DNA of 64,000 nt from Pirellulales bacterium (GTDB taxonomy: Bacteria; Planctomycetota; Planctomycetia; Pirellulales; UBA1268), in assembly GCA_016779265.1 (NCBI GenBank), contig JADHNY010000009.1, positions 1,517 to 65,516 of the forward strand, read 5' to 3'. Below, one piece after another: positions 1 to 64,000 of the stretch (position 1 is the stretch's first letter; each line of letters begins with the position of its first letter). The position numbers and the translations under genes are program-made. The notes beneath the pieces were generated by a model. That model did no database searches. It was not told the DNA's origin and saw only the letters and a list, made by a program, of their open reading frames with translations.

Positions 1-1
1 T

Positions 2-109
2 GCATCGCTGGAAAAGGTGATGCTGGAGAAGGGCGATGCCACCCCGTGCACCAGCGGCCGACAGGAACTCTTCGAGAACGTGATCAACCGTTATCTCGAT
101 AACGCCTGA
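2..109 (+). CDS. xylA: xylose isomerase, C-terminal fragment (gene runs off the window start)
   Basis: Frame 2 reads [35 protein letters not shown]. SGRQExxENxxNxY is the typical class II XylA C-terminus. Confidence 0.8.
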
Positions 110-147
110 GCCGGCAACCAGTGCCGCTGCGGTGTCTCTAAGCAAGG

Positions 148-210
148 CCCTGCGAGCGACAGACCCTGCGAGCGACAGGGCCAGCAGAGACACTGGCCAG
201 CAGAGACATT
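148..210. repeat. two pairs of 16-bp tandem repeats between convergent genes
   Basis: ccctgcgagcgacaga/ccctgcgagcgacagg (148-179), then ggccagcagagacact/ggccagcagagacatt (179-210). Confidence 0.8.
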
Positions 211-214
211 GGGC

Positions 215-2890
215 CTAGCTGCGCTGAGCTGCAGCGGCTCTGAGGACAGCCTCGATCGCCGAGCGGATCTGCCGCCGGCGATCGGGGTCTTCCACTTTTC
301 CACCATCCTGCTCGGTCACATGGAAGGCGTCGACGACCTGATCGAGGTAGGTGCCGATCTTGGCGGCCTGCACCGACAGGCCTGCCTCATAGATCGCCCG
401 AGACACCGCATACAAGAGCCCGACTCGGTCGTGTGCGAACACTTCGATGATCGTCGTCGTCGTCGAACTCGAGTTGTCGATCCGCACGCGTGGAGGCATT
501 TCATCCGTCAACGCGGCAGGCTGATCGGGATCCTCATAGATCAGGGGGAACGACGGCCGCTGCCCGGAGCGGATCACCTCAGCAATCACCCGTTCAATTT
601 CCTGCATTCGGTGCGGTGGTGGCTCACCAACAGAGTCGGGGTCTTGAGCGACGAAATGGTCAATGACGACCTCATCGTTAAACGAGTGGATATCCGCCGA
701 GAGCACTGCCAGTCGCAGGCTCGAGAGAGCCCCAGTCACGCGATGAAACACGCCACGGATGATCGGCTTCCTTGCCGCAAATGTGACCCCAACCGTCGCC
801 GTCTCCGGATGCCACCGCGTGAGCACGAGGAGGTCGCCAGGCGGAAGCAGCACCACCCGCTCAAGCTCCTCCACCATCTGTGCTGGCTCGGTTGCCTGGA
901 GATAGGACGGCGTCAGCAGCCTCGACAGCCGCAGGACAGGCTCACCAACACCGCGTTCTGAGAGCAGCTGCTGCAGTTCCACCCGACGCTGGTCCGAGGG
1001 CCTCGTCGGACTCTCACCATCGAGGTACGCGAGCGTTCGATGGTAGAGATCTGAGAGCAGATCCGCTTTCCAACCGGTCCAGGTTCCCGGCCCCACCGCA
1101 CTCACATCCGCCACGGTCAGAATCGTCAGCATGCGGAGGACTTCCGGCGACTCCACATCGCGGGCGAACGCCACTACCAGACTCGGATCGCCAACATTTC
1201 TTCGAAAGGCAAGGTGGGCCATCAGCAGATGCTTTGCCACCAGCAGTTCGACGATCTCCGTCTCGTCCTCCGCAAGTCCCAGGCTGACAGCCATATCGCG
1301 GGCGATCGCAGCCCCCACCACACTGTGATCTCCTGGATGCCCCTTGCCGATGTCGTGCAGGAGCAGGGCGAGCAGGAGTGGACGCCGCCAACGGAGCGAC
1401 CGCCAGACGTCACCGAGCCAGCCCGGATCATCGGCCAGCTCCAAGCCGCGTTCCACCGTGTGCAGGCAATGCTCGTCAACGGTGAACTTGTGGTAGTTGT
1501 TGAACTGCAACAGGCCACGGGCATGCTCAAACGCAGGAATGAAATGCTCAAGCAGACCGATGCGGTGCATGGCCCGCAGGGAGTCGGCCAACCGGGTCGG
1601 ATGCTCAAACATCGCCAAGAACCGGAGTCGTGAGACGTCGTCCGGCACGCCTCCTGGTTCCTCGGCAGCCCACTGACACCGCACCGCCTCCCAGGCGTCG
1701 GTTTCCACGGGACGGTCGTGCCGCATAGACAGCTGCACAAGCTGCATGATCTCCGGCAGCGAACTCACCACCTCAGGCAAGGCTGATGGCCAGACGCCCA
1801 CGGTCTGTGGTCCAACACAAAAACGTCCCTCCACATCATGCCCGAGCAGACGATCGACAAGCTGACGTCTCCACGGCGGTGGCCCAAGCTGATTCTCAAG
1901 CCGAGAGAGGATCCGCATCACGCCCTGGGTGACACCGCAGTAGTCCCGCATGAACCGCTCAACAGCAAGCAGCCCGTCGCTCGAGACAATCCCGCGTTCG
2001 CCAGCAATCCGCGCCTGCTCTTCACGCGAGAGCTCATCGCTTCCTCGGCCTGCCGCGAGATGCAGATCGATTCGCACCCCGAGCAGAAATGACCTCGCTT
2101 CGCGGAGTGTGTCAGCATCAGCTGCCGAGAGGGCGTTTCGCAGCACGAGCCCACTGAACGTCGCTTCGCCCCAGGCAAGAAAGCCGATCCAGCGAACCAT
2201 CTGAATGTCGCGGAGGCCGCCGGGCGAGCGTTTCACGTTCGGCTGCAGCAGCGACGCAGAACGGCCATGCCGATCTCGCTCTTCCCCCCGCGCCCCGTAG
2301 AGCTGTTTGAGCAGACGCGGACGATGTCGCTCGACCAACACTCCCAGTCGCGACTGCAGCCGCTCGAGCACTCTACTCGGACCGGCAATCACCCGACTTT
2401 CTATCAGCGTGCTGAAGATCGTGGCGTCATGGGAGGCAAGTCCGACAGCTTCGGAAACGGTCCGCACGCTCTGCCCCACTTCCAGGCCAGCATCGAAAAG
2501 GTCCTGCAGCAGTTGCCGCGCGACCCCAGGCACCACGCTGTGCTGATCTCTCTCGTAGAGCAGCATCAGATCGACGTCGGAATAGGGCGCCATCTCTCGA
2601 CGCCCGAAGCCCCCGTGCGCAACCACCGCGACTTCTCTTCGGACAAAGGCTGCCGTCTCCGCAGGAAGTGCCTCGACCGTCGTGTGGAAGACATCCAGCA
2701 CGATCATCTCAAAGAGATCACTCGCAAGCGTGCAGATCTGTGTTCCTGGAGATCCCGCAGCCTGCTGAGCGGCAATCCGTTCACGAGCTTCGGCAACGCC
2801 GGCGGCAGCCCGCGCAACCACAGGCCGGGAGAGGGGAGGGGAGTCGGGCAGATGCTGATGGCTGGAGGTCACGCGTTGACTTCTTGTCAT
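215..2890 (-). CDS. glnD: [protein-PII] uridylyltransferase / uridylyl-removing enzyme
   Basis: NTase motif AHGGFGRREMAPYSDVDL, PNVKRSPGGLRDIQ, YHKFTVDEH, HD motif LLHDIGKG, C-terminal ACT domains (DRVGLLYAVS...VDAFHV); 891 aa. Confidence 0.95.
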   Translation of the reverse strand: MTRSQRVTSSHQHLPDSPPLSRPVVARAAAGVAEARERIAAQQAAGSPGTQICTLASDLFEMIVLDVFHTTVEALPAETAAFVRREVAVVAHGGFGRREMAPYSDVDLMLLYERDQHSVVPGVARQLLQDLFDAGLEVGQSVRTVSEAVGLASHDATIFSTLIESRVIAGPSRVLERLQSRLGVLVERHRPRLLKQLYGARGEERDRHGRSASLLQPNVKRSPGGLRDIQMVRWIGFLAWGEATFSGLVLRNALSAADADTLREARSFLLGVRIDLHLAAGRGSDELSREEQARIAGERGIVSSDGLLAVERFMRDYCGVTQGVMRILSRLENQLGPPPWRRQLVDRLLGHDVEGRFCVGPQTVGVWPSALPEVVSSLPEIMQLVQLSMRHDRPVETDAWEAVRCQWAAEEPGGVPDDVSRLRFLAMFEHPTRLADSLRAMHRIGLLEHFIPAFEHARGLLQFNNYHKFTVDEHCLHTVERGLELADDPGWLGDVWRSLRWRRPLLLALLLHDIGKGHPGDHSVVGAAIARDMAVSLGLAEDETEIVELLVAKHLLMAHLAFRRNVGDPSLVVAFARDVESPEVLRMLTILTVADVSAVGPGTWTGWKADLLSDLYHRTLAYLDGESPTRPSDQRRVELQQLLSERGVGEPVLRLSRLLTPSYLQATEPAQMVEELERVVLLPPGDLLVLTRWHPETATVGVTFAARKPIIRGVFHRVTGALSSLRLAVLSADIHSFNDEVVIDHFVAQDPDSVGEPPPHRMQEIERVIAEVIRSGQRPSFPLIYEDPDQPAALTDEMPPRVRIDNSSSTTTTIIEVFAHDRVGLLYAVSRAIYEAGLSVQAAKIGTYLDQVVDAFHVTEQDGGKVEDPDRRRQIRSAIEAVLRAAAAQRS

Positions 2891-2941
2891 TCACTGCTGG
2901 TTCGAAGGAGGTCGGCCGCCCGCAGACCTTTCCTTCCCGCT

Positions 2942-3481
2942 TTAGGCAGGATGCCAAGGATCATCTGCGGTGTCTGCCTGCGCGTTGGCATGCCTGGCGA
3001 GCACGAATAGCAGATCACCGAGACGATTGAGATACTCAATGGCTGCTGCAGGGATCACCGTCTCCGGCTCCGACGCCAGCGAAACCACGCGGCGTTCAGC
3101 CTTCCGGCAGACCGTCCTGGCAACATGCAACGCCGCGGCTGTTGGCGTTCCGGCTGGCAGGATGAAACAGTCAAGAGGCGCGAGCGTGGCATCGAACGTG
3201 TCGATCTCACGCTCGAGGGTCTCAACATGCTCCAGGCCAATCCGGTCTTGGGCCGGGTTGGGGGTCGCCAACTGAGCGCCCATCTCAAAAAGTTCGCACT
3301 GAACCCTCCGCAGCAGCGTATCCAAGCCGTCAGCCAGGGGCAGGGTGCGGACGACGCCCAGCTGGCTGTTGAGTTCATCGACCGTGCCGAACGCCTCAAT
3401 ACGCGCATGGTCTTTGCGAACTCGCGGACCTCCAAAGAGCCCCGTTTCACCCGCGTCGCCGGTCTTGGTGTAGATCTTCAT
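2942..3481 (-). CDS. PduO-type cob(I)alamin adenosyltransferase
   Basis: MKIYTKTGDAGETGL, RIEAFGTVDELNS, ARTVCRKAERR, YLNRLGDLLFVLAR; start moved to ATG 3481. Confidence 0.93.
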   Translation of the reverse strand: MKIYTKTGDAGETGLFGGPRVRKDHARIEAFGTVDELNSQLGVVRTLPLADGLDTLLRRVQCELFEMGAQLATPNPAQDRIGLEHVETLEREIDTFDATLAPLDCFILPAGTPTAAALHVARTVCRKAERRVVSLASEPETVIPAAAIEYLNRLGDLLFVLARHANAQADTADDPWHPA

Positions 3482-3570
3482 GCCAGGTCGTCCCACTGCC
3501 TTCCTTGGGGGTCGCTGATTGTCGGCTCATCCACCGAGCCGTCAGGCCGAGGCGTTCGCCCGCCGCGGTC

Positions 3571-3576
3571 TATACT
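3571..3576 (+). promoter_or_regulatory. putative sigma70 -10 element
   Basis: cTATACT about 50-70 nt upstream of the PD40 gene; the same heptamer occurs at 6575, 8862 and 21851. Confidence 0.45.
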
Positions 3577-3625
3577 GTGGGTGATCAGGCCTTGAGTCTG
3601 CAAACTGGTTTCTTCCGACCGCCGT

Positions 3626-4873
3626 GTGAGGCTCTCTGCCATGCTCTTTCGCCAACGCCACACCCATCGCCGTCGCTCACCTGCGGACTCCAACTGGCAG
3701 ACTGCGGGCATCACAACCGCAGCCGCTATCAGTTCAGCGGCCGTGATGATCGGGAGCATACTTGCGGTCGGTCCGGCGGATGGACTGGCTGCCGAAGATT
3801 CACCTGCTTCCAAGCTGGAAGAGGCGTTCTTCGCTGCCCCAACCCAGATGACGTTTGGGGCGACCAAGGCAGGCGAGGGCTACTTTTCACCAGACTCACG
3901 GACGATCTGCTACCAGGCGATCCCACAGGGCTACCCCTTTTACCAGATCTATCTGCAGCCGATTGACCTCACCGCACCACGTCCCACCACGCCACTGAGA
4001 ATCAGCACTGGCCGCGGCCGAACCACCTGTAGCTGGTTCGCACCAGACGGCTCACGGCTGCTGTTTGCCTCGAGTCACCTCGATCCCGCCCTCGATGCCA
4101 CGGAAGAGGCTGCTCGACGCCAGGCCGCCGAGGATGCGGCCAGTGGACGACGTCGTCGCTACGCATGGGACTTCGATCCAGCGATGGAGATCTTCACGGC
4201 ACCGCTCGACGGCGATGGCAAGGCGGGGGACCCCGCCAGCTTCACTCGTCTCACCTCAGCCGCAGGCTACGACGCGGAATGCTCGTTCTCGCCCGATGGC
4301 TCACAGGTCCTCTTCGTCAGCGACCGCGACGGCGATCCCGACATCTATCTGATGAACGCAGACGGCAGTGATGTGCGACAACTGACTAACCAGCCAGGCT
4401 ACGACGGCGGCCCGTTCTTCTCGCCAGACGGAAAGTGGATTACCTACCGGACCGACCGCATTGAGAAAGACCGGCTGCACATCCATGTAATGCGGGCTGA
4501 TGGCTCAGCCGACATGGCGGTCACTGCCGGTGAGAGCGTGGAATGGGCACCCTACTGGCATCCGTCCAAGCCCTGGCTGATCTGGACCGGGGCAGACCAC
4601 TCCGACCCCACCGCTCGGCCAAACTACGATCTCTGGATCTCCCGGTATTCCGTCGATACCGCAGGAAACGGGCTCTCGTGGACACCACCGGTGCGGCTCA
4701 CTGACCATCCGTCTGCCGACGTGTTGCCGGTTTTTTCACCTGACGGGCTGCATCTGCTCTGGACGGCAGGCCGATCGGAGGATCGATCGAGCCAGCTCTG
4801 GCTCGCAAGACTCGATCTTGTGGCCATCGAGCAGGCCATCAACGCTGCGGAAGATTCCGCCTTGCAGCCCTAA
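3626..4873 (+). CDS. TolB-like PD40/WD40 beta-propeller protein, probably exported (start uncertain)
   Basis: Repeated FSPDG motifs (EGYFSPD, DAECSFSPDG, DGGPFFSPDGKWI, PVFSPDG); N-terminal hydrophobic signal-like stretch. Confidence 0.85.
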   Translation: MRLSAMLFRQRHTHRRRSPADSNWQTAGITTAAAISSAAVMIGSILAVGPADGLAAEDSPASKLEEAFFAAPTQMTFGATKAGEGYFSPDSRTICYQAIPQGYPFYQIYLQPIDLTAPRPTTPLRISTGRGRTTCSWFAPDGSRLLFASSHLDPALDATEEAARRQAAEDAASGRRRRYAWDFDPAMEIFTAPLDGDGKAGDPASFTRLTSAAGYDAECSFSPDGSQVLFVSDRDGDPDIYLMNADGSDVRQLTNQPGYDGGPFFSPDGKWITYRTDRIEKDRLHIHVMRADGSADMAVTAGESVEWAPYWHPSKPWLIWTGADHSDPTARPNYDLWISRYSVDTAGNGLSWTPPVRLTDHPSADVLPVFSPDGLHLLWTAGRSEDRSSQLWLARLDLVAIEQAINAAEDSALQP

Positions 4874-4905
4874 CGTTCCGCACCTTCTTCCGGAAAGCCT
4901 TTCTC

Positions 4906-5748
4906 GTGACCAGCGTCTCTGCTTCCTCAACCGCCGGCCAGCAACTCACCATGATCGGAGCGGGCCAGATGGCCCTTGCCCTGGCCTCGGGGTTTTGTCG
5001 CAGCGGGCAGATTGAGGCCTCAGACATTCGCTTCTACGACCCGTCACCCGAGTCGAGCGAGCGATTTCTCGCCGCTGTTCCTGGTGCCCAGCAGGACCGC
5101 GACGCGGCGGCAGCTTCCGAGGCCGCAGACCTCATCTTCCTCGCCGTCAAGCCGCAGCATGCCGAAGATGCCTGTCGCAGTCTGGCGGGAACGCTCGACG
5201 CCTCCGCGACGGTCGTCTCGGTAATCGCTGGCGTACTGATCGATCAGCTCGCCGAGTGGCTGGGCAGCTCGCGGGTGATCCGAGTGATGCCCAACACCCC
5301 ATGCCTCGTCGGCCGTGGCGTCCTTGCGGTGGCATCAGGCGATGCAGTTTCCCCCGCGATGACCGAACAGGTCTGCAGCCTGCTCTCCACCGTGGGCCAT
5401 GTGCACACGCTGCCAGAGAAACTGCTCGATGCAGTCACCGGACTTTCTGGCTCAGGGCCTGGCTATGTGGCAGTGATTGTTGAGGCCCTGGCCGACGGTG
5501 GCGTACTGGCCGGCCTGCCGCGCGGACTCGCTCGTCAACTAGCCGTACAGACGCTTGCAGGCACCGCTGCACTGATCGAAGCCACCGACGAACATCCGGC
5601 GAGCCTGAAAGACCGCGTTGCAAGCCCAGCGGGCACCACGATTGCGGGGCTGGCAACGCTTGAGCGGATGGGCCTACGTGCGGCGCTGATCGAAGCCGTC
5701 AAAGCCGCCGCCGACCGCTCTGCCGAACTGGCGAGCCCGAAGGACTGA
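4906..5748 (+). CDS. proC: pyrroline-5-carboxylate reductase
   Basis: IGAGQMA, LAVKPQ, RVMPNTP, TGLSGSGPGY, VASPAGTTIAGL. Confidence 0.96.
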   Translation: MTSVSASSTAGQQLTMIGAGQMALALASGFCRSGQIEASDIRFYDPSPESSERFLAAVPGAQQDRDAAAASEAADLIFLAVKPQHAEDACRSLAGTLDASATVVSVIAGVLIDQLAEWLGSSRVIRVMPNTPCLVGRGVLAVASGDAVSPAMTEQVCSLLSTVGHVHTLPEKLLDAVTGLSGSGPGYVAVIVEALADGGVLAGLPRGLARQLAVQTLAGTAALIEATDEHPASLKDRVASPAGTTIAGLATLERMGLRAALIEAVKAAADRSAELASPKD

Positions 5749-5775
5749 TCGGAGCGGTGACGCCCCGGCCAGCGA

Positions 5776-5997
5776 CTACGACTTTGCCTTTTTCTTCGCT
5801 CCAGCAGCCTTCTTGGCGGCTGGCTTCTTCGTCACGGGCTTCTTGACAGCCGCCTTTTTGGTGCCGGCTTTCTTGGAGGCGGCCTTCTTAGAAGCTGCAT
5901 TGCCTCGACGCCCGCTGCCTGTTCCGCCACCCGCACCAAAGATCGCTTCCCAACCGTCGGCGTAACTGCTGGTGGAACCGACTCGAATAATGGACAT
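5776..5997 (-). CDS. small basic protein with Lys/Ala-rich tail
   Basis: MSIIRVGSTSSYADGWEAIFG followed by a Gly linker and KKAA repeats; fills the space between proC and the next gene. Confidence 0.7.
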   Translation of the reverse strand: MSIIRVGSTSSYADGWEAIFGAGGGTGSGRRGNAASKKAASKKAGTKKAAVKKPVTKKPAAKKAAGAKKKAKS

Positions 5998-6096
5998 GCT
6001 CAGATGACTCCCAGAACCTGCGGCGTGTGACACTTCAGGCGTGTCGAGGATGCTGCCGCTGTGAAGCGTCGTCCTATCGCGACAGGCCTGATGCCG

Positions 6097-6480
6097 TCAA
6101 GCGTTGTTTTCCTGAGGCAGCGTCGCTTGTTCTCGTTCATCAATCTCGAGCAGCACCTCTCCGTAGACCGCCGGCAGTGGCAGACGACCGGTGGGCGGCG
6201 GTGCTGCTGCATCCCCGATCACAGAAAACTCCAATGAGTTGCGACGGGCGAGCAGCTGCGTGACCTCCCAGGCCGATCGATCTTCGTCAACGCTCGCGGC
6301 CGCCCCCAGCAGCCGCCCGTTGAGACTCGGCTGCAGATCGGTCCGTCCCCCCACGACCACCAGCCAGACCTGAGCTCCGCCATCGAGCCCGGACGGCATC
6401 CCAAAACTCCGCAGCCAGCCCCCTGTCTCCGATTGTTCCCAGGCGGCTGTCAGCCGGATCTCGTGCACACCTTCAGCCAT
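6097..6480 (-). CDS. hypothetical protein; stand-alone galactose-binding-like (GH2 N-terminal-like) jelly-roll domain
   Basis: Pattern IRL..AW...W.RSF..P...VWL...SLNG..LG...WEVT.LL...N.L resembles GH2 sugar-binding N-domains. Confidence 0.6.
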   Translation of the reverse strand: MAEGVHEIRLTAAWEQSETGGWLRSFGMPSGLDGGAQVWLVVVGGRTDLQPSLNGRLLGAAASVDEDRSAWEVTQLLARRNSLEFSVIGDAAAPPPTGRLPLPAVYGEVLLEIDEREQATLPQENNA

Positions 6481-6572
6481 TGGGCACTCTGCTCCTCCTG
6501 CCGGGTGTCACAGGATCGAGCATCACCCCGAGGGCGACTGACGCCACCGTCCAATCCTGATCACACGCCGGC

Positions 6573-6581
6573 TGCTATACT
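6573..6581 (+). promoter_or_regulatory. putative extended -10 promoter of trxA
   Basis: TGcTATACT 75 nt upstream of the trxA ATG; AAGGAG Shine-Dalgarno-like sequence at about 6641. Confidence 0.55.
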
Positions 6582-6655
6582 GCCGTCACTGCGGTCGGTT
6601 CACAAGAACCAGCAGACAAAGACAATGCCTACAGCCAATCAAGGAGAGCCAGCGG

Positions 6656-6982
6656 ATGGGGAATGCCCTCGAGTTCACCGACGACAACTTTCAGCAGGAA
6701 GTCCTCAGCGCCGACGTGCCCGTGCTGGTCGATTTCTGGGCTCCGTGGTGCGGTCCGTGCCGAATGATCGGCCCGGTCATTGATGAACTCGCCGCTGAGA
6801 ATGAAGGCACCTGCCGGATCGGCAAGGTGAACGTCGATGAGAACAGCAGCACGGCGATGGCCTACAACGTGGCCAGCATCCCGGCGATCATGATTTTCAA
6901 GGGCGGCCAGCTTGTACAGCAGTTCATGGGCGTTCAGCCCAAGGAACGCCTGCAGCAGGCGCTCGATGAGGCCAAGGGGTAG
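6656..6982 (+). CDS. trxA: thioredoxin
   Basis: VLVDFWAPWCGPCRM active site; 108 aa. Confidence 0.97.
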   Translation: MGNALEFTDDNFQQEVLSADVPVLVDFWAPWCGPCRMIGPVIDELAAENEGTCRIGKVNVDENSSTAMAYNVASIPAIMIFKGGQLVQQFMGVQPKERLQQALDEAKG

Positions 6983-7033
6983 TCGCTGCGACGAGGTCGC
7001 CTCGCTTCTTTCAATCTGTAGCGAGAACATAAG

Positions 7034-7073
7034 AGGGGCGGGCAACCAGTTTTGGTCGCCCGCCCCTTTTTTT
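7034..7073 (+). terminator. intrinsic terminator after trxA (possibly bidirectional)
   Basis: aggggcgggc-aaccagttttggtc-gcccgcccct hairpin followed by a T run, between convergent genes. Confidence 0.85.
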
Positions 7074-7119
7074 GTCTCGGCATACTCGTCACGAACGACC
7101 GCAACCGCTCCTGCGGTGC

Positions 7120-8559
7120 TCAGCAGGCTGCTGGCACCGGCTCATGGTCGAGATACTGTGACAGGTGGCCGTCAACACCTGGGTCACGAAGCTTTTCCAC
7201 AGCCTTCGCTTCGATCTGTCGAACGCGTTCACGCGTCACACTGAAGATCGATCCAACCTCCTCGAGGGTGTAGGAGTAGCCATCGGCAAGCCCGAAGCGG
7301 AGCCGCAGGATCTCTCGCTCTCGGTAGCTCAGCCCAGCGAGCGCCTGGCCAATCGACCGTTTGAGCGACTGCTGTTTCAGTCCGAGCAGCGGGTCATCCT
7401 GGCGGTGATCCTCAACCACGTCACGAAAGGAAGCGGTCTCATCCTCGCCCGCAGGCTGATCGAGCGACGACGGCTGCCGAGACATCCGCCAGACGCACAA
7501 CGTCTCTTCGTGTGTGAGGCCCGACACCTCCGCGAGTTCCTCGACGGTGGGCTCGCGTCCGTTGACCTGGAGGAAATCGCGGGTCAAGTTCCGCAGTCGC
7601 GTCATCGTGTCGATCATGTGTACGGGCACGCGGATCGTGCGGCTTTGATCGGCGATCGCTCGGGTGATCGCCTGCCTGATCCACCAGGTGGCGTAGGTGG
7701 AGAACTTGAAACCGCGGGCATGTTCGAACTTATCGACAGCCCTCATCAGGCCTGCATTTCCCTCCTGAATCAGATCGAGGAAGTTCATGCCCCGGTTGCG
7801 ATATCGCTTGGCGATTGAGACCACCAGCCGCAGGTTACCGGCAGCAAGGTCTCGCTTCGCCTTGTCATAGCGAGTCTGCAGCGTGCTCAGCCGTGCCAGC
7901 CGACGCGAGAGCGTTGGTCGCGTTTCCCGCGTTCGCCAGAGGAGACGTCGCTCATCCTGTGTGAACGGTCCGTTCCGCTCAGCACCAGCTGCATGGAGTC
8001 CCAACTGACGGCCCATACTGCGGAGCTGTTCCAGGAGTGGATAGAGCCGCTGGATTCGCAGATGGAGTTCCTCAACCAGCCGAACCGCCTTATTCCGCTG
8101 ACGAACAAGCCGCTTCCAGGCCTGCCGCCGCACCTTCATCGTGGCCTTTCGCGAGGTTGCCAGCCGGAACAGGTCGCGATGCTCATCCTCAAGGCGATGC
8201 AGCGTGACCAGATTGGGCCCGAGACGTTCGAGGATCCGCTTCTTCTCCTTGGTGTCGGTCACCGCCACTTCGATGGTGCGGTCAAGCCGTAGCGTGCCCT
8301 CGTGAACCCGCTCAAGCAGACGGATGGCCCCACCTCGCACAAAGTCGTTCTCGAGCAGGGTGTGCCGAAACTGCCGTCGCCACCGTTCGATCTCCTTGGC
8401 GTTCTGAACCTCTGTCTCACGCGTCAGCAAGGGAATCCCGCCCATCTGGCTCAGGTAGAGCCGAACTGGGTCTTCCGTCACGCCAATCAGGTCAGCCTGA
8501 CGGGCTCGAGTGCGGCTCACAGCTGCGGTGGGAGGGGCATCAAGGGTGGTTGAGGGCAT
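7120..8559 (-). CDS. RpoD-family (sigma70 group 1/2-like) RNA polymerase sigma factor lacking region 1.1
   Basis: Region 1.2 [71 protein letters not shown], region 4 TLEEVG...TRERVRQIE; ATG 8559 preferred. Confidence 0.93.
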
Positions 8560-8630
8560 GGCCGCGGTAGCTCCAGGGAAACACTCGAAGGCCTGCGGTC
8601 GGACCACCGCACGGCTCAGATGTGTTCAAA

Positions 8631-8647
8631 AGCAGCTCTCATGCCAA
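8631..8647 (-). promoter_or_regulatory. putative sigma54 (-24/-12) promoter of the sigma factor gene
   Basis: Minus strand TTGGCATGAGAGCTGCT has exact GG-N10-GC spacing against TGGCACGNNNNTTGCW, about 70 nt upstream of the start. Confidence 0.6.
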
Positions 8648-8855
8648 AACCTGGCTCAGCGACAGTACCTCGCCTTTTCACGAAGGAAACGGGCATTCGG
8701 ACCGAACGACTCAGCGGCTGTTGTTCCCTGCGGGCAACAGGCGACGACACCACTGTCGCCCTGCGGCGACACCCCTTGCGAATGGCCCGTCTCCGAAAAA
8801 ACATCAGAGAAGCCGCAAAAAATCCGAAAAAACGGCCTCCCAGGGAAAGGGGGTG

Positions 8856-8880
8856 GCATGGCTATACTCCCTGGCCATGC
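8856..8880. promoter_or_regulatory. inverted repeat enclosing a TATACT -10 element
   Basis: GGCATGGC-tatactcctg-GCCATGCC-like palindrome, about 60 nt upstream of ATG 8932. Confidence 0.45.
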
Positions 8881-8931
8881 CCGTCGACTACGGCGGGCCT
8901 GACGATTTGTCCACGCGTCAAGGGTATCCCC

Positions 8932-10626
8932 ATGACCTACGTCATCCTTGCGATCATCGGCATTCTGTTCCTGGCGGCACTCGTGTTCGTCGGTGTCGGC
9001 GCAAAGGGCTGGAACGCCGGCACCATCACTGCTGCCGTGCTGGTGATTCTTTCCTCACTCGGCTACCTCTTTCTCGCGAGCATGCTGACCGAGCGAGAAC
9101 GCAACTGGCGGACGCGGGTGAATGCCGTCCAGGCTGAGCTACTCCGGGCACGAGATGGCCTGATCGTCAATGCCGACGGCACGGAAACACCTGCGGGGGA
9201 ATGCGGTATTGAGACCCTGCAAAACTGCTCCGTTGCTGACCTGATTGACATCCGTGAGCGTTGGGTACGGCAGCGTGACCGCGTGAACTCGTGGCGAGGC
9301 ATCTGGTGGCGGCATGCGAGCTTCACCGCTCCTGGCAACGGTCAGCCTGGCACCCTCGAAATCACCACATCCGAGACTCCCGCGATCAACGAGGGAGCTC
9401 CTGTGTACGTGTTTGATGAGGCCACTGAAGAACAGCAGGGCGGCTACGTCGGTGCGTTCCAGGTCACCGCAGTAAATGGCAGTTCGCTCGAGATCACTCC
9501 GCTGTTGCCTCCCGACGACACTGATAGCAGCCGCTGGGCACAGCCGCACGACGACGTGCTCGTTCTGGAAAGTCTTCCCATCGACCGCTGGATGGCCTTC
9601 CATCGCACAGACGAAGGGTCAGACGCCCCCACCTGGCCTGCCATCGAGCCGCCTACCAGCGACAATGTCCCCGCCGGCGTTGCCAATCTGGAACAGATGG
9701 AAACCGACATCAGCGAGTTCACCCTCGCCGGCGGCGGCCCGCTCCTGCCTGCGGATGTCGTCGACGCGGGGCGGACGTTTGAGGCACTGCAGGGCACGCC
9801 TGAACCGCCGCCCGGTGTTGGTTGGGCGGAGGTGACCTTCGGCGAAGACACAGATTTCACCTGGCCTGACGGCACGGTCACAAAGTTTCTCGCTGGTGAA
9901 GTCGTGCCTGCGTTTCCAGCAAGCCAACTCCCCCAACTGCTCGCGGACACGCCTGAGGTCGAGTATCGCTGGGTGATCCCGCCAGGACTCTACTGGGCTG
10001 AAGTGCGATTCACTGAGGCCTACACGCATGAAACCGACCCCAACGAAGAGCCGCTCGTGTTTGAAGCAGGCAGCACCGCTGTGCTCGAACTGTCCTTTGC
10101 AGAGCAGATGGCAACTGGCGGGGTGACCGAAGTGCTCCGGCGTTTCTTCCGTCGCCCACTCACCGACGGCCAGACAGAGATGCTTGGCTCCGACGCGATT
10201 ACCGAACGCGTTGGCAACGAGGCTCCCGTGACCGTGTTCGACAATCTGCAGTCACTCGGCCTGTACCGGATTCGCCAAGACCTGGAGCGGACTCTCGAAA
10301 ACTCAGCCGCCCGCACCGACGCCCTCACTGCTGCCTACCAGAATGCGGTGAATCAGCTTGCTTTGCTCGACCAGAAAGAGATTGATCTCAAAGCCGATCA
10401 GACTGGCTGGGACGCAGATCTCAAGGCTGCCGACCGCATCGAGGCCTCAGTCAAAGATCGCTACGAGGCGATCGATGCGGAACTTCAGGCAACTGAAGAC
10501 GCTATCGTGCTGCTCGGCCAGCAGTTGCGACAAATGACGGCGAACGTGACAGCGGAAATCGACCGCCGCACACCACCGCCAGATCTCCTTGAGGCTCCGC
10601 CTGCAGCAGGGGCCTCCGTTCAGTAG
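8932..10626 (+). CDS. hypothetical membrane-anchored acidic protein with coiled coils
   Basis: Two N-terminal TM helices from MTYVILAIIG, acidic beta-rich middle, C-terminal heptad-like helix; the ORF segment upstream of 8932 looks non-coding. Confidence 0.8.
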   Translation: MTYVILAIIGILFLAALVFVGVGAKGWNAGTITAAVLVILSSLGYLFLASMLTERERNWRTRVNAVQAELLRARDGLIVNADGTETPAGECGIETLQNCSVADLIDIRERWVRQRDRVNSWRGIWWRHASFTAPGNGQPGTLEITTSETPAINEGAPVYVFDEATEEQQGGYVGAFQVTAVNGSSLEITPLLPPDDTDSSRWAQPHDDVLVLESLPIDRWMAFHRTDEGSDAPTWPAIEPPTSDNVPAGVANLEQMETDISEFTLAGGGPLLPADVVDAGRTFEALQGTPEPPPGVGWAEVTFGEDTDFTWPDGTVTKFLAGEVVPAFPASQLPQLLADTPEVEYRWVIPPGLYWAEVRFTEAYTHETDPNEEPLVFEAGSTAVLELSFAEQMATGGVTEVLRRFFRRPLTDGQTEMLGSDAITERVGNEAPVTVFDNLQSLGLYRIRQDLERTLENSAARTDALTAAYQNAVNQLALLDQKEIDLKADQTGWDADLKAADRIEASVKDRYEAIDAELQATEDAIVLLGQQLRQMTANVTAEIDRRTPPPDLLEAPPAAGASVQ

Positions 10627-10659
10627 CCCTTATCGTTCGCCTCGTACTGCCACGCAGGC

Positions 10660-10777
10660 CCCTCACAACCTGGTCACGGCTCTCGACACTGCTGGCTGCC
10701 GGACTCCGCCGGAGAGCGAGCAAAAGACGCCGTTTCTCCGCTCTCGAGTCGTGTCCCTCACGTCAATGGTCACGGCT
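10660..10777 (+). promoter_or_regulatory. duplicated Pho-box-like motif upstream of btaA
   Basis: CCCTCAC-aacc-TGGTCACGGCT (10660-10681) and CCCTCAC-gtcaa-TGGTCACGGCT (10755-10777); TCAC half-sites 11-12 bp apart. Confidence 0.5.
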
Positions 10778-10828
10778 GGTTATGCTTAGGTCTTCGTGGG
10801 GTTTCGCACCAGGGAAACACGCTGTTCC

Positions 10829-12109
10829 ATGTCATCGTCATCATCGCTCGCAGCTCGACCAAGCACCCGCAACCACCTCCGCAAGGCGGTACACCACCAC
10901 AGCCTCGCCAGCCGCCGTGGCATGCTGGAGCGGATGTTCACGATGTGGTTTAAGGGCTTCGTCTACAACCAGATCTGGGAAGATCCACGGGTTGACGCTG
11001 AGGCCTTGGGAATCGGTCCGGAGTCTCAGCTGCTGACCATCTCCAGCGGTGGCTGCAACGTTCTCAACTATCTGGTGCACCGTCCCAAGCGGATCGTGGC
11101 GGTTGACCTCAACCACAACCATATGTCGTTGACGCGGCTCAAGCTGGCAGCCGTCAAGCACCTGCCTGACTACGAGAGCTTCTACAAGTTTTTCGGCCTC
11201 GGGCAGCACCCCGACAACCTGCACAACTACCGCACCTACATCCGCGAACATCTCGACGAGCAGACTCGTCAGTTCTGGGAATCGAGTGACTGGCCGGGCA
11301 ACACGGTTGGGCCGAAGCGGATCAACTACTTCAAGACAGGCCTCTACGAAAAAGCCAAGCTCGGCCAGTTCTTCAGGGTGGTACATGGCATTGCCAAGGC
11401 AGTTCGCCGTGACCCTGCGAGGCTTCTGACTGCCCAAAGCAAGTCGGAGCAGGAACGCATCTTTGACGAGTACTACGCTTCGTTGTTTGAGAATCGCCTC
11501 GTGCGTTGGATGGGCCGCCAGCCGGTGGCGGTTTACAGCCTTGGTATTCCGCCGAGCCAGCATGCCGCGATGCTGGCAGAGTCGGGAGGCAACGGCCAGA
11601 AACTCTTTGACACGTACAAAGAACGGATCCGCCGACTCGCCTGCGGCTTTCCTCTCGACGACAACTACTTCACCTGGCAGGCGTTCGGCCGTCGCTACGA
11701 CCACGAAGGCCGCAAGGCGCTTCCCGACTACCTCCGCGAGGAGAACTACGAGACGATCAAGGAGATGGCCGACCGGGTTGAGACGCACATTGCGAGCCTC
11801 GGCGACTTTCTGTCGACCGCTGAACCAGGCAGCCTCAACGGCTTCATCCTGCTCGACAGCCAGGATTGGATGCCACCAAACGTGATCGAGGCGCTCTGGA
11901 GTGAGATCGCCCGCGTGGGAGCTGCCGACACGAGGGTGATCTTCCGGACAGCAGGTGAGCTTTCTCCAGTCGAAGAGGCACTCTCGCCGGAAACCAAGGC
12001 CCAGTTCCACTATCACCAAGAACGTGCCCGAGAGCTCCACACTCATGATCGCTCAGCGATCTATGGCATGTTTCACATCTACGAGAAAACTGACGGGCAG
12101 CCCCAGTGA
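10829..12109 (+). CDS. btaA: SAM:diacylglycerol 3-amino-3-carboxypropyltransferase (DUF3419), betaine lipid synthesis
   Basis: FVYNQIWEDPRVD, TISSGGCNVLNYL, AVDLN, DNYFTWQAFGRRY, LLDSQDWM, DRSAIYGMFHIY. Confidence 0.93.
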   Translation: MSSSSSLAARPSTRNHLRKAVHHHSLASRRGMLERMFTMWFKGFVYNQIWEDPRVDAEALGIGPESQLLTISSGGCNVLNYLVHRPKRIVAVDLNHNHMSLTRLKLAAVKHLPDYESFYKFFGLGQHPDNLHNYRTYIREHLDEQTRQFWESSDWPGNTVGPKRINYFKTGLYEKAKLGQFFRVVHGIAKAVRRDPARLLTAQSKSEQERIFDEYYASLFENRLVRWMGRQPVAVYSLGIPPSQHAAMLAESGGNGQKLFDTYKERIRRLACGFPLDDNYFTWQAFGRRYDHEGRKALPDYLREENYETIKEMADRVETHIASLGDFLSTAEPGSLNGFILLDSQDWMPPNVIEALWSEIARVGAADTRVIFRTAGELSPVEEALSPETKAQFHYHQERARELHTHDRSAIYGMFHIYEKTDGQPQ

Positions 12110-12831
12110 CAGATGAAGTCGGGCCAGACCACGATGCCGCGGGGGCCGTCTCGAGCGGTCGCTCCAGTTCCCCTGCCGACGTCAGCAACGACGATCCCGC
12201 CAGGGCGATGGACCGGATGTATCGCGTCACGCGACACATCTACGACATCACACGCCGTTACTACCTGCTCGGCCGTGACCGAATGCTCGAGCGAGTCGTT
12301 ACGTCCGACGACACCGCGACACTCGAAGTGGGCTGTGGCACGGCTCGCAACCTGATCAAGCTCGCCCGGCGGCCCCACTGTGGCAGCCTCTACGGCCTTG
12401 ATGCCTCGCATGAGATGCTGGAGACCGCGGCTGCCTCTATTCGAAAGGCGGGCGTGGGCGAAGTGAGCCTTCGTCAGGGCCTCGCTGAAGAGCTCAACGC
12501 ACAGAAGATGTTTGGCCGTGCGGACGGATTTGACACGATCTTCTTCTCGTACTGCCTCTCGATGGTGCCGGCCTGGGAGGGAGCCATCGAAGCGGCTCTG
12601 GCAAACCTCCGTCCGGGCGGCCAACTGGTCATCGTCGACTTCTGGGACCAGGCGGACCTGCCAGGCTGGTTTGCCGCAGGCCTGAAAAAGTGGCTCTCGC
12701 TGTTCCACGTTTTCTACAGGCCCGACGTGCACACAGCGCTCACAGCGCTGGGCGAATCGGGACGGGCTGACGTTTCTTTTGAGTCGGTCGCTAAACGCTA
12801 CGCGTATATCGCGATCGTTCGCAAGCGATAG
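12106..12831 (+). CDS. btaB: SAM:diacylglycerylhomoserine N-methyltransferase
   Basis: MDRMYR...IYDITRRYYLLGRD, LEVGCGTARNL, FFSYCLSM, IVDF; 4-nt overlap with btaA. Confidence 0.92.
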   Translation: MTDEVGPDHDAAGAVSSGRSSSPADVSNDDPARAMDRMYRVTRHIYDITRRYYLLGRDRMLERVVTSDDTATLEVGCGTARNLIKLARRPHCGSLYGLDASHEMLETAAASIRKAGVGEVSLRQGLAEELNAQKMFGRADGFDTIFFSYCLSMVPAWEGAIEAALANLRPGGQLVIVDFWDQADLPGWFAAGLKKWLSLFHVFYRPDVHTALTALGESGRADVSFESVAKRYAYIAIVRKR

Positions 12832-12909
12832 CCACGCCGACTGTCGACGACAAAATGCCGGCGACGCTTCTGACGGTGACGTTTCTGTCGCCCACGTTTC
12901 AGCAGCCGA

Positions 12910-13800
12910 TCAGGGCAGCAGAAACACGAGACCGGTGACTGTGGCGGCTTCGACTGCCATCCCTCGCACGCTGACAGGGAATGCAGGCACCGTCCAGGGA
13001 GCACAGTTGCCCGGCCGGTAGTAGCCCACCGGATAGACACACTCCCAGGGGAGTTCCACGCCCATCTTGTAGGGCAGGATAGGCAGCGTCCCGAAGAAAT
13101 GAGCTGCTGAGATGAACGGGTCCGCAGCCCAGCCATAGGAGTGGCCGTACCGCTCAAAGTTCCATTGTTCAAAGTAGAGCGGCTTGTGGCAGTAGCCTGC
13201 CGCCTTCCAGGTGAAAGTGGTGGTGGCAAAGCGACGAGGCTCAAATACCTCTCCCTCGAGCCGACACTCACAGGGGTAGTCATTGCCTGCCACGCCACTG
13301 ACCCGGATGTCGAGATCGATCTCAGAGATGCGGTCCAGCCGGAGCTGCTCCAAGGCCTGACGACACGCCTCCGCTTCAGCCGCACACACCGCGGGATCTC
13401 CTTGCTGAGCAGACGCCGTGGACGCCAACGGAGTTGCATCAGCCTGGGCGAGCCGAACAGGCTCCGCTCCCATCTCTGCATTGCTGACAACGGCTTCACG
13501 AAGTCGAGTCAGTGCGGAACCGGCTCGGGAGGACGCCCCGAGGCGCTCAAGCCCCACTGACACGTCCAGGTCATCAGCCACCTTGTCTGCAAGCGAACCA
13601 GCCTGCCCCCAAGGCTGCGTCTGGATTCTTCCCGCCGGAGCCTTACCGAAAAGGTCCTGCCACGGGGCGGCGTGGAGATCTCCCGCCAAGACAAACGCCA
13701 GCAGCAGTGCAACAAGCCCTGCTGCCGCTCTTCTGGCGTCAATCGCCCCCAGCGTGTTCTGCCGTATAGTTCGGCGCTTCTTGAGTAACGACGATGTCAT
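12910..13800 (-). CDS. hypothetical exported protein of planctomycete type (start uncertain)
   Basis: Signal-like hydrophobic stretch; aromatic/Cys-rich C-domain [26 protein letters not shown]...[16 protein letters not shown]. Confidence 0.7.
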
Positions 13801-15208
13801 GCGGATGGCCCTCCCTGACCGACGCGGCGGATACCTGAATGAATCGGCCGTCGCGCCGCAACTCCTCGATCGTTTTCGTCCCGCAGTAGCCCATGCCCGC
13901 TCGCAACCCACCGACGAGCTGGTACACAAAGGTGCTCAATGGCCCCTTGAACGGCACCCGCCCTTCGACACCCTCCGGCACAAGCTTGTCCTGTCGACCA
14001 CCGCGTTGGCCGTAGCGCTCGCTTGAGCCCTTGACCATTGCCCCGATCGACCCCATACCGCGATACGCTTTGAACGTTCTGCCCTGATAGAGCACCGTCT
14101 CGCCAGGACTCTCTTCGACACCGGCAAGCAGACCGCCGATCATGCAGGCATGAGCTCCCGCTGCGATGGCCTTGGTCATGTCGCCGGAGTAGCGGATGCC
14201 GCCGTCGGCGATGACTGGAACATCCGTTCCGGCCACCTCCGCTGCAGCATCGTTGACTGCTGAAATCTGCGGCACCCCCACCCCGGAGATCACCCGCGTG
14301 GTGCAGATCGATCCCGGACCGATGCCCACCTTGACCCCGTCGGCCCCTGCATCGAGCAGGCCGCGGCATCCCTCGCGTGTGGCGATATTCCCGGCAACAA
14401 TCTGAATGTCCCACTGCCGCTTAATCTCCCGCACGGTGGTGATCACGTTTGACGAGTGGCCGTGGGCACTGTCCACAACCAGCACGTCGACATCCTTTGA
14501 GATCAGGCTCTCCACCCGCTCGAAATCGAACACACCGACCGCAGCCCCAACTCGCAGCCGGCCAACGCCGTCTTTGCAGGCCCGCGGAAACCGCTTCATC
14601 ATGTCGATGTCTTTGATCGTGATCAGGCCCGTCAACTGATTCTTTTCGTCAATCAGCAGAAGTTTCTCGACCTTATTCGCCATCAAAATCTTCTCAGCCT
14701 GCTCGAGCGACACATTCCCTGTCGCCGTTACCAGGTTGGAAGACGTCATAATCTCGGCGACCGGTGTTTCCCCACTTTCCAGGAACCGCAGGTCGCGTTT
14801 GGTGATAATTCCGACGAGTTGCTGCCCCTCAGTCGTGATCGGCACCCCTGAAATGTTGAAATGATCCATCAGCTCGCGGGCTTTGGCCACTGTGGCCGTG
14901 GGGGGAAGCGTGACCGGATCCGCGATGATGCCATTGGCACTCCGCTTCACCTTGTCCACCTCGTTTGCCTGGCGTTCGATGGTGAGATTCTTATGAATCA
15001 CGCCCAAACCGCCTTCCTGGGCGAGGGCAATCGCCATCGCACTCTCGGTGACGGTATCCATCGGAGAGCTCACGATGGGGATGTTGAGGTTGATGCCTCG
15101 GGTAAAACGGGTCGTCACATCCGCCTCGGAGGGCACGACCTCCGAATAGCGGGGCACGAGCAGGACATCGTCGAACGTGATTCCGTTTGTGATGATTTTT
15201 CCGTCCAT
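13739..15208 (-). CDS. guaB: IMP dehydrogenase
   Basis: [23 protein letters not shown] pair, catalytic [23 protein letters not shown]. Confidence 0.98.
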
Positions 15209-15370
15209 GGCAACTCCGTCGGCGTGGGAAAGCCTGGGATTATGCGGCGAATGAACCGGTTTTCGCAATCCGATGGCTCGGGCAACGAACAATCCGACAC
15301 CGACACCGACCGTGTCCTAGGGTTGTGCATGCTGCGGCACGGGTCGCAGCTCCCCCAGCTCCCGTCCGTG

Positions 15371-16057
15371 ATGCCTGAACTCATGTCTTCCACCGACGAT
15401 CGTTCGACCAGCTCCCTGCAGACCGCCCCGGAGGCGGAGAGCCCATTTGCACACCCGGATCGTGCCGCTTTTGAAGCCCACCTGGCTCGCAGCAGCTACG
15501 GACGGTTCACGCTGACCGAGGCCGTTCGGCCTGGCTGGCACGCCGGCGTGGTGCCCCAGGAGGGCTACCGCTTCGACACCTACGCCGATCCTCAGACCCG
15601 CGCTCGCCTGCCTGCGATTATCGCGGCAGTCTCGAAGGAACGGCTTTTTGAGACCTTTATCGACCTGCTTGAGCCGCTCGGCGACAGCTGCGACGTGGTG
15701 CTCGAGTCTAGCCACGACAAAAAGAGCCAGGATCGGCAGGAGTTTGTCCGTGAGTCGATGGAACGGCTCGTCCTGGAGAGCTTGCTGTGGGACTTTGAAG
15801 ACCTGCTGACCAACGACGGCTGCACAGGGATTGCGATCATGCATCCCAAGCTGCCGATGGAAGTGCAGCTCGACGAGCACAAACTGCTGATCGTCTACGC
15901 ACCGTCGCGGGCACCGTTTTCGTCCGTTTTGGAAGCAGGTGGACTTCCACGCGACGACCAGATGCAGGTCATCTCGCAGGGGGAGCATCTGCACACGTCC
16001 CACTCTCGCTACAGCCGAGAGTTCTCACGGCTCCGGCATCGCCTCGGAGCTGAGTAA
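15371..16057 (+). CDS. conserved hypothetical protein, divergent from guaB
   Basis: Globular-looking segment (DVVLESSH, EDLLTNDGCTGIA, EVQLDEHKLL, EHLH); the upstream part of ORF 14861 is a guaB shadow. Confidence 0.75.
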   Translation: MPELMSSTDDRSTSSLQTAPEAESPFAHPDRAAFEAHLARSSYGRFTLTEAVRPGWHAGVVPQEGYRFDTYADPQTRARLPAIIAAVSKERLFETFIDLLEPLGDSCDVVLESSHDKKSQDRQEFVRESMERLVLESLLWDFEDLLTNDGCTGIAIMHPKLPMEVQLDEHKLLIVYAPSRAPFSSVLEAGGLPRDDQMQVISQGEHLHTSHSRYSREFSRLRHRLGAE

Positions 16058-16063
16058 AGCCGC

Positions 16064-16942
16064 CTAGCGAGGCACCGGCAGGGTCTCGATGGGCACCGGA
16101 GGCCCTGGGACAATCATCGCTCCGGGCGGCAGCTGCTCGGCTGGGATAGGCTGCACCGGCGGTGGAGCCACCACGGCCTCTGGAACGCCACCCACGGCTC
16201 CTGGAGGCTGGTAATACGGCTGTGACGTGATCTGCGGCACCGGCGCCACACCGAGCCGTGCGAGCAGTTTGTCGAGGATACGCTTCTCAAGCAGCGGATC
16301 CCTCCCCAACGGAATCCATCCCGCGCTGCGAGATGGACTGGCGACTGGCCTCGGCTGATCACCAACCTGCTGGCCAAGCGTCGGCAGTGGTGTGCCGTAG
16401 CGATACAGCGAGTCGTCGTTTCGAAAACTCGCTCCACCGCTCGTGGCCCGCATCGGTCGCGGCAGGTTCTCCAGTTCTTTTGTGACCACGGCCTCAATCC
16501 GCCAGCCCGAGGGATCAGGCTGCATGCGGATCACGCCGCGGCGACGAATCGACTGCAGGGTGCACTCAAGCCGCTCCTGAAAGCCCACCGAATCACCACG
16601 CCAGGGCTCCAGGAGTGTCGCTCCGGTCTGAGGAAAGGTCTCGATGAGCCCCTCAGTCGGCACTCCTGCGGCAAATACCACACGCTGCTCACGCGAAACC
16701 TTGAAGTAGTCATCGACCACATCGACAAGGCGATTCCAGATCACTTCAGCATCAATCGGTGGAATCGTCACAGTGTTCGGGGCATTGGTGGGCCCCGCAG
16801 GCATCACCGGCCCGTTCACGCCAACAACCGCCCCCGCCGGCAGCGGCTTCATTGGGTCGAACGACATCGACGGCGGACTCTGCGACATCGCCACAGGCGA
16901 CATCAGCACGGCCAGCACGAACGAAAACAGCAACGGGCGCAT
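16064..16942 (-). CDS. hypothetical exported protein with Pro-rich termini
   Basis: N-terminal signal peptide; central domain WNRLVDVVDDYF...ERLECTLQSIRRR...WIPLGRDPLLE. Confidence 0.75.
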   Translation of the reverse strand: MRPLLFSFVLAVLMSPVAMSQSPPSMSFDPMKPLPAGAVVGVNGPVMPAGPTNAPNTVTIPPIDAEVIWNRLVDVVDDYFKVSREQRVVFAAGVPTEGLIETFPQTGATLLEPWRGDSVGFQERLECTLQSIRRRGVIRMQPDPSGWRIEAVVTKELENLPRPMRATSGGASFRNDDSLYRYGTPLPTLGQQVGDQPRPVASPSRSAGWIPLGRDPLLEKRILDKLLARLGVAPVPQITSQPYYQPPGAVGGVPEAVVAPPPVQPIPAEQLPPGAMIVPGPPVPIETLPVPR

Positions 16943-17051
16943 ATGGACAACTCACTGAAAAGACGGCCGGATGGTCGCGATTTCCCCCTGAGGACTCAAG
17001 GGGAAAAACGCCCTTCCTGAACCATCATTTTCCGTCGGGTTGCAGCGATTT

Positions 17052-18743
17052 TCAGGCCGTAAACTCGTCTGTCACACAGCCTTCTGAGGCTGGAGCGACG
17101 CAGTGCACGTACTTCGCCAGCATCCCTCGGGTCGCCTTGGCAGGGGGAGCCGTCCAGGCCTCGCGACGACGGGCAAGTTCGTCGTCGGCAACCTCCATGT
17201 CGATCGTGTCGGCATCAGCATCGATGACCACCACGTCGCCATCTTGAACGAGGGCAATCGGCCCACCTTCCTGCGCCTCTGGCACAACATGCCCGACGAT
17301 AAATCCGTGGGAACCACCGGAAAAACGCCCGTCGGTAATCAGGGCGACATCAGCTCCCAAGCCTGCTCCCACCAACGCCGAGGTCGGCGTGAGCATCTCA
17401 GGCATACCTGGACCGCCCTTGGGACCTTCGTAGCGGATGATCACGACATCCCCGCTTTCGATGCCCCCTTGCTCAAGGGCCGCCAGCATCGCCTCTTCAC
17501 TGTCGAACACGCGGGCAGGCCCGCGGAACCGGGAACCTTCCTTGCCGGTGATTTTTGCCACAGCGCTTCCGGGTGCAAGATTGCCATGCAGGATCGCGAT
17601 ATGCCCGGTCGGCTTGATCGGATCGGTCAGAGGCCGCACGATCTTCTGGCCTTCCTTGAGTCCTGGGCTGTCCTGCAGGTTCTCTCCGAGAGTCTTACCG
17701 GTCACCGTCAGGCAGTCTCCGTTGAGCAGGCCCGCGTCGAGCAGGACCTTCATCAGACCGCTGGTACCACCGATGGAGTGCAGATCCTCCTGCACGAACT
17801 TCCCAGAGGGCTTCAGGTCGGCGAGGTACGGCACTCGCTTTGAGACCCGCTTGAAGTCGTCGGGGGTGAGAGACACGCCTACGCTGCGGGCCATGGCAAT
17901 CAGGTGGAGCACTGCGTTGGTTGAACCACCGACCGCCATCACCACCACCATCGCGTTCTCAAACGCCTCGCGGGTCATAATGTCGCGAGGCTTGATGTCT
18001 TTCTCCAGCAGCAGCCGCACCGCTTCGCCTGCTCGCTCACACTCCTGCTGCTTCTCCGGATGCTCCGCGGGAATGGAGGCGGAGTTGGGCAGGGCCATCC
18101 CCATCGCTTCGATGGCCGACGCCATTGTGTTGGCTGTGTACATACCGCCACACGCGCCTGCTCCAGGGCAGGCATGACTGACAATATCGCCACGCTTGGC
18201 ATCGTCGATTCTGCCAGCCACGTATTCGCCGTAACACTGAAACGCGCTGACGATGTCGAGGGTCGTGCCATCCGCAAGATGCCCCGGTCGGATCGTGCCG
18301 CCGTAGACCATCAGGGCGGGGCGGTTGAGCCGCCCCATCGCGATCAGACAGCCTGGCATGTTCTTGTCGCAGCCTGGAATCGCTACCAGGCCGTCGTACC
18401 ACTGCGCCTGCATCACCGTTTCGATCGAGTCGGCGATCAGGTCGCGTGATGGCAACGAGAAGCTCATACCCTCGGTGCCCATTGAAATGCCGTCGGAAAC
18501 ACCGATGGTGTTGAATCGCATGCCCACCATGCCGGCCGCCACCACGCCCTCGCGAACCTTCGCCGCGAGGGTGTTGAGATGCATGTTGCAGGTGTTGCCC
18601 TCGTACCACATGCTCGCGATGCCGACCTGGGCTTTGTTCAGGTCTTCAGACGACAAGCCTGTTCCCAGAAGCATCGCCTGAGACGCTCCCTGGCTACGTG
18701 GCTGAGTGATGCGGGAGCTGTAACGGTTCGGTGTCGAGGACAT
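17052..18743 (-). CDS. ilvD: dihydroxy-acid dehydratase
   Basis: [56 protein letters not shown]. Confidence 0.97.
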
Positions 18744-18939
18744 ACGGTCATCCTTGCGAGTTCAGACAGGCTTACGAGGCAGCCGCGGCGTGGTGCCCTC
18801 CGATGGGGTGGCACGCGCAGCAAAAACCTCGCCAAAGCCTAGTGAACAGCCAGCTCGGCTGCCACGGATAGCCATTCTTCGGCCACCGCACACGTCCCCC
18901 GAGAGGCAAAACCCCCGCTGCTGACAGAAGTCACCTCAG

Positions 18940-19161
18940 TCACCGACAGATCGCAGCTGCCACCGCGATATCGGTAAACCGGCCCTCGAGGAGCACGTCG
19001 TCCCCCCGGGTGAGCACCGGCACCCGCAGGCCATAGAGACGAACCGCCGCGGGATCTTTGTCGACGTCGATCAGCTCAATCTCCGAGAGCATTTCAGCGA
19101 GCATCTCCTCGGCCTCTTCGCACAGCCCGCAGCCATGACGAGTGTAGAGTTTCAGCGTCAT
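18940..19161 (-). CDS. glutaredoxin-like protein (DUF836 type)
   Basis: LYTRHGCGLCEEA, YGLRVPVL; 73 aa. Confidence 0.85.
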   Translation of the reverse strand: MTLKLYTRHGCGLCEEAEEMLAEMLSEIELIDVDKDPAAVRLYGLRVPVLTRGDDVLLEGRFTDIAVAAAICR

Positions 19162-19315
19162 AACGGTTCCTCCTGCCCCTTGAACTGTGGCTCATCTGCC
19201 GTGTCGCAACAACCGATGCCGGGAATCTTTGGACGAGTCTGCGGGGGCCCGAGTACGATACGGCCCGTGGGCCACAGGCCGCTCGATCCATGTAGTTCTT
19301 CCCCATCGTTCTCCT

Positions 19316-20872
19316 ATGTCTGCTCTCGAGCACGACTCACAGACCCCTGAGACCCGGATCGACGACTCGCCGCCGCCACCGCCGCGGAAGCCGGCGAGTT
19401 CGGTGGAGACGCCGGAGTTTTTGACGGCCCTGAGAGCAAGCAACCTTGCTCCCGTCGACAAGATCGACGCGGTCGTGGCGGCCTGGGCGGAGGCAACAGG
19501 CCCGATTCCCAAGGCACTCGTCGATGCCCTCGTGGAAAACGGCCTGATCACGATCTGGCAGTACGGGTTCCTGCGAAAAGGCAAGTACAAAGGCTTCTTT
19601 CTTGGGAAGTACAAGCTTCTCGGCCTGCTCGGGGCGGGAGGGATGGGCAGCGTCTATCTCGCCGAACACACCACGCTTGGCCACAAGGTGGCGATTAAGG
19701 TGCTGCCGGAAAAGAGCGTGGAGAAAACGAGCTTCCTGGAACGGTTCAAGCGGGAAGCCATGTCGGCTGCACGTCTCAATCACCCCAACATCTCCCGTGC
19801 GTACGATCTCGACGAAGCCGGTAAAGTTCACTTCATGGTGCTGGAGTATGTCGAGGGCACCGACCTCTACGCACGCGTGAAGCAGGACGGCCCGTTCAGT
19901 GTTCATGAAGCCGTCGACTGCATTCGCCAGGCAGCCCTCGGGCTCGACTACGCCCACTCGCAAGGCTTCGTGCACCGCGACATCAAGCCGGCCAACCTGA
20001 TGCTTGACGGGCGAGGCACGCTGAAAATCCTCGACCTCGGCCTCGCACTCCCTCCGGAAGAAGAGGACACCACCTCGCTGACTCAACGCCATCGCGAACG
20101 AGTGTTGGGCACCGCTGACTATCTCGCCCCCGAACAGTCGCGAAACAGTCATCTCGCCGACCGGCGGAGTGACATCTACAGCCTCGGCTGCACGTTCTAC
20201 TACCTGCTAGTGGGCAAGCCTCCCTTTCATGTCGGCAAGGCAGCCGAGCGGATCAAGGCCCACCGCGAACAGCCGCCCCCAAACCCACTCGAGGTACGTG
20301 CGGACCTTCCGCCGGAACTCGTTGAAACCTGCCTGCGAATGATGGAGAAGCATCCCGAGGCTCGCCCTCAGGATGCCGGGGAGATCGCCAAGACGCTGGC
20401 GACCTGGCAGACCAACAACCCAGCTCCTGAGCGACCTGCAACAGAGCCGGTCCGCCGTCCTGTGAAGAAGCCTCCCGTGAGACGTGCCGGCACCACACCG
20501 GCATCGAGGCCCTTCGTACGATCGGAGAGCCGCAGGATTGGTCCCGCCTCAAGCGATGGCGACGCCACGGGCAGCGGCGGTTCTGGGATCGGTATCGGTG
20601 GTCCTGCTGACTCCGGACAGTCTGGCATCACCTCATCTGACATCTCGATCGCCTCATCGAGCGGCATCAACGTCGGCCGGAGCAGCCGGGTGAGCACGAC
20701 CTCAAGTCGCCGAGGCAGACGCACCCGCGACGTAGAGAAGCCGATTCCATCAAAGCCGCTGCTGAGCCGTGACTGGCTGGGCCAGCCCCTCGGACTCTGG
20801 CTTGCCATGCTCGCCGTCCTCGGCTTGATCGCAGCCCTGGCAGCAAAGCTGCTGATGCGGGGCGGTGCATAG
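19316..20872 (+). CDS. Hanks-type Ser/Thr protein kinase with C-terminal membrane anchor
   Basis: GAGGMG, VAIK, HRDIKPAN, DLG, GTADYLAPE, SDIYSLG; Ser/Gly/Arg-rich linker and one terminal TM helix. Confidence 0.93.
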   Translation: MSALEHDSQTPETRIDDSPPPPPRKPASSVETPEFLTALRASNLAPVDKIDAVVAAWAEATGPIPKALVDALVENGLITIWQYGFLRKGKYKGFFLGKYKLLGLLGAGGMGSVYLAEHTTLGHKVAIKVLPEKSVEKTSFLERFKREAMSAARLNHPNISRAYDLDEAGKVHFMVLEYVEGTDLYARVKQDGPFSVHEAVDCIRQAALGLDYAHSQGFVHRDIKPANLMLDGRGTLKILDLGLALPPEEEDTTSLTQRHRERVLGTADYLAPEQSRNSHLADRRSDIYSLGCTFYYLLVGKPPFHVGKAAERIKAHREQPPPNPLEVRADLPPELVETCLRMMEKHPEARPQDAGEIAKTLATWQTNNPAPERPATEPVRRPVKKPPVRRAGTTPASRPFVRSESRRIGPASSDGDATGSGGSGIGIGGPADSGQSGITSSDISIASSSGINVGRSSRVSTTSSRRGRRTRDVEKPIPSKPLLSRDWLGQPLGLWLAMLAVLGLIAALAAKLLMRGGA

Positions 20873-20966
20873 CCGCCATTGTCAGTTCCATCAACGACTC
20901 TCGTACGGCATCGAAGCCCGTGCTGCATCGATGAATGCGTCATGGGCTCACAGCACGATGCCACCT

Positions 20967-21737
20967 TCAGACGCCGGCACGGAGCTGCCAGGGACAGCTC
21001 GCGAGGCTCGCGAGCATGTCTCGCCGCGTGAGGTCAAAATGCAGCGGCGTGACGGTGACTGCCCCCGCAGCCAACGCGGTGACATCCGACTCATGAGGTG
21101 AGGGGGCAGGTGGAGGATCGTTGGTCGCCCAGTAGTAGGAGCGACCCCGTGGATCGACACGTCGTTCAAACGCTTCGCCATATCGGGCAATGCTCATCGG
21201 CACGACCCGCACCTCAGGTAGTCCAGAGAGGGCCGCCGTGGGAATGTTCACGTTAAACAGGCTGCCGGCGGCGGGCTCTGTCGCGAGCAGATCCTTAATC
21301 ACATCGATCGCGATCTCGGCGGCGCGAGCGAAGTTGAAGTGGTCATTCCACTCCAACGACACCGCGATGCTTGTGATCCCGAAGAAGGCTCCTTCGATCG
21401 CCGCGGCGACGGTTCCTGAGTAGAGCACGTTGATACCGGCGTTGAGCCCACCATTGATGCCACTCACGACCAGCGTCGGCCGCTCAGGACAGAACTCGCC
21501 AATCCCGAGTTTCACCGAATCTGCTGGACTGCCATCCACAGCCCAGCCTCGCAGCCGGTCCCCGTCGAAGACCTCCTTGGCCGTGAGCGGCGTGAGAAAG
21601 GTAATCGCATGCCCAACACCGCTCTGTTCGGTCGACGGAGCGGCCACCGTCAGGTCGCCAATCCCACGGAGCTGCTTCTCCATTGCCGCAAGGCCAGGCG
21701 CGTAGATCCCATCGTCATTGGTCAGCAGCACACGCAT
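20967..21737 (-). CDS. surE: 5'/3'-nucleotidase SurE
   Basis: MRVLLTNDDGIYAPG, EQSGVG, GSPADSV, SGINGGLNAG, YSGTVAAA. Confidence 0.96.
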   Translation of the reverse strand: MRVLLTNDDGIYAPGLAAMEKQLRGIGDLTVAAPSTEQSGVGHAITFLTPLTAKEVFDGDRLRGWAVDGSPADSVKLGIGEFCPERPTLVVSGINGGLNAGINVLYSGTVAAAIEGAFFGITSIAVSLEWNDHFNFARAAEIAIDVIKDLLATEPAAGSLFNVNIPTAALSGLPEVRVVPMSIARYGEAFERRVDPRGRSYYWATNDPPPAPSPHESDVTALAAGAVTVTPLHFDLTRRDMLASLASCPWQLRAGV

Positions 21738-21851
21738 CGAAGTCTCGTCATCGGAGGGAGGGGAGCAGAGAGCGAAGGCCGCTACTATAGCAGCGAGTAG
21801 TGCCATTTCCGGGGTCTGAAGCGGGGAATCGCCAAGAAAAAGCAGCCGGCC

Positions 21852-21857
21852 TATACT
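21852..21857 (+). promoter_or_regulatory. putative -10 element of guaA
   Basis: cTATACT 70 nt upstream of the guaA start. Confidence 0.45.
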
Positions 21858-21926
21858 GAGGGATTTTCGCCGCCTGGCGAATCAGACGTTCAAGATGTTC
21901 CTCCCCGTTCCTGCGATCTAACGACT

Positions 21927-23522
21927 GTGACCACGACACCTGACCGGCGGCCTTCGCCCGACACCACCACCACTGACGGTATCACCGCTGAGAAGGTGCT
22001 GGTCCTCGACTTCGGTTCGCAATACGCCCAGTTGATTGCCCGGCGTGTTCGTGAACAGCGCGTCTACTGCGAGATCGTTCGCCATGACCTGCCGATGGAG
22101 CGGATCCGCGAACTGGCACCAGCAGGTCTGATTCTCTCAGGTGGTCCTTCGAGCGTGTATGCCGAAGGAGCCCCTCGTTGCGATCCCGCGATCTTCGAGA
22201 GTGGTATCCCGGTGCTCGGCATCTGCTACGGCATGCAGCTCGTCTGCGACGCGCTAGGAGGCAAAGTCGGCGGCGTCTCAAGCCGCGAGTATGGCCGAGC
22301 CCTGCTTGATGTCACTGGCGAAGACACGCTCTTTGATGGCGTGCCTGAGCATTCTGAAGTCTGGATGAGCCATGGCGATCAGGTGACGGAGGTTTCTGAC
22401 GACTTCATCACTCTGGCAGAGACATCGACCTGCCCACTGGCAGCAGTGAAACACACCACACTGCCGGTCTACGGCATGCAGTTCCATCCAGAGGTAACCC
22501 ACACCGCTCACGGCGACGTGATGCTTGCCAACTTTCTCCGGGCCACCTGCGGCTGCCATGGGACCTGGCGACTCGACGACTTCGCGGCGGCCTCGATCGC
22601 CAAGATTCGCGAGCAGGTGGGCTCCGGTCGGGTGATCTGTGGGCTCTCAGGTGGAGTCGACTCCGCAGTCGTGGCGGCACTCTTGTCGCGTGCGATTGGT
22701 GATCAGCTCTCCTGCATCCTCGTCGACAACGGCCTGCTGCGGAAGAATGAAGCCGCGACGGTGATCGAAGAGTTCACCAACCATTTCCGGACCGACCTGC
22801 ATGTCGTTGAGGGGGAGGGACGCTTCCTGGAAATGCTCGCCGGTGTCACGGAACCACAAGAGAAGCGTCGTCGCATCGGAAAAGCCTTTGTCGATTGCTT
22901 TGCGGAGGAGGCGTTGCGGATCGAGGATGTGCGTTTCTTGGCTCAGGGAACACTCTATCCAGACGTGATCGAGAGCGGTGCCGCCGCAGACGGGCCTGCC
23001 GCCACCATCAAACTTCACCACAACGTCGGTGGACTGCCGGAGAAGCTAGACTTTGAGCTAATCGAACCGCTGCGAGATCTTTTCAAGGACGAAGTTCGGC
23101 AACTGGGCCTGCAACTGGGCCTGCCCGAAAAGATCGTCTGGCGACATCCCTTCCCTGGACCAGGGCTGGCTGTCCGCTGCCTGGGCGAAGTGACCAAGCC
23201 TCGCCTCGAGACACTCCGCGAGGCAGACGCCATCGTGCTTGAAGAGATCGACAAGGCAGGACTCTCGCGAAAGGTCTCGCAGGCGTTTGCGGTGCTCCTG
23301 CCGGTGCAGAGTGTAGGCGTCATGGGCGACTCCCGCACCTACGATGATGTGCTCGCCGTGCGTGCTGTCGAAACGGAAGACTTCATGACGGCAGACTGGA
23401 GCCATCTGCCCTACGAGGTGCTCGCTTCGATCTCAAGCCGTGTGATCAACGAGGTTCGTGGGATCAACCGAGTCGTTTACGATATTTCCTCGAAGCCACC
23501 AGCCACGATTGAGTGGGAGTAG
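21927..23522 (+). CDS. guaA: GMP synthase (glutamine-hydrolysing)
   Basis: [43 protein letters not shown]. Confidence 0.98.
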
Positions 23523-23611
23523 GCGAGTTCCTGTCAAAGCTGCAAGCATCCTTCACGGGCGGATCGCAGTGAGACAGGATAGGTGTATTTTCTCCGTCCG
23601 GTTCTGATCGC

Positions 23612-24283
23612 ATGCACGTCTGCCTTGTTGAAGATGACCCGCTGGTCTGTCGCGCGGTGGATCGAGCGCTCCGTGACGCAGGTCACTCGTGCATCTGTTT
23701 TGATGATGGCCGGCAGGCGATCGATGCTCAGGGACTCGCTGGCTGTGACGTGGCTGTGCTCGATGTCACTCTGCCTGGTGCAACTGGCCTTGAGGTGCTT
23801 GCCGACGCTCGGGAGAAGGGCATCCGCACACCGGTGATCATGCTCACGGCCTTGGGTGCGACACCGGAGAAGCTTCAGGCCTTCGACCGAGGGGCCGATG
23901 ACTACCTCGTCAAACCGTTCGACACCGCTGAACTCGTCGCTCGTCTCGACGCCATGCATCGTCGAGCGGCATATCGCCCCACACTCGAACTGGTGGCTGG
24001 TTCACTCAAACTGAGTTTGGCCACCAAACGGGTCAGCTTCGACGGCCGTCAGGTCGACCTGACCCCCACGGAGCTGAGCATCCTTGAAATGCTCATGCGG
24101 TATAAAGGGCAGGTGGTGACCCGCACCATGCTCTGCGAACACATCTGGGGCTTCCGCTGGGATGGCCCAACCAATGTGATCGAGGTGCACATCACCCGCA
24201 TTCGAGGCAAACTCGACCACGGCCGAGACCAGTCACTGATTAAAACGATTCGAGGCCGCGGCTATGCCCTCGCCGCCGAGTAA
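23612..24283 (+). CDS. OmpR/PhoB-family response regulator
   Basis: VEDD, LDVTLPG, GADDYLVKPF, winged helix TNVIEVHITRIRGKL...TIRGRGY. Confidence 0.95.
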   Translation: MHVCLVEDDPLVCRAVDRALRDAGHSCICFDDGRQAIDAQGLAGCDVAVLDVTLPGATGLEVLADAREKGIRTPVIMLTALGATPEKLQAFDRGADDYLVKPFDTAELVARLDAMHRRAAYRPTLELVAGSLKLSLATKRVSFDGRQVDLTPTELSILEMLMRYKGQVVTRTMLCEHIWGFRWDGPTNVIEVHITRIRGKLDHGRDQSLIKTIRGRGYALAAE

Positions 24284-25817
24284 GACGACTGCTTCCACCC
24301 TTCGCCAGGGTCTCCTCCACTGGGCCACGCTACGTCTCCGACTGACGCTTTGGAACACAGCCGTTGTGCTCTTCGCAACGCTAGCCACCCTCGGGGCAGT
24401 GCTGTTTGGTGCTCGAGCGGCCTTATTTCGTGAGGCCGATGCGGTCCTTGCCGGCGAAGTCGCTGAGATTGTGCTGGCGATCCGTGACCTTCATCCCGAC
24501 ACACAGGCCGTCACCGACGAACTGCGTCGCAAAGCCGTCGGTCATGAGCAGCGAGGCTGGTTCACGCAGCTTCTCGACGCATCAGGCAGCACACTCTGGT
24601 CGAGCGATGGATGCCCTCACGAGGTCCTCAGGTTCTCAGACACCACGACGACTGAAATCACCAGCGACCCCGAACTCGTGCAGGTGGGTGACTACCGCTT
24701 TGCCTGGCAAAAAGTCGACACGCCATCGCATGCGCCGCTCTCCGTACGGATTGGCATGTCGACTGCCTACCTCGATGAAGACGTCAATGCGCTGGCACGC
24801 TTGCTGATCGCCATCGGCGTGGGAATCAGCGTCCTGACGCCGGTGGGTGGTTTTTGGCTGGCCGTACGGGCCACGAGGCCGATCGCCGACATCCTGAAAG
24901 CCGCCGCACGCCTGCAGCCAACGAGGCTCACCGACCGTCTTCCGGTGCGTGGCACGAACGACGAGCTTGATCGGCTTGCAGCCACGGTCAATCGGCTCCT
25001 CGATCAGATTGCCCAGCATGTGCAGCGTCAGGAGACGTTCATCGCTGATGCGGCCCACGAACTGCGAGGCCCTCTCGCCGCCGTCCGCAACACGCTCGAG
25101 CTGGCGATGTCGCCGCAACTCGCCGCAGAAGACATTCAGCAGTTGCTTGAAGAGGCAATCGAACAGACGCAGCAGCTGTCCAAACTCGCCAGCGACCTGC
25201 TGGTGCTTGCAGAATCCTCGGATGCACCTCCTGCACCTGCCACCGATCCCGTCGACCTCCAGGAGGTCGCCACCAGCATGGTGGACATGTTCTCCGGAGT
25301 TGCCGAAGAAGCCGGCGTGACGATCACCTGCGAAGACACAAGCGGTCGTCCACACACGAGCCGTGTCGCAGGAATTCACACGCGACTGCGAGAAGTTGTC
25401 AGCAACCTGCTCGAGAACGCGCTGCGATTCACCCCGCGAGGAGGGTCGATCCGCGTGAGCCTGGAAAGCAATCCTGCAGACCGCACGATCTCGCTGGTCG
25501 TCGAAGACACCGGCAGTGGCATCACAGAAGCGGATGCCGCTCGGGTTTTCGAACGCTTCTACCAGGCGAATTCCTCACGAGACCGCCGCGACGGGCGACG
25601 GGGTGGTGGCCTGGGCCTGTCGATCTGCAAAGCAATCGTCGAGTCACACGGCGGCAGCATCTCGCTCAAGAGCCAACCGGCAGGCAAGGGGCCCGGCTGG
25701 ACGCGTGTCACAGTCACCCTGCCGTGGGCTTCAGCATCCGCCGCGGAGCAACCGACGGCAGCTCAAGCAGCGGCCGCCTCCAACGCCTCCGTCGAAGCCC
25801 GCGGCGGCGAGTCATGA
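24264..25817 (+). CDS. membrane sensor histidine kinase (2 TM, HAMP, HisKA, HATPase)
   Basis: DAAHELRGPL, NLLENALRF, DTGSGI, FERF, GGGLGLSI; overlaps the regulator. Confidence 0.95.
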   Translation: MPSPPSKTTASTLRQGLLHWATLRLRLTLWNTAVVLFATLATLGAVLFGARAALFREADAVLAGEVAEIVLAIRDLHPDTQAVTDELRRKAVGHEQRGWFTQLLDASGSTLWSSDGCPHEVLRFSDTTTTEITSDPELVQVGDYRFAWQKVDTPSHAPLSVRIGMSTAYLDEDVNALARLLIAIGVGISVLTPVGGFWLAVRATRPIADILKAAARLQPTRLTDRLPVRGTNDELDRLAATVNRLLDQIAQHVQRQETFIADAAHELRGPLAAVRNTLELAMSPQLAAEDIQQLLEEAIEQTQQLSKLASDLLVLAESSDAPPAPATDPVDLQEVATSMVDMFSGVAEEAGVTITCEDTSGRPHTSRVAGIHTRLREVVSNLLENALRFTPRGGSIRVSLESNPADRTISLVVEDTGSGITEADAARVFERFYQANSSRDRRDGRRGGGLGLSICKAIVESHGGSISLKSQPAGKGPGWTRVTVTLPWASASAAEQPTAAQAAAASNASVEARGGES

Positions 25818-25947
25818 CGTCGCCCGCTGGTGCGATAGGTTCTCGCCAGAATGCTGTTTGCGTGGACGGGGCAGGGCAAGAAGATACCTTCACCCGAATA
25901 TGCCGCAGACGTTGTCTGCGGGCCAGAGCAGGGATTCCTGAAGGGCG

Positions 25948-26709
25948 TTGAGCATGACTCCCGTCTTCGATGACGACGCACTCCGACGAGTCGATGTGGC
26001 GATTCTTGTTGCCCTCTCACTCGAGGCAACTCCCCTCGTGGAGAAGCTCCATGATGTGGTGAACCTGACCGCTGCTGCCGGCCTCAAGATCACCGTGGGC
26101 CAGCTGAAAGAACGCCGTGTCGCGGTGGTGACCACCGGAGTCGGTCGGGAAGCCGCCGTTCGTGGCACGCAGATCACGATCGCAGGCCATCGCCCGCAGC
26201 TGATCCTGGCTGCAGGCCTCTGCGGCGGCCTCGCTCCGGATCTTTGTCGTGGTGAGGTGGTGATTGGCCAGTCCGTCACCCGGGCAAGTGGCGGCTCGCT
26301 GACACCGATTCGCACTCAGGGGCTGCTCACGACCGACGGTCTGCGGCAGGTACGCGTGGTCACCGCTGACAGCGTCGTCGAGACTCCGGAAGGGAAGCGT
26401 CAGCTGAGAGCAGCGACCGACGGCGACGTCGTCGACATGGAAAGCTGGTGGATCGCTGAAGCGGCTGAGGCCACTGATACCGCCTGGGCAGTGGTTCGCA
26501 GCATCTCCGACACGGCTGAAGACCGGATTCCCAAAGACGTGGCACACCTTGCATCGGTCAAACATCCCGCCCGGCTCGCAGGAGCGGCAGCCCGGCTGCT
26601 GTTCTTTCGGCCCTCTGCAATCGGCGACCTCGCAGAACTTCGCGAACATGCCTGCGCCGCGGCGGATCGCCTCGCAGCAGCCGTGGAGATCATGCTCGGC
26701 CGCCGGTGA
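25948..26709 (+). CDS. nucleoside phosphorylase-family protein, likely HpnG-type adenosylhopane nucleosidase
   Basis: TGVG, AGLCGGL, VVDMES, VRSISD; adjacent to hpnCDE. Confidence 0.75.
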   Translation: MSMTPVFDDDALRRVDVAILVALSLEATPLVEKLHDVVNLTAAAGLKITVGQLKERRVAVVTTGVGREAAVRGTQITIAGHRPQLILAAGLCGGLAPDLCRGEVVIGQSVTRASGGSLTPIRTQGLLTTDGLRQVRVVTADSVVETPEGKRQLRAATDGDVVDMESWWIAEAAEATDTAWAVVRSISDTAEDRIPKDVAHLASVKHPARLAGAAARLLFFRPSAIGDLAELREHACAAADRLAAAVEIMLGRR

Positions 26710-29125
26710 GTAGCCGCACCAAGAGGCCAGGCGGGAGATCAGCTGTCAGCGTCTGCTGAACCGCGCCACACGACGTCAGGCAGGCGGCCGCCGCAAGCCT
26801 CCCGCTCCGCACGGCCCCCTCCATCGTCGATGGCCATCCGGTGGCGGTCCAGTCTCCGGCCAAGAACAGATTCGGCACGCCGGTTGTGGCCGCTGGCCGC
26901 AACGCGTCGACACCGGGGCGAACCGAGAGCACCGCTGTGGGATCGGTCACAATCCGCGAGTCGAGCAGTGTGGCCTCTCGGGCCGCCGGGAAGAGCTCAC
27001 GCAGTTCGCCCACCACGCGGGCCAGCAGCTGTTCGCGATCGGTGCCTAGCAGATCATGCGAACCGCTAATCACCACCTGACAGTAGCCGCTTTCAGAAGC
27101 CTCGTTTGCGTCTCCGGAGCGGAAGACCCACTGCGAAAGACGGCCCAGCAGCACCGCATGCGGCAGATCAATCACCGGTCGATCGAACCACAGGTGCACG
27201 CCGGTGATCGGTGAACCGGCCAGGCCGTCTCCACCTTCAGGCACCTCGTCGGGCACAAGCCGAGCCGCCGCCCGCCAGGGCACCGCCAGGATCACACCGC
27301 GGCAGGCGATGCGTGCCTCACCATCTTCACCACGGCGATCGACCATCACCGCCTCGACCCGACCGTCGTCGTCATACGCCAGCGAGGAGACCACCGTGCT
27401 CTGGTCGATCTGCACTCCCTGCGACTGCAGCCATCCAGCCAGCCCACCACCAAACAGCTCACCGAGCGGCCGGCAGGGCACGTACAAGTCGGCAGCATTG
27501 CGATGCGCTAAAAAGCCCTCCAGGATCACCTTCCGCGATGCTTCGACGGAGACCTGGTGGATGGAATCTCCCAACGCACTTTCCAGCACTGGCTGCCAGA
27601 ACAGATCGATCACACGCTGCGGCTGCCCACGGTCCACCAGCCAGGCGAAGGCTTCCTCCGGCTGCTGTCGGCCAGGCCGCCACCAGACCAGCTGCAGCAT
27701 CCCACGGGCGAGAGCCATCTTTTCAACGAGATTGAAGTGCGGCATGGCACCGAGCAAGGGAGCAAGATGCAGGGGCGGAGGGAGCCAGGTCGACGGGGTA
27801 CACCCCGCCCGCTTGCCATCGGGCCCGATGAACCACAGTTCTCGATCATGCCTCAGCTGATCACCAATTCCGCCCCGCTCACAGAGATCCAAGAAGTTGG
27901 TGCAGCAGCCCATCGCGACATGCTGGCAGGCATCGACGAGCCCACCCGTCTCACGATCGGCGAATGAGGCTGCCCGTCCACCAACATGCCGTCGCGACTC
28001 AAGCAGCCGTACGGGTGTTCCTTGCTCGATCAGTCCTGCTTCGACAAGCGATGCCGCCGCTGCCAATCCAGCCAGCCCACCTCCGACCACCACCAGCGGT
28101 AACGGTTCACCATCGACACCACGTTTCGGCGTGACGGCACACCGCGAACCGGAGGCGACTGTGCTGCGGCCATCGGTGCCGGCGAATGAGGTGACAGCCA
28201 GTGACCCCAGCAGGCGGAGCCGAGTCGGTTTGGGACGGACATGAAAGATGCCGGTCCCGGCAGACGCGACTGCCGCAAAGATGCTGCGGTAAATACCGAA
28301 CATCGCCCGAAAGATCCGTCGTCCGTCACGCGAGAGAAACCGATCGAGTCTGGCCGCCTCGGCATAGAGCTGTTGCGTGTGGACCACAAACTGATCCCGC
28401 AGCCGTACGAGGCCCCGATCCTCAAGGCTCGCAGTGCCCGCTGCGGCCTGCCGCAGGAGTTCCGGCGACACCCCGCACGCCGCGAGATCTTCACGAGGCA
28501 GATAGATACGGCCACGGTCGAGGTCTTCGGTCACATCCCGGAGGATATTCGTCAGTTGAAACGCAAGCCCACAGGCATCCGCAGCAGGCAAGGCGGCAGG
28601 TCCGTTGAACCCCCAGATATGGATCGATGCGAGGCCCACCGCGGAAGCGACCCGTCGGCAGTAGCGGTGTAGTTCATCGAGGCTCTCAAACAGACACGCC
28701 TTGTTCCCAGCGTATTGCTCAAGCGCCAGATCTTGTTCAACGCCGTCGAGCACCGCAAACAACGCCCGTGTGGGAATCGCATACGCCCGCACAACGCGGG
28801 CCATCGCTCGCAGCACGGGATCCTCACAGTCACCACCTGCCACCGCCGACGTGAATCCCTGCCGAAAGGAAGCCAGTTCAGCCTGTCGTCGCTCACGATG
28901 TTCGTCACCGATGCCGGCGGCCGTCGCGGGTGCAGGAGCATCGACAATGTCGTCGGCCCGCCGACAGAAAGCGTAGAGGGCTGTCATCGCCCGTCGTTTG
29001 GCTGTCGGCAGCAGGCGAATCGGCAATGCAAAACTGGAACGTGACGCAGCGAGCACCTCGCCGCAGAAGGCATCGTCCTGTTCCGCGGTCTGGTCCACCA
29101 TGCTTGACCTGCCCGTTCCCATCAC
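26690..29125 (-). CDS. hpnDE: fused presqualene diphosphate synthase (HpnD) - hydroxysqualene dehydroxylase (HpnE)
   Basis: N-half SSF...LYAFCRRADDIVD, FQLTNILRD...GRIYLP; C-half VVGGGLAG, LESRRHVGGRA, DACQHVAMGCC, LAGDWTATGWPSTMEGAVRSG; no stop between the halves. Confidence 0.88.
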   Translation of the reverse strand: MMGTGRSSMVDQTAEQDDAFCGEVLAASRSSFALPIRLLPTAKRRAMTALYAFCRRADDIVDAPAPATAAGIGDEHRERRQAELASFRQGFTSAVAGGDCEDPVLRAMARVVRAYAIPTRALFAVLDGVEQDLALEQYAGNKACLFESLDELHRYCRRVASAVGLASIHIWGFNGPAALPAADACGLAFQLTNILRDVTEDLDRGRIYLPREDLAACGVSPELLRQAAAGTASLEDRGLVRLRDQFVVHTQQLYAEAARLDRFLSRDGRRIFRAMFGIYRSIFAAVASAGTGIFHVRPKPTRLRLLGSLAVTSFAGTDGRSTVASGSRCAVTPKRGVDGEPLPLVVVGGGLAGLAAAASLVEAGLIEQGTPVRLLESRRHVGGRAASFADRETGGLVDACQHVAMGCCTNFLDLCERGGIGDQLRHDRELWFIGPDGKRAGCTPSTWLPPPLHLAPLLGAMPHFNLVEKMALARGMLQLVWWRPGRQQPEEAFAWLVDRGQPQRVIDLFWQPVLESALGDSIHQVSVEASRKVILEGFLAHRNAADLYVPCRPLGELFGGGLAGWLQSQGVQIDQSTVVSSLAYDDDGRVEAVMVDRRGEDGEARIACRGVILAVPWRAAARLVPDEVPEGGDGLAGSPITGVHLWFDRPVIDLPHAVLLGRLSQWVFRSGDANEASESGYCQVVISGSHDLLGTDREQLLARVVGELRELFPAAREATLLDSRIVTDPTAVLSVRPGVDALRPAATTGVPNLFLAGDWTATGWPSTMEGAVRSGRLAAAACLTSCGAVQQTLTADLPPGLLVRLLTGGRA

Positions 29126-30168
29126 AGCCCCTCTTTCCTGTCCGTGATCGGTTCCGCATCACGGCGGATCACTGCGGCCAAACAGCCCAGCAGTGCGGTG
29201 AGGGCCAGGCTGAGTTTCGTGACCTTCGAGACCACCGGGCGACGGGACAGAGTGTCATAGTCTGCCCGACGAATGGCTGCCGCCACAGCCCGCCCCCCCC
29301 CTGCAAACGCTCGGATCGCAGGCCGCAGCCCGCGAGGTGCTCGTTGCACGAGTGGCTCACCCGCGGTGAAACACTCCTCAGCCCAGGTCACCTCCTCGGC
29401 AAGGAGTCGTCGCATCGCGGGTGATGCGGTCGGCCGGTCGAGATCAGCTTCCGTCACCCCATGCCGCTGCATATCTTCCCGCGGCAGATAGATGCGACCG
29501 GCGGCTCGATCCCGCGTGATGTCCTGCCAGAAGTTGACGAGTTGCAATCCCGTACAGATGGCGTCGGACTCCTGTTGCCGCAGCGGATCCTGGCAGCCAG
29601 CCAGGGCCAACACGATCCTGCCGACGGGGTTCGCCGAGCGACGGCAGTAGTCACGGAGCTGGTCGCGAGTTTCGTAGCGAACCACCTCCTGATCCTGCAC
29701 AAAGGCATCAAGCAGGTCATGAAAGGGCTGACCGCTCAGCTGGTGGCGTTGCATCGTCTTCGCAAGGGCCACAAAGATCGGATGCTGCGGATCTCCCTGA
29801 CAGCAGGCGTCGAGTTCAGCCCTCCACGCATCAAGAGCCTCCGACGCCGCCCCAGGGCTCTCGGACTCATCAGCGAGATCGTCGCTCCAGCGGGCAAACG
29901 CATAGACATTGGCAAAATCTTGCCGCAGTGACCGAGGCACAAGCCAGCTGACCACTGAAAAGTTTTCGTAGTGGCCCGTGGCGATCTGCCGACAGAAGGC
30001 CTCCGCATCTGGCAGTGCCGTTGCGGCCGGAGCAGGCGGATATTCTGCAGGCATTGCTGCGGCATCGGCTGTTGGTGAAGCCGCAACACCGCCTGGCTTC
30101 GTGCCCTGCACGAGGGTCCAGGCAGCAGGGTCCCGCACCGTCGCCGACCGCGACGTCTTCCAGCCCAT
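29122..30168 (-). CDS. hpnC: squalene synthase HpnC (start uncertain, 30168 or about 30054)
   Basis: HYENFSVVSWL, YAFARWSDDLADE, YCRRSANPVGR, LQLVNFWQD; 4-nt overlap with hpnDE; upstream part of the 644-aa ORF is an ispH shadow. Confidence 0.9.
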   Translation of the reverse strand: MGWKTSRSATVRDPAAWTLVQGTKPGGVAASPTADAAAMPAEYPPAPAATALPDAEAFCRQIATGHYENFSVVSWLVPRSLRQDFANVYAFARWSDDLADESESPGAASEALDAWRAELDACCQGDPQHPIFVALAKTMQRHQLSGQPFHDLLDAFVQDQEVVRYETRDQLRDYCRRSANPVGRIVLALAGCQDPLRQQESDAICTGLQLVNFWQDITRDRAAGRIYLPREDMQRHGVTEADLDRPTASPAMRRLLAEEVTWAEECFTAGEPLVQRAPRGLRPAIRAFAGGGRAVAAAIRRADYDTLSRRPVVSKVTKLSLALTALLGCLAAVIRRDAEPITDRKEGL

Positions 30169-30336
30169 CAACCTGTCTCCTCCCGACGGCAGCCCAGAGA
30201 ATCGTCGGAACATCTGTTGGAAAACTGCCGCTGGGCCTACGATACCCGAGATTCCATGAACTCGCCCCCTCATACCCTCCCGGCCGCGTCGGCAGGTAGA
30301 GGAGGCGGTCAGCCGCCCCAAAACGAGACTGAAGCG

Positions 30337-31275
30337 ATGAAGATTCTGCTGGCAAGCCCACGAGGTTTTTGTGCCGGGGTAAACATGGCGATCGAGACCC
30401 TCGAGACCGCCATCCGGATCTACGGAACGCCGGTCTACGTCTATCACGAGATCGTGCACAACAAGCATGTGGTGGAGCGGTTCACCAGCGAAGGAGCTGT
30501 TTTCGTCAACACCGTCGAGGAGGTGCCCGAGGGTGCTGTGCTGCTGTTCTCCGCACACGGTGTGGCTCCTGAGGTTCGTCGCGTGGCCCAGGAGCGACAG
30601 CTGCGAGCGATCGATGCCACCTGTCCGCTGGTCACCAAGGTGCACCTCGAAGCGATCAAGTACGCCAAGGCAGGCTACCGGCTGATTCTGATTGGCCACG
30701 AAGGCCACGACGAGGTGATCGGCACCATGGGGCAGGCACCCGATTCCTTCACACTTGTAGAGAGCCCCGAGGAAGTTGATGCCCTCACGTTTGGGCCCGA
30801 CGACAAACTTGCTTACCTCACGCAGACCACGCTCTCCGTCGACGATGCATCCCGAATCATCCGGCGACTCAAAGAGAAGTTCCCCCAGATCGTGGGGCCG
30901 CCAAAAGACGACATCTGCTACGCCACCCAAAACCGTCAAGAAGCGGTCCGCGTGCTCTCTGACGAGGCCGATATCGTGCTGGTACTCGGCAGCCAAAACA
31001 GCTCCAACAGCCAGCGTCTGGCGGAACTCGGCCGTGAACATGACGTGCCCGCGCACCTCATCGATGGGGCCGACGAGATCACTCCAGAGTGGTTCACCGG
31101 AGACGAGACAGTCTTGATCACTGCCGGGGCGAGCGCCCCTGAACGCGTGGTACAGGACTGCATCGCGTGGCTGAAAAACCGCTACGATGCAACGGTTGAA
31201 GAGCGAACGCTCCGGGAGGAAGAGGTGTACTTCCCGTTACCGAAAGAGATTCGTCAAGCAGCCGGCCCCGCATAG
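30337..31275 (+). CDS. ispH: 4-hydroxy-3-methylbut-2-enyl diphosphate reductase
   Basis: PRGFCAGV, EIVHN, FSAHGV, DATCPLV, ICYATQNRQ, NSSNS, TAGASAP. Confidence 0.98.
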   Translation: MKILLASPRGFCAGVNMAIETLETAIRIYGTPVYVYHEIVHNKHVVERFTSEGAVFVNTVEEVPEGAVLLFSAHGVAPEVRRVAQERQLRAIDATCPLVTKVHLEAIKYAKAGYRLILIGHEGHDEVIGTMGQAPDSFTLVESPEEVDALTFGPDDKLAYLTQTTLSVDDASRIIRRLKEKFPQIVGPPKDDICYATQNRQEAVRVLSDEADIVLVLGSQNSSNSQRLAELGREHDVPAHLIDGADEITPEWFTGDETVLITAGASAPERVVQDCIAWLKNRYDATVEERTLREEEVYFPLPKEIRQAAGPA

Positions 31276-31294
31276 GGGAGGCGAGGTTTTCTGC

Positions 31295-34024
31295 ATGGAG
31301 ATGGAACTGCCCAAACTGCAGTCGGATATTGAACTGCTGTCGTCGGCATTGGATGACGTCATTCGTGATCTGGCCGGCGACGATGCTTTTGGTGAGCTCG
31401 TTACGATCCGTGAGATCGCGGCGGAGCGACGGCGTGGGGTTCCTGACGCCGAGCGTCGACTTGCCACCGCGATTGCCGACCTGGCGGAGCCTTCGGCCCG
31501 AAATGTGGCACGAGCGCTGGGAATCTTCTTCGACCTGGCCAACATCGCAGAAGACCTACAACGGATCCGAGTGCTGCGGGAGCGAGAGCAGGAGCGACAC
31601 CCTCAGCCGCTGTCGGAGTCGCTGGCAGGTGCTCTCCGCGAACTCCGACACGCCGGACACTCCGCCGAAGCGGTGCAGGAGGCAATCAATCGGCTCTCCA
31701 TCGAACTGGTGTTTACGGCACATCCCAGCGAGGCCAAGCGTCGCAGCATTCGTTCCAAACTCCGCCGCCTTCGCACCAACCTTGCTGACCTCGACCGTGA
31801 CAACCTGCTCCCGAGAGAGCGCGACCAGCTGCTGCGGGCGATCGCGTCAGAACTTCGCGTTCTCTGGCAGACCGAGTTTCTCAAGCCGGCCAAACCCTCG
31901 GTGGGGGATGAAGTCGATCGTGGGCTCTCAATTCTGCCGCGGCTACGCGAGGTCGTGCCGCAGGTCTGCCGAGCGATGCGGCTGGCATTGGCTGAGGAAT
32001 ACCCGGGCCACACCTTTAAGATCCCGACCATTCTCTCGTTCGGATCCTGGATGGGTGGCGACCGCGACGGCAACCCGTTTGTCACCGCCGAAGTCACGGC
32101 TGCAACGCTCTGCAAACTTCGAAATGCGGCCATCGACATTCACCTCGAGGAGTGCCAACGGCTCTCCGATTACCTGACCGTCTCGCTCACCTGCACCTCA
32201 GGAGCAGAGACCCTCGCGAGCGATCTCGACCGTCTGCAAGCAACCTGGCCAGGTCTCACCGAAGCGATTGGCTCAGTGCCCTCTTACGAGGCCTACCGAC
32301 GTTGGCTGCAGATGATTCGCTGGCGTCTGGAACAGTCGAGAACCGACTCGATCGACGACGAACCTAGGCCTGGTGGTTACAGCAGCGGCCAGGCACTGGA
32401 AGAGGATGTCCTGGCCATCTGCCGCAGTCTGGAGATCGACCATGACGCGAGCATTCTCGACGGCGATCCAGGACGGTGGCTCGACCTCGTCCGCACGTTT
32501 GGGCTGCGGGTGACGCGGCTCGACGTCCGGCAAGACTCGCGGCGATATGAAGAGATTGCCGCAGACATCCTCAAGGTGGCAGGCTGCTGCGACGAATTTG
32601 CGTCATGCTCGGAGGATCAGCGGCGACAGCTACTGATCGACACGCTGGGCTGCCTTCCAGAGCTTTCCGTCGAACGCCTGCAGCCGCTCACGCAAGACAC
32701 GCTGGCGCTCTACGACCTGCTTCGCCGAGCCGTGGAGCGGTTCGGGCCAGAATGCCTCGGTGGAAGCGTGATTAGTCTCACGCAGTCGCGGGTCGATGTA
32801 CTCACGGTGCTCTGGCTCTGGCGGCATGCCTGCCGTGGTGCCAGTGACGAGGTCACGTCATCGCTGCGGATCGTGCCGCTGTTTGAAAAGATCGGCGACC
32901 TGAGGCGTTCGGACACCACGGTCTCAGCCTTTCTGACTGAGCCAGCCTACGCTGCACACCTCAAAGCTCAGGGCAACCGCCAGGTGGTGATGGTTGGCTA
33001 TTCCGACAGCACCAAAGATGGTGGTTACCTCTCCGCCTGCTGGGGACTCTACGACGCCCAACGCCGGATTTCTGCCGCAGCCACAGCTCATCAGGTGCGG
33101 GTCACCTTCTTTCATGGCCGTGGCGGCTCGCTTGGTCGTGGTGGTGGCCCCGCAGCACGCGGCATTCTTTCGCTCCCTCCGGAGGCGCTCGACGGCACAC
33201 TTCGGCTGACAGAGCAGGGGGAGGTCTTGGCGGAGCGTTACGACGACGTGCAGATTGCGTTTCGTCATCTCGAGCAGGTCAGCTGGGCCACACTCGTTGG
33301 CTCCACGATTCATCCAGCCGCGCCTGCAGAGGCCTGGCTCGAACTCGCCGACCGGCTGGCCACACGCTCATTTGAGGTCTATCGCGAGCTTGTGGATCAG
33401 CCGGGCTTCATCACGTTTTTCTCGCAAGCAACCCCGATCGATGAGATCGAGAACCTGCCGATTGGCTCCCGACCAGCCCGTCGTCGGGGCGAGCGATCAC
33501 TCCAAGACCTGCGGGCCATTCCCTGGGTCTTCGCCTGGACCCAAAACCGCTGTCTGCTACCCGCCTGGTACGGGCTCGGCACAGCGATCCTCGATGTGAA
33601 GTATGCCGACCGCCAGGCCTGGGAGCGGCTCCGCGAGATGTATCGTGACTGGCCGTTCTTCACCGCCACCATCGACAACGCGGCGGTCGCCTTGGCCAAG
33701 GCCGACCCCGCGATCGGACAACGCTATGCCGAACTGATCGACGATGATGATGTGCGCCAGCGGCTCTGGCCACGGCTGGCTGCCGAATGCGATCGTTCTC
33801 GGCAGGCTGTTCTCGACATCGTGGGCAGCCGTGAACTCTTGGAAACAACTCCATGGCTCAAGCGTTCCATCGAAGCCCGTAATCCGTTGGTCGACCCCCT
33901 GAACCTGATCCAGGTGGAGTTTCTCCGTCGACGCGAGCTTGCTGGTGATGGCGACGGCAGCCTGCGAGAAATCCTCCGGCTCTCCGTGCAAGGTATTGCC
34001 TCAGGCATGCGGACGACCGGCTAA
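31295..34024 (+). CDS. ppc: phosphoenolpyruvate carboxylase
   Basis: VFTAHPSE, SWMGGDRDGNP, VMVGYSDSTKDGG, FHGRGGSLGRGGGP, LRAIPWVFAWTQ, C-terminal GMRTTG. Confidence 0.97.
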   Translation: MEMELPKLQSDIELLSSALDDVIRDLAGDDAFGELVTIREIAAERRRGVPDAERRLATAIADLAEPSARNVARALGIFFDLANIAEDLQRIRVLREREQERHPQPLSESLAGALRELRHAGHSAEAVQEAINRLSIELVFTAHPSEAKRRSIRSKLRRLRTNLADLDRDNLLPRERDQLLRAIASELRVLWQTEFLKPAKPSVGDEVDRGLSILPRLREVVPQVCRAMRLALAEEYPGHTFKIPTILSFGSWMGGDRDGNPFVTAEVTAATLCKLRNAAIDIHLEECQRLSDYLTVSLTCTSGAETLASDLDRLQATWPGLTEAIGSVPSYEAYRRWLQMIRWRLEQSRTDSIDDEPRPGGYSSGQALEEDVLAICRSLEIDHDASILDGDPGRWLDLVRTFGLRVTRLDVRQDSRRYEEIAADILKVAGCCDEFASCSEDQRRQLLIDTLGCLPELSVERLQPLTQDTLALYDLLRRAVERFGPECLGGSVISLTQSRVDVLTVLWLWRHACRGASDEVTSSLRIVPLFEKIGDLRRSDTTVSAFLTEPAYAAHLKAQGNRQVVMVGYSDSTKDGGYLSACWGLYDAQRRISAAATAHQVRVTFFHGRGGSLGRGGGPAARGILSLPPEALDGTLRLTEQGEVLAERYDDVQIAFRHLEQVSWATLVGSTIHPAAPAEAWLELADRLATRSFEVYRELVDQPGFITFFSQATPIDEIENLPIGSRPARRRGERSLQDLRAIPWVFAWTQNRCLLPAWYGLGTAILDVKYADRQAWERLREMYRDWPFFTATIDNAAVALAKADPAIGQRYAELIDDDDVRQRLWPRLAAECDRSRQAVLDIVGSRELLETTPWLKRSIEARNPLVDPLNLIQVEFLRRRELAGDGDGSLREILRLSVQGIASGMRTTG

Positions 34025-34071
34025 GACGTGGTTGGCCCAGGCAACGCTCCGCTCTCCCCACGAGGCTTCCA

Positions 34072-35421
34072 ATGGCATCTCACAGCCCCCTCGACCTGAC
34101 GATCCCGACGCTTGGGCCCTGCACAGTTCGCTCCCCGATGCAGCCATTGCTCGAGGGGCGGCACACGAGCCAACACTATGTCGGCGAGCATGACCGCGTG
34201 CTTTTTGACGACACCGCGTCGATGGTCACAGAACGCGGCACCGCTGTTGCCGATCTGCCCGGCTTCGAGCCGGCAGGCGCCCGCAAGCAGATCTACTTTG
34301 ATCCCTCCAAGACACGCGTTGGCATTGTCACCTGCGGTGGCCTCTGCCCTGGGCTCAATAACGTGATCCGCGGCTTGGTGATGGAGCTCTGGTTTCACTA
34401 CGGGGTAAAGAAGATCTACGGCTTCACCCAAGGATTTCGCGGGTTCATTGCCGAGCACGGTCACAGCGTCGTGGAGCTCACGCCAGAGTTTGTCTCCAAC
34501 ATCCATGACGATGGCGGCACCATCCTGGGCACATCGCGGGGCCGTCAGGAGTCTGATCAGATCGTCGACTGCCTGGAGCGAATGGGCATCTCGATCCTGT
34601 TTGTGATCGGCGGCGATGGCTCCCTCCGTGGCGCCATGAAGATCGCGACGATCGTTGCCGAACGCAACGAAAAGATCTCCGTGGTTGGGATCCCTAAGAC
34701 AATCGACAACGACATCCCCTACATCGATCAGAGCTTTGGCTTTCAGACCGCCTTCTCCGAGGCCGTTGAAGCGATTTCCTCGGCCCACGTGGAAGCAAAA
34801 GCAGCCCCGAACGGCGTAGGGCTGGTCAAGCTGATGGGCCGCCACTCCGGCTTCATTGCCTGCTATGCGGCACTCGCCCGCAACGATGCCAACTACGTAC
34901 TAATTCCCGAAGTGCCGTTTGCCATCGACGGCCCCGGTGGCTTTCTTGAGCACCTGCTAACGCGGGTAAAGACACGCGGGCATGCGGTGGTGGTGGTCGC
35001 GGAAGGAGCAGGGCAGGACGCCTTTGCGAGCGGACCTGAAAAGACCGATGCCTCGGGCAATGTGCTGCTCTCGGATATCGGCACGTTTCTCAAAGATCGG
35101 ATCAAGGCCCGCTTCCGCGAGGCCGAGTGCGAGCTGAACATGAAGTACATCGACCCGAGCTATCTGATTCGCAGCGTGCGGGCCAATGCGTTTGACTCGG
35201 TGTACTGCCTGCGGCTCGCCCACAACGCCGTGCACGCCGCCATGGCAGGCCGAACCGCAATGGTGATCGGCCGGTGGCACGGTCGTTTCGTGCACATTCC
35301 GATGCCGATGACGGTCAGCCGCCGCAATCAGGTCGACCCCAACGGTGATCTCTGGCTCTCAGTGCTCGAAGCCACGGGCCAGCCACGACGCTTTGTCACC
35401 CCACCGACTCCGCCGGCCTGA
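34072..35421 (+). CDS. pfkA: 6-phosphofructokinase, group X-like (probably ATP-dependent)
   Basis: TCGGLCPGLN, GGTILGTSRG, GGDGS, PKTIDND, MGRHSGFIA, YIDPSY. Confidence 0.92.
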   Translation: MASHSPLDLTIPTLGPCTVRSPMQPLLEGRHTSQHYVGEHDRVLFDDTASMVTERGTAVADLPGFEPAGARKQIYFDPSKTRVGIVTCGGLCPGLNNVIRGLVMELWFHYGVKKIYGFTQGFRGFIAEHGHSVVELTPEFVSNIHDDGGTILGTSRGRQESDQIVDCLERMGISILFVIGGDGSLRGAMKIATIVAERNEKISVVGIPKTIDNDIPYIDQSFGFQTAFSEAVEAISSAHVEAKAAPNGVGLVKLMGRHSGFIACYAALARNDANYVLIPEVPFAIDGPGGFLEHLLTRVKTRGHAVVVVAEGAGQDAFASGPEKTDASGNVLLSDIGTFLKDRIKARFREAECELNMKYIDPSYLIRSVRANAFDSVYCLRLAHNAVHAAMAGRTAMVIGRWHGRFVHIPMPMTVSRRNQVDPNGDLWLSVLEATGQPRRFVTPPTPPA

Positions 35422-35522
35422 CGACATCCTGCCCTCGCAGAAAGACAACATGCTGCGAGAGCCCCCGGATATAGAGAGCCTGGGCATGCAGAGACAACTC
35501 GAGCTCCGGCTTTCAGCCTCAC

Positions 35523-37196
35523 TCAGTGGGTCAGTTTCTTGTAGCGGAAGCGGTGCGGCTCATCCGCACCGATCCCGAGCCGCTCGCGGCGACTTCGCTC
35601 GTAGACGTCGAAGTTGCCCTCGCAGACATGGACATAGCCATCCCCTTCAAAGGCAATGATCGTCGTCGCCAGCCGGTCGAGGAACCAGCGGTCGTGGGTG
35701 ATCACCACCACGCTTCCGGGGAAGTGAGTGATGCCCTCCTCGAGGGAGCGGAGAGTGTCAACGTCGAGGTCGTTCGTCGGCTCGTCGAGCAGCAGCAGGT
35801 TGCAGCCCCGCCGAAGCAGTTTGGCCAGATGCACGCGGTTGCGTTCACCGCCTGAGAGCTTGCCAACCTTTTTCTGCTGGTCGGGACCCATAAACATGAA
35901 CTTGGCAACGTAGCTGCGAGCGTTCACCGTTCGCTTTCCAAGCTCGATTGTGTCGTGCCCGCCCGAGATCTCCTCGAAGACGGTCTTCTCTGGATCGAGT
36001 GCATCGCGGCTCTGATCGACATAGCCGACATCAACTGTCGAGCCCACCTTGATCTCGCCTGCATCAGGCTGCTCCTGGCCGACAAGCATTCGAAACAGCG
36101 TGGTCTTGCCAGCTCCATTCGGACCGATGATTCCCACAATGCCACCCGCGGGAATCCGGAACGAAAGGTTTTCAAACAGCAGTTTGTCGCCGTAGGCCTT
36201 GGAGAGTCCTTCGGCCTCAATCACCTGATCGCCGAGGGCACGGCTCGCTGGAATCATGATCTCCACGTCGGAATCACGCGTTGCGGCCTGCTCGGCTGCC
36301 AGTTTCTCATAGGCAGCCACGCGTGCCTTGCTCTTCGCCTGCCGCGCTTTCGGCGACATGCGAATCCACTCAAGTTCTTTGTCGAGCGTCTTCTGGCGGG
36401 CTGACGCTTGCTTCTCCTCAAGCTCAAGCCTGGCCTTCTTCTGCTGCAGCCAGGCGGTGTAGTTGCCTTCAAAGGGGATACCTCGGCCATGATCGACCTC
36501 GAGGATCCACTTCGCCACGTTGTCGAGGAAGTAACGATCGTGGGTCACCGCCACGACAGTCCCCTCGTAGTCGGCCAGATGCCGTTCGAGCCAGGCAACA
36601 CTCTCTGCGTCGAGGTGATTGGTCGGCTCGTCGAGCAGGAGGAGGTCTGGCTTTTCCAGCAGCAGCCGGCAGAGCGCCACGCGACGACGTTCCCCGCCAG
36701 AGAGGTTGGTCACCGGCCAGTCACCTGGAGGCAGGTTCATCGCCTCCATGGCGATCTCAAGCTGCCGCTCGAGATCCCATGCATTCTTGGCCTCGATCTC
36801 ATCCTGAACCGTCGCCTGCTCTTCGAGGAGCTTCTCCATCTCCTCGGGCTCCATCGGCTCCGCCAGTTTGGCGTTGATCTCCTCAAACCGCTTCAGCACT
36901 GCGCGGGTCGCCGCCACGGCTTCCATCACATTTTCCTGAACGGTCTTGTCGGGGTCGAGCTGAGGCTCCTGCTGCAGGTAGCCCACCGTGTAGCCCTCGG
37001 CCAGCCGAGCCTCACCCTCGTACTCCTTGTCGAGGCCGGCCATGATCTTCATCAACGTGCTCTTGCCGGCGCCGTTTCGCCCCAGCAGACCGATTTTGGC
37101 CCCAGGGTAGAAGGCGATATTGATGTCTTTGAGCAGTTCCCGCTGGCCAAACTTCTTGGTGAGGTGCGAGATCTGATAGATGAAGGCAGCGCCCAT
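35523..37196 (-). CDS. ettA: energy-dependent translational throttle ABC-F ATPase
   Basis: FYPGAKIG, two ABC cassettes ([26 protein letters not shown]), [19 protein letters not shown] linker. Confidence 0.95.
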
Positions 37197-37428
37197 AGAT
37201 GCAGGTATCCGTCCAAGCGTTTCGTGAGGAGGGTGTGGAAAGGCGGGGTCGCACGGGAGCCATGCGAGCGATCTTTGTCGCGCGAGACCGAAGTCGGCAC
37301 GAGACCCGCATCCTAGCGAAGTCGGGCTCTGTCAGCGAGGCTCGGCCCTGACGGCGGCTCGTTGCAGGTGGGCAGCCCTTTCACTACGATGCCGGACGTG
37401 CTGGCGTTAGAACCCGAGGGAGGACGCA

Positions 37429-38337
37429 ATGGCGTCGTACGCAAACGAGGACGTGCTGGTGTCGACCGAATGGGTGGCCAATGTGGCTGCCAATCCGGAG
37501 GCTCACCCAAACGTGCGGATCGTCGAATCTGACGAGGATCGGGCACTCTACACGCAGGGCCACGTCCCTGGAGCGGTCGAAATCGACTGGCAGGTCGATC
37601 TGCAGGACGCCACCTGGCGTGACTACATCGATCGGGCCGCCTTCGAGGATCTCTGTCGACGCAAAGGGATCTCCAACGACACCACCGTCGTGTTCTACGG
37701 CGACAAGAGCAACTGGTGGGCCTGCTACGCCTTCTGGACGTTCAAGCTCTACGGTCATGCCGACTGCCGGATCATGAACGGCGGACGAAAAAAGTGGGCT
37801 CTCGACGGGCGTCCGTGGTCCACAGACCGTGTTGATCCAGCCCCAGGCACCTACACCGCCAGCGAACAGGACATGTCGATCCGCGCCCTGCGAGACGAGG
37901 TGCTCAAGCATCAAAAGGCGGGCAAACCGCTGGTCGATGTGCGAAGTCCGGAGGAATACACCGGTGCCAGGCTGCACATGCCCGACTACCCAAACGAGGG
38001 CTCCCTTCGCGGCGGACATATTCCTGGTGCCATCAGCATCCCATGGCCCTTGTCGGTCAACGAAGACGGTACCTTCAAGTCTGCGAAGGAGCTCGAGAAG
38101 CTCTACGTCAAGGACGCCAAACTTCGTCGTCGTTCAGCCACCGTGGCCTATTGCCGCATCGGCGAGCGATCGAGCCTGACCTGGTTTGTGCTGACGTATC
38201 TGCTCGGCTTCTCCAACGTGAAGAACTACGACGGGTCTTGGCTGGAGTGGGGCAATGCGGTTCGCATGCCTATAGTCCAAGGCCCCACACCAGACGGCAG
38301 TGCGGCTCCTGCCTCTCCGGACACGCCGACGGCATAG
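37429..38337 (+). CDS. two-domain rhodanese / thiosulfate sulfurtransferase (SseA/CysA type)
   Basis: LVSTEWV, GHVPGA, GGHIPGA, active-site [17 protein letters not shown]. Confidence 0.93.
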
Positions 38338-38371
38338 GGGCATAGGTCACAGCAGGGCGTAGGTCACAGCA
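38338..38371. repeat. 17-bp tandem duplication
   Basis: gggcataggtcacagca / gggcgtaggtcacagca. Confidence 0.8.
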
Positions 38372-38390
38372 GTCTCGTGAGCATAGTTCG

Positions 38391-38840
38391 ATGAGTACCG
38401 TTGCCGAACGACTCGACGAGGTCGTGGAAGACTTTGTCGACCTCGATGGTCGCGAGAAACTTGAGATGCTCTTGGAGTATGCGGCCACGCTCCCGCCACT
38501 CCCGCCCGGCCAGAAAGGCCTGGATGAAAACCGGGTGCACGAGTGCCAGTCGCCCGTGTTTATCCGTGTTGAGCTGAAGCCAACGTCTGATGGGCACGCA
38601 GGCGTCCACCTGCAGGCTGAGGTAGCCGAGGAAGCACCGACAGTCAAAGGCTTCGTGGCCATGCTCGCGAAAGCCTTCACGGGCAGGCCGACCGACGAGG
38701 TGCTGGCCGTCGACGACACCCTGCTCGACAGGCTGGGCCTTGCCGACGTGCTCGGCATGCTCCGGACTCGCGGCCTACGGGCCATCATCGAGTACGTGAA
38801 GCGGGGCGTCGTACGCAGCCTGGCAGACTCAGCTTCTTAG
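38391..38840 (+). CDS. sufE: SufE-family sulfur acceptor protein
   Basis: LLEYAATLPPL, RVHECQSPVF, APTVKGF, RLGL...LRTRG. Confidence 0.88.
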   Translation: MSTVAERLDEVVEDFVDLDGREKLEMLLEYAATLPPLPPGQKGLDENRVHECQSPVFIRVELKPTSDGHAGVHLQAEVAEEAPTVKGFVAMLAKAFTGRPTDEVLAVDDTLLDRLGLADVLGMLRTRGLRAIIEYVKRGVVRSLADSAS

Positions 38841-38852
38841 AGCCGTTTCACC

Positions 38853-38881
38853 GTCTGACAGCCGACTGTCTGACAGCCGAC
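38853..38881. repeat. 15-bp-period tandem duplication
   Basis: gtctgacagccgac-t-gtctgacagccgac. Confidence 0.8.
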
Positions 38882-39030
38882 CGACCTGGCACCGACCAAC
38901 AGCCCTCAGCGGCGGCCACAAACGCACCCGCAACGTTTCCGAGGATGCACTCGGAGTGATACCTGCTCGCAACCGAGACGATCAACGCCCGTTGTTTTTC
39001 GAGGCCAGCACTGTTTATCGAGGCCAGCAC

Positions 39031-40125
39031 TCAATCGAGAATGGGCAGGAGCGGCTCCGACACAGGCTGCGGACGGACTGGCTGCGGCGGGGCAGTAGGC
39101 ACGCCACCGTCGTTCGATCCAAAGACCATCAGCCGCGCGGTGGCCAGCATGCCCCGCAGCGAGCCGAGCGATGCCTCGACGGCGGCCGGCTCGTAGCCGC
39201 AGTGCACCATGCAATCGGCACACTTGGGATTCCCACTGGCACGGCCATACGCATCCCAGTCAGTCTCTTCCATCAGTTCGCGGAAGGACGACACATACCC
39301 CTCGTCGAGCAGATAGCAGGGCTTCTGCCAGCCGAAGAGGTTGTAGGTTGGCGTGCCCCAAGGCAGGCACTCTAGGTCCCAGGCACCCTTGAGAAACTCA
39401 AGGAACACCGGCGACTGATTAAACTTCCAGCTTCGCTTGGCCTTTCCCAGGATGCGGCGAAACAGACTCTCGGCATCATCACGGGCCAGAAAATGCTCCT
39501 GGTCCGGAGCCTTCGCATAGGAGTAGCCCGGCGAAACCATCATTCCTTCGACACCGAGGGCCATCACCTGATCGAAGAAGCTGCGGTACTTCTCGGGCGG
39601 AGCATCGGCAAACAGGGTGGAGTTCGTGGTCACCCGGAAGCCCGCCTCGCGAGCAGCTCGAATCGCAGAAACCGCCATCTCATAGACGCCCTCACGGCAG
39701 ACAGCCGCATCGTGAATCTCACGTGGACCATCGAGATGCACAGAAAAGGCGAGATACTTTGAAGGCTGAAAGCGATCGAGCATCTCCTCGAGCTTCAAGG
39801 CGTTGGTGCAGAGATAGAGATATCGCTTGCGAGCCACGATGCCCTTAACAATGTCCACAATCTGAGGATGCAGCAGTGGCTCACCTCCGGGGATCGAAAC
39901 GACCGGCGCGCCGCACTCGTCCACGGCTCCCAGGCAATCGTCCACCGAGAGGTGCCGTCGCAGGATATCGTTGGGGTGCTGAATCTTTCCGCATCCCGCG
40001 CAGGCGAGGTTGCAGCGAAACAGAGGCTCCAGCATCAGCACGAGCGGATACCGTTTATTCCCTGCCAGCTTCTGCGAGAACACATGCCGCAGCACAGCGG
40101 CCATCTGGCCGAACGGAACTCCCAT
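39031..40125 (-). CDS. hpnH: adenosylhopane synthase (radical SAM)
   Basis: LMLEPLFRCNLACAGCGKIQ, GGEPLLH, WQKPCYLL, CADCMVHCGYE; 1-nt overlap with shc. Confidence 0.95.
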   Translation of the reverse strand: MGVPFGQMAAVLRHVFSQKLAGNKRYPLVLMLEPLFRCNLACAGCGKIQHPNDILRRHLSVDDCLGAVDECGAPVVSIPGGEPLLHPQIVDIVKGIVARKRYLYLCTNALKLEEMLDRFQPSKYLAFSVHLDGPREIHDAAVCREGVYEMAVSAIRAAREAGFRVTTNSTLFADAPPEKYRSFFDQVMALGVEGMMVSPGYSYAKAPDQEHFLARDDAESLFRRILGKAKRSWKFNQSPVFLEFLKGAWDLECLPWGTPTYNLFGWQKPCYLLDEGYVSSFRELMEETDWDAYGRASGNPKCADCMVHCGYEPAAVEASLGSLRGMLATARLMVFGSNDGGVPTAPPQPVRPQPVSEPLLPILD

Positions 40126-42365
40126 CAGACTGTCTCCTGTTCGGACAAGGTCATCGCTTCCCGGAACTTCGTGGCGAAGTTCGCCTCCCCGTCTGCCAGG
40201 TCATCAGAGAGCGTGCGGGCGAGGGATTGGAGCGGAAAGTAGATCGGATAGTAGTGGTACCGAAGGTAGAAGACCTTCGGGAAACCTGTGCCGGTAAACG
40301 CCGTCTCGTGCCAGCTGCCATCGTCCTGCTGTTCCCGCACGAGCCAGGCCAGCCCGCGTCGGCATGCATCAGACTCTGACCGGTTGGCAGCCGCGAGGCC
40401 GGCGACTGCCCACGCTGTCTGTGAAGCCGTTACCTCACCTCGGCCAGCCCAACATGGATCTTCGTAGCTGCGTGGCGATTCCCCCCAGCCACCATCTGCC
40501 TGCTGGCACGACTCCAGCCAATCGATAGCACGAGTGATCAGCGGATCACTTGCCTCCACGCCGATCGAACGCAGCCCTTCAATGACCTGCCAGGTGCCGT
40601 AGAGGTAGTTCACACCCCACCGGCCAAACCAGCTGCCGTTCGACTCCTGGCACTGCCGAAGATATGCCACCGCCCGGTCGACGACAGGGTGTCCTGGCCG
40701 CAGCCCGACCTGCCCAACCGCCTCCAAGACACGCCCGGCAAGGTCGGGCGAACTCGGGTCGATCATCGCATTGTGATCGGCGAAGGGAACCTTACACAGC
40801 AGTTCCATCGTGTTGTCACGATCGAAAGCTCCCCAGCCGCCATCGGAGTTTTGCATCGCGCCGAGCCACTCGGTGGCCCTGGGCAGGCAGGCCGCAATCC
40901 GAGCCAGCCGCTCTGCGACTGCGGGCTGCAGATGAATCTTCAAACGCCGGCAGGCATGCCGGTAGTCAGAGAGGGCGAGCACGACCATCGCCGTGTCATC
41001 AACATCTGGGTAGAAGCGATTCGCATACTCAAAGCACCACGCTGCCGGGGCCGCCTTGACCTGTTCACTCCAGTCACCCGGTGTGCGAATCTCTCGCTCG
41101 AGCAGCCAGTCAACAGCTCGCGCCAGGTGAGCATGCTCCACAGCTCCCTCCAGCCGCGTCGACTGACAGAGTGCCCGTATCGTGATCGCTGTATCCCAGA
41201 CCGGTGAATGACACGGCTCAAGCCGTGTCGAGCCATCCGGCTCATGCTCCACCAGTCGCTGCAGCCGCTCCCAAGCCCGCGAGACCTCGGGGGATTCGTC
41301 GGAGTAGCCAAGGCATTTCAGTGCAATGATGCTCCACACCATTGGCGGGAAGATGGCTCCCAGGCCATCACTGTCGACGCACCGCTCCAGCATCCACTGC
41401 TCACACGCAGCGACAGCCCTCCGCCGCAGCGGCATCAGCCCAAGCGACTCGCACCACTTGATGCCCACATCCACAACACGGAAAAACTTCTCCCAGCCCC
41501 GAGCACGCACGCGTGGTGCCGCGTGGTGGCCTTCAGTGAAGAGTTCGGCGATGCCGCGTTCGGCCGGGACCTGCCGCTGTGGCTTATAGGTCCACATCAG
41601 TGACAAAGGCACAATCATCGTTCGCGACCAGGCCGACACACTGTGCAGGTTGATCGCCGACCATTTCGGCAGGAGCACGATCTCCGGAGGCACAGCCGGG
41701 CAGGCCGAGTAGGGCATCTGGCCGAGGAGCGCGAGATAGTACCTCGTGAAGCTGTTTACAGCCCACGGCCCTCCGAGCACACGAATCGCCTCTCGGGCCC
41801 GCTGCATGGCTGGCTCATCGGGTGAGTGACCGGCCAGCTTAAGCACCAGGTAGGCCTTGACCGTAGCGCTCACTTCGGCAGGTCCGCCCGGGTAAATCGG
41901 CCAGCCACCGTCAGGAAGCTGCAAGGACCTGATTCGCTGCAGAGCACCGGCGACCTCCGGCCGATCGAAGCGATCCAGCCAGGCTAAGAGCAGGAGGTAC
42001 TCTGTCTCAAGGATCGTGTCGCCCTCAAGCGCCGCCCGCCAGTGACCATCTGCATGCTGACGCGTGAGCAGCCAGTCAGTCACCCGACGAACGGCCACCT
42101 CACGAGCGGCATCGCTCGGGCCCAGTTGCGACTCCACCACAACGTCAGACGAGGTGTCCGTCGTCTTGGTCAGAAACGCCTCGCTCAGCCGCAGGCCACG
42201 ATGGGGCCGCGTCATCACTGCGGCAGGGAGGCGTCCTTCCACGACGCGACGGCCTGTCGGCATCCGATCCGTCGCATCATCGCTGCGAACGCATCCCGGA
42301 CCCGATGAAACATCCATGTCTCTTTTCCCGTTTCCAACGGCGATTCTGGCAGCAGGCGTGTCCAT
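40125..42365 (-). CDS. shc: squalene-hopene cyclase (true start probably downstream of 42365)
   Basis: YPDVDDTA catalytic motif, SPVWDTA, QW repeats (QNSDGGW, QESNGSW, QQADGGW), FTGTGFP. Confidence 0.96.
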   Translation of the reverse strand: MDTPAARIAVGNGKRDMDVSSGPGCVRSDDATDRMPTGRRVVEGRLPAAVMTRPHRGLRLSEAFLTKTTDTSSDVVVESQLGPSDAAREVAVRRVTDWLLTRQHADGHWRAALEGDTILETEYLLLLAWLDRFDRPEVAGALQRIRSLQLPDGGWPIYPGGPAEVSATVKAYLVLKLAGHSPDEPAMQRAREAIRVLGGPWAVNSFTRYYLALLGQMPYSACPAVPPEIVLLPKWSAINLHSVSAWSRTMIVPLSLMWTYKPQRQVPAERGIAELFTEGHHAAPRVRARGWEKFFRVVDVGIKWCESLGLMPLRRRAVAACEQWMLERCVDSDGLGAIFPPMVWSIIALKCLGYSDESPEVSRAWERLQRLVEHEPDGSTRLEPCHSPVWDTAITIRALCQSTRLEGAVEHAHLARAVDWLLEREIRTPGDWSEQVKAAPAAWCFEYANRFYPDVDDTAMVVLALSDYRHACRRLKIHLQPAVAERLARIAACLPRATEWLGAMQNSDGGWGAFDRDNTMELLCKVPFADHNAMIDPSSPDLAGRVLEAVGQVGLRPGHPVVDRAVAYLRQCQESNGSWFGRWGVNYLYGTWQVIEGLRSIGVEASDPLITRAIDWLESCQQADGGWGESPRSYEDPCWAGRGEVTASQTAWAVAGLAAANRSESDACRRGLAWLVREQQDDGSWHETAFTGTGFPKVFYLRYHYYPIYFPLQSLARTLSDDLADGEANFATKFREAMTLSEQETV

Positions 42366-42580
42366 CCTTCGCCTACGTTCTCAGACCGCAGCTCCACTCG
42401 GGGAGCAGGCGGTGCTGCATCGCAGCGGCTCCATCCCGGAACTCCCTGCGGGGCAGCAGAATAAAAAACGTAGGAAATACCGACAAGACCGGCTGGACCA
42501 AGAGACGCCGGCGAGCCTGGAGAGACAGGGGGGCTGCGCAAAGACTAGCGACTCGCGAGCTGCTCATTCCGTGTAAAAAT

Positions 42581-43843
42581 CTACGTCTCGGCGAGAGGAT
42601 TCTTCGCCGACCCCATCACCTCACCAGGCTGTTCGGCTGGCAACACGAGCCGAACGGAAGTCCCTTGCTCAGAACCTGACACGAGTTCCATGCGTCCTCC
42701 ACAGGCCCGAGCGAGAGCCCATGCGTGCGAAAGCCCCACGCCCAAGCCGCGGCCCGCCTCACGTCCACAGTGAAAGGGATCAAAGACAACGGGCAGATCC
42801 TCTCGATCGATCCCGGGGCCGTCATCCTTCACCAGAATCGCCTGCAGCCCATCCTCTGAACTCGCGGCCAGCGAAACGGTGACCGTGCCAGCCTTCTGGG
42901 CAGCCTCAATGGCATTGAGAATCACTGCATGCAACGCCTCTGCAACCAGCTTGGGGTCCACCCAGCCCCAGACAGCGTCTGCTGGCACATCGCTTCGCAG
43001 CGTGAGCCCTTCGCCACCAGGCCGCTCACCGAGCGAACCAATCACCGACTCCACCAATGCAGCCAGGTCGACGCGTGCCGGCCTCGCGACCGGTGGCTTG
43101 GCGAAGACCATCAGCCCCCCGATCATGTCTCGGGCACGAAAGGCCTGGTCGACGATGGTTGCGAGCTTCCGGCGGCGTTGTGGATCCGGCTCATCTCTCA
43201 GCAGCGACTGGCCTCGCGTCGCGATATTGGCCAGAGGGTTGTTGATTTCGTGCCCGGCGCCGTAGGCCAACTGCCGCACTGCCTCCAGCCGTGCATCGGC
43301 CAACGCTGCATCAAACCGTTCACGAAGCCCAAGGTGCTCGCGAAGCAGCCGAACAGCAGCGACGAGCAGTTCTGCTTCTGCCCGCCGATCCGCAGCAAGA
43401 GCCGCCAGCCGAAGGTCGCGACCAAATCGTGTCAGCAGATGCTCACCTCGACTGCGTCGGCCAGGGGATGTGTCGGCCTGACCACCAGCGTCATGCTCGC
43501 CAACCGCCGTCAGCCACCGCTCAACCGCACACGCTGGAACGCCCAGATCCGCGACTGCCACCGCCAACGCATGCTGCAGGGAAAAGCCACCCTCGGGACG
43601 CCACGCAGTCAACGCGGCAGCCACAGCGACACACTCTGCTGTCGTGAGCTCAGCATGCTCAATCGGCAACTCACGCCCACCTGGCGGAGCTACCTCCCCA
43701 GGCGAGCGACACGCACCGCCCGGCACTGCCGCCACAGACGAGGCACCTTTCGAGGAGTCATCAAAAGACATGGTGCTCGAGGGCTCTTTCGAACCCCCGA
43801 GCACCAGCCAGGCACCCGTTGTTTCATCAGCGTGCTGCGTCAC
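42581..43843 (-). CDS. cytoplasmic histidine kinase (start uncertain)
   Basis: GAGHEINNPL, NAIEA, DDGPGI, FDPF, GRGLGVGL; no clear TM segment. Confidence 0.88.
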   Translation of the reverse strand: MTQHADETTGAWLVLGGSKEPSSTMSFDDSSKGASSVAAVPGGACRSPGEVAPPGGRELPIEHAELTTAECVAVAAALTAWRPEGGFSLQHALAVAVADLGVPACAVERWLTAVGEHDAGGQADTSPGRRSRGEHLLTRFGRDLRLAALAADRRAEAELLVAAVRLLREHLGLRERFDAALADARLEAVRQLAYGAGHEINNPLANIATRGQSLLRDEPDPQRRRKLATIVDQAFRARDMIGGLMVFAKPPVARPARVDLAALVESVIGSLGERPGGEGLTLRSDVPADAVWGWVDPKLVAEALHAVILNAIEAAQKAGTVTVSLAASSEDGLQAILVKDDGPGIDREDLPVVFDPFHCGREAGRGLGVGLSHAWALARACGGRMELVSGSEQGTSVRLVLPAEQPGEVMGSAKNPLAET

Positions 43844-43902
43844 GGCGTCTCACCATCGTGTTGCACACGGACGTTTACTCGCCACTCGGCAGCACGAGGG
43901 CT

Positions 43903-44490
43903 TCAGCCCCCGGCAGCCACCGATTCGATATCGAGCAGGCTGCAGATGCGATCGAGGAGCACCTCGCCCTCGAAGGGCTTCTGCAGAAACTCATTCGCAC
44001 CCGACAACTTGAGGTCCTCAATACGATCCGGCTCACACATGCCCGAGATGCAGATGATCCGCACTTCGTCCATCGTGGAGTCGCTTCGCACACGTTGGCA
44101 AACCTCTTTGCCGTTGATATCGGGCAGCATGACGTCCAACACAATCAGGTCAGGACGATATTCCTTCACCATCATGCCGGCATCAAAGCCGTTATTCACA
44201 CTTCGCACCTCGAAGCGGCCATCCCGCTCCAGCACGTCGGTGATCAGTTCCACCAGATCCTGGTCATCATCAACGACGAGGATCTTTCGCCGACCGCTCT
44301 CGAGCGCATCGGTTGGGATTCCGTTGTCACGCATGAACAGAAACAGCTGATCCCGAGGAATCCGGCGAAACCGGCTCCCTGGAACACGAAATCCCTTCAG
44401 CTGTCCTGAGTCGAAGCAGCGAATGATTGTCTGCTGGCTGACCTTGCAGATCTTCGCCGCTTCGCCGGTTGTGTACACGGTCTTTTGCAT
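43903..44490 (-). CDS. response regulator with N-terminal excisionase/MerR-like HTH and C-terminal REC domain
   Basis: YTTGEAAKICKVSQQTIIRCFDSGQLKGFRVPGSRFRRIP, then ILVVDDD...LDVMLP...KPF. Confidence 0.92.
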   Translation of the reverse strand: MQKTVYTTGEAAKICKVSQQTIIRCFDSGQLKGFRVPGSRFRRIPRDQLFLFMRDNGIPTDALESGRRKILVVDDDQDLVELITDVLERDGRFEVRSVNNGFDAGMMVKEYRPDLIVLDVMLPDINGKEVCQRVRSDSTMDEVRIICISGMCEPDRIEDLKLSGANEFLQKPFEGEVLLDRICSLLDIESVAAGG

Positions 44491-45018
44491 CTGCCGAACC
44501 ACCCTCTCCCTAGCTGTGGTATCGCTAGTCTCTACGGCACGCTGACAGAAAACGGCTGACGGCAAACCTGCCGCCATTCCCAACCACCGACACCCGGCAG
44601 TCGAGGGCTCCGTGATTCCTCAGCGTGTCTAGGCCTCCTTGTTGCCCAATGACACTGTTTCCCACGCGAACGCGGTGAAACCTGCCATACCGACGCTACG
44701 CCCATCATGGTGCAGAACTCCACACCAGTGAGGACAACCGGAAGAGATGGGTGGGCGTGGTCAGCGAAGGGACTCCTTTTCCCTTTCGCAACAATCGTTG
44801 CCGACTGCCAAGCTTGCCATCCTTGCCAGGCTGGCGGGAATATAGCGCAGCTTACGCAACGAGTCAACATCAACATAGTTGACGCAACTGCTGTCTGCGC
44901 AACAGTTTGCGCAATAAGCATGAATGCCCCGCAATACCCCGGTCGCCGCCTTCTCGACCGTAAGGGCATGCGTTGACCATGCTGGCGACGCAGCGTTTCT
45001 GCCTCGCCAATGAGCCTT

Positions 45019-45606
45019 TTAGCCCGCAAAAGACGGCACGACCTCAAGCAGTTCGACGGCAGGCCGGCCGTCGAGTCGGATTTCAGCAACGCGGCCATAC
45101 GTCGGCTGCTTTGCCTTCATCAGCTCAGCAAACGCAGTCCCAGGCGTGAGTTCAAGCAGCTGCACAGCCTGCACGTCACGATGCACTCCAGAGGCGATCA
45201 AGATTCGCCCCAGAGGCTCCTCCTTGCTCAGGATGGCCTCACGGGAGGCCGCCGGCAGGGGAGAGAGGTCGATCCGCACGATCCCGTACTGCACCACCGT
45301 ACCATCAGCACGGGAAAGCAGAATTTCTCGGGCATAGCTGCCGGCGTTCGCACCGGCAGGCTCCGTCGTCCCCTCAGCAACCACGGTCAGGTAAACAGGG
45401 CCGCCGTGATACCGCTCCATCGCCACCGTCATATGGCTGTTGTGTGCCAGCAGTCCGGCATAGGGCTCTGGCACCCGCTCGGCATCAACTTCACGCAGCC
45501 CAGCGAAGTTCTCTTCCTTGCCGTGAAACAGCGAGATCAGGCTCTCGGCTCTGCACACCGCGTGGCCTGTGGACGAGAAAGCTTGAGCTGAAGACGGGTC
45601 GGCCAT
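45019..45606 (-). CDS. chorismate lyase (UbiC/DUF98)-like protein
   Basis: LL.H..HMT..ME, YAREILL, EPLGRIL, YGR pattern of the chorismate-lyase fold; fold recognised by eye only. Confidence 0.6.
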   Translation of the reverse strand: MADPSSAQAFSSTGHAVCRAESLISLFHGKEENFAGLREVDAERVPEPYAGLLAHNSHMTVAMERYHGGPVYLTVVAEGTTEPAGANAGSYAREILLSRADGTVVQYGIVRIDLSPLPAASREAILSKEEPLGRILIASGVHRDVQAVQLLELTPGTAFAELMKAKQPTYGRVAEIRLDGRPAVELLEVVPSFAG

Positions 45607-45701
45607 GGCTGGCTCCGGGGGGAGGAACGAACCCCGGCCAGTGTACCCGCTCTGTCTTCCGCCGCCTCGGCTGATCACAGGGGTCTGACACTGAAAACGA
45701 C

Positions 45702-47564
45702 TTACCCCGGCGACCCTTGCTCAGGCGCTGCAAGATCGAGCAAAAACTCCAGCACATCCCGCAAGCGAGGTAGGCAACACGTCGCCGCGGCCCGCAGGGC
45801 TTGCTGGCGATGCTCGCAGACCATCGCCTCCGCTGCGGCGAACACCTCCGCTTTCTCATAGAGACCGCGTGCCTCACGAAGTCGCATGCCCTCCTGCTGC
45901 AGGTCACTCGACGTCGAGGCTTGCGAGAGCGTCAGCAACCGCTGGCGATCTGGTTCTGAGAGCCGCTCCATCGCCGTTGCCCACAGCACTGTCGGCCGGC
46001 CACCAAGCAGATCCCCGGCAACCTGCCGGAGGTTTTCCAGATCACCGTGCCAGTCTTTGAGGTCATTGAGAACCTGGAAGGCAGTGCCCACATGCAGGGC
46101 GTAGTTCTCAATCTGGCCCGCCTGCTCCGGATCGCACCCGGCAAGCCGCACTCCCATTTCCAGTGCGGCCGCGAACGCAGGCGAGGTCTTGAGCCCATAG
46201 ATCTCCAGGGCCTCACGCGGACTGAGCCGCTTCTCCTGAGCATCCCTCCACCAGAGTTCGGCACCTTGGCCGCGAGCCAGTTCCAGATGAGCCCGGGACA
46301 GAATCGCCAGCAGATCCCGCGGCAATGCCAGATCGCTCCCCGGATCGTCCGCCACGTTTGGCAGACCGGCGATCACCCGATACCCAAGACCGATCAGGTA
46401 GTCACCCGCATTGATCGCCGTCGGCACACCGAACTCACGATGCATCGTGGGCCTGCCGTACCGCATCGCGTCATCGTCTTCGATGTCGTCGTGAACAAGC
46501 GAGGCCTTGTGGAAAACCTCGATCGCTGTCGCCGCAGCCCTCGCCACCCCCCGGTTGGCCTTCGCGTGCGTTCGCACAGCACGTTGAGCCTCGACATCGG
46601 CTGACACCGCATCGAACGCGGCCAAGGCCATAAACGGCCTGAGGAACTTCCCTCCTTTGGCAAGAAAGTCGATGCCCAAGACACTCGTGGCCGCAGCCGC
46701 GGAGGTGGTGCCGTGATCGCTCAAGCAGGCGGCTTCAGCGCTGACGACACCGATCTTCCCAAAGAGCTTCGCCAGTGACTCCCGCGTAAACATCTCAGCC
46801 GATTCACGAAGAAGCGGCAGATGGTCAGCCACTGGCGACACCGCGCCGCCGGCAACACCGAGCAGCCCAAGCACCCATTCTGCATCGACCTGTTCGACCG
46901 CGCAGCCGTTGTGCGAGCCAGCCTCCGTGTTGACTGGTACCGCCGCAATCGGCATCGCGAAGGGCGGGAGCAGCGAAAACGCTTTTTCCAGTTCCTCAAG
47001 CGTGGCCACGCCCAGCACGCTGTCGTAGCGACCTCCGAGCATGCCTGCGATAGCCACTGCCGCCTCACGAGTGCTCGCCACCTGCCAGCCAGAGTCGTCT
47101 GCGGCAGAGGCAAGCGTTGCATAGACACATTGCGGACCACAGGTCCGTGGAGTTCCCACCGTGTCAACAGAAGCCCCACAGCAGTCGGGCAGCAGCAGCA
47201 ACCGACGACCACCAGGCGTGGTGAGCTGATCTCGCCAGTATGCCGTCACCAAAGCCACCATCGTCCAGCCAACATGCTCGGGACGTCCGCCGGCCCGGCG
47301 TACCACATCCCCGGCAGCAGCCCTCAGGCCCGCCGGTGTAGACACCTCTTGGGGAAGTGCTTCTGCCCGCCAGACCGCGGCGACGTCCGCTGAAATCGCA
47401 TGCAACCGGTCACGAAGCATCTTCGGCTGCGGCACCCGCACGGCAGCGGGATCATGGGGGGCAGCATCGTCGGACGTCGAACTCAGCGATGGCTTCGGGC
47501 TGCGTAGCGGCACACCGCCTGTTGGGTCAGAAAATCGATCGAGATGCGAGGCAGGCTGCTGCAC
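45702..47564 (-). CDS. trans-polyprenyl diphosphate synthase fused to an N-terminal DUF116-like Cys domain
   Basis: GGKFLRP, EVFHKASLVHDDIEDDDAMRYGRPT, AINAGD, GQ, KT, FQVLNDLKD; N-terminal RRLLLLPDCC...CGPQC; GTG start with GGAG upstream. Confidence 0.85.
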   Translation of the reverse strand: MQQPASHLDRFSDPTGGVPLRSPKPSLSSTSDDAAPHDPAAVRVPQPKMLRDRLHAISADVAAVWRAEALPQEVSTPAGLRAAAGDVVRRAGGRPEHVGWTMVALVTAYWRDQLTTPGGRRLLLLPDCCGASVDTVGTPRTCGPQCVYATLASAADDSGWQVASTREAAVAIAGMLGGRYDSVLGVATLEELEKAFSLLPPFAMPIAAVPVNTEAGSHNGCAVEQVDAEWVLGLLGVAGGAVSPVADHLPLLRESAEMFTRESLAKLFGKIGVVSAEAACLSDHGTTSAAAATSVLGIDFLAKGGKFLRPFMALAAFDAVSADVEAQRAVRTHAKANRGVARAAATAIEVFHKASLVHDDIEDDDAMRYGRPTMHREFGVPTAINAGDYLIGLGYRVIAGLPNVADDPGSDLALPRDLLAILSRAHLELARGQGAELWWRDAQEKRLSPREALEIYGLKTSPAFAAALEMGVRLAGCDPEQAGQIENYALHVGTAFQVLNDLKDWHGDLENLRQVAGDLLGGRPTVLWATAMERLSEPDRQRLLTLSQASTSSDLQQEGMRLREARGLYEKAEVFAAAEAMVCEHRQQALRAAATCCLPRLRDVLEFLLDLAAPEQGSPG

Positions 47565-47787
47565 GTGGCATTCTCCGTCGGTGTGTCCTGAGGCAGGCGA
47601 CTGAATGCCCTTCGCAGCCAGCGACCGTGCTCTCAGAGAGAACCGCAGATCTGCGGCCGTGGTAACACCGCAACGCCTTCGGAATCCGCAGAACCGTGGC
47701 ACTCGGTGTTGGGCCTGTTCATCGGAAGAAAGCAATGCCGCCCGAGAGCCGGAATCCGCCCAGCATCGCCGGCGAGCGACCGCTTTC

Positions 47788-49089
47788 TCAGGAGGCCGCC
47801 GTCTGCTCTTGCGGGGGGGAAGGCTCGAAGAAGCGGTGCAGCAGGCTGTCGACCTGCAAGAGCCCCTGCCGCGTCAGCCGGGGCACTCCGTCAGTGACCG
47901 TCAGATGCCCTTCCTTCTCAAGCCCCCGCCAGATGTCAGTCCACTCTGTGAGCAGATCGACGCCAAACTTCTCCCGCAGGCGAGAAACGTCCAGCCAGCC
48001 ACGCTTGAGCTGCAGAATCATCTCACGGATCAGCCGTTCACGCGGAGCAGGCGTCATCCCGCGAGCGATCGGCAGTGTCCCAGCTTCAACCGCTTCCAGG
48101 TAGGCATCCCAGTGCGGCTCATTCTGGTAGTGCAGCCCCGAGAGGTGCCCAAAGCTCGCCACGCCGAGCGCGATTAGGTCGCTGCCTTCCCAGAGCATGT
48201 CGCGATACCGGAAGGCAACCCGGGAGGGATCCTTGACCAGGGTGTAGCCGCTGGAGACGGCGTATCCTGCGTCCTCAAATCGACGAAATGCTCGGTCGAC
48301 CCAGGCCCGCTTCGTCGGCCAATCAGCAACCGGCGCTGGCACGCCGCTTTCTTTCCAGTCGTGGACGAGCGTGGTGTTCAGCGGCAGTTCCATCTGATAG
48401 ATGGTCACGCTGTCAGGCGCCAGCTCAAGGGTCTTGCTCACAGTCGCATCCCACGACTCGTCGGTTTCTCCCACCATGCCAGCGATCAGGTCGACGTTGG
48501 TGTTGGGAAAACCAGCCGCGGCAATCCAGTCCCAGGCACGCATGATCTCAGCAGAGAGGTGTGCCCGGCCATTGGCCTGCAGAATATCGTCGTCGAAGTT
48601 CTCCACGCCGAGCGAAATACGGGTCATTCCCAGTTTTCGCAGGGCCTTGACCTTCGGCTCCGACAGCGTTCCCGGCTCACACTCGAATGTGACTTCCTCA
48701 GCGTTGTCCCAACCGAAGCTGTTGTTCAGTCCATCTACCAACCGCTCCAGCTGCCGCACGCTGAGAAACGATGGAGTGCCGCCTCCAAAGTACACGTACT
48801 TCAGTTCGCGGCCAGCCACCGCAGGGCTCGCGGCGGCAAGCTCCGCCTCTTTGACCAGCCCCTGCGTGTACCGCTCGACGTCGCCGGCGGCCTTGTCGGT
48901 GTAGACCCGGAAGTAGCAGAACTTGCACCGTTTGCGACAGAACGGGATGTGCAGGTAGAGCCCGAGCGGTACGTGGGCGGGCGGTGCCGCAAATGCCGCC
49001 CGCACCGCAGACACCGAGTCGGTGTTCCAGCGATCAAACGGTGGGTAGTTGGAGACAAAATAACTTCCGGGTTCGGTTGTCTCGCTCAT
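47788..49089 (-). CDS. HemN-like (class C-type) radical SAM enzyme of unknown function
   Basis: YLHIPFCRKRCKFCYF, YFGGGTPS, TRISLGV, NVDLIAG; N-terminus GSYFVSNYPPF; GAGGAG RBS. Confidence 0.9.
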   Translation of the reverse strand: MSETTEPGSYFVSNYPPFDRWNTDSVSAVRAAFAAPPAHVPLGLYLHIPFCRKRCKFCYFRVYTDKAAGDVERYTQGLVKEAELAAASPAVAGRELKYVYFGGGTPSFLSVRQLERLVDGLNNSFGWDNAEEVTFECEPGTLSEPKVKALRKLGMTRISLGVENFDDDILQANGRAHLSAEIMRAWDWIAAAGFPNTNVDLIAGMVGETDESWDATVSKTLELAPDSVTIYQMELPLNTTLVHDWKESGVPAPVADWPTKRAWVDRAFRRFEDAGYAVSSGYTLVKDPSRVAFRYRDMLWEGSDLIALGVASFGHLSGLHYQNEPHWDAYLEAVEAGTLPIARGMTPAPRERLIREMILQLKRGWLDVSRLREKFGVDLLTEWTDIWRGLEKEGHLTVTDGVPRLTRQGLLQVDSLLHRFFEPSPPQEQTAAS

Positions 49090-49163
49090 GGCTCTCCTCA
49101 AACACCGCTTGTCCGTCGATCGCCGGCTGTCGTCGGCTTGAAAACGGTCGCCAGCACCATGCC

Positions 49164-50201
49164 TCAGCCTGCGGTCATCCCGCGAGCAGCTAGCAGGTCA
49201 TCAAAATCACGCAGGTGGTACGACACATTCGCCTTGTCGAGCACTCGGCACAGGCCTCGCAGGGCGATCCCCATGCCGTCTGGGCCGCTCGTGCCGCCAA
49301 ACTGACCGCCCCCACGCACGTGAGGCTCCAGGTCGACAAACACGCCGGGAATACCTCGTCGCTGCAGCCGTTTCTGCAAAGAAGGCAGCATGGTTTTGAG
49401 ATCGGCAAAAATCTTCGCATGGTTTGCCGAACCGCGGTCAGCCGGCACAAAGTTGCTCAGAGCGTCTTCATCGACATGGCCGCCCTTCGCGTTCTTGCTG
49501 CCAGCAGGCCGCTTTGGCGACCGATAATCCTTCACGTGCACCCAGCCCAGGCCGGGCTTCATCGCCTCCCACTGCTTGTAGACCTCAGCGGGCGAGAAGC
49601 CCTGCACAATGAGGTTGGCCGCGTCGAACACAAGCACCAGTGCAGGGTTGTTCACCCGGCGATGAATCTCAGCAAGCAGATGGCCGGTGCGGCCGATCAG
49701 ATTGGCCTCCACTTCAAGGCCGAAGGTCAGATCGGAGCGATGACAGGCATCGGTGATCTGACCGATTTGATCGACGGCCTGTTCGAGATAGTCCTCAGGA
49801 TTGGCATCACGCGGTGGATAGAACGAGAAGCCGCGAATGAGCTTTGTCTCAAACGCGTGTGCTCGCTCGCAGGCTTTGACGACATCCTTGGCGAGATACT
49901 TCTTGAAAGGCACGTAGCGATTCGACGTGCCATCCTCGACGTCAACGAGCTTCACCTTGCCGATCGGCGAAGCGATCGACGCAACGTTCAGGCCGTAGGT
50001 GTCTTCGAGGTGTCGCAGCTCCTGGATTTCTCGCAGCGTGAGATCCATCACGTTTTTCACGCCGCGGCCAAGGTCAACGAACCGCAGGCTGTAGTATTCG
50101 AGCCCGAGTGCGGCCAGCGCCGAGAACTGCTCGACAGCGGTGAGATGAAACGCAGCCTCATCGGCGAGGGCAGAGAGCAGGATTCCACGCGACGTGGCCA
50201 T
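49164..50201 (-). CDS. xylose isomerase-like / AP-endonuclease-2 TIM-barrel metalloenzyme
   Basis: SALADE, ASPIGK, IRGFSFY, LEVE, FDAAN, VHVKD, LEPH metal-ligand pattern. Confidence 0.82.
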   Translation of the reverse strand: MATSRGILLSALADEAAFHLTAVEQFSALAALGLEYYSLRFVDLGRGVKNVMDLTLREIQELRHLEDTYGLNVASIASPIGKVKLVDVEDGTSNRYVPFKKYLAKDVVKACERAHAFETKLIRGFSFYPPRDANPEDYLEQAVDQIGQITDACHRSDLTFGLEVEANLIGRTGHLLAEIHRRVNNPALVLVFDAANLIVQGFSPAEVYKQWEAMKPGLGWVHVKDYRSPKRPAGSKNAKGGHVDEDALSNFVPADRGSANHAKIFADLKTMLPSLQKRLQRRGIPGVFVDLEPHVRGGGQFGGTSGPDGMGIALRGLCRVLDKANVSYHLRDFDDLLAARGMTAG

Positions 50202-50442
50202 TGATTTCTCCAAGGAAGCACGATCAGCAAGTCAAGCAGCGGCAAGAGCCTTGTGTGGCTCCACCGAAGGTGAACATCCTGCCAAAGCAGTACCACCGAC
50301 GTGGGTGGCTCACCCGAAACCGAACACAAGCAGGCAATCCCAGCGCTCCTCTGGTGCACGCGTCTGCCTGCCTCGGGAAAACGCGACCGTCCAGCTTCAG
50401 CATATTGTGGGCCGGGTTGGGGTGTTCTTCAACTGTGACAGC

Positions 50443-50847
50443 TTACGCCGTTGGCCCGAGCGGATCTCCAGCAGGGTGTGACACGAGCAGTTTGGAAGAG
50501 ACCCCACCTCGAGGCGTAAAGACCGCAAGCAGAGTCATCTTCCTCGGCGTGACCACCGCCATCAGATCGTCAAAGATCCGATTGGAGACATGCTCGTAGA
50601 AAATTCCCTGATTGCGAAACGACTGCAGATAGAACTTGAGGCTCTTCAGTTCGACGCACAGTCGATCGGGGACATACCGAAACGTCAGGCATCCGAAGTC
50701 AGGCTGTCCCGTCTTCGGGCAGACCGACGTAAACTCCGGACAGACGATCTCGATCTGATAGTCACGATCGGGAAACTGATTTTCGAACGTCTCCAGCAGG
50801 CTCCGATCAGGGCCTGAGGCGATGTGATCTGAAAAAATGTTGCTCAT
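50443..50847 (-). CDS. queF: preQ0 reductase, monomodular type
   Basis: [34 protein letters not shown]; start at 50847 or 50856. Confidence 0.95.
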
Positions 50848-50862
50848 GCGAGGCATTGTGCC

Positions 50863-51597
50863 ATGACGTCTGCTGCGAAAGAAGATGGGCCTCCCGCCCC
50901 ACTGAAGACCGCGGTTGTTTTGCTCTCGGGCGGCCTCGACTCCACCACCGCGGCCGCCTGGGCGGCCAGCCAGGGCTGGAGGTTGGCTGCACTCTCGGTG
51001 GACTACGGACAGCGGCACCGGGTTGAACTCGACTGCAGTCGCAGAGTCGCCGCATCCCTCGGAATCACAGATCACGTGATCCTCACGATCGACCTCGCTG
51101 CCTTCGGGGGTAGCAGCCTGACCGACTCTTCAGACACGGTACCGAAAGGCCGCACCGCCCACGCGATCGGCGAAGGCATTCCCTCCACCTATGTACCGGC
51201 CCGCAACACGGTACTGCTGTCTCTCGCCCTCGCCATGGCAGAGACGAGGCAGGCTGAAGCGATCGTGATTGGTGTCAACGCACTCGACTACAGCGGCTAC
51301 CCGGACTGTCGCCCCGAGTTCATTGACGCGTACAGAAAACTCGCCGCACTCGCCACTAAGGTGGGTGTGGAGGGCAACCCGATCGACATCCTTGCCCCAC
51401 TGCAACACCTCACCAAAGCGGAGATCATCCGCCTCGGCTGCTCACTCGGCGTCGACTACGGCCAGACCACCAGCTGCTACGATCCGCATGCCGATGGACG
51501 CCCCTGCGGCAGCTGCGATGCCTGCCTGCTGCGTGCCAACGGCTTCGCAGCTGTAGGGGTGCGTGATCCCGCGGTCACACCACGTGTTGAAGACTGA
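50863..51597 (+). CDS. queC: 7-cyano-7-deazaguanine synthase
   Basis: [37 protein letters not shown]...CGSCDAC. Confidence 0.97.
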
Positions 51598-51608
51598 GGA
51601 GCTCCGCG

Positions 51609-52319
51609 GTGAAGGTTGCCGAACTCTACCGGTCGCTCCAGGGCGAGGGCCTCCTCGCAGGCACACCGAGCACATTCCTCAGAACCAGCGGTTGTAATCT
51701 CCGCTGCCGCTGGTGCGACACTCCGTTCACGTCCTGGGAGCCCACCGGTGACGAACGTTCTGTCGGCGAGGTCGTTGAGGAGATCGCTGCGCTGGGCTGC
51801 CGGCATGTGGTGGTCACCGGCGGTGAGCCCCTGCTGTTTGTGGAGGTGATGCGGGTCTGCGAGCAGCTGCGAGCAACTGGCGAGCATGTCACGATCGAAA
51901 CTGCTGGCACCGTGTTGCCGCCGGAGATTCCTGCCGCTGAGCTCGCGGACCTCTTCTCGATCAGCCCGAAACTCGCCTCCTCTGCACCGCCGCCCGACAC
52001 GCCAGGAGACTGGCACCGACGACACGAAGCCGCCCGCCGCCGAGATGACATCGTCGCCACCTTGCTTACCGCGGCCAACTATCAGCTGAAGTTTGTGATC
52101 GACCGCCGAGACGACCTCGACGAGGTCCAGCAGTGGCTCAACGACATTGATCGGCAAGTCCATGTCGACCGCAGTCGTGTGTTCCTGATGCCTCAGGGCG
52201 TTCGCGAAGACGACCTGGCCGAGACGGCCCGCTGGCTTCAGCCCGCCTGCCAGGCCCACGGCTTTCGATTCGCTCCGCGGCACCACCTCAGCTGGTACGG
52301 CCACACCCGCGGCACCTGA
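51609..52319 (+). CDS. queE: 7-carboxy-7-deazaguanine synthase (radical SAM)
   Basis: SLQGEG, RTSGCNLRCRWCDT, TGGEP, IETAG, SISPK, LKFV. Confidence 0.94.
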   Translation: MKVAELYRSLQGEGLLAGTPSTFLRTSGCNLRCRWCDTPFTSWEPTGDERSVGEVVEEIAALGCRHVVVTGGEPLLFVEVMRVCEQLRATGEHVTIETAGTVLPPEIPAAELADLFSISPKLASSAPPPDTPGDWHRRHEAARRRDDIVATLLTAANYQLKFVIDRRDDLDEVQQWLNDIDRQVHVDRSRVFLMPQGVREDDLAETARWLQPACQAHGFRFAPRHHLSWYGHTRGT

Positions 52320-52334
52320 ACTGCCGTTGCGCAC

Positions 52335-53402
52335 TTAGGCCGGCTTCGGCTTGGCATGACCACGCGGCCCAAACACGAGCACGGTCGCAGCTCCCACGGC
52401 GACAACGAGCAGGCCCGCGTAGAAGATCGGGCTGATCGCCGACATCGACGTGCCGCTGGTCACGAGGGAAACGAGCGTGTTGATCACCGGTGCGAGGCCA
52501 AACACGACCGGCATCACGGTGAACGGCTTGCCGCCGAAGTTGAAGGCGAGCACGATCCCCAAGGCACCCATCGCCCCAAGTGCACCGCCAGCGAGGCTCC
52601 AGATGCTCCCGGTCACATCCCAGGTGCCTGTGTCACCCATCGGCCCGATCAACGCGAGCGGCACGAGTACCGCGATCAAAAAGTACGACACGCCAATGCA
52701 GATCAGCGGCCGCAGACGGCTGCCACCCATCGCCGACTGCCCCTTGTGCAGCACCGAACCGTAGGCTCCCCAGCACGTCAGAGCCATCACTGTCGACAAC
52801 AGGATTTCCAAAAAGCGTTCACTTCCCGCTTGAGCGGCCGCCACCAGCGAGGGCTTCGGCTCTTCTGCAGCCTCGTTCGCAGCCTCCCCGTCGGCAGCTT
52901 CCGTCTCAGCAACTCCAGCTGCCACGACCTCAGGCTTGGGCTGAGGCTGTGGCTTAAAGACGAGCACGGTCACCGCCCCAGAGATCACCAGGATCAGTCC
53001 GGCGAGGAAAGGAGCCTTGATCTGATTAAAGGCGTTGTTCATCGCTGCAGTCAGCAGCGTATTGACGACTGGCGCACCGCCAAACACCAGCGGCATCACA
53101 TAGATCGGCTTTCCGCCAAACGACAAAGCCAGGATCACACCGAGCGCTCCCACCGCCCCCGCTGCTCCGGAGAACAGGCTCCAGGCCACGCCCGTCGTCG
53201 TCCATGCCCCCTTCTCGCCGGTCCGAAACAAGACGGCCAGCGGAGCCAGGACGGCGATCACAAAGTAGGACACGCCCACGCAGACAAACGGCCGCAGTGC
53301 CGAGTGCATCAGTTCGCGGCCGTGGTGAAGCGTTGGGCCATACATGCCCCAGCAGGCAGCGGTCATGGCAATCGCGGCGAGCATGCCAACGAGACCCATC
53401 AT
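52335..53402 (-). CDS. internally duplicated multi-TM protein, DMT/EamA-like
   Basis: Two homologous halves (CWG.YG..LH.G...LRP..C.GVSYF.IAVL.P...GGKP..VMP.VFG.APV.NTL) joined by an acidic linker; AAGGA RBS. Confidence 0.78.
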   Translation of the reverse strand: MMGLVGMLAAIAMTAACWGMYGPTLHHGRELMHSALRPFVCVGVSYFVIAVLAPLAVLFRTGEKGAWTTTGVAWSLFSGAAGAVGALGVILALSFGGKPIYVMPLVFGGAPVVNTLLTAAMNNAFNQIKAPFLAGLILVISGAVTVLVFKPQPQPKPEVVAAGVAETEAADGEAANEAAEEPKPSLVAAAQAGSERFLEILLSTVMALTCWGAYGSVLHKGQSAMGGSRLRPLICIGVSYFLIAVLVPLALIGPMGDTGTWDVTGSIWSLAGGALGAMGALGIVLAFNFGGKPFTVMPVVFGLAPVINTLVSLVTSGTSMSAISPIFYAGLLVVAVGAATVLVFGPRGHAKPKPA

Positions 53403-53423
53403 GGTGAGTGTCCTTATGGAAGT

Positions 53424-53466
53424 GGTGGGGGTGGGAGAAGGTGAGGGTGGGGGTGGGAGCAGGTGA
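53424..53466. repeat. G-rich 22-bp-period direct repeat
   Basis: ggtgggggtgggagaaggtga / ggtgggggtgggagcaggtga. Confidence 0.8.
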
Positions 53467-53499
53467 AGAAGGTGGAGTGACAGTGGGCGAACGGCGGCC

Positions 53500-54600
53500 T
53501 CAGGCGACCCGCGACACCGTCGGGGCCGCTGCAAGCTGCAGCATCGCCTGCCCCACATCTTCAACGGAAAGCAGCCGCATGCAATCGTGGTGGCCAAGTG
53601 GGCAGGTCCGCCGGCCACACGGGGAGCAGGGAAGGTCTCGCCGCATTTCCAGCAGTGACGCATGTTCGGAGCGACTCAGCCGAGGATCCATCGGGCCGTG
53701 CAGGACAATCGTGGGGCGATCAAAGGCGGCCGCAATATGCCGGGGACCACTATCGGTGCTAACCACCACAGTGGCTCGGCGGATCACCGCTTTGGCGAGG
53801 CCGAAGGGAAGATCGTCCTCCTCGGCGAGGCTGGCCACATGCGGTGAGCCTGCCAGCGACACGAGTTTTCTCGCCTCATCTCGGTCGCCCGGGCCACAGT
53901 GGACCAGCACCCGGGCCCCAGGCATGCGTTTTAGAGCGAAGCCCGCCAGGGCGGCAAATCGCTCGGTGCCCCACGACTTCGCAGGCCCATAGGCACCGTT
54001 ATCGTTGAAGACCACCAGCGGTCCATCGGTGCCCGCATTCCAGCCAGGGAAGCACCTCTGCAGCACGGCTTCGCCGAGCGCCTCATCCTCCTGGGTTGTG
54101 GCCAGTTCGAGACGCAGCGGGCCTGGCGGCACTCCCAGACGCTCAGCAAGCCTCATGGCATGCTCCGCCGTTGATGCTGGCTCGATTCGCAGGCCTTGCC
54201 TGGGTGGGGCGAGGGGATCGGTCAGAAGCCACCGTCGCCAGTGGCGGGCGATGCCAATCCGCCGCTTGCCTCTGGCTGCAAAAGCGAGCATGCCTGACGA
54301 GAGTGAGTTCGGCACGAGCAGGATCGCATCGGGCCGATCTTCACGGAGCTGGCGAGCAACAGCCCGAAAACGGTGTTCAGGCCGACGGCTGCGACGATCG
54401 TAGGGCAACACCCTGTCGAGCCATCCAGTGCCCTCAAGCAGACCGGCCAGCGGCGGCTTCATCACGCCGGTGATCCGCGTATGACCAGCGGCTCGCGACT
54501 CGGCAAAGTGCTCGGCGAGCGACCGCAGCATCGGGGTACTCATCACAAGATCGCCAACCCAGCGGGGCAAGACGACAACAATGTGGGCGGGAGCAGTCAT
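53500..54600 (-). CDS. waaF: GT9 glycosyltransferase, LPS heptosyltransferase II-like
   Basis: PRWVGDLVMSTP, GAYGPAKSW, STDSGPRHIAAA, CSPC....CPLGHHDCM. Confidence 0.85.
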   Translation of the reverse strand: MTAPAHIVVVLPRWVGDLVMSTPMLRSLAEHFAESRAAGHTRITGVMKPPLAGLLEGTGWLDRVLPYDRRSRRPEHRFRAVARQLREDRPDAILLVPNSLSSGMLAFAARGKRRIGIARHWRRWLLTDPLAPPRQGLRIEPASTAEHAMRLAERLGVPPGPLRLELATTQEDEALGEAVLQRCFPGWNAGTDGPLVVFNDNGAYGPAKSWGTERFAALAGFALKRMPGARVLVHCGPGDRDEARKLVSLAGSPHVASLAEEDDLPFGLAKAVIRRATVVVSTDSGPRHIAAAFDRPTIVLHGPMDPRLSRSEHASLLEMRRDLPCSPCGRRTCPLGHHDCMRLLSVEDVGQAMLQLAAAPTVSRVA

Positions 54601-54663
54601 CGCTGCACCGTACCCTCACTGGCGGAAAACAGGCAACGCCAGCGTTCGGTAGAGGCTGGGTTC

Positions 54664-57600
54664 TCAGCGAGGTCGCTCACCAATCCCCGCTCGCTGCACC
54701 GCAACCACGCCGGCAACCACGGCCGTCAGAAACATCAGCCCTGCCACACCGAAGATCGCACTCGTAGGCAGCGTTGCCCGTCCAGCCTCGAGCGCGGGCC
54801 AGAGGGCGATCATGCCGCAGGCTCCTCCCACCGCCAGGCCCGCGACCACCAGCAGCAGCTGCTCGGAGATCACCAGCCGACGCAGCCGCGATTGCGAAAA
54901 ACCGATTGCTCGCAAGACCGAGAACGCCTGCCGTCGCTCAAACACACCCTGCATCGCCACTGCTGCGATTCCCGCGGTGCCCAAGAGCAGGCCCAGCCCA
55001 CCCAACGCCTGAAAGCCCGCCAGAAACGTATTCTGGACAGCATAGAGACTGGCGAGCCGATCACGAGCCATTTCAACGGAAACGCCGTCATCTCCCCAGG
55101 CCACCTGGAGCGTTTCCAGCACAGGCTCGACGGGGCCGTCGGTCGCCACCATCGCCATTCGGTAACCGCTCTGGTCTGGAAATGCCCGCGTAAAGTCGTC
55201 CTCAGCAACGAGCACCCAGCCCTGCATGATGCCCGGGGCGAGCAGTCCCACAATCTCAAACGTCTGCGGCTTTCCATCGTCACCGGGCAGGGTGAAACGA
55301 TCCCCAACTCCGCCGAGTTTCAACGCCCACATCGCCGTCGACTCATCAAGGATCGCCGGGATGGCGTCGGTGGCGGGCTTCTTCAGCAGCGTCCATGGGT
55401 TGGTTTCACCAGCAGGTAGGTCCACGTGCCCGGTGAACTGAAAGCCCCCGCGTTCCACCCACACCTCTGGCAGGCCGATCACCGTGGGCCGCAGCGTGGC
55501 GTAGAGGTTCGTACAGTCAGCAGCATCACCGCTGCTTGCCCGCAGGCGGGCGATCTGACACGACTCCAGCGGCTCCACTTCATCGCCGGAAAGCCCAAGC
55601 TCCTCTTGGGCCACGGGGTCAAGCGGGTCGACCCCAGTCGGTCGACTGAACGACACGAGCATGCCCCAGCCGCCTGTAGGCGACCCACGCTCCTCGAGGT
55701 CGTTAGGCACTCGCAGCGAGAATGACGACACCGCCACGAGCAGAAAACTCGCCACAGCCAGCATCGAGACCACCACAAACGTTCGCGATGCCTGTTGCTG
55801 CAGGCCACCGATCGCGACGGCCAACAGGCTTCGCTGTGGTCGCTCACGCCGCGGAGCCGCGTTGAGCCAAATCTTGACCAAGGCCAGCATGCCGATGAGC
55901 GTCAGTCCGCCGGCTGCGAAGAAGCCTCCCACGGCAGCGGCAGCAGAGGCTTGGCGACTCACCGCCGCCACCACACCTGCCGAAAGAATGCCGATCACCG
56001 CCAAGCCCTTGCGGACCAGGCCCGAGTTTTCAGCCTGCGGGACGGTCCGGCTTGCCTGCCAGAGACCGCGGAGCAGTGGCAGCGGAGGACGAGCCGCCGC
56101 TCGGGCTGCCCCTTGGCGAATCGCTACAGCCGACACAAGGATCGCGGACATCGCCCCGAGCACCACACTGGTGATACCCGGGAGTGATGCTGAAAACGCC
56201 GAGGAGGATCCAGCGGCCACGCTCGTATTCCAGGCAGTCGCCAAGCCACGGAGCAACGCGGCTGACCAGAAAGGCCCCACCGCTGCCCCAATCAGAATTC
56301 CGACGACAGCTGCAATACCGCCTACCAGCATCAGCAGTCGGGCGAGCCGCCGTGGAGCAAAACCGATGGCCGCCAGCAGCCCCACCTCCGTCTGTCGCGT
56401 AGTCACCAGCAGCCCCAGCAGCAGCCACATCAGGAGCAGCCCTGCCGCTACCACAAAACTCGACAGGGCAACAAACAGCCCACCAAAGGGAGTGGAACCG
56501 CGTGCCGCCTGGAGGGCGTCCTCACGCACCGGCAAGACACGAACACCCATTGCAGCGGGGTCGATCGCAGCCGCCAGTTCCGCTGCGAGCGTCTCCCGAT
56601 CAAGGCCCGCAGCAGGCAGATGCCACGCTGTCGTTTGACCAAAACGGCCTGCGGCAATCCTGCGGGCATCCTGCAGACTGACAAACGCCTTTGGTGTGGC
56701 GGCATACGTCTTCCAGTAACGGTCGTCCTGATCGTTGGGCGGTGATGACCGCACCCGCGAGGCGTCGAAAGGGAAGGGGGGATCCCAGTCGGCAATGGAG
56801 TCTTCATCCGTCACGCCAGCCACTTCCGGCACCAGATCCCTCGCTAGGCCGCCGCCCTCCATCTCCACGACCCCTGTGACCGTGAAGGTGTCGCTTCGTT
56901 CCTGGACCTGACCGTGGAGCGTTTCTGGCTCAAACGACCGTACCGTCAGCGTCGATCCCGGCCCCACCGGTGTCCCCTGGGCGGCCAAGTCATCAGCCAT
57001 CCAACGGTTGACGAGTATCGAACCAGGCTCAAGCGCGAGCGGCTGCTCATCTCGACTGCGGAGATCGCCATTGGGCAAATGCGTACTGGGCACACCCGCC
57101 AGGGTGGAGTAGGGGATCGATCCGGCTGGAAGCTCGCCGCTACCGGCAGCGGCTGCGGTATCGATTGAAGTGGCCAAAAAAATCAGCGAGGGACTCCCCC
57201 CGTGAGCCGTGAGCACTTCAGCCGCCGCTCGATCCGCTTCTGCGGAGAGAATCAGTCGCTCACTTGTGAGCCGGAGCGTGCGTCCTTCCGCGACGGGCTC
57301 AAGCACGAGGCCGTAGTCCGCCAGCTGCGGAGCGAGGCTCGCCCGAATCTGGTCGACGCTCGAACCGCTGCCCGACCCGGCAGGATCTGCTCCCGGCTCT
57401 GCTACTGGGCCAGCGACCGCAAAGATCGCATTCGCCACGTCATCGCTCTCAAGGATTGCTTGCGCGACTGCCAGCGACGTGACCACCAGTGCGTCAGTGA
57501 CCTGAACTGGCCGCAGCGAAAAGCGGCTGATGCCCTCCGCTGGCAGCAGCCGAGTGTTTTCCAAACGTCGTCCGTTGGTGGCCAGGCTGCGGCGGCCCAA

Positions 57601-58134
57601 CGGACTGTCGGCCGGAGCAGCAGAACGCTCGGGGATACGCACGATGAGTGGCTCACCGGCACCCGCGTCCAGGCTCGCTGCGAGCGGCGGGTTGACCGCT
57701 GCAGTCGTGTCGTCGATCGGTTCGGTGGTTGGTGAAAACCCGAGCGCCGCTGGGTCATCACACGCGAGCAGCGTCGCCCGGCGACTGAGCCGAGGTCGTC
57801 CAGCAGAGGCAGGGCGATCCACGATCACGTCGAGCACCAACGCCGGCACCAGCTGCATCCCAGGACCAACAGCAGCGGCGAGCTCCTCCGCGAGCTGCTC
57901 ACGGAAAAAGCCTTCCCCCACGATCGCCGCGTCAATGCGTCCCAAACGGCTCAAAGCCAGGGTGGCGAGCCCGTTTCGCATGCTCTCGCCAACACCTACT
58001 GCGCCCACGATCGTGGCGGCGACGATACCGCAGGCCGCCGCAAGGGCGGCAACGGGCCGTGCCCACTGTCGTGTAAGGCGAACAGCCAAGCCAGCCAAAC
58101 TGTGAAGGGCCGCACCGCCCCGCGAGTCGCTCAT
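54664..58134 (-). CDS. large duplicated FtsX/MacB-like ABC transporter permease
   Basis: 1156 aa; two MacB-type modules each ending in R..E.G.L.AIGF-like loops (RQTEVGLLAAIGF, RRQAFSVLRAIGF) with large periplasmic domains. Confidence 0.88.
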   Translation of the reverse strand: MSDSRGGAALHSLAGLAVRLTRQWARPVAALAAACGIVAATIVGAVGVGESMRNGLATLALSRLGRIDAAIVGEGFFREQLAEELAAAVGPGMQLVPALVLDVIVDRPASAGRPRLSRRATLLACDDPAALGFSPTTEPIDDTTAAVNPPLAASLDAGAGEPLIVRIPERSAAPADSPLGRRSLATNGRRLENTRLLPAEGISRFSLRPVQVTDALVVTSLAVAQAILESDDVANAIFAVAGPVAEPGADPAGSGSGSSVDQIRASLAPQLADYGLVLEPVAEGRTLRLTSERLILSAEADRAAAEVLTAHGGSPSLIFLATSIDTAAAAGSGELPAGSIPYSTLAGVPSTHLPNGDLRSRDEQPLALEPGSILVNRWMADDLAAQGTPVGPGSTLTVRSFEPETLHGQVQERSDTFTVTGVVEMEGGGLARDLVPEVAGVTDEDSIADWDPPFPFDASRVRSSPPNDQDDRYWKTYAATPKAFVSLQDARRIAAGRFGQTTAWHLPAAGLDRETLAAELAAAIDPAAMGVRVLPVREDALQAARGSTPFGGLFVALSSFVVAAGLLLMWLLLGLLVTTRQTEVGLLAAIGFAPRRLARLLMLVGGIAAVVGILIGAAVGPFWSAALLRGLATAWNTSVAAGSSSAFSASLPGITSVVLGAMSAILVSAVAIRQGAARAAARPPLPLLRGLWQASRTVPQAENSGLVRKGLAVIGILSAGVVAAVSRQASAAAAVGGFFAAGGLTLIGMLALVKIWLNAAPRRERPQRSLLAVAIGGLQQQASRTFVVVSMLAVASFLLVAVSSFSLRVPNDLEERGSPTGGWGMLVSFSRPTGVDPLDPVAQEELGLSGDEVEPLESCQIARLRASSGDAADCTNLYATLRPTVIGLPEVWVERGGFQFTGHVDLPAGETNPWTLLKKPATDAIPAILDESTAMWALKLGGVGDRFTLPGDDGKPQTFEIVGLLAPGIMQGWVLVAEDDFTRAFPDQSGYRMAMVATDGPVEPVLETLQVAWGDDGVSVEMARDRLASLYAVQNTFLAGFQALGGLGLLLGTAGIAAVAMQGVFERRQAFSVLRAIGFSQSRLRRLVISEQLLLVVAGLAVGGACGMIALWPALEAGRATLPTSAIFGVAGLMFLTAVVAGVVAVQRAGIGERPR

Positions 58135-58793
58135 TGCAGCACGCCGTCGACCAGCTGTCGCACGGTTCCGACCCGAGAGGCAAGTCGCTCGGCATGCGTC
58201 ACCACGACCAGCATGCCCCCAGCCTCATTGGTGATTTCCACCAGCAGATCCGTCACGCTGTCTGCGGTGTGTGAATCGAGCTGGCCGGTCGGCTCGTCCG
58301 CCAGGAGCAGGCGTGGGCCGAGAAGCATGGCTCGGGCCACCGCGACCCGCTGCCGCTCCCCACCGGAGAGTTCACCCGGCAGATGACCGGCCCGTTCTGA
58401 GAGGCCGACCCGCCTCAGCAGTTCACGGCCCCGCTGCTCTTGCGTTTCGGTGACGCGGCCGCTCGCCAAGGCTGGGAGCACCACATTGTCGAGCGCCGTG
58501 CAGCCAGGGAGCAGCTGATGCTCCTGAAACACGAAGCCGACTTCACGATTGCGAAAAGCCGCCCTTTCGGCAGCACCTCCGGCGTAGGGATCGATGCCAT
58601 CGAGGCGGATGGTACCGTCGCTGGGCACCTCAAGCCCTCCCAACATTGCCAGTAGCGTGCTCTTGCCAGAACCGCTGGGGCCCATGATCGCGAGCGTCTG
58701 CCCTGGCTCAACCTGAAACGAGACGTCTCGCACAACGTGCAGATCGCCTCCAGGAGCTGGATACCGTTTGGAGAGGTGAGCAACGTCGAGCAT
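58131..58793 (-). CDS. ABC transporter ATP-binding protein (LolD/MacB-like)
   Basis: GPSGSGKST, GFVFQ, LSGGERQRVAVARA, LADEPTG; 4-nt overlap with the permease. Confidence 0.95.
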   Translation of the reverse strand: MLDVAHLSKRYPAPGGDLHVVRDVSFQVEPGQTLAIMGPSGSGKSTLLAMLGGLEVPSDGTIRLDGIDPYAGGAAERAAFRNREVGFVFQEHQLLPGCTALDNVVLPALASGRVTETQEQRGRELLRRVGLSERAGHLPGELSGGERQRVAVARAMLLGPRLLLADEPTGQLDSHTADSVTDLLVEITNEAGGMLVVVTHAERLASRVGTVRQLVDGVLQ

Positions 58794-58839
58794 GGGCGGC
58801 AGACCTTTGAGAAGACAACAGCCTAACGCGACGAAGCCG

Positions 58840-58874
58840 CTTCACCCAAAAACAGGCCCCTTCACCCAAAACAG
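58840..58874. repeat. 20-bp-period direct repeat
   Basis: cttcacccaaaaacag / cttcacccaaaacag. Confidence 0.75.
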
Positions 58875-58936
58875 ATCTCACCGCAGCAGCATGACTCGCA
58901 TCGGCCGACGCCGTTTGGCTGTCAGCTGCTGGTGAG

Positions 58937-59434
58937 TCAGCTGGAAGCCACTTGTTCGTCGGCTGGAAACGAGTAGCGAGCCAGTGTGGCGGCGATCTCC
59001 TCGGGTACCGGAACCCCCTGCAGTCGCTGGCCTTCCCCGTGTTGCACCCGACATCGGACCGTCACCACACGTCCGGTGGCCACAAGTCGCCCTTCGTGCG
59101 TAAAGCGAAAGCGGTAGGTCACGCTCTTGCCGCCGACCCGTTCCACGCCCGCCTCGATATCGATCACATCGCCGAAGCGAATCGCAGATGCGTAGTCACA
59201 GGAGACAGAGACCCGAGGCCAGCTTTCGATTGAGCCGTCGGGTCTCTCGTCCATGACCGCAATGCCCGCATCCCGCAGCAGTTCATGCTCCACAGACTCC
59301 ATCCAAAGCATGAATGAAGAAAAGTGGACAATCCCTGCAGCGTCAGAATCGACAAACTCCACGCGACGACGCGTCTTCAATGGCGATGGCGTGGAGGAAC
59401 CCACAGGCGACTCGTCGGTAGGACAGTTCTTCAA
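58937..59434 (-). CDS. 4HBT/YbgC-family hot-dog thioesterase
   Basis: RVEFVDSDAAGIVHFS...ME, WPRV...CDY. Confidence 0.88.
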   Translation of the reverse strand: MKNCPTDESPVGSSTPSPLKTRRRVEFVDSDAAGIVHFSSFMLWMESVEHELLRDAGIAVMDERPDGSIESWPRVSVSCDYASAIRFGDVIDIEAGVERVGGKSVTYRFRFTHEGRLVATGRVVTVRCRVQHGEGQRLQGVPVPEEIAATLARYSFPADEQVASS

Positions 59435-59532
59435 TACGCCAGGCCCGAAACCGCAGTTTTAAAAAACAATGCCGAGTCGGCACTGCCAGAGACTGCTGGA
59501 AGGGGGGCACCTGAAGGGAAACTGCCAGAGGG

Positions 59533-59808
59533 CTATTCAGAAACGTATGGCAGGAGCGCCATGAAGCGTGCCCGCTTCACCGCCAGCGTGACCGCGTGCT
59601 GACTGGCGGCAGTACAGCCACTCTTGCGTCGCGACAGCAGTTTGCCCTGTCGATTGACCATCTTCCCAAGCAGATCGAGATCCTTGTAGTCGACATACAT
59701 CGGACGGGGACGAACGCCGTCGATGAAGATGGGATCCTTCTTCTTCGCTTTGATCTTCGGCTTGGCCTTACGCTTGGAAGCCTTGGCACGGGAGCGGGGA
59801 GGGGGCAT
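59533..59808 (-). CDS. rpsR: 30S ribosomal protein S18
   Basis: VDYKDLDLL, GKLLSRRKSG, Q...AVKRARFMALLPY. Confidence 0.95.
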   Translation of the reverse strand: MPPPRSRAKASKRKAKPKIKAKKKDPIFIDGVRPRPMYVDYKDLDLLGKMVNRQGKLLSRRKSGCTAASQHAVTLAVKRARFMALLPYVSE

Positions 59809-59950
59809 AAACGCGTCGAACCTTCAAACAGGTGAGAGATCGGGAAATCCGGAAAGCCGAAGAATAGCGTCTCCGCCATTTTCTTGCGAGCCCCACTGCA
59901 CGACCGCGTACAACAGCAACTCGACTGAACGAAGACTCGGCATCCGCTTC

Positions 59951-60001
59951 AAAAAATAAGAATCCGTTCGGGCCAGCCATCACAAGCCTGACCCGAACGG
60001 A
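59951..60001 (-). terminator. intrinsic terminator of the RRM gene
   Basis: Minus strand tccgttcgggtcaggc...gctggcccgaacgga hairpin followed by ttcttatttttt. Confidence 0.75.
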
Positions 60002-60057
60002 ATGACTGCATCGTGGTGACCGAGGCCACCCGTTGTCACGTCAGTGGACGACAGGGA

Positions 60058-60408
60058 TTAATAACGATCCCCACCGCGGTAGCCGCCGCCACCGCCGCCG
60101 CCACCGTAACCACCACGGCCGCCACCGCCGCCGGGACGACCACCGCCACCCGGACGAGGAGTCCGCTCGCGGGCTTCGTTCACCGTCAACGCGCGACCAC
60201 CCATGTCGTGACCATTGAGAGCGTCAATCGCTGCCTGCGAACCCTCGTCGCTCTCCATCTCGACAAATCCGAACCCACGAGACCGCCCCGTCTCACGATC
60301 GGAAATCACCTCTGCACTACGAACCGCGCCGTGAGCCGCAAACATCGCCTCAAGATCAGCGGACGTGGTGGACCAGGGCAGGTTCCCCACGTAAATCTTC
60401 CGAGCCAT
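60058..60408 (-). CDS. RRM RNA-binding protein with Gly-rich tail
   Basis: RNP2 IYVGNL, RNP1 RGFGFVEM, C-terminal GGRGGYGGG. Confidence 0.95.
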   Translation of the reverse strand: MARKIYVGNLPWSTTSADLEAMFAAHGAVRSAEVISDRETGRSRGFGFVEMESDEGSQAAIDALNGHDMGGRALTVNEARERTPRPGGGGRPGGGGGRGGYGGGGGGGGYRGGDRY

Positions 60409-60639
60409 AAACTCAAACCTCAAAAGCCGGGAGTTGTTCTCGAACACTCTTGTGATCGACACTCGCCACGTGCACGCAACCGCAACTCCCAACGGATTTC
60501 AGTGCAGACAAGGGTCGGCAAAACTTGAAAGGTTCTAGCATGTCAAGACCCCCTCGGCAACTTCCTGCCGGCAGCCAAAACCGCTTTTTTTCAGTCCGTG
60601 GTCCCTGGGGGGCAAACCAGCGGGGTCGGCGAATGACGC

Positions 60640-60924
60640 TCAGCCACCGCTGCCGCGGTCCTGCCTCTGCCACTCGCCGCACCAATCAGCAGCTTCCGTG
60701 GACGGCCAAAGGCCAACGTGGACCATCTTTTCGTCTTCAATTTCAGGCAAAACTGGAGGCATTCGCTTGCACTGCCCCCAGTCTGGGCCGGGCCCATCAC
60801 GACCCGCCCGCCGCCAGAAGCGACAGTTCCAGCAACCCGGAGCCGGAGAGGAGGTGGCCCCTCCATCATCGGCTGCTTCACCAGGCTGATCAGGATCCTC
60901 TGGCAGCATTTCACGCCGAATCAT
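60640..60924 (-). CDS. small four-Cys protein (CxxC...C...WC)
   Basis: CWNCRFW...GQCKRMPP...WPST...DWCGEW; AGGAGG RBS, 4-nt overlap with the upstream gene. Confidence 0.75.
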   Translation of the reverse strand: MIRREMLPEDPDQPGEAADDGGATSSPAPGCWNCRFWRRAGRDGPGPDWGQCKRMPPVLPEIEDEKMVHVGLWPSTEAADWCGEWQRQDRGSGG

Positions 60925-61178
60925 GCCTGACCTCCTGATTTCCGGCGGAGCTCACCTCCCCAAGACCCGACGGGGTCTGCATAGGTGCAACTCACACTCA
61001 AGGTGGCAAACGAAGCGAGAAAGACGGCGCTCATCGCCGCGATCATCCGCCACAACTGCTCCCGGCTGTCATCATCGAGAACAGATGTCCAGATCATCAC
61101 CAGGCCCTGCACAGCACCTGCCACGATCGACACTATGGCGATCGCGAAGCAGACCTTGTTGAGCAGGCCGAGGTTCAT
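60921..61178 (-). CDS. small two-TM membrane protein
   Basis: Two hydrophobic helices (CFAIAIVSIVAGAVQGLVMIW; MIAAMSAVFLASFATLSV); coupled to the downstream gene. Confidence 0.65.
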   Translation of the reverse strand: MNLGLLNKVCFAIAIVSIVAGAVQGLVMIWTSVLDDDSREQLWRMIAAMSAVFLASFATLSVSCTYADPVGSWGGELRRKSGGQA

Positions 61179-61255
61179 AATCAAGGCTGCCGAGGGAGAG
61201 CACGGCGGCCGCATGCCTCAGCACACGCCCTCGCTGAAACACTCAAAATAAGCAG

Positions 61256-61329
61256 TGGGCGGCACAGGATTCGAACCTGTGACCTCTACGGTGTGAACGT
61301 AGCGCTCTAACCAACTGAGCTAGCCGCCC
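61256..61329 (-). tRNA. tRNA-Val(CAC), CCA not encoded
   Basis: Reverse complement GGGCGGCTAGCTCAGTTGGTTAGAGCG-CTACG-TTCACAC-CGTAG-AGGTC-ACAGGTTCGAATCCTGT-GCCGCCCA folds as a cloverleaf. Confidence 0.97.
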
Positions 61330-61547
61330 GACACGCCAACCCCGACTTTCAGGGGCTGACAGTGGACGAACGATACCAACTACACACGGGGAACAGCAAT
61401 CCCCTCAGCTTCTCACTGCAGCTCGGTTTTCAAAATCCTGCGTGAACGCCCCAGCACATTCCGCGTGGTCACGGCAGCCTTGCACACGAGAGGCTGTCCC
61501 CGCGAGAAACGATCTCCCACTCGCCTGATGAAGGCTTCGGGGCACAC

Positions 61548-61802
61548 TCAGGTCGGCGGATCAAATCGTGGAGATGACGACGCGGTGTCGTCATCACGGC
61601 GAGCCGGCCGCTGAGAGACAGCACTCACGTCATCCCGCATCGCCGCAGAAATGTCGACCTCTTTGGTGATCGACTGCATCGACCGCTTCATCTCGCCGAT
61701 GGTCTTGCCGAACGAGCGGCCGACCTCAGGCAACCGCTTCCCGTAGATCATCACGGCAATCGCACCGATCACGCAGATCTCAAGCGGACCGAGTCCAAAC
61801 AT
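61548..61802 (-). CDS. TatA/TatB-family subunit
   Basis: MFGLGPLEICVIGAIAVMIYGKRLPEVGRSFGKTIGEMK. Confidence 0.88.
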   Translation of the reverse strand: MFGLGPLEICVIGAIAVMIYGKRLPEVGRSFGKTIGEMKRSMQSITKEVDISAAMRDDVSAVSQRPARRDDDTASSSPRFDPPT

Positions 61803-61815
61803 GCTGCTTCGCCAC

Positions 61816-62031
61816 CTACTTGGCGGTGGCGTCCTGGTTGCTCTCGTCTTCGATGCCCTGCACACCCCGCTTGAACTCGACGATGCCTTGTCCGAGGGAC
61901 CGCATCACCTTCGGGAGACGCGACCCAAACAGCAGCAAGATGACGCCCGACACCACGAGCAGCTCGACCGTTCCCAGGCCCATAAACCCGAGCACTGGTA
62001 CGCCCAAGAAAACTGAGGAAAGCACGAACAC
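61816..62031 (-). CDS. tatA: twin-arginine translocase subunit TatA (start GTG 62031 or ATG 61983)
   Basis: GLGTVELLVV...LLLFGSRLPKVMRSLGQGIVEFKRGV. Confidence 0.9.
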   Translation of the reverse strand: MFVLSSVFLGVPVLGFMGLGTVELLVVSGVILLLFGSRLPKVMRSLGQGIVEFKRGVQGIEDESNQDATAK

Positions 62032-62279
62032 AGCGGGAGCCTCCATGAAGTTTGGCCGGGGGCGTTGAGCACCCCCACGCCTTGGCAGCCTCTGCGGAAA
62101 ACCGCTGAAAACCGCACTAGGTAAGTCTATTCCACCACCCACACCGGTCAAACGAGCTCACCAAGCGTTGGAAAAACCGGGAGACGTGGCTGCGGACGCT
62201 CTGTCATGATCCTGTTCGCACACGAGAGACTGCAGACCTGCCTTACGCACAGTTCAGCAGCCCCCGCTGCCGTCAGAAG

Positions 62280-63947
62280 TCACTGCAGCCGCGAGCGATC
62301 CGTCTCGCGGGCGACTCGGGTTTCGCCTCCGATGTGCATCGGCAGGTAGCGGTAGTAGACCTCGAGCGTCATCACCGACAGGGCCGTGGAGTAGACCCGG
62401 CCTCCATGCCCTCCCCAGACGGGATCAGGATCCCAGCTGCCCTGCAGCTTTCCAGCATCCTTTCGCTGCAGCTGCAGGACGGCCGACTGCATCTGCGCGT
62501 TCCAACGCTCCCACTGCAGTCCACCGACGTGAAACGACGCGAGCGTTGCGTAGTACCAGGTGTAGGCATTGGGCCGGCTCGTCTCGGGTGGCGACTGTGC
62601 AAGCAGTTCCATCGCCTCTGACGCAGCAGGATGGTCAGGATCCATCCCAAGAAGCATTCGGCACAGGCAGGCTTCGGAGGTCATCGCCACACTCGGCCGC
62701 TCTCCCGGACGATATGAGGCGATGCCTCCAAACCGCCCAGACGAGACCCGATCCAAGAACGCCCAGGCTCGTGTTTCAGCCTCCTGGTGAGCCACGAGCC
62801 CTGCCAGTCTGCTGCTCCGCAGGGCCATCACCTGCCAGCCAAGCTGACTGGTGTCACCGGCATCGCCTGCCGCATATCGCCAGCCACCCGTCGCCGGGCT
62901 CTGCATCGAGAGGCTGTAGGCAATCGCTCGCTCTAGCACAGCCCGCAGCTCGACGTCAGCCGTGAGTGCGACTGTCTCGGCGATCGCAATCGTGGCTATG
63001 CCGTGGCAGTAGAGCGCCGCGAAGAACTCCGCATCTCCCGCCAAGGACCCATTCGCTGCTTGCCGTGAAACAAGAAAGTCGATGCCACGCTCAACCGACT
63101 CTGCGTACTGCCCCGAGCGGTGCGTGTTGCCGGCGCCGAGGAAGGCGAGAAGGGCCAGGCCGGTCACCCCATGATCACTCCGACTCCCCGCTCCACGGCG
63201 ATCACGGCCATCAATCGACCGCTCGATGCCCGCCTCATGCCGATCAGCATCCCAGCGGCCATCCGACGACTGCGCGGCAGAGAGCCAGGCGAGCCCCTCA
63301 CGTACCGCCCGCTCCGTGGCTTCGGAACCGCCCCGTGCAGCTGCTGCGGCCTGTCGCCGCTCACCAAAGCGGTCTGCATACGCGGCAGGGGGCTGCGGAG
63401 CCGCTGCAGCCTGCTGTTCGATCCCCTCGTCCGCTTCAGACGCTGCCTCCTGTGCATCGACGACCAGTGATTCCTCGCCGGTGTCGGCGGAGTCCGCAGC
63501 AGCCGACGTGAGTGCCTCCGGAGGGCTTTCTTCGCCCAGAGCATCTGGCTCATCGGCTTTCGCGAGTCCGACCCCCGCGAGAACTGCTTCACCAGACGGC
63601 TCCGCCTCGTCGGCCTCAGCGAGTTGGTCGTCAGCAATGACGTTGCTCTCTTCAGTGAGCGTAGGCTCGGCAGTCGGTGAGGCAGACAGCTCGTCGGCAG
63701 GCTCCTCGACCAGCACAACCATCATGGTCATCCGACCTTCCTCGGCAGTCCCCCACGAGGCTGGCCGCATGCCGCCCAGGGCAGCCACCACGACCGCTAA
63801 CAAGAGATGCACCCCGACCGAGAGCACCACACACTTCTTGAGCGTGTCAGACTGCAGCCAACGTGTTCGTGCCAGGAGCACAAGCCCAACCATCGCCGCG
63901 GCAAGCAGTACGGCCGCAATACCCCAGGCGGCAGGCAGGCTGCTCAT
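62280..63947 (-). CDS. membrane-anchored prenyltransferase/squalene-oxidase (QW) repeat protein
   Basis: Two N-terminal TM helices, acidic linker, GL.WL...QSSDGRW, TGLALLAFLGAG, GGWRY, GDTSQLGWQVMAL, GSWDP...GGRVYSTA; no DxDD motif. Confidence 0.85.
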   Translation of the reverse strand: MSSLPAAWGIAAVLLAAAMVGLVLLARTRWLQSDTLKKCVVLSVGVHLLLAVVVAALGGMRPASWGTAEEGRMTMMVVLVEEPADELSASPTAEPTLTEESNVIADDQLAEADEAEPSGEAVLAGVGLAKADEPDALGEESPPEALTSAAADSADTGEESLVVDAQEAASEADEGIEQQAAAAPQPPAAYADRFGERRQAAAAARGGSEATERAVREGLAWLSAAQSSDGRWDADRHEAGIERSIDGRDRRGAGSRSDHGVTGLALLAFLGAGNTHRSGQYAESVERGIDFLVSRQAANGSLAGDAEFFAALYCHGIATIAIAETVALTADVELRAVLERAIAYSLSMQSPATGGWRYAAGDAGDTSQLGWQVMALRSSRLAGLVAHQEAETRAWAFLDRVSSGRFGGIASYRPGERPSVAMTSEACLCRMLLGMDPDHPAASEAMELLAQSPPETSRPNAYTWYYATLASFHVGGLQWERWNAQMQSAVLQLQRKDAGKLQGSWDPDPVWGGHGGRVYSTALSVMTLEVYYRYLPMHIGGETRVARETDRSRLQ

Positions 63948-64000
63948 CGCATCACCGAGCCAGACGGCTTCGAGGCGACCGAGATTCCCACATGCCGAAT
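63944..64000 (-). CDS. 3' end of upstream gene, possibly ExbD/TolR-like
   Basis: ...IRHVGISVASKPSGSVMR* with ATGA overlap onto the next gene; only 18 codons visible. Confidence 0.35.
   Translation of the reverse strand: MRHVGISVASKPSGSVMR

Follow-up and report, generated by a model that had tools for sequence, protein, structure and literature searches.

Four neighbouring minus-strand genes in a Pirellulales MAG raise the question of whether a TIM-barrel enzyme, a HemN-like radical SAM enzyme (HemNl), a DUF116-like/polyprenyl synthase fusion (D116PPS) and a UbiC-like protein (UbiCl) carry out one undescribed isoprenoid-tailoring pathway. The first-pass annotation had suggested this for part of the window, i.e. 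the whole stretch of 64,000 nucleotides that was analysed. The orientation and domain types given there were borne out, with gaps of 74, 223 and 95 bp in the ORF listing (originally put at about 75, 220 and 95), and Pfam and NCBIfam matches place the two-component pair, shc and hpnH downstream on the same strand, as described:

49164..50201, minus strand: TIM barrel; start at ATG, residue 5 of ORF 49164-50213
47788..49089, minus strand: HemNl; start at ATG, residue 5 of ORF 47788-49101
45702..47564, minus strand: D116PPS; start at GTG 47564 (longest ORF to 47735)
about 46869-47294, minus strand: degenerate DUF116-like domain of D116PPS
about 45912-46664, minus strand: trans-polyprenyl diphosphate synthase domain of D116PPS
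45019..45606, minus strand: UbiCl; start at ATG, residue 25 of ORF 45019-45678
43903-44583, minus strand: response regulator (HTH_17 and REC), downstream context gene
42581-43843, minus strand: histidine kinase, downstream context gene
40125-42365, minus strand: shc, squalene-hopene cyclase (TIGR01507, 645 bits)
39031-40125, minus strand: hpnH, encoding HpnH (TIGR03470, 519 bits)

The GTG start of D116PPS has a GGAG upstream with a spacer of 8 nt. With moderate confidence, we regard HemNl, D116PPS and UbiCl as modules of a larger, phylum-wide and uncharacterised network, and the four genes as a family-specific juxtaposition that makes up no self-contained pathway.

Gene linkage across the phylum

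For the neighbourhood counts, a fixed set of 300 further genomes was sampled from the phylum. Best conserved is the HemNl/UbiCl link: of the 45 other genomes with both genes, 29 have them at most 1 kb apart, across 9 families, and HemNl is present in 45 of 46 genomes with UbiCl. Orthologues of HemNl (at least 51% identity) occur in 59/301 genomes and are 51-59% identical between classes. In other classes the arrangement HemNl-UbiCl-FADhalogenase-like-GT4-4HBT-EamA-like-PaaK-like-ABC-FtsX is kept.

D116PPS is usually partnered by an SHC-like cyclase, encoded on a different contig in the present genome. At loci picked by the D116PPS match alone, an SHC-like gene stands in the cluster in 14 of 16 cases, and five of these loci run into ABC-FtsX. 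Adjacency of D116PPS and UbiCl is found mainly in Pirellulales, where D116PPS usually follows the SHC-like cyclase, and also in G213, G218 and G318; of 12 loci in the order's other families, the two genes adjoin at 10 and the SHC-like gene is alongside at 8. Scoring three D116PPS candidates per genome, we found D116PPS within 1 kb of UbiCl in 3 of the 36 phylum-sample genomes with both, and within 1 kb of HemNl in none of 47. Thus, the three-way link rests on a minority of lineages. There, the arrangements differ: G218 has HemNl-GcvH-Fer4-SHClike-D116PPS-UbiCl on a single strand, in G260 HemNl-4HBT adjoins the full cyclase cluster, and in G222 the HemNl set and the cyclase set are divergent with 1.7 kb between them.

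While the cyclase set of the present genome is on contig C92, a putative exporter set lies 5-10 kb upstream within the window, where the following genes were assigned:

52335-53402, minus strand: EamA-like membrane protein with internal duplication; no Pfam match
53500-54600, minus strand: GT9 glycosyltransferase (PF01075, 94 bits)
54664-58134, minus strand: duplicated FtsX-type permease, 1156 aa (PF02687)
58131-58793, minus strand: ABC ATPase (PF00005)
58937..59434, minus strand: hotdog-fold thioesterase (4HBT/YbgC-like; PF13279, 42.8 bits)
62280..63947, minus strand: 555-aa protein with a weak squalene-hopene-cyclase C-domain match (PF13243, 31.5 bits)

Judged by sequence, the ABC ATPase and FtsX form a MacB/Lol-type transporter that recurs beside HemNl/UbiCl or D116PPS/SHC-like genes. 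In line with the earlier suggestion that radical SAM/prenyl synthase/UbiC-like groupings recur in Planctomycetota, sometimes with large FtsX-type permeases, this exporter is found near HemNl, UbiCl and D116PPS in several distinct gene orders, among them ABC-FtsX-HemNl-UbiCl in G206. FtsX orthologues (two candidates scored per genome) are present in 95/301 genomes, including 57 of 58 with HemNl and 72 of 75 with D116PPS, and lie within 15 kb of HemNl in 21/57 and of D116PPS in 9/72; this nesting of the gene sets may largely reflect one large clade that has all the genes, related genomes not being independent. The thioesterase, just upstream of ABC/FtsX, is 41% identical to that of the cluster at locus L062 and is assigned by similarity as orthologous to the one that the conserved cluster contains in other classes. 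Single-copy homologues of the EamA-like protein also occur in that cluster; its nearest ESM Atlas matches are Planctomycetota 'EamA-like transporter' clusters (score 0.96-0.97).

A putative envelope-lipid pathway

Our functional claims rest on gene neighbourhood and family likeness. From the neighbourhoods, the network is best read as parts of a so far undescribed pathway for terpenoid or meroterpenoid envelope lipids, linked to SHC-like cyclases. Its other members are the 'SHC-like' class II terpene cyclase, an alpha-alpha-toroid prenyltransferase-like protein, a SPASM-type radical SAM enzyme, a ferredoxin-like protein, a CobW GTPase, a GcvH-like protein, a flavin halogenase/hydroxylase-like enzyme, a PaaK-like ligase, the hotdog thioesterase, glycosyltransferases, the EamA-like membrane protein and the MacB-type ABC/FtsX exporter.

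In such a pathway the synthase domain of D116PPS would first provide a polyprenyl diphosphate. This domain matches PF00348 with 155.5 bits, stays under every NCBIfam chain-length equivalog cut-off and belongs to a 'type A' clade. Its FARM reads DDIED, followed by RYG, and small residues precede it at -4 and -5, which suggests a long chain. The SARM reads NDLKD; NDLxD replaces the second DDxxD in 26/26 aligned clade members and is present in 32/39 tree rows with a readable motif. Together with the RYG motif, it suggests altered or irregular coupling. The same fusion of DUF116 (COG1852) to a polyprenyl synthetase is known from Pirellula staleyi (Psta_0175; Makarova et al. 2015, PMC5898192); the authors predicted that DUF116, as a flavodoxin-like, Cys-rich domain, serves in electron transfer. 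In the accessible part of that paper, neither a neighbourhood nor a pathway is given for the bacterial fusions. The copy in the window differs in scoring below the Pfam cut-off (PF01976, 24.0 bits against 25) and in lacking CxxCxxC, which was found in 0/9 rows of the window's family, whereas the D116PPS paralogue on C92 has DDLED and the full Cys motif. Because the Cys motif is lost and the window-family copy sits on a long branch in the tree, D116PPS may play another role here than its orthologues do elsewhere.

UbiCl would then convert chorismate to an aromatic acid, e.g. 4-hydroxybenzoate. Its UbiC-like assignment was confirmed at the level of fold and profile. The AF2 model (pLDDT 90.2, pTM 0.86) finds AF1396 (DUF98, E 5e-8) and E. 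coli chorismate lyase (1g81/1fw9, E 3e-7 to 1e-6) as top Foldseek matches, followed by GntR UTRA domains, and hhalign of the family against E. coli UbiC gives a probability of 86% (E 5e-6, 29% identity over 110 columns) with the motif pairs HMT/SMT, YAREILL/WLREILL, PLGRIL/PLGRYL and YGR/WGR. The window's protein matches nothing in Pfam or NCBIfam, PF01947 is reached by only 2 of the 30 family members (best E 0.055), and a PDB profile search with UbiCl returned no UbiC. By model and profile, we therefore place UbiCl in the UbiC/Rv2949c superfamily of chorismate pyruvate-lyase-like proteins, as it is predicted to share the fold of E. coli UbiC and Rv2949c/DUF98. In E. coli UbiC, Arg76, Met34 and Glu155 have functional roles. 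The REILL arginine and the PLGR motifs align with UbiCl, whereas the C-terminal glutamate lies past the end of the hhalign match; unlike the E. coli gene, UbiCl does not adjoin ubiA.

As a third step HemNl, like a class C radical SAM methylase, might modify the ring or the prenyl chain at an sp2 carbon. Ring closure by the SHC-like cyclase would follow, and finally glycosylation and ABC/FtsX transport of the product to the envelope. For joining ring and chain, the toroid protein is the sole candidate; no UbiA-type aromatic prenyltransferase was found near any cluster examined in the window's genome and five others.

The SHC-like proteins form a divergent planctomycete clade with retained catalytic residues (Santana-Molina et al. 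2020, PMC7306690; Mol Biol Evol 2025, PMC12414744). For the PVC group this clade is described there as uncharacterised, with a context that points to a non-squalene precursor. The genes beside D116PPS/UbiCl in other Pirellulales and the C92 copy fit this description: both are 23-28% identical to true SHC with DxDD retained, in the C92 protein as DADDTS. The window itself differs in having no such cyclase, only the orthologue of the synthase that normally accompanies one. Supplementary figure S10 aside, the accessible parts of these two papers do not tie the clade to HemN-like, UbiC-like or ABC/FtsX genes. Its sister clade cyclises polyprenyl meroterpenoids, the epoxy-polyprenyl cyclases being reported as this sister group (PMC12414744). 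The meroterpenoid pathways of MstE and of Lon15 (longestin) share the logic of an aromatic acid head, an all-head-to-tail polyprenyl chain and a class II cyclase; they differ in that the clusters here include no aromatic prenyltransferase of the UbiA or ABBA type and in that, as far as the accessible part of that source goes, they have no counterparts of the radical SAM, DUF116, CobW, GcvH-like and exporter genes (PMC12414744).

It is unlikely, though deserving of consideration, that HemNl, UbiCl and the flavin halogenase-like enzyme instead make a small tailored hydroxybenzoate with no isoprenoid part, D116PPS having come between them by rearrangement only. The product would be a halogenated or methylated aromatic acid of the BaaA/BaaB type, or derived from an aryl-CoA. 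In planctomycete strain 10988, chorismate-lyase-like BaaA adjoins the flavin halogenase BaaB, and a role in 3,5-dibromo-p-anisic acid formation was proposed from this same pairing, although the authors state that there was no knockout (Panter et al. 2019, bioRxiv 10.1101/723874). The corresponding UbiCl and halogenase-like pairing follows HemNl in other classes, where UbiCl precedes a CmlS-like flavoenzyme (203 bits), a PaaK-like ligase and a 4HBT thioesterase, and the HemNl-UbiCl pair mostly occurs without the synthase (29/45, as against 3/36 for D116PPS-UbiCl within 1 kb). However, independent gene orders put D116PPS/SHC-like genes beside UbiCl/HemNl in Pirellulales and in families f98, f29 and f100, both gene sets have the ABC/FtsX neighbour in common, and conservation of the pair over 9 families fits poorly with a strain-specific secondary metabolite. 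The two systems also differ in that the halogenase-like orthologue of the window's genome is on contig C98, and in that the pair is kept here across many families together with HemNl, which goes unmentioned in the accessible part of the BaaA/BaaB report.

The HemN-like radical SAM enzyme

HemNl matches PF04055 (88.2 bits) and several HemN-type NCBIfam models, all below their cut-offs (in brackets): ChuW/HutW 185.4 bits (400), HemN 176.2 (325), STM4012 168.2 (380), HemW 156.8 (205) and HemZ 155.3 (321). Staying under the HemN, HemW, HemZ and ChuW/HutW cut-offs, HemNl gives no sign of belonging to the HemN, HemW or HemZ clades, a possibility raised in the first-pass annotation, and the profile scores indicate a subfamily outside these curated models. 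It shares the HemN-type architecture along its full length, including the CxxxCxxC cysteines that are invariant across 25 orthologues, and differs from characterised class C enzymes in falling short of every curated family cut-off. A review of the class notes uncharacterised bacterial subclades and class C enzymes that methylate menaquinone (Cheng et al. 2022, PMC10114718).

A haem-related role, with HemNl as anaerobic coproporphyrinogen dehydrogenase, HemW-type chaperone or ChuW-type haem degrader, ABC/FtsX as HrtAB-like haem/tetrapyrrole exporter and UbiCl as ligand-binding partner, appears quite improbable. Its best NCBIfam matches are ChuW/HutW and HemN, HemN 1olt is matched over the full length (122 bits, residues 28-415; NocN 101.7 bits), conservation between classes is strong, and neither an above-cut-off HemN nor HemF was found elsewhere in the genome. 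Yet the scores are far below the cut-offs, and the presence of ChdC (182 bits) implies the coproporphyrin route, so that HemN or HemF is not needed; a second HemN-like gene on contig C169 could serve as HemW. Moreover, HemNl occurs in 59/301 genomes only, and its neighbours encode a prenyl synthase, a cyclase, a ligase, a thioesterase and glycosyltransferases, with no haem genes among them.

The TIM barrel and the family-specific gene order

Within the family, TIM barrel, HemNl, D116PPS and UbiCl keep order and strand in 8/8 loci, and response regulator, kinase, shc and hpnH are all present at seven of these, the eighth contig stopping past the response regulator. This synteny of the context genes (39031..44583) with the four genes is family-restricted, as the order's other families lack it at all 12 loci. 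Since synteny within the family extends over an entire 20-kb block and takes in unrelated queuosine genes, the four-gene order is uninformative there. GC content is even throughout the window (0.60-0.65). Contigs from metatranscriptomes extend over all four genes and span the UbiCl-D116PPS and HemNl-TIM junctions, the latter in RNA-library contigs from three runs; contigs break within the HemNl-D116PPS gap in two runs with uneven, RNA-like cover. Even at this locus, the four genes may represent two transcription units.

The TIM barrel matches PF01261 (73.8 bits), is xylose-isomerase-like and is annotated in the source as 'sugar phosphate isomerase/epimerase'. Its AF2 model (pLDDT 89.2) retrieves ketose 3-epimerases, UlaE, Art22 and AsbF with similar E values throughout (about 1e-11 to 1e-12) and 13-17% identity, so that no subfamily is resolved. 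The gene is present in 21/301 genomes; outside the family it lies within 15 kb of HemNl, UbiCl, D116PPS or FtsX in none, including the 19-20 other genomes with both TIM barrel and partner, and it has no conserved neighbour in the 12 genomes examined. The expected co-localisation in other genomes hence holds for HemNl/UbiCl and, mainly in Pirellulales, for D116PPS/UbiCl, and fails for the TIM barrel; as it is linked to the other three only in its own family, the idea of the four genes as one conserved unit has to be given up. The TIM barrel is a local neighbour outside the conserved network, probably an unrelated, conserved sugar-phosphate isomerase/epimerase-like gene that came to lie upstream by chance in this family.

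We accordingly give little credence to a four-enzyme route within the family, into which the TIM barrel would recently have been recruited, e.g. to dehydrate or isomerise an intermediate of shikimate or sugar type. The conserved order, the TIM-HemNl gap of 74 bp, the bridging contigs and the 3-dehydroshikimate dehydratase AsbF at rank 18 among the structural matches are consistent with it. Against this stand the synteny of the entire block, the fact that in the 19-20 other genomes with both the TIM barrel is never within 15 kb of the other three, its want of a conserved neighbour in 12 genomes, the lack of separation between AsbF and sugar epimerases by Foldseek, and genome G340, which has the TIM barrel and in which neither HemNl nor UbiCl was found with the queries used.

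A respiratory quinone variant, with ring from a UbiC-type lyase, side chain from the synthase and ring methylation by an MqnK/MenK-type class C methylase, has very little to commend it: all three enzyme types are known from quinone pathways and menaquinone is methylated by a class C radical SAM enzyme (PMC10114718), but the quinone-type route put forward earlier finds no support in gene context because no UbiA-type prenyltransferase is clustered in the six genomes, the distribution is patchy (47-76/301 genomes), and linkage is to cyclases, glycosyltransferases and the exporter, not to mqn or ubi genes.

Returning to the larger network, the 555-aa protein at the end of the window is possibly a further member, its homologues (37-38% identity) lying near an SHC-like/D116PPS/UbiCl cluster at one locus (L021) and near HemNl/UbiCl at another (L055).

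Four minus-strand genes and their transcription

The first-pass annotation had described four co-oriented minus-strand genes at 45019-50201 and proposed that they form an isoprenoid-tailoring pathway. ORF listing and family scans bear out this arrangement, and the gaps, stated there as about 75, 220 and 95 bp, measure 74, 223 and 95 bp with the adopted starts. For the fusion gene the adopted start is the GTG at 47564, which is preceded by GGAG.

Genes of the segment 45019-50201 and their family matches
49164-50201, minus strand: xylose-isomerase-like TIM barrel (TIM); PF01261, 73.8 bits
47788-49089, minus strand: HemN-like radical SAM protein (HemNl); PF04055, 88.2 bits
45702-47564, minus strand: DUF116-like/polyprenyl synthase fusion (D116PPS); DUF116-like part 24.0 bits (cut-off 25), synthase domain 155.5 bits
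45019-45606, minus strand: UbiC-like protein of 195 aa (UbiCl); no Pfam or NCBIfam match

Downstream, a response regulator, a histidine kinase, shc and hpnH follow on the same strand. Upstream lie queF/queC/queE, an EamA-like membrane protein, a GT9 glycosyltransferase, a 1156-aa FtsX permease, an ABC ATPase and a hotdog thioesterase. The host MAG comprises 3.9 Mb in 190 contigs, and the best 80 loci related to the window locus all belong to close Pirellulales or Planctomycetota, the nearest named ones being MAGs.

The response regulator (43903-44583, minus strand; HTH_17 and REC domains) shows 92-98% protein identity across genera of the window's own family, whereas its neighbours show only 43-85%; such conservation is unusually strong for a two-component regulator. 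The EamA-like protein (52335-53402, minus strand) is an internal duplication, each half of which matches a single protein of 150-200 aa in the conserved cluster of other classes. Between TIM and the exporter set lie queF (minus strand) and queC and queE (plus strand) at 50443-52319, and the ORFs listed for queF and queC overlap head-to-head at 50863-51075. Isoprenoid-related genes, hpnH and shc counted in, make up much of the window: 25948-31275 holds an HpnG-like phosphorylase of the PNP_UDP_1 type (25948-26709), an 811-aa fusion of squalene/phytoene synthase and amine oxidase (26690-29125) and IspH/LytB (30217-31275). At 10796-12831 on the plus strand, genes for a DUF3419 protein (342.8 bits) and, behind it, a class I methyltransferase form a pair which we take to resemble BtaA/BtaB of betaine-lipid synthesis. 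A small RNA-binding protein with an RRM domain, which is uncommon in bacteria, is encoded at 60058-60492 (minus strand; PF00076, 81.3 bits).

Parts of the stretch occur in 16 runs recorded as RNA, and in the four examined (X1-X4) contigs cover all four genes. The UbiCl-D116PPS junction is bridged in X1 and X4, the HemNl-TIM junction in X1, X2 and X4 and the D116PPS-HemNl junction in X1 only, and such bridging by contigs cannot prove a single transcript. X1 and X2 show flat cover over all 30 bins and may contain DNA. Cover in X3 and X4 is uneven: HemNl and TIM have less of it than D116PPS and the response regulator, and none falls on queC/queE, the histidine kinase or the greater part of FtsX, which is not readable as silence. 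The X3 and X4 contigs end at 47595 and 47610, within the 223-bp gap and 31-46 nt upstream of the D116PPS GTG. At best this hints faintly that the D116PPS-UbiCl pair has a start of its own and that there are two transcription units. A scan of 44400-50700 returned one promoter-like and five terminator-like sites, the number expected from shuffled sequences.

Family membership of the four proteins

D116PPS is a trans-isoprenyl diphosphate synthase by PF00348 (155.5 bits). Its first Asp-rich motif, DDIED, is kept in 26 of 26 sequences and is followed by RYG, where RRG is usual. The second Asp-rich motif reads NDLKD in the window's protein, not DDxxD; NDLxD occurs in all 26 aligned members of the clade, and of the 39 tree rows in which the motif was read 32 have it. 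The D116PPS proteins and their clusters are of two kinds, type A and type B, and the type B paralogues retain a DDxxD second motif. The paralogue on contig C92 of the window's own genome (G000) has the canonical DDLED together with a DUF116 match of 127.2 bits and the cysteine motif. By contrast, the DUF116 part of the window's protein, at 24.0 bits, stays below the PF01976 cut-off of 25, and the CxxCxxC kept by other DUF116 domains is absent from nine of nine tree rows of the family clade. In a quick tree the window's D116PPS sits in this family-specific clade on a long branch. As a rule, small residues at positions -4 and -5 of the first motif go with long chains; none of the chain-length equivalog models was reached by D116PPS, the best giving 133.6 bits against a cut-off of 450 and all 16 models listed falling far below. 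Chrysanthemyl diphosphate synthase, an irregular coupler, has NDxxD. With regard to this enzyme, a preprint states that the variant with Asn "appears to be significant" (10.1101/169417). Makarova et al. noted a DUF116-polyprenyl synthetase fusion in Pirellula staleyi and predicted DUF116 to be a flavodoxin-like, Cys-rich electron-transfer domain (PMC5898192). According to a figure legend in a 2025 preprint, a DUF116 protein, SHC, HpnH and a polyprenyl synthetase also occur together in a cluster of a Bipolaricaulota isolate.

HemNl carries CxxxCxxC and a HemN-type match over its full length (1olt, 122 bits over residues 28-415), and all 25 orthologues compared keep C51, C55 and C58. Scores against the curated NCBIfam models (cut-offs in brackets) are 176.2 for HemN (324.95), 156.8 for HemW (205.4), 155.3 for HemZ (321.4), 185.4 for ChuW/HutW (400) and 168.2 for STM4012 (380). 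HemNl is far under all of these cut-offs, so that a place within HemN, HemW or HemZ, which the first-pass annotation had named as speaking against its proposal, is not what was found. The only evidence pointing to the class C methyltransferase type (MqnK/MenK, TbtI, NosN) is a match of NocN to the N-terminal half, with 101.7 bits. Class C methylases and cyclopropanases account for many of the HemN-like proteins, among which uncharacterised bacterial subclades are also described (PMC10114718).

A Pfam scan of the UbiCl window protein returned no family and thus neither PF04345 nor PF01947 at gathering score; PF01947 is touched by two of 30 relatives (best E 0.055). Likewise, when PDB sequences were searched with a UbiCl family profile, UbiC did not come up, the only match being 2mpe at E 0.78. 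The AF2 model (pLDDT 90.2) has the chorismate-lyase/UTRA fold, with 2nwi (DUF98, AF1396; E 5e-8) as the best Foldseek match, E. coli UbiC (1g81/1fw9) at E 3e-7 to 1e-6 and GntR effector domains next. The ligand-binding motifs of UbiC are SMT, the REILL arginine, PLGR and a C-terminal Glu. In hhalign a phylum-wide profile of 30 UbiCl relatives aligns with E. coli UbiC (probability 86%, E 5e-6), pairing HMT with SMT, YAREILL with WLREILL, PLGRIL with PLGRYL and YGR with WGR, and the alignment stops before Glu155; all 30 relatives share R93, the PLG motif, G171-R172 and E188. The nearest ESM Atlas entries are clusters from Planctomycetota and Verrucomicrobiota, a minority of whose members have PF01947 or PF04345, and some close relatives bear the JGI name "chorismate-pyruvate lyase". 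On the predicted fold, the profile alignment and these database neighbours, UbiCl is classed as a divergent member of the chorismate-lyase superfamily with putative lyase activity. Complex prediction for HemNl with UbiCl scored 0.00 against a mark of 0.32 and, run with no controls, is uninformative on binding either way.

TIM belongs to PF01261 and has a TIM-barrel fold (AF2 pLDDT 89.2); its source name is "sugar phosphate isomerase/epimerase", and a PDB sequence search gave no match. Foldseek places ketose 3-epimerases, UlaE, Art22 and AsbF about equal (E 1e-11 to 1e-12, 13-17% identity). A role as 3-dehydroshikimate dehydratase feeding an aromatic route was considered and dropped, since Foldseek does not part AsbF from the sugar epimerases.

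Gene linkage across the phylum

Occurrence was counted in a fixed phylum sample of 300 other genomes of at least 85% completeness, and totals of 301 include the window's genome.

Genomes with a match to each query
FtsX permease: 95 of 301
D116PPS-type fusions: 76 of 301
HemNl orthologues (at least 51% identity): 59 of 301
UbiCl: 47 of 301 (fast-evolving; a single query may miss some)
TIM: 21 of 301

HemNl is present in 45 of 46 UbiCl genomes, the exception being a weak UbiCl match (E 5e-4), and the two genes lie within 1 kb of each other in 29 of the 45 genomes with both, spread over nine families, although the genomes counted are related and hence not independent. The linkage of HemNl with UbiCl is real and non-random. 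FtsX accompanies HemNl in 57 of 58 genomes and D116PPS in 72 of 75; it lies within 15 kb of HemNl in 21 of 57 and of D116PPS in 9 of 72. D116PPS comes as close as 1 kb to UbiCl in only 3 of 36. In these searches no more than three candidate matches per genome were scored with D116PPS and no more than two with FtsX. Twelve loci in the order's other families were compared: in ten of them D116PPS is followed by UbiCl, and in eight it is preceded by an SHC-like gene, i.e. a member of the divergent planctomycete class II cyclase clade that is distinct from the window's true shc; HemNl lies within 10 kb in three and TIM in none.

Neighbourhoods compared around UbiCl and around D116PPS contain recurring sets of genes in varied orders. 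In several other classes HemNl and UbiCl are grouped with a flavin halogenase-like gene (CmlS model, 203 bits), GT4, a 4HBT thioesterase, an EamA-like protein, a PaaK-like ligase and ABC-FtsX; one genome (G206) has the order ABC-FtsX-HemNl-UbiCl. Type A clusters consist of an SHC-like gene and D116PPS, with CobW, Fer4 and radical SAM genes in some and a toroid prenyltransferase-like gene in some, followed by ABC-FtsX and a beta-propeller. Type B clusters run GcvH-like-CobW-SPASM-type radical SAM-Fer4-D116PPS-toroid-SHC-like. An SHC-like gene is in the cluster at 14 of 16 loci that were chosen solely by D116PPS match. Both groups meet in single genomes: G218 has HemNl-GcvH-Fer4-SHClike-D116PPS-UbiCl on one strand, in G222 a type B set is divergent from HemNl-UbiCl with 1.7 kb between them, in G260 a halogenase-like gene, HemNl and 4HBT adjoin a type B set, and in G213 SHClike-D116PPS-UbiCl is followed by toroid-ABC-FtsX. 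Hence D116PPS is linked to SHC-like cyclases, and both D116PPS/SHC-like and HemNl/UbiCl are linked to one ABC/FtsX exporter.

The network is spread over several contigs in the window's own genome. HemNl, a type A D116PPS, UbiCl and 4HBT-ABC-FtsX-GT9-EamA-like are in the window, and orthologues of the halogenase-like, GT4 and PaaK-like genes lie on C98, C117 and C23. Contig C92 carries a type B set with the genome's only SHC-like gene; this seven-gene cluster (C92:10037-18953, locus L041) comprises GcvH-like, CobW GTPase, SPASM-type radical SAM, ferredoxin-like, D116PPS with canonical motifs, toroid prenyltransferase-like and SHC-like genes and is conserved in at least four other families. The C92 SHC-like protein keeps DADDTS and is 40-48% identical to SHC-like proteins next to D116PPS/UbiCl elsewhere. 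In a same-genus genome (G001:C6, locus L037, 9588-12975) HemNl and D116PPS are each read in two pieces, suggesting frameshifts, which could be assembly errors or decay.

A proposed terpenoid or meroterpenoid reading and its alternatives

The gene set is read as a possible terpenoid or meroterpenoid gene cluster with enzyme subfamilies outside curated assignments. D116PPS would provide a polyprenyl diphosphate and UbiCl an aromatic acid, HemNl would tailor an sp2 carbon, the SHC-like enzyme would close rings, and the product would be glycosylated and then exported. Taken as one such pathway, the linked genes leave us evenly divided between accepting and rejecting this reading, whose weakest point is that the enzyme joining ring and chain is missing. 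We consider it unlikely, though worth stating, that a more specific joint claim holds in all its parts, namely that HemNl, UbiCl, D116PPS, the SHC-like enzyme and ABC/FtsX jointly produce and export a planctomycete envelope lipid of a new (mero)terpenoid class, cyclised and radical-SAM-tailored, which is the SHC-like product, that the synthase domain with its NDxxD second motif and RYG performs a non-canonical prenyl coupling, and that the radical SAM steps receive electrons or a carrier arm from DUF116, ferredoxin-like, CobW and GcvH-like proteins.

Two recent phylogenetic studies describe SHC-like cyclases of Planctomycetes and relatives as having no known product and kept catalytic residues (PMC7306690, PMC12414744). 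Santana-Molina et al. report that the planctomycete proteins keep the critical catalytic residues and that their genomic context suggests a precursor other than squalene (PMC7306690); the 2025 phylogeny places the clade, its function undemonstrated, as sister to epoxy-polyprenyl meroterpenoid cyclases (PMC12414744). The gene network bears directly on the question of the SHC-like product, since it names as partner genes a prenyl synthase with altered second Asp-rich motif, HemNl, a chorismate-lyase relative and a MacB-type exporter. No paper joining these links was found in the literature searched; supplementary figure S10 and text of PMC7306690, on SHC-like context, may show some of the neighbours. 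As polycyclic terpenoids leave molecular fossils, a new bacterial class would matter for the rock record and for the planctomycete envelope.

One alternative is a purely aromatic product. Panter et al. proposed that planctomycete BaaA, which is chorismate-lyase-like, and the adjacent flavin halogenase BaaB yield a brominated hydroxybenzoate, a proposal made with no knockout (10.1101/723874), and a product of this type would account for a HemNl-UbiCl-halogenase grouping. The clusters that join UbiCl to D116PPS and SHC-like genes fit the terpenoid or meroterpenoid reading, and the network suggests that the published BaaA/BaaB pair may belong to a conserved core system, not to a strain-specific secondary pathway. 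A quinone variant is a further alternative; no UbiA-family gene lies near the clusters in the window's genome or in five others.

A family-specific four-gene route including TIM would agree with the order TIM-HemNl-D116PPS-UbiCl, which is kept in all eight family loci examined. However, conservation at these loci extends over a full 20-kb block that takes in unrelated queuosine genes, and therefore the four-gene order there carries no information. Co-localisation of all four homologues, the lack of which in other genomes the first-pass annotation had named as speaking against its proposal, is confined to these eight same-family loci: in none of 19-20 genomes does TIM come as close as 15 kb to any of the others, and no conserved neighbour of TIM was seen in 12 genomes examined. 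TIM is thus excluded from the linked gene set. The proposed four-gene unit is thereby corrected by taking TIM out of it, and the interpretation given in the first-pass annotation is supported in part.

HemF was not found in the genome, and a genome-wide search with TIGR00538 reached 173.4 bits, under its cut-off. A haem-related role of HemNl, to which its HemN-type match might point, is unlikely: the genome encodes a homologue of ChdC (182 bits) and, on C169, another HemN-like protein, so that HemNl is not required as coproporphyrinogen oxidase.

Upstream of HemNl at one compared locus (L062:11731-17358) lie an AMP-binding fragment, an aldehyde dehydrogenase, an Fe-alcohol dehydrogenase and a PQQ-type beta-propeller, and the same four genes are held together in the window's genome at C18:96928-101900; a similar beta-propeller comes after FtsX in type A clusters.
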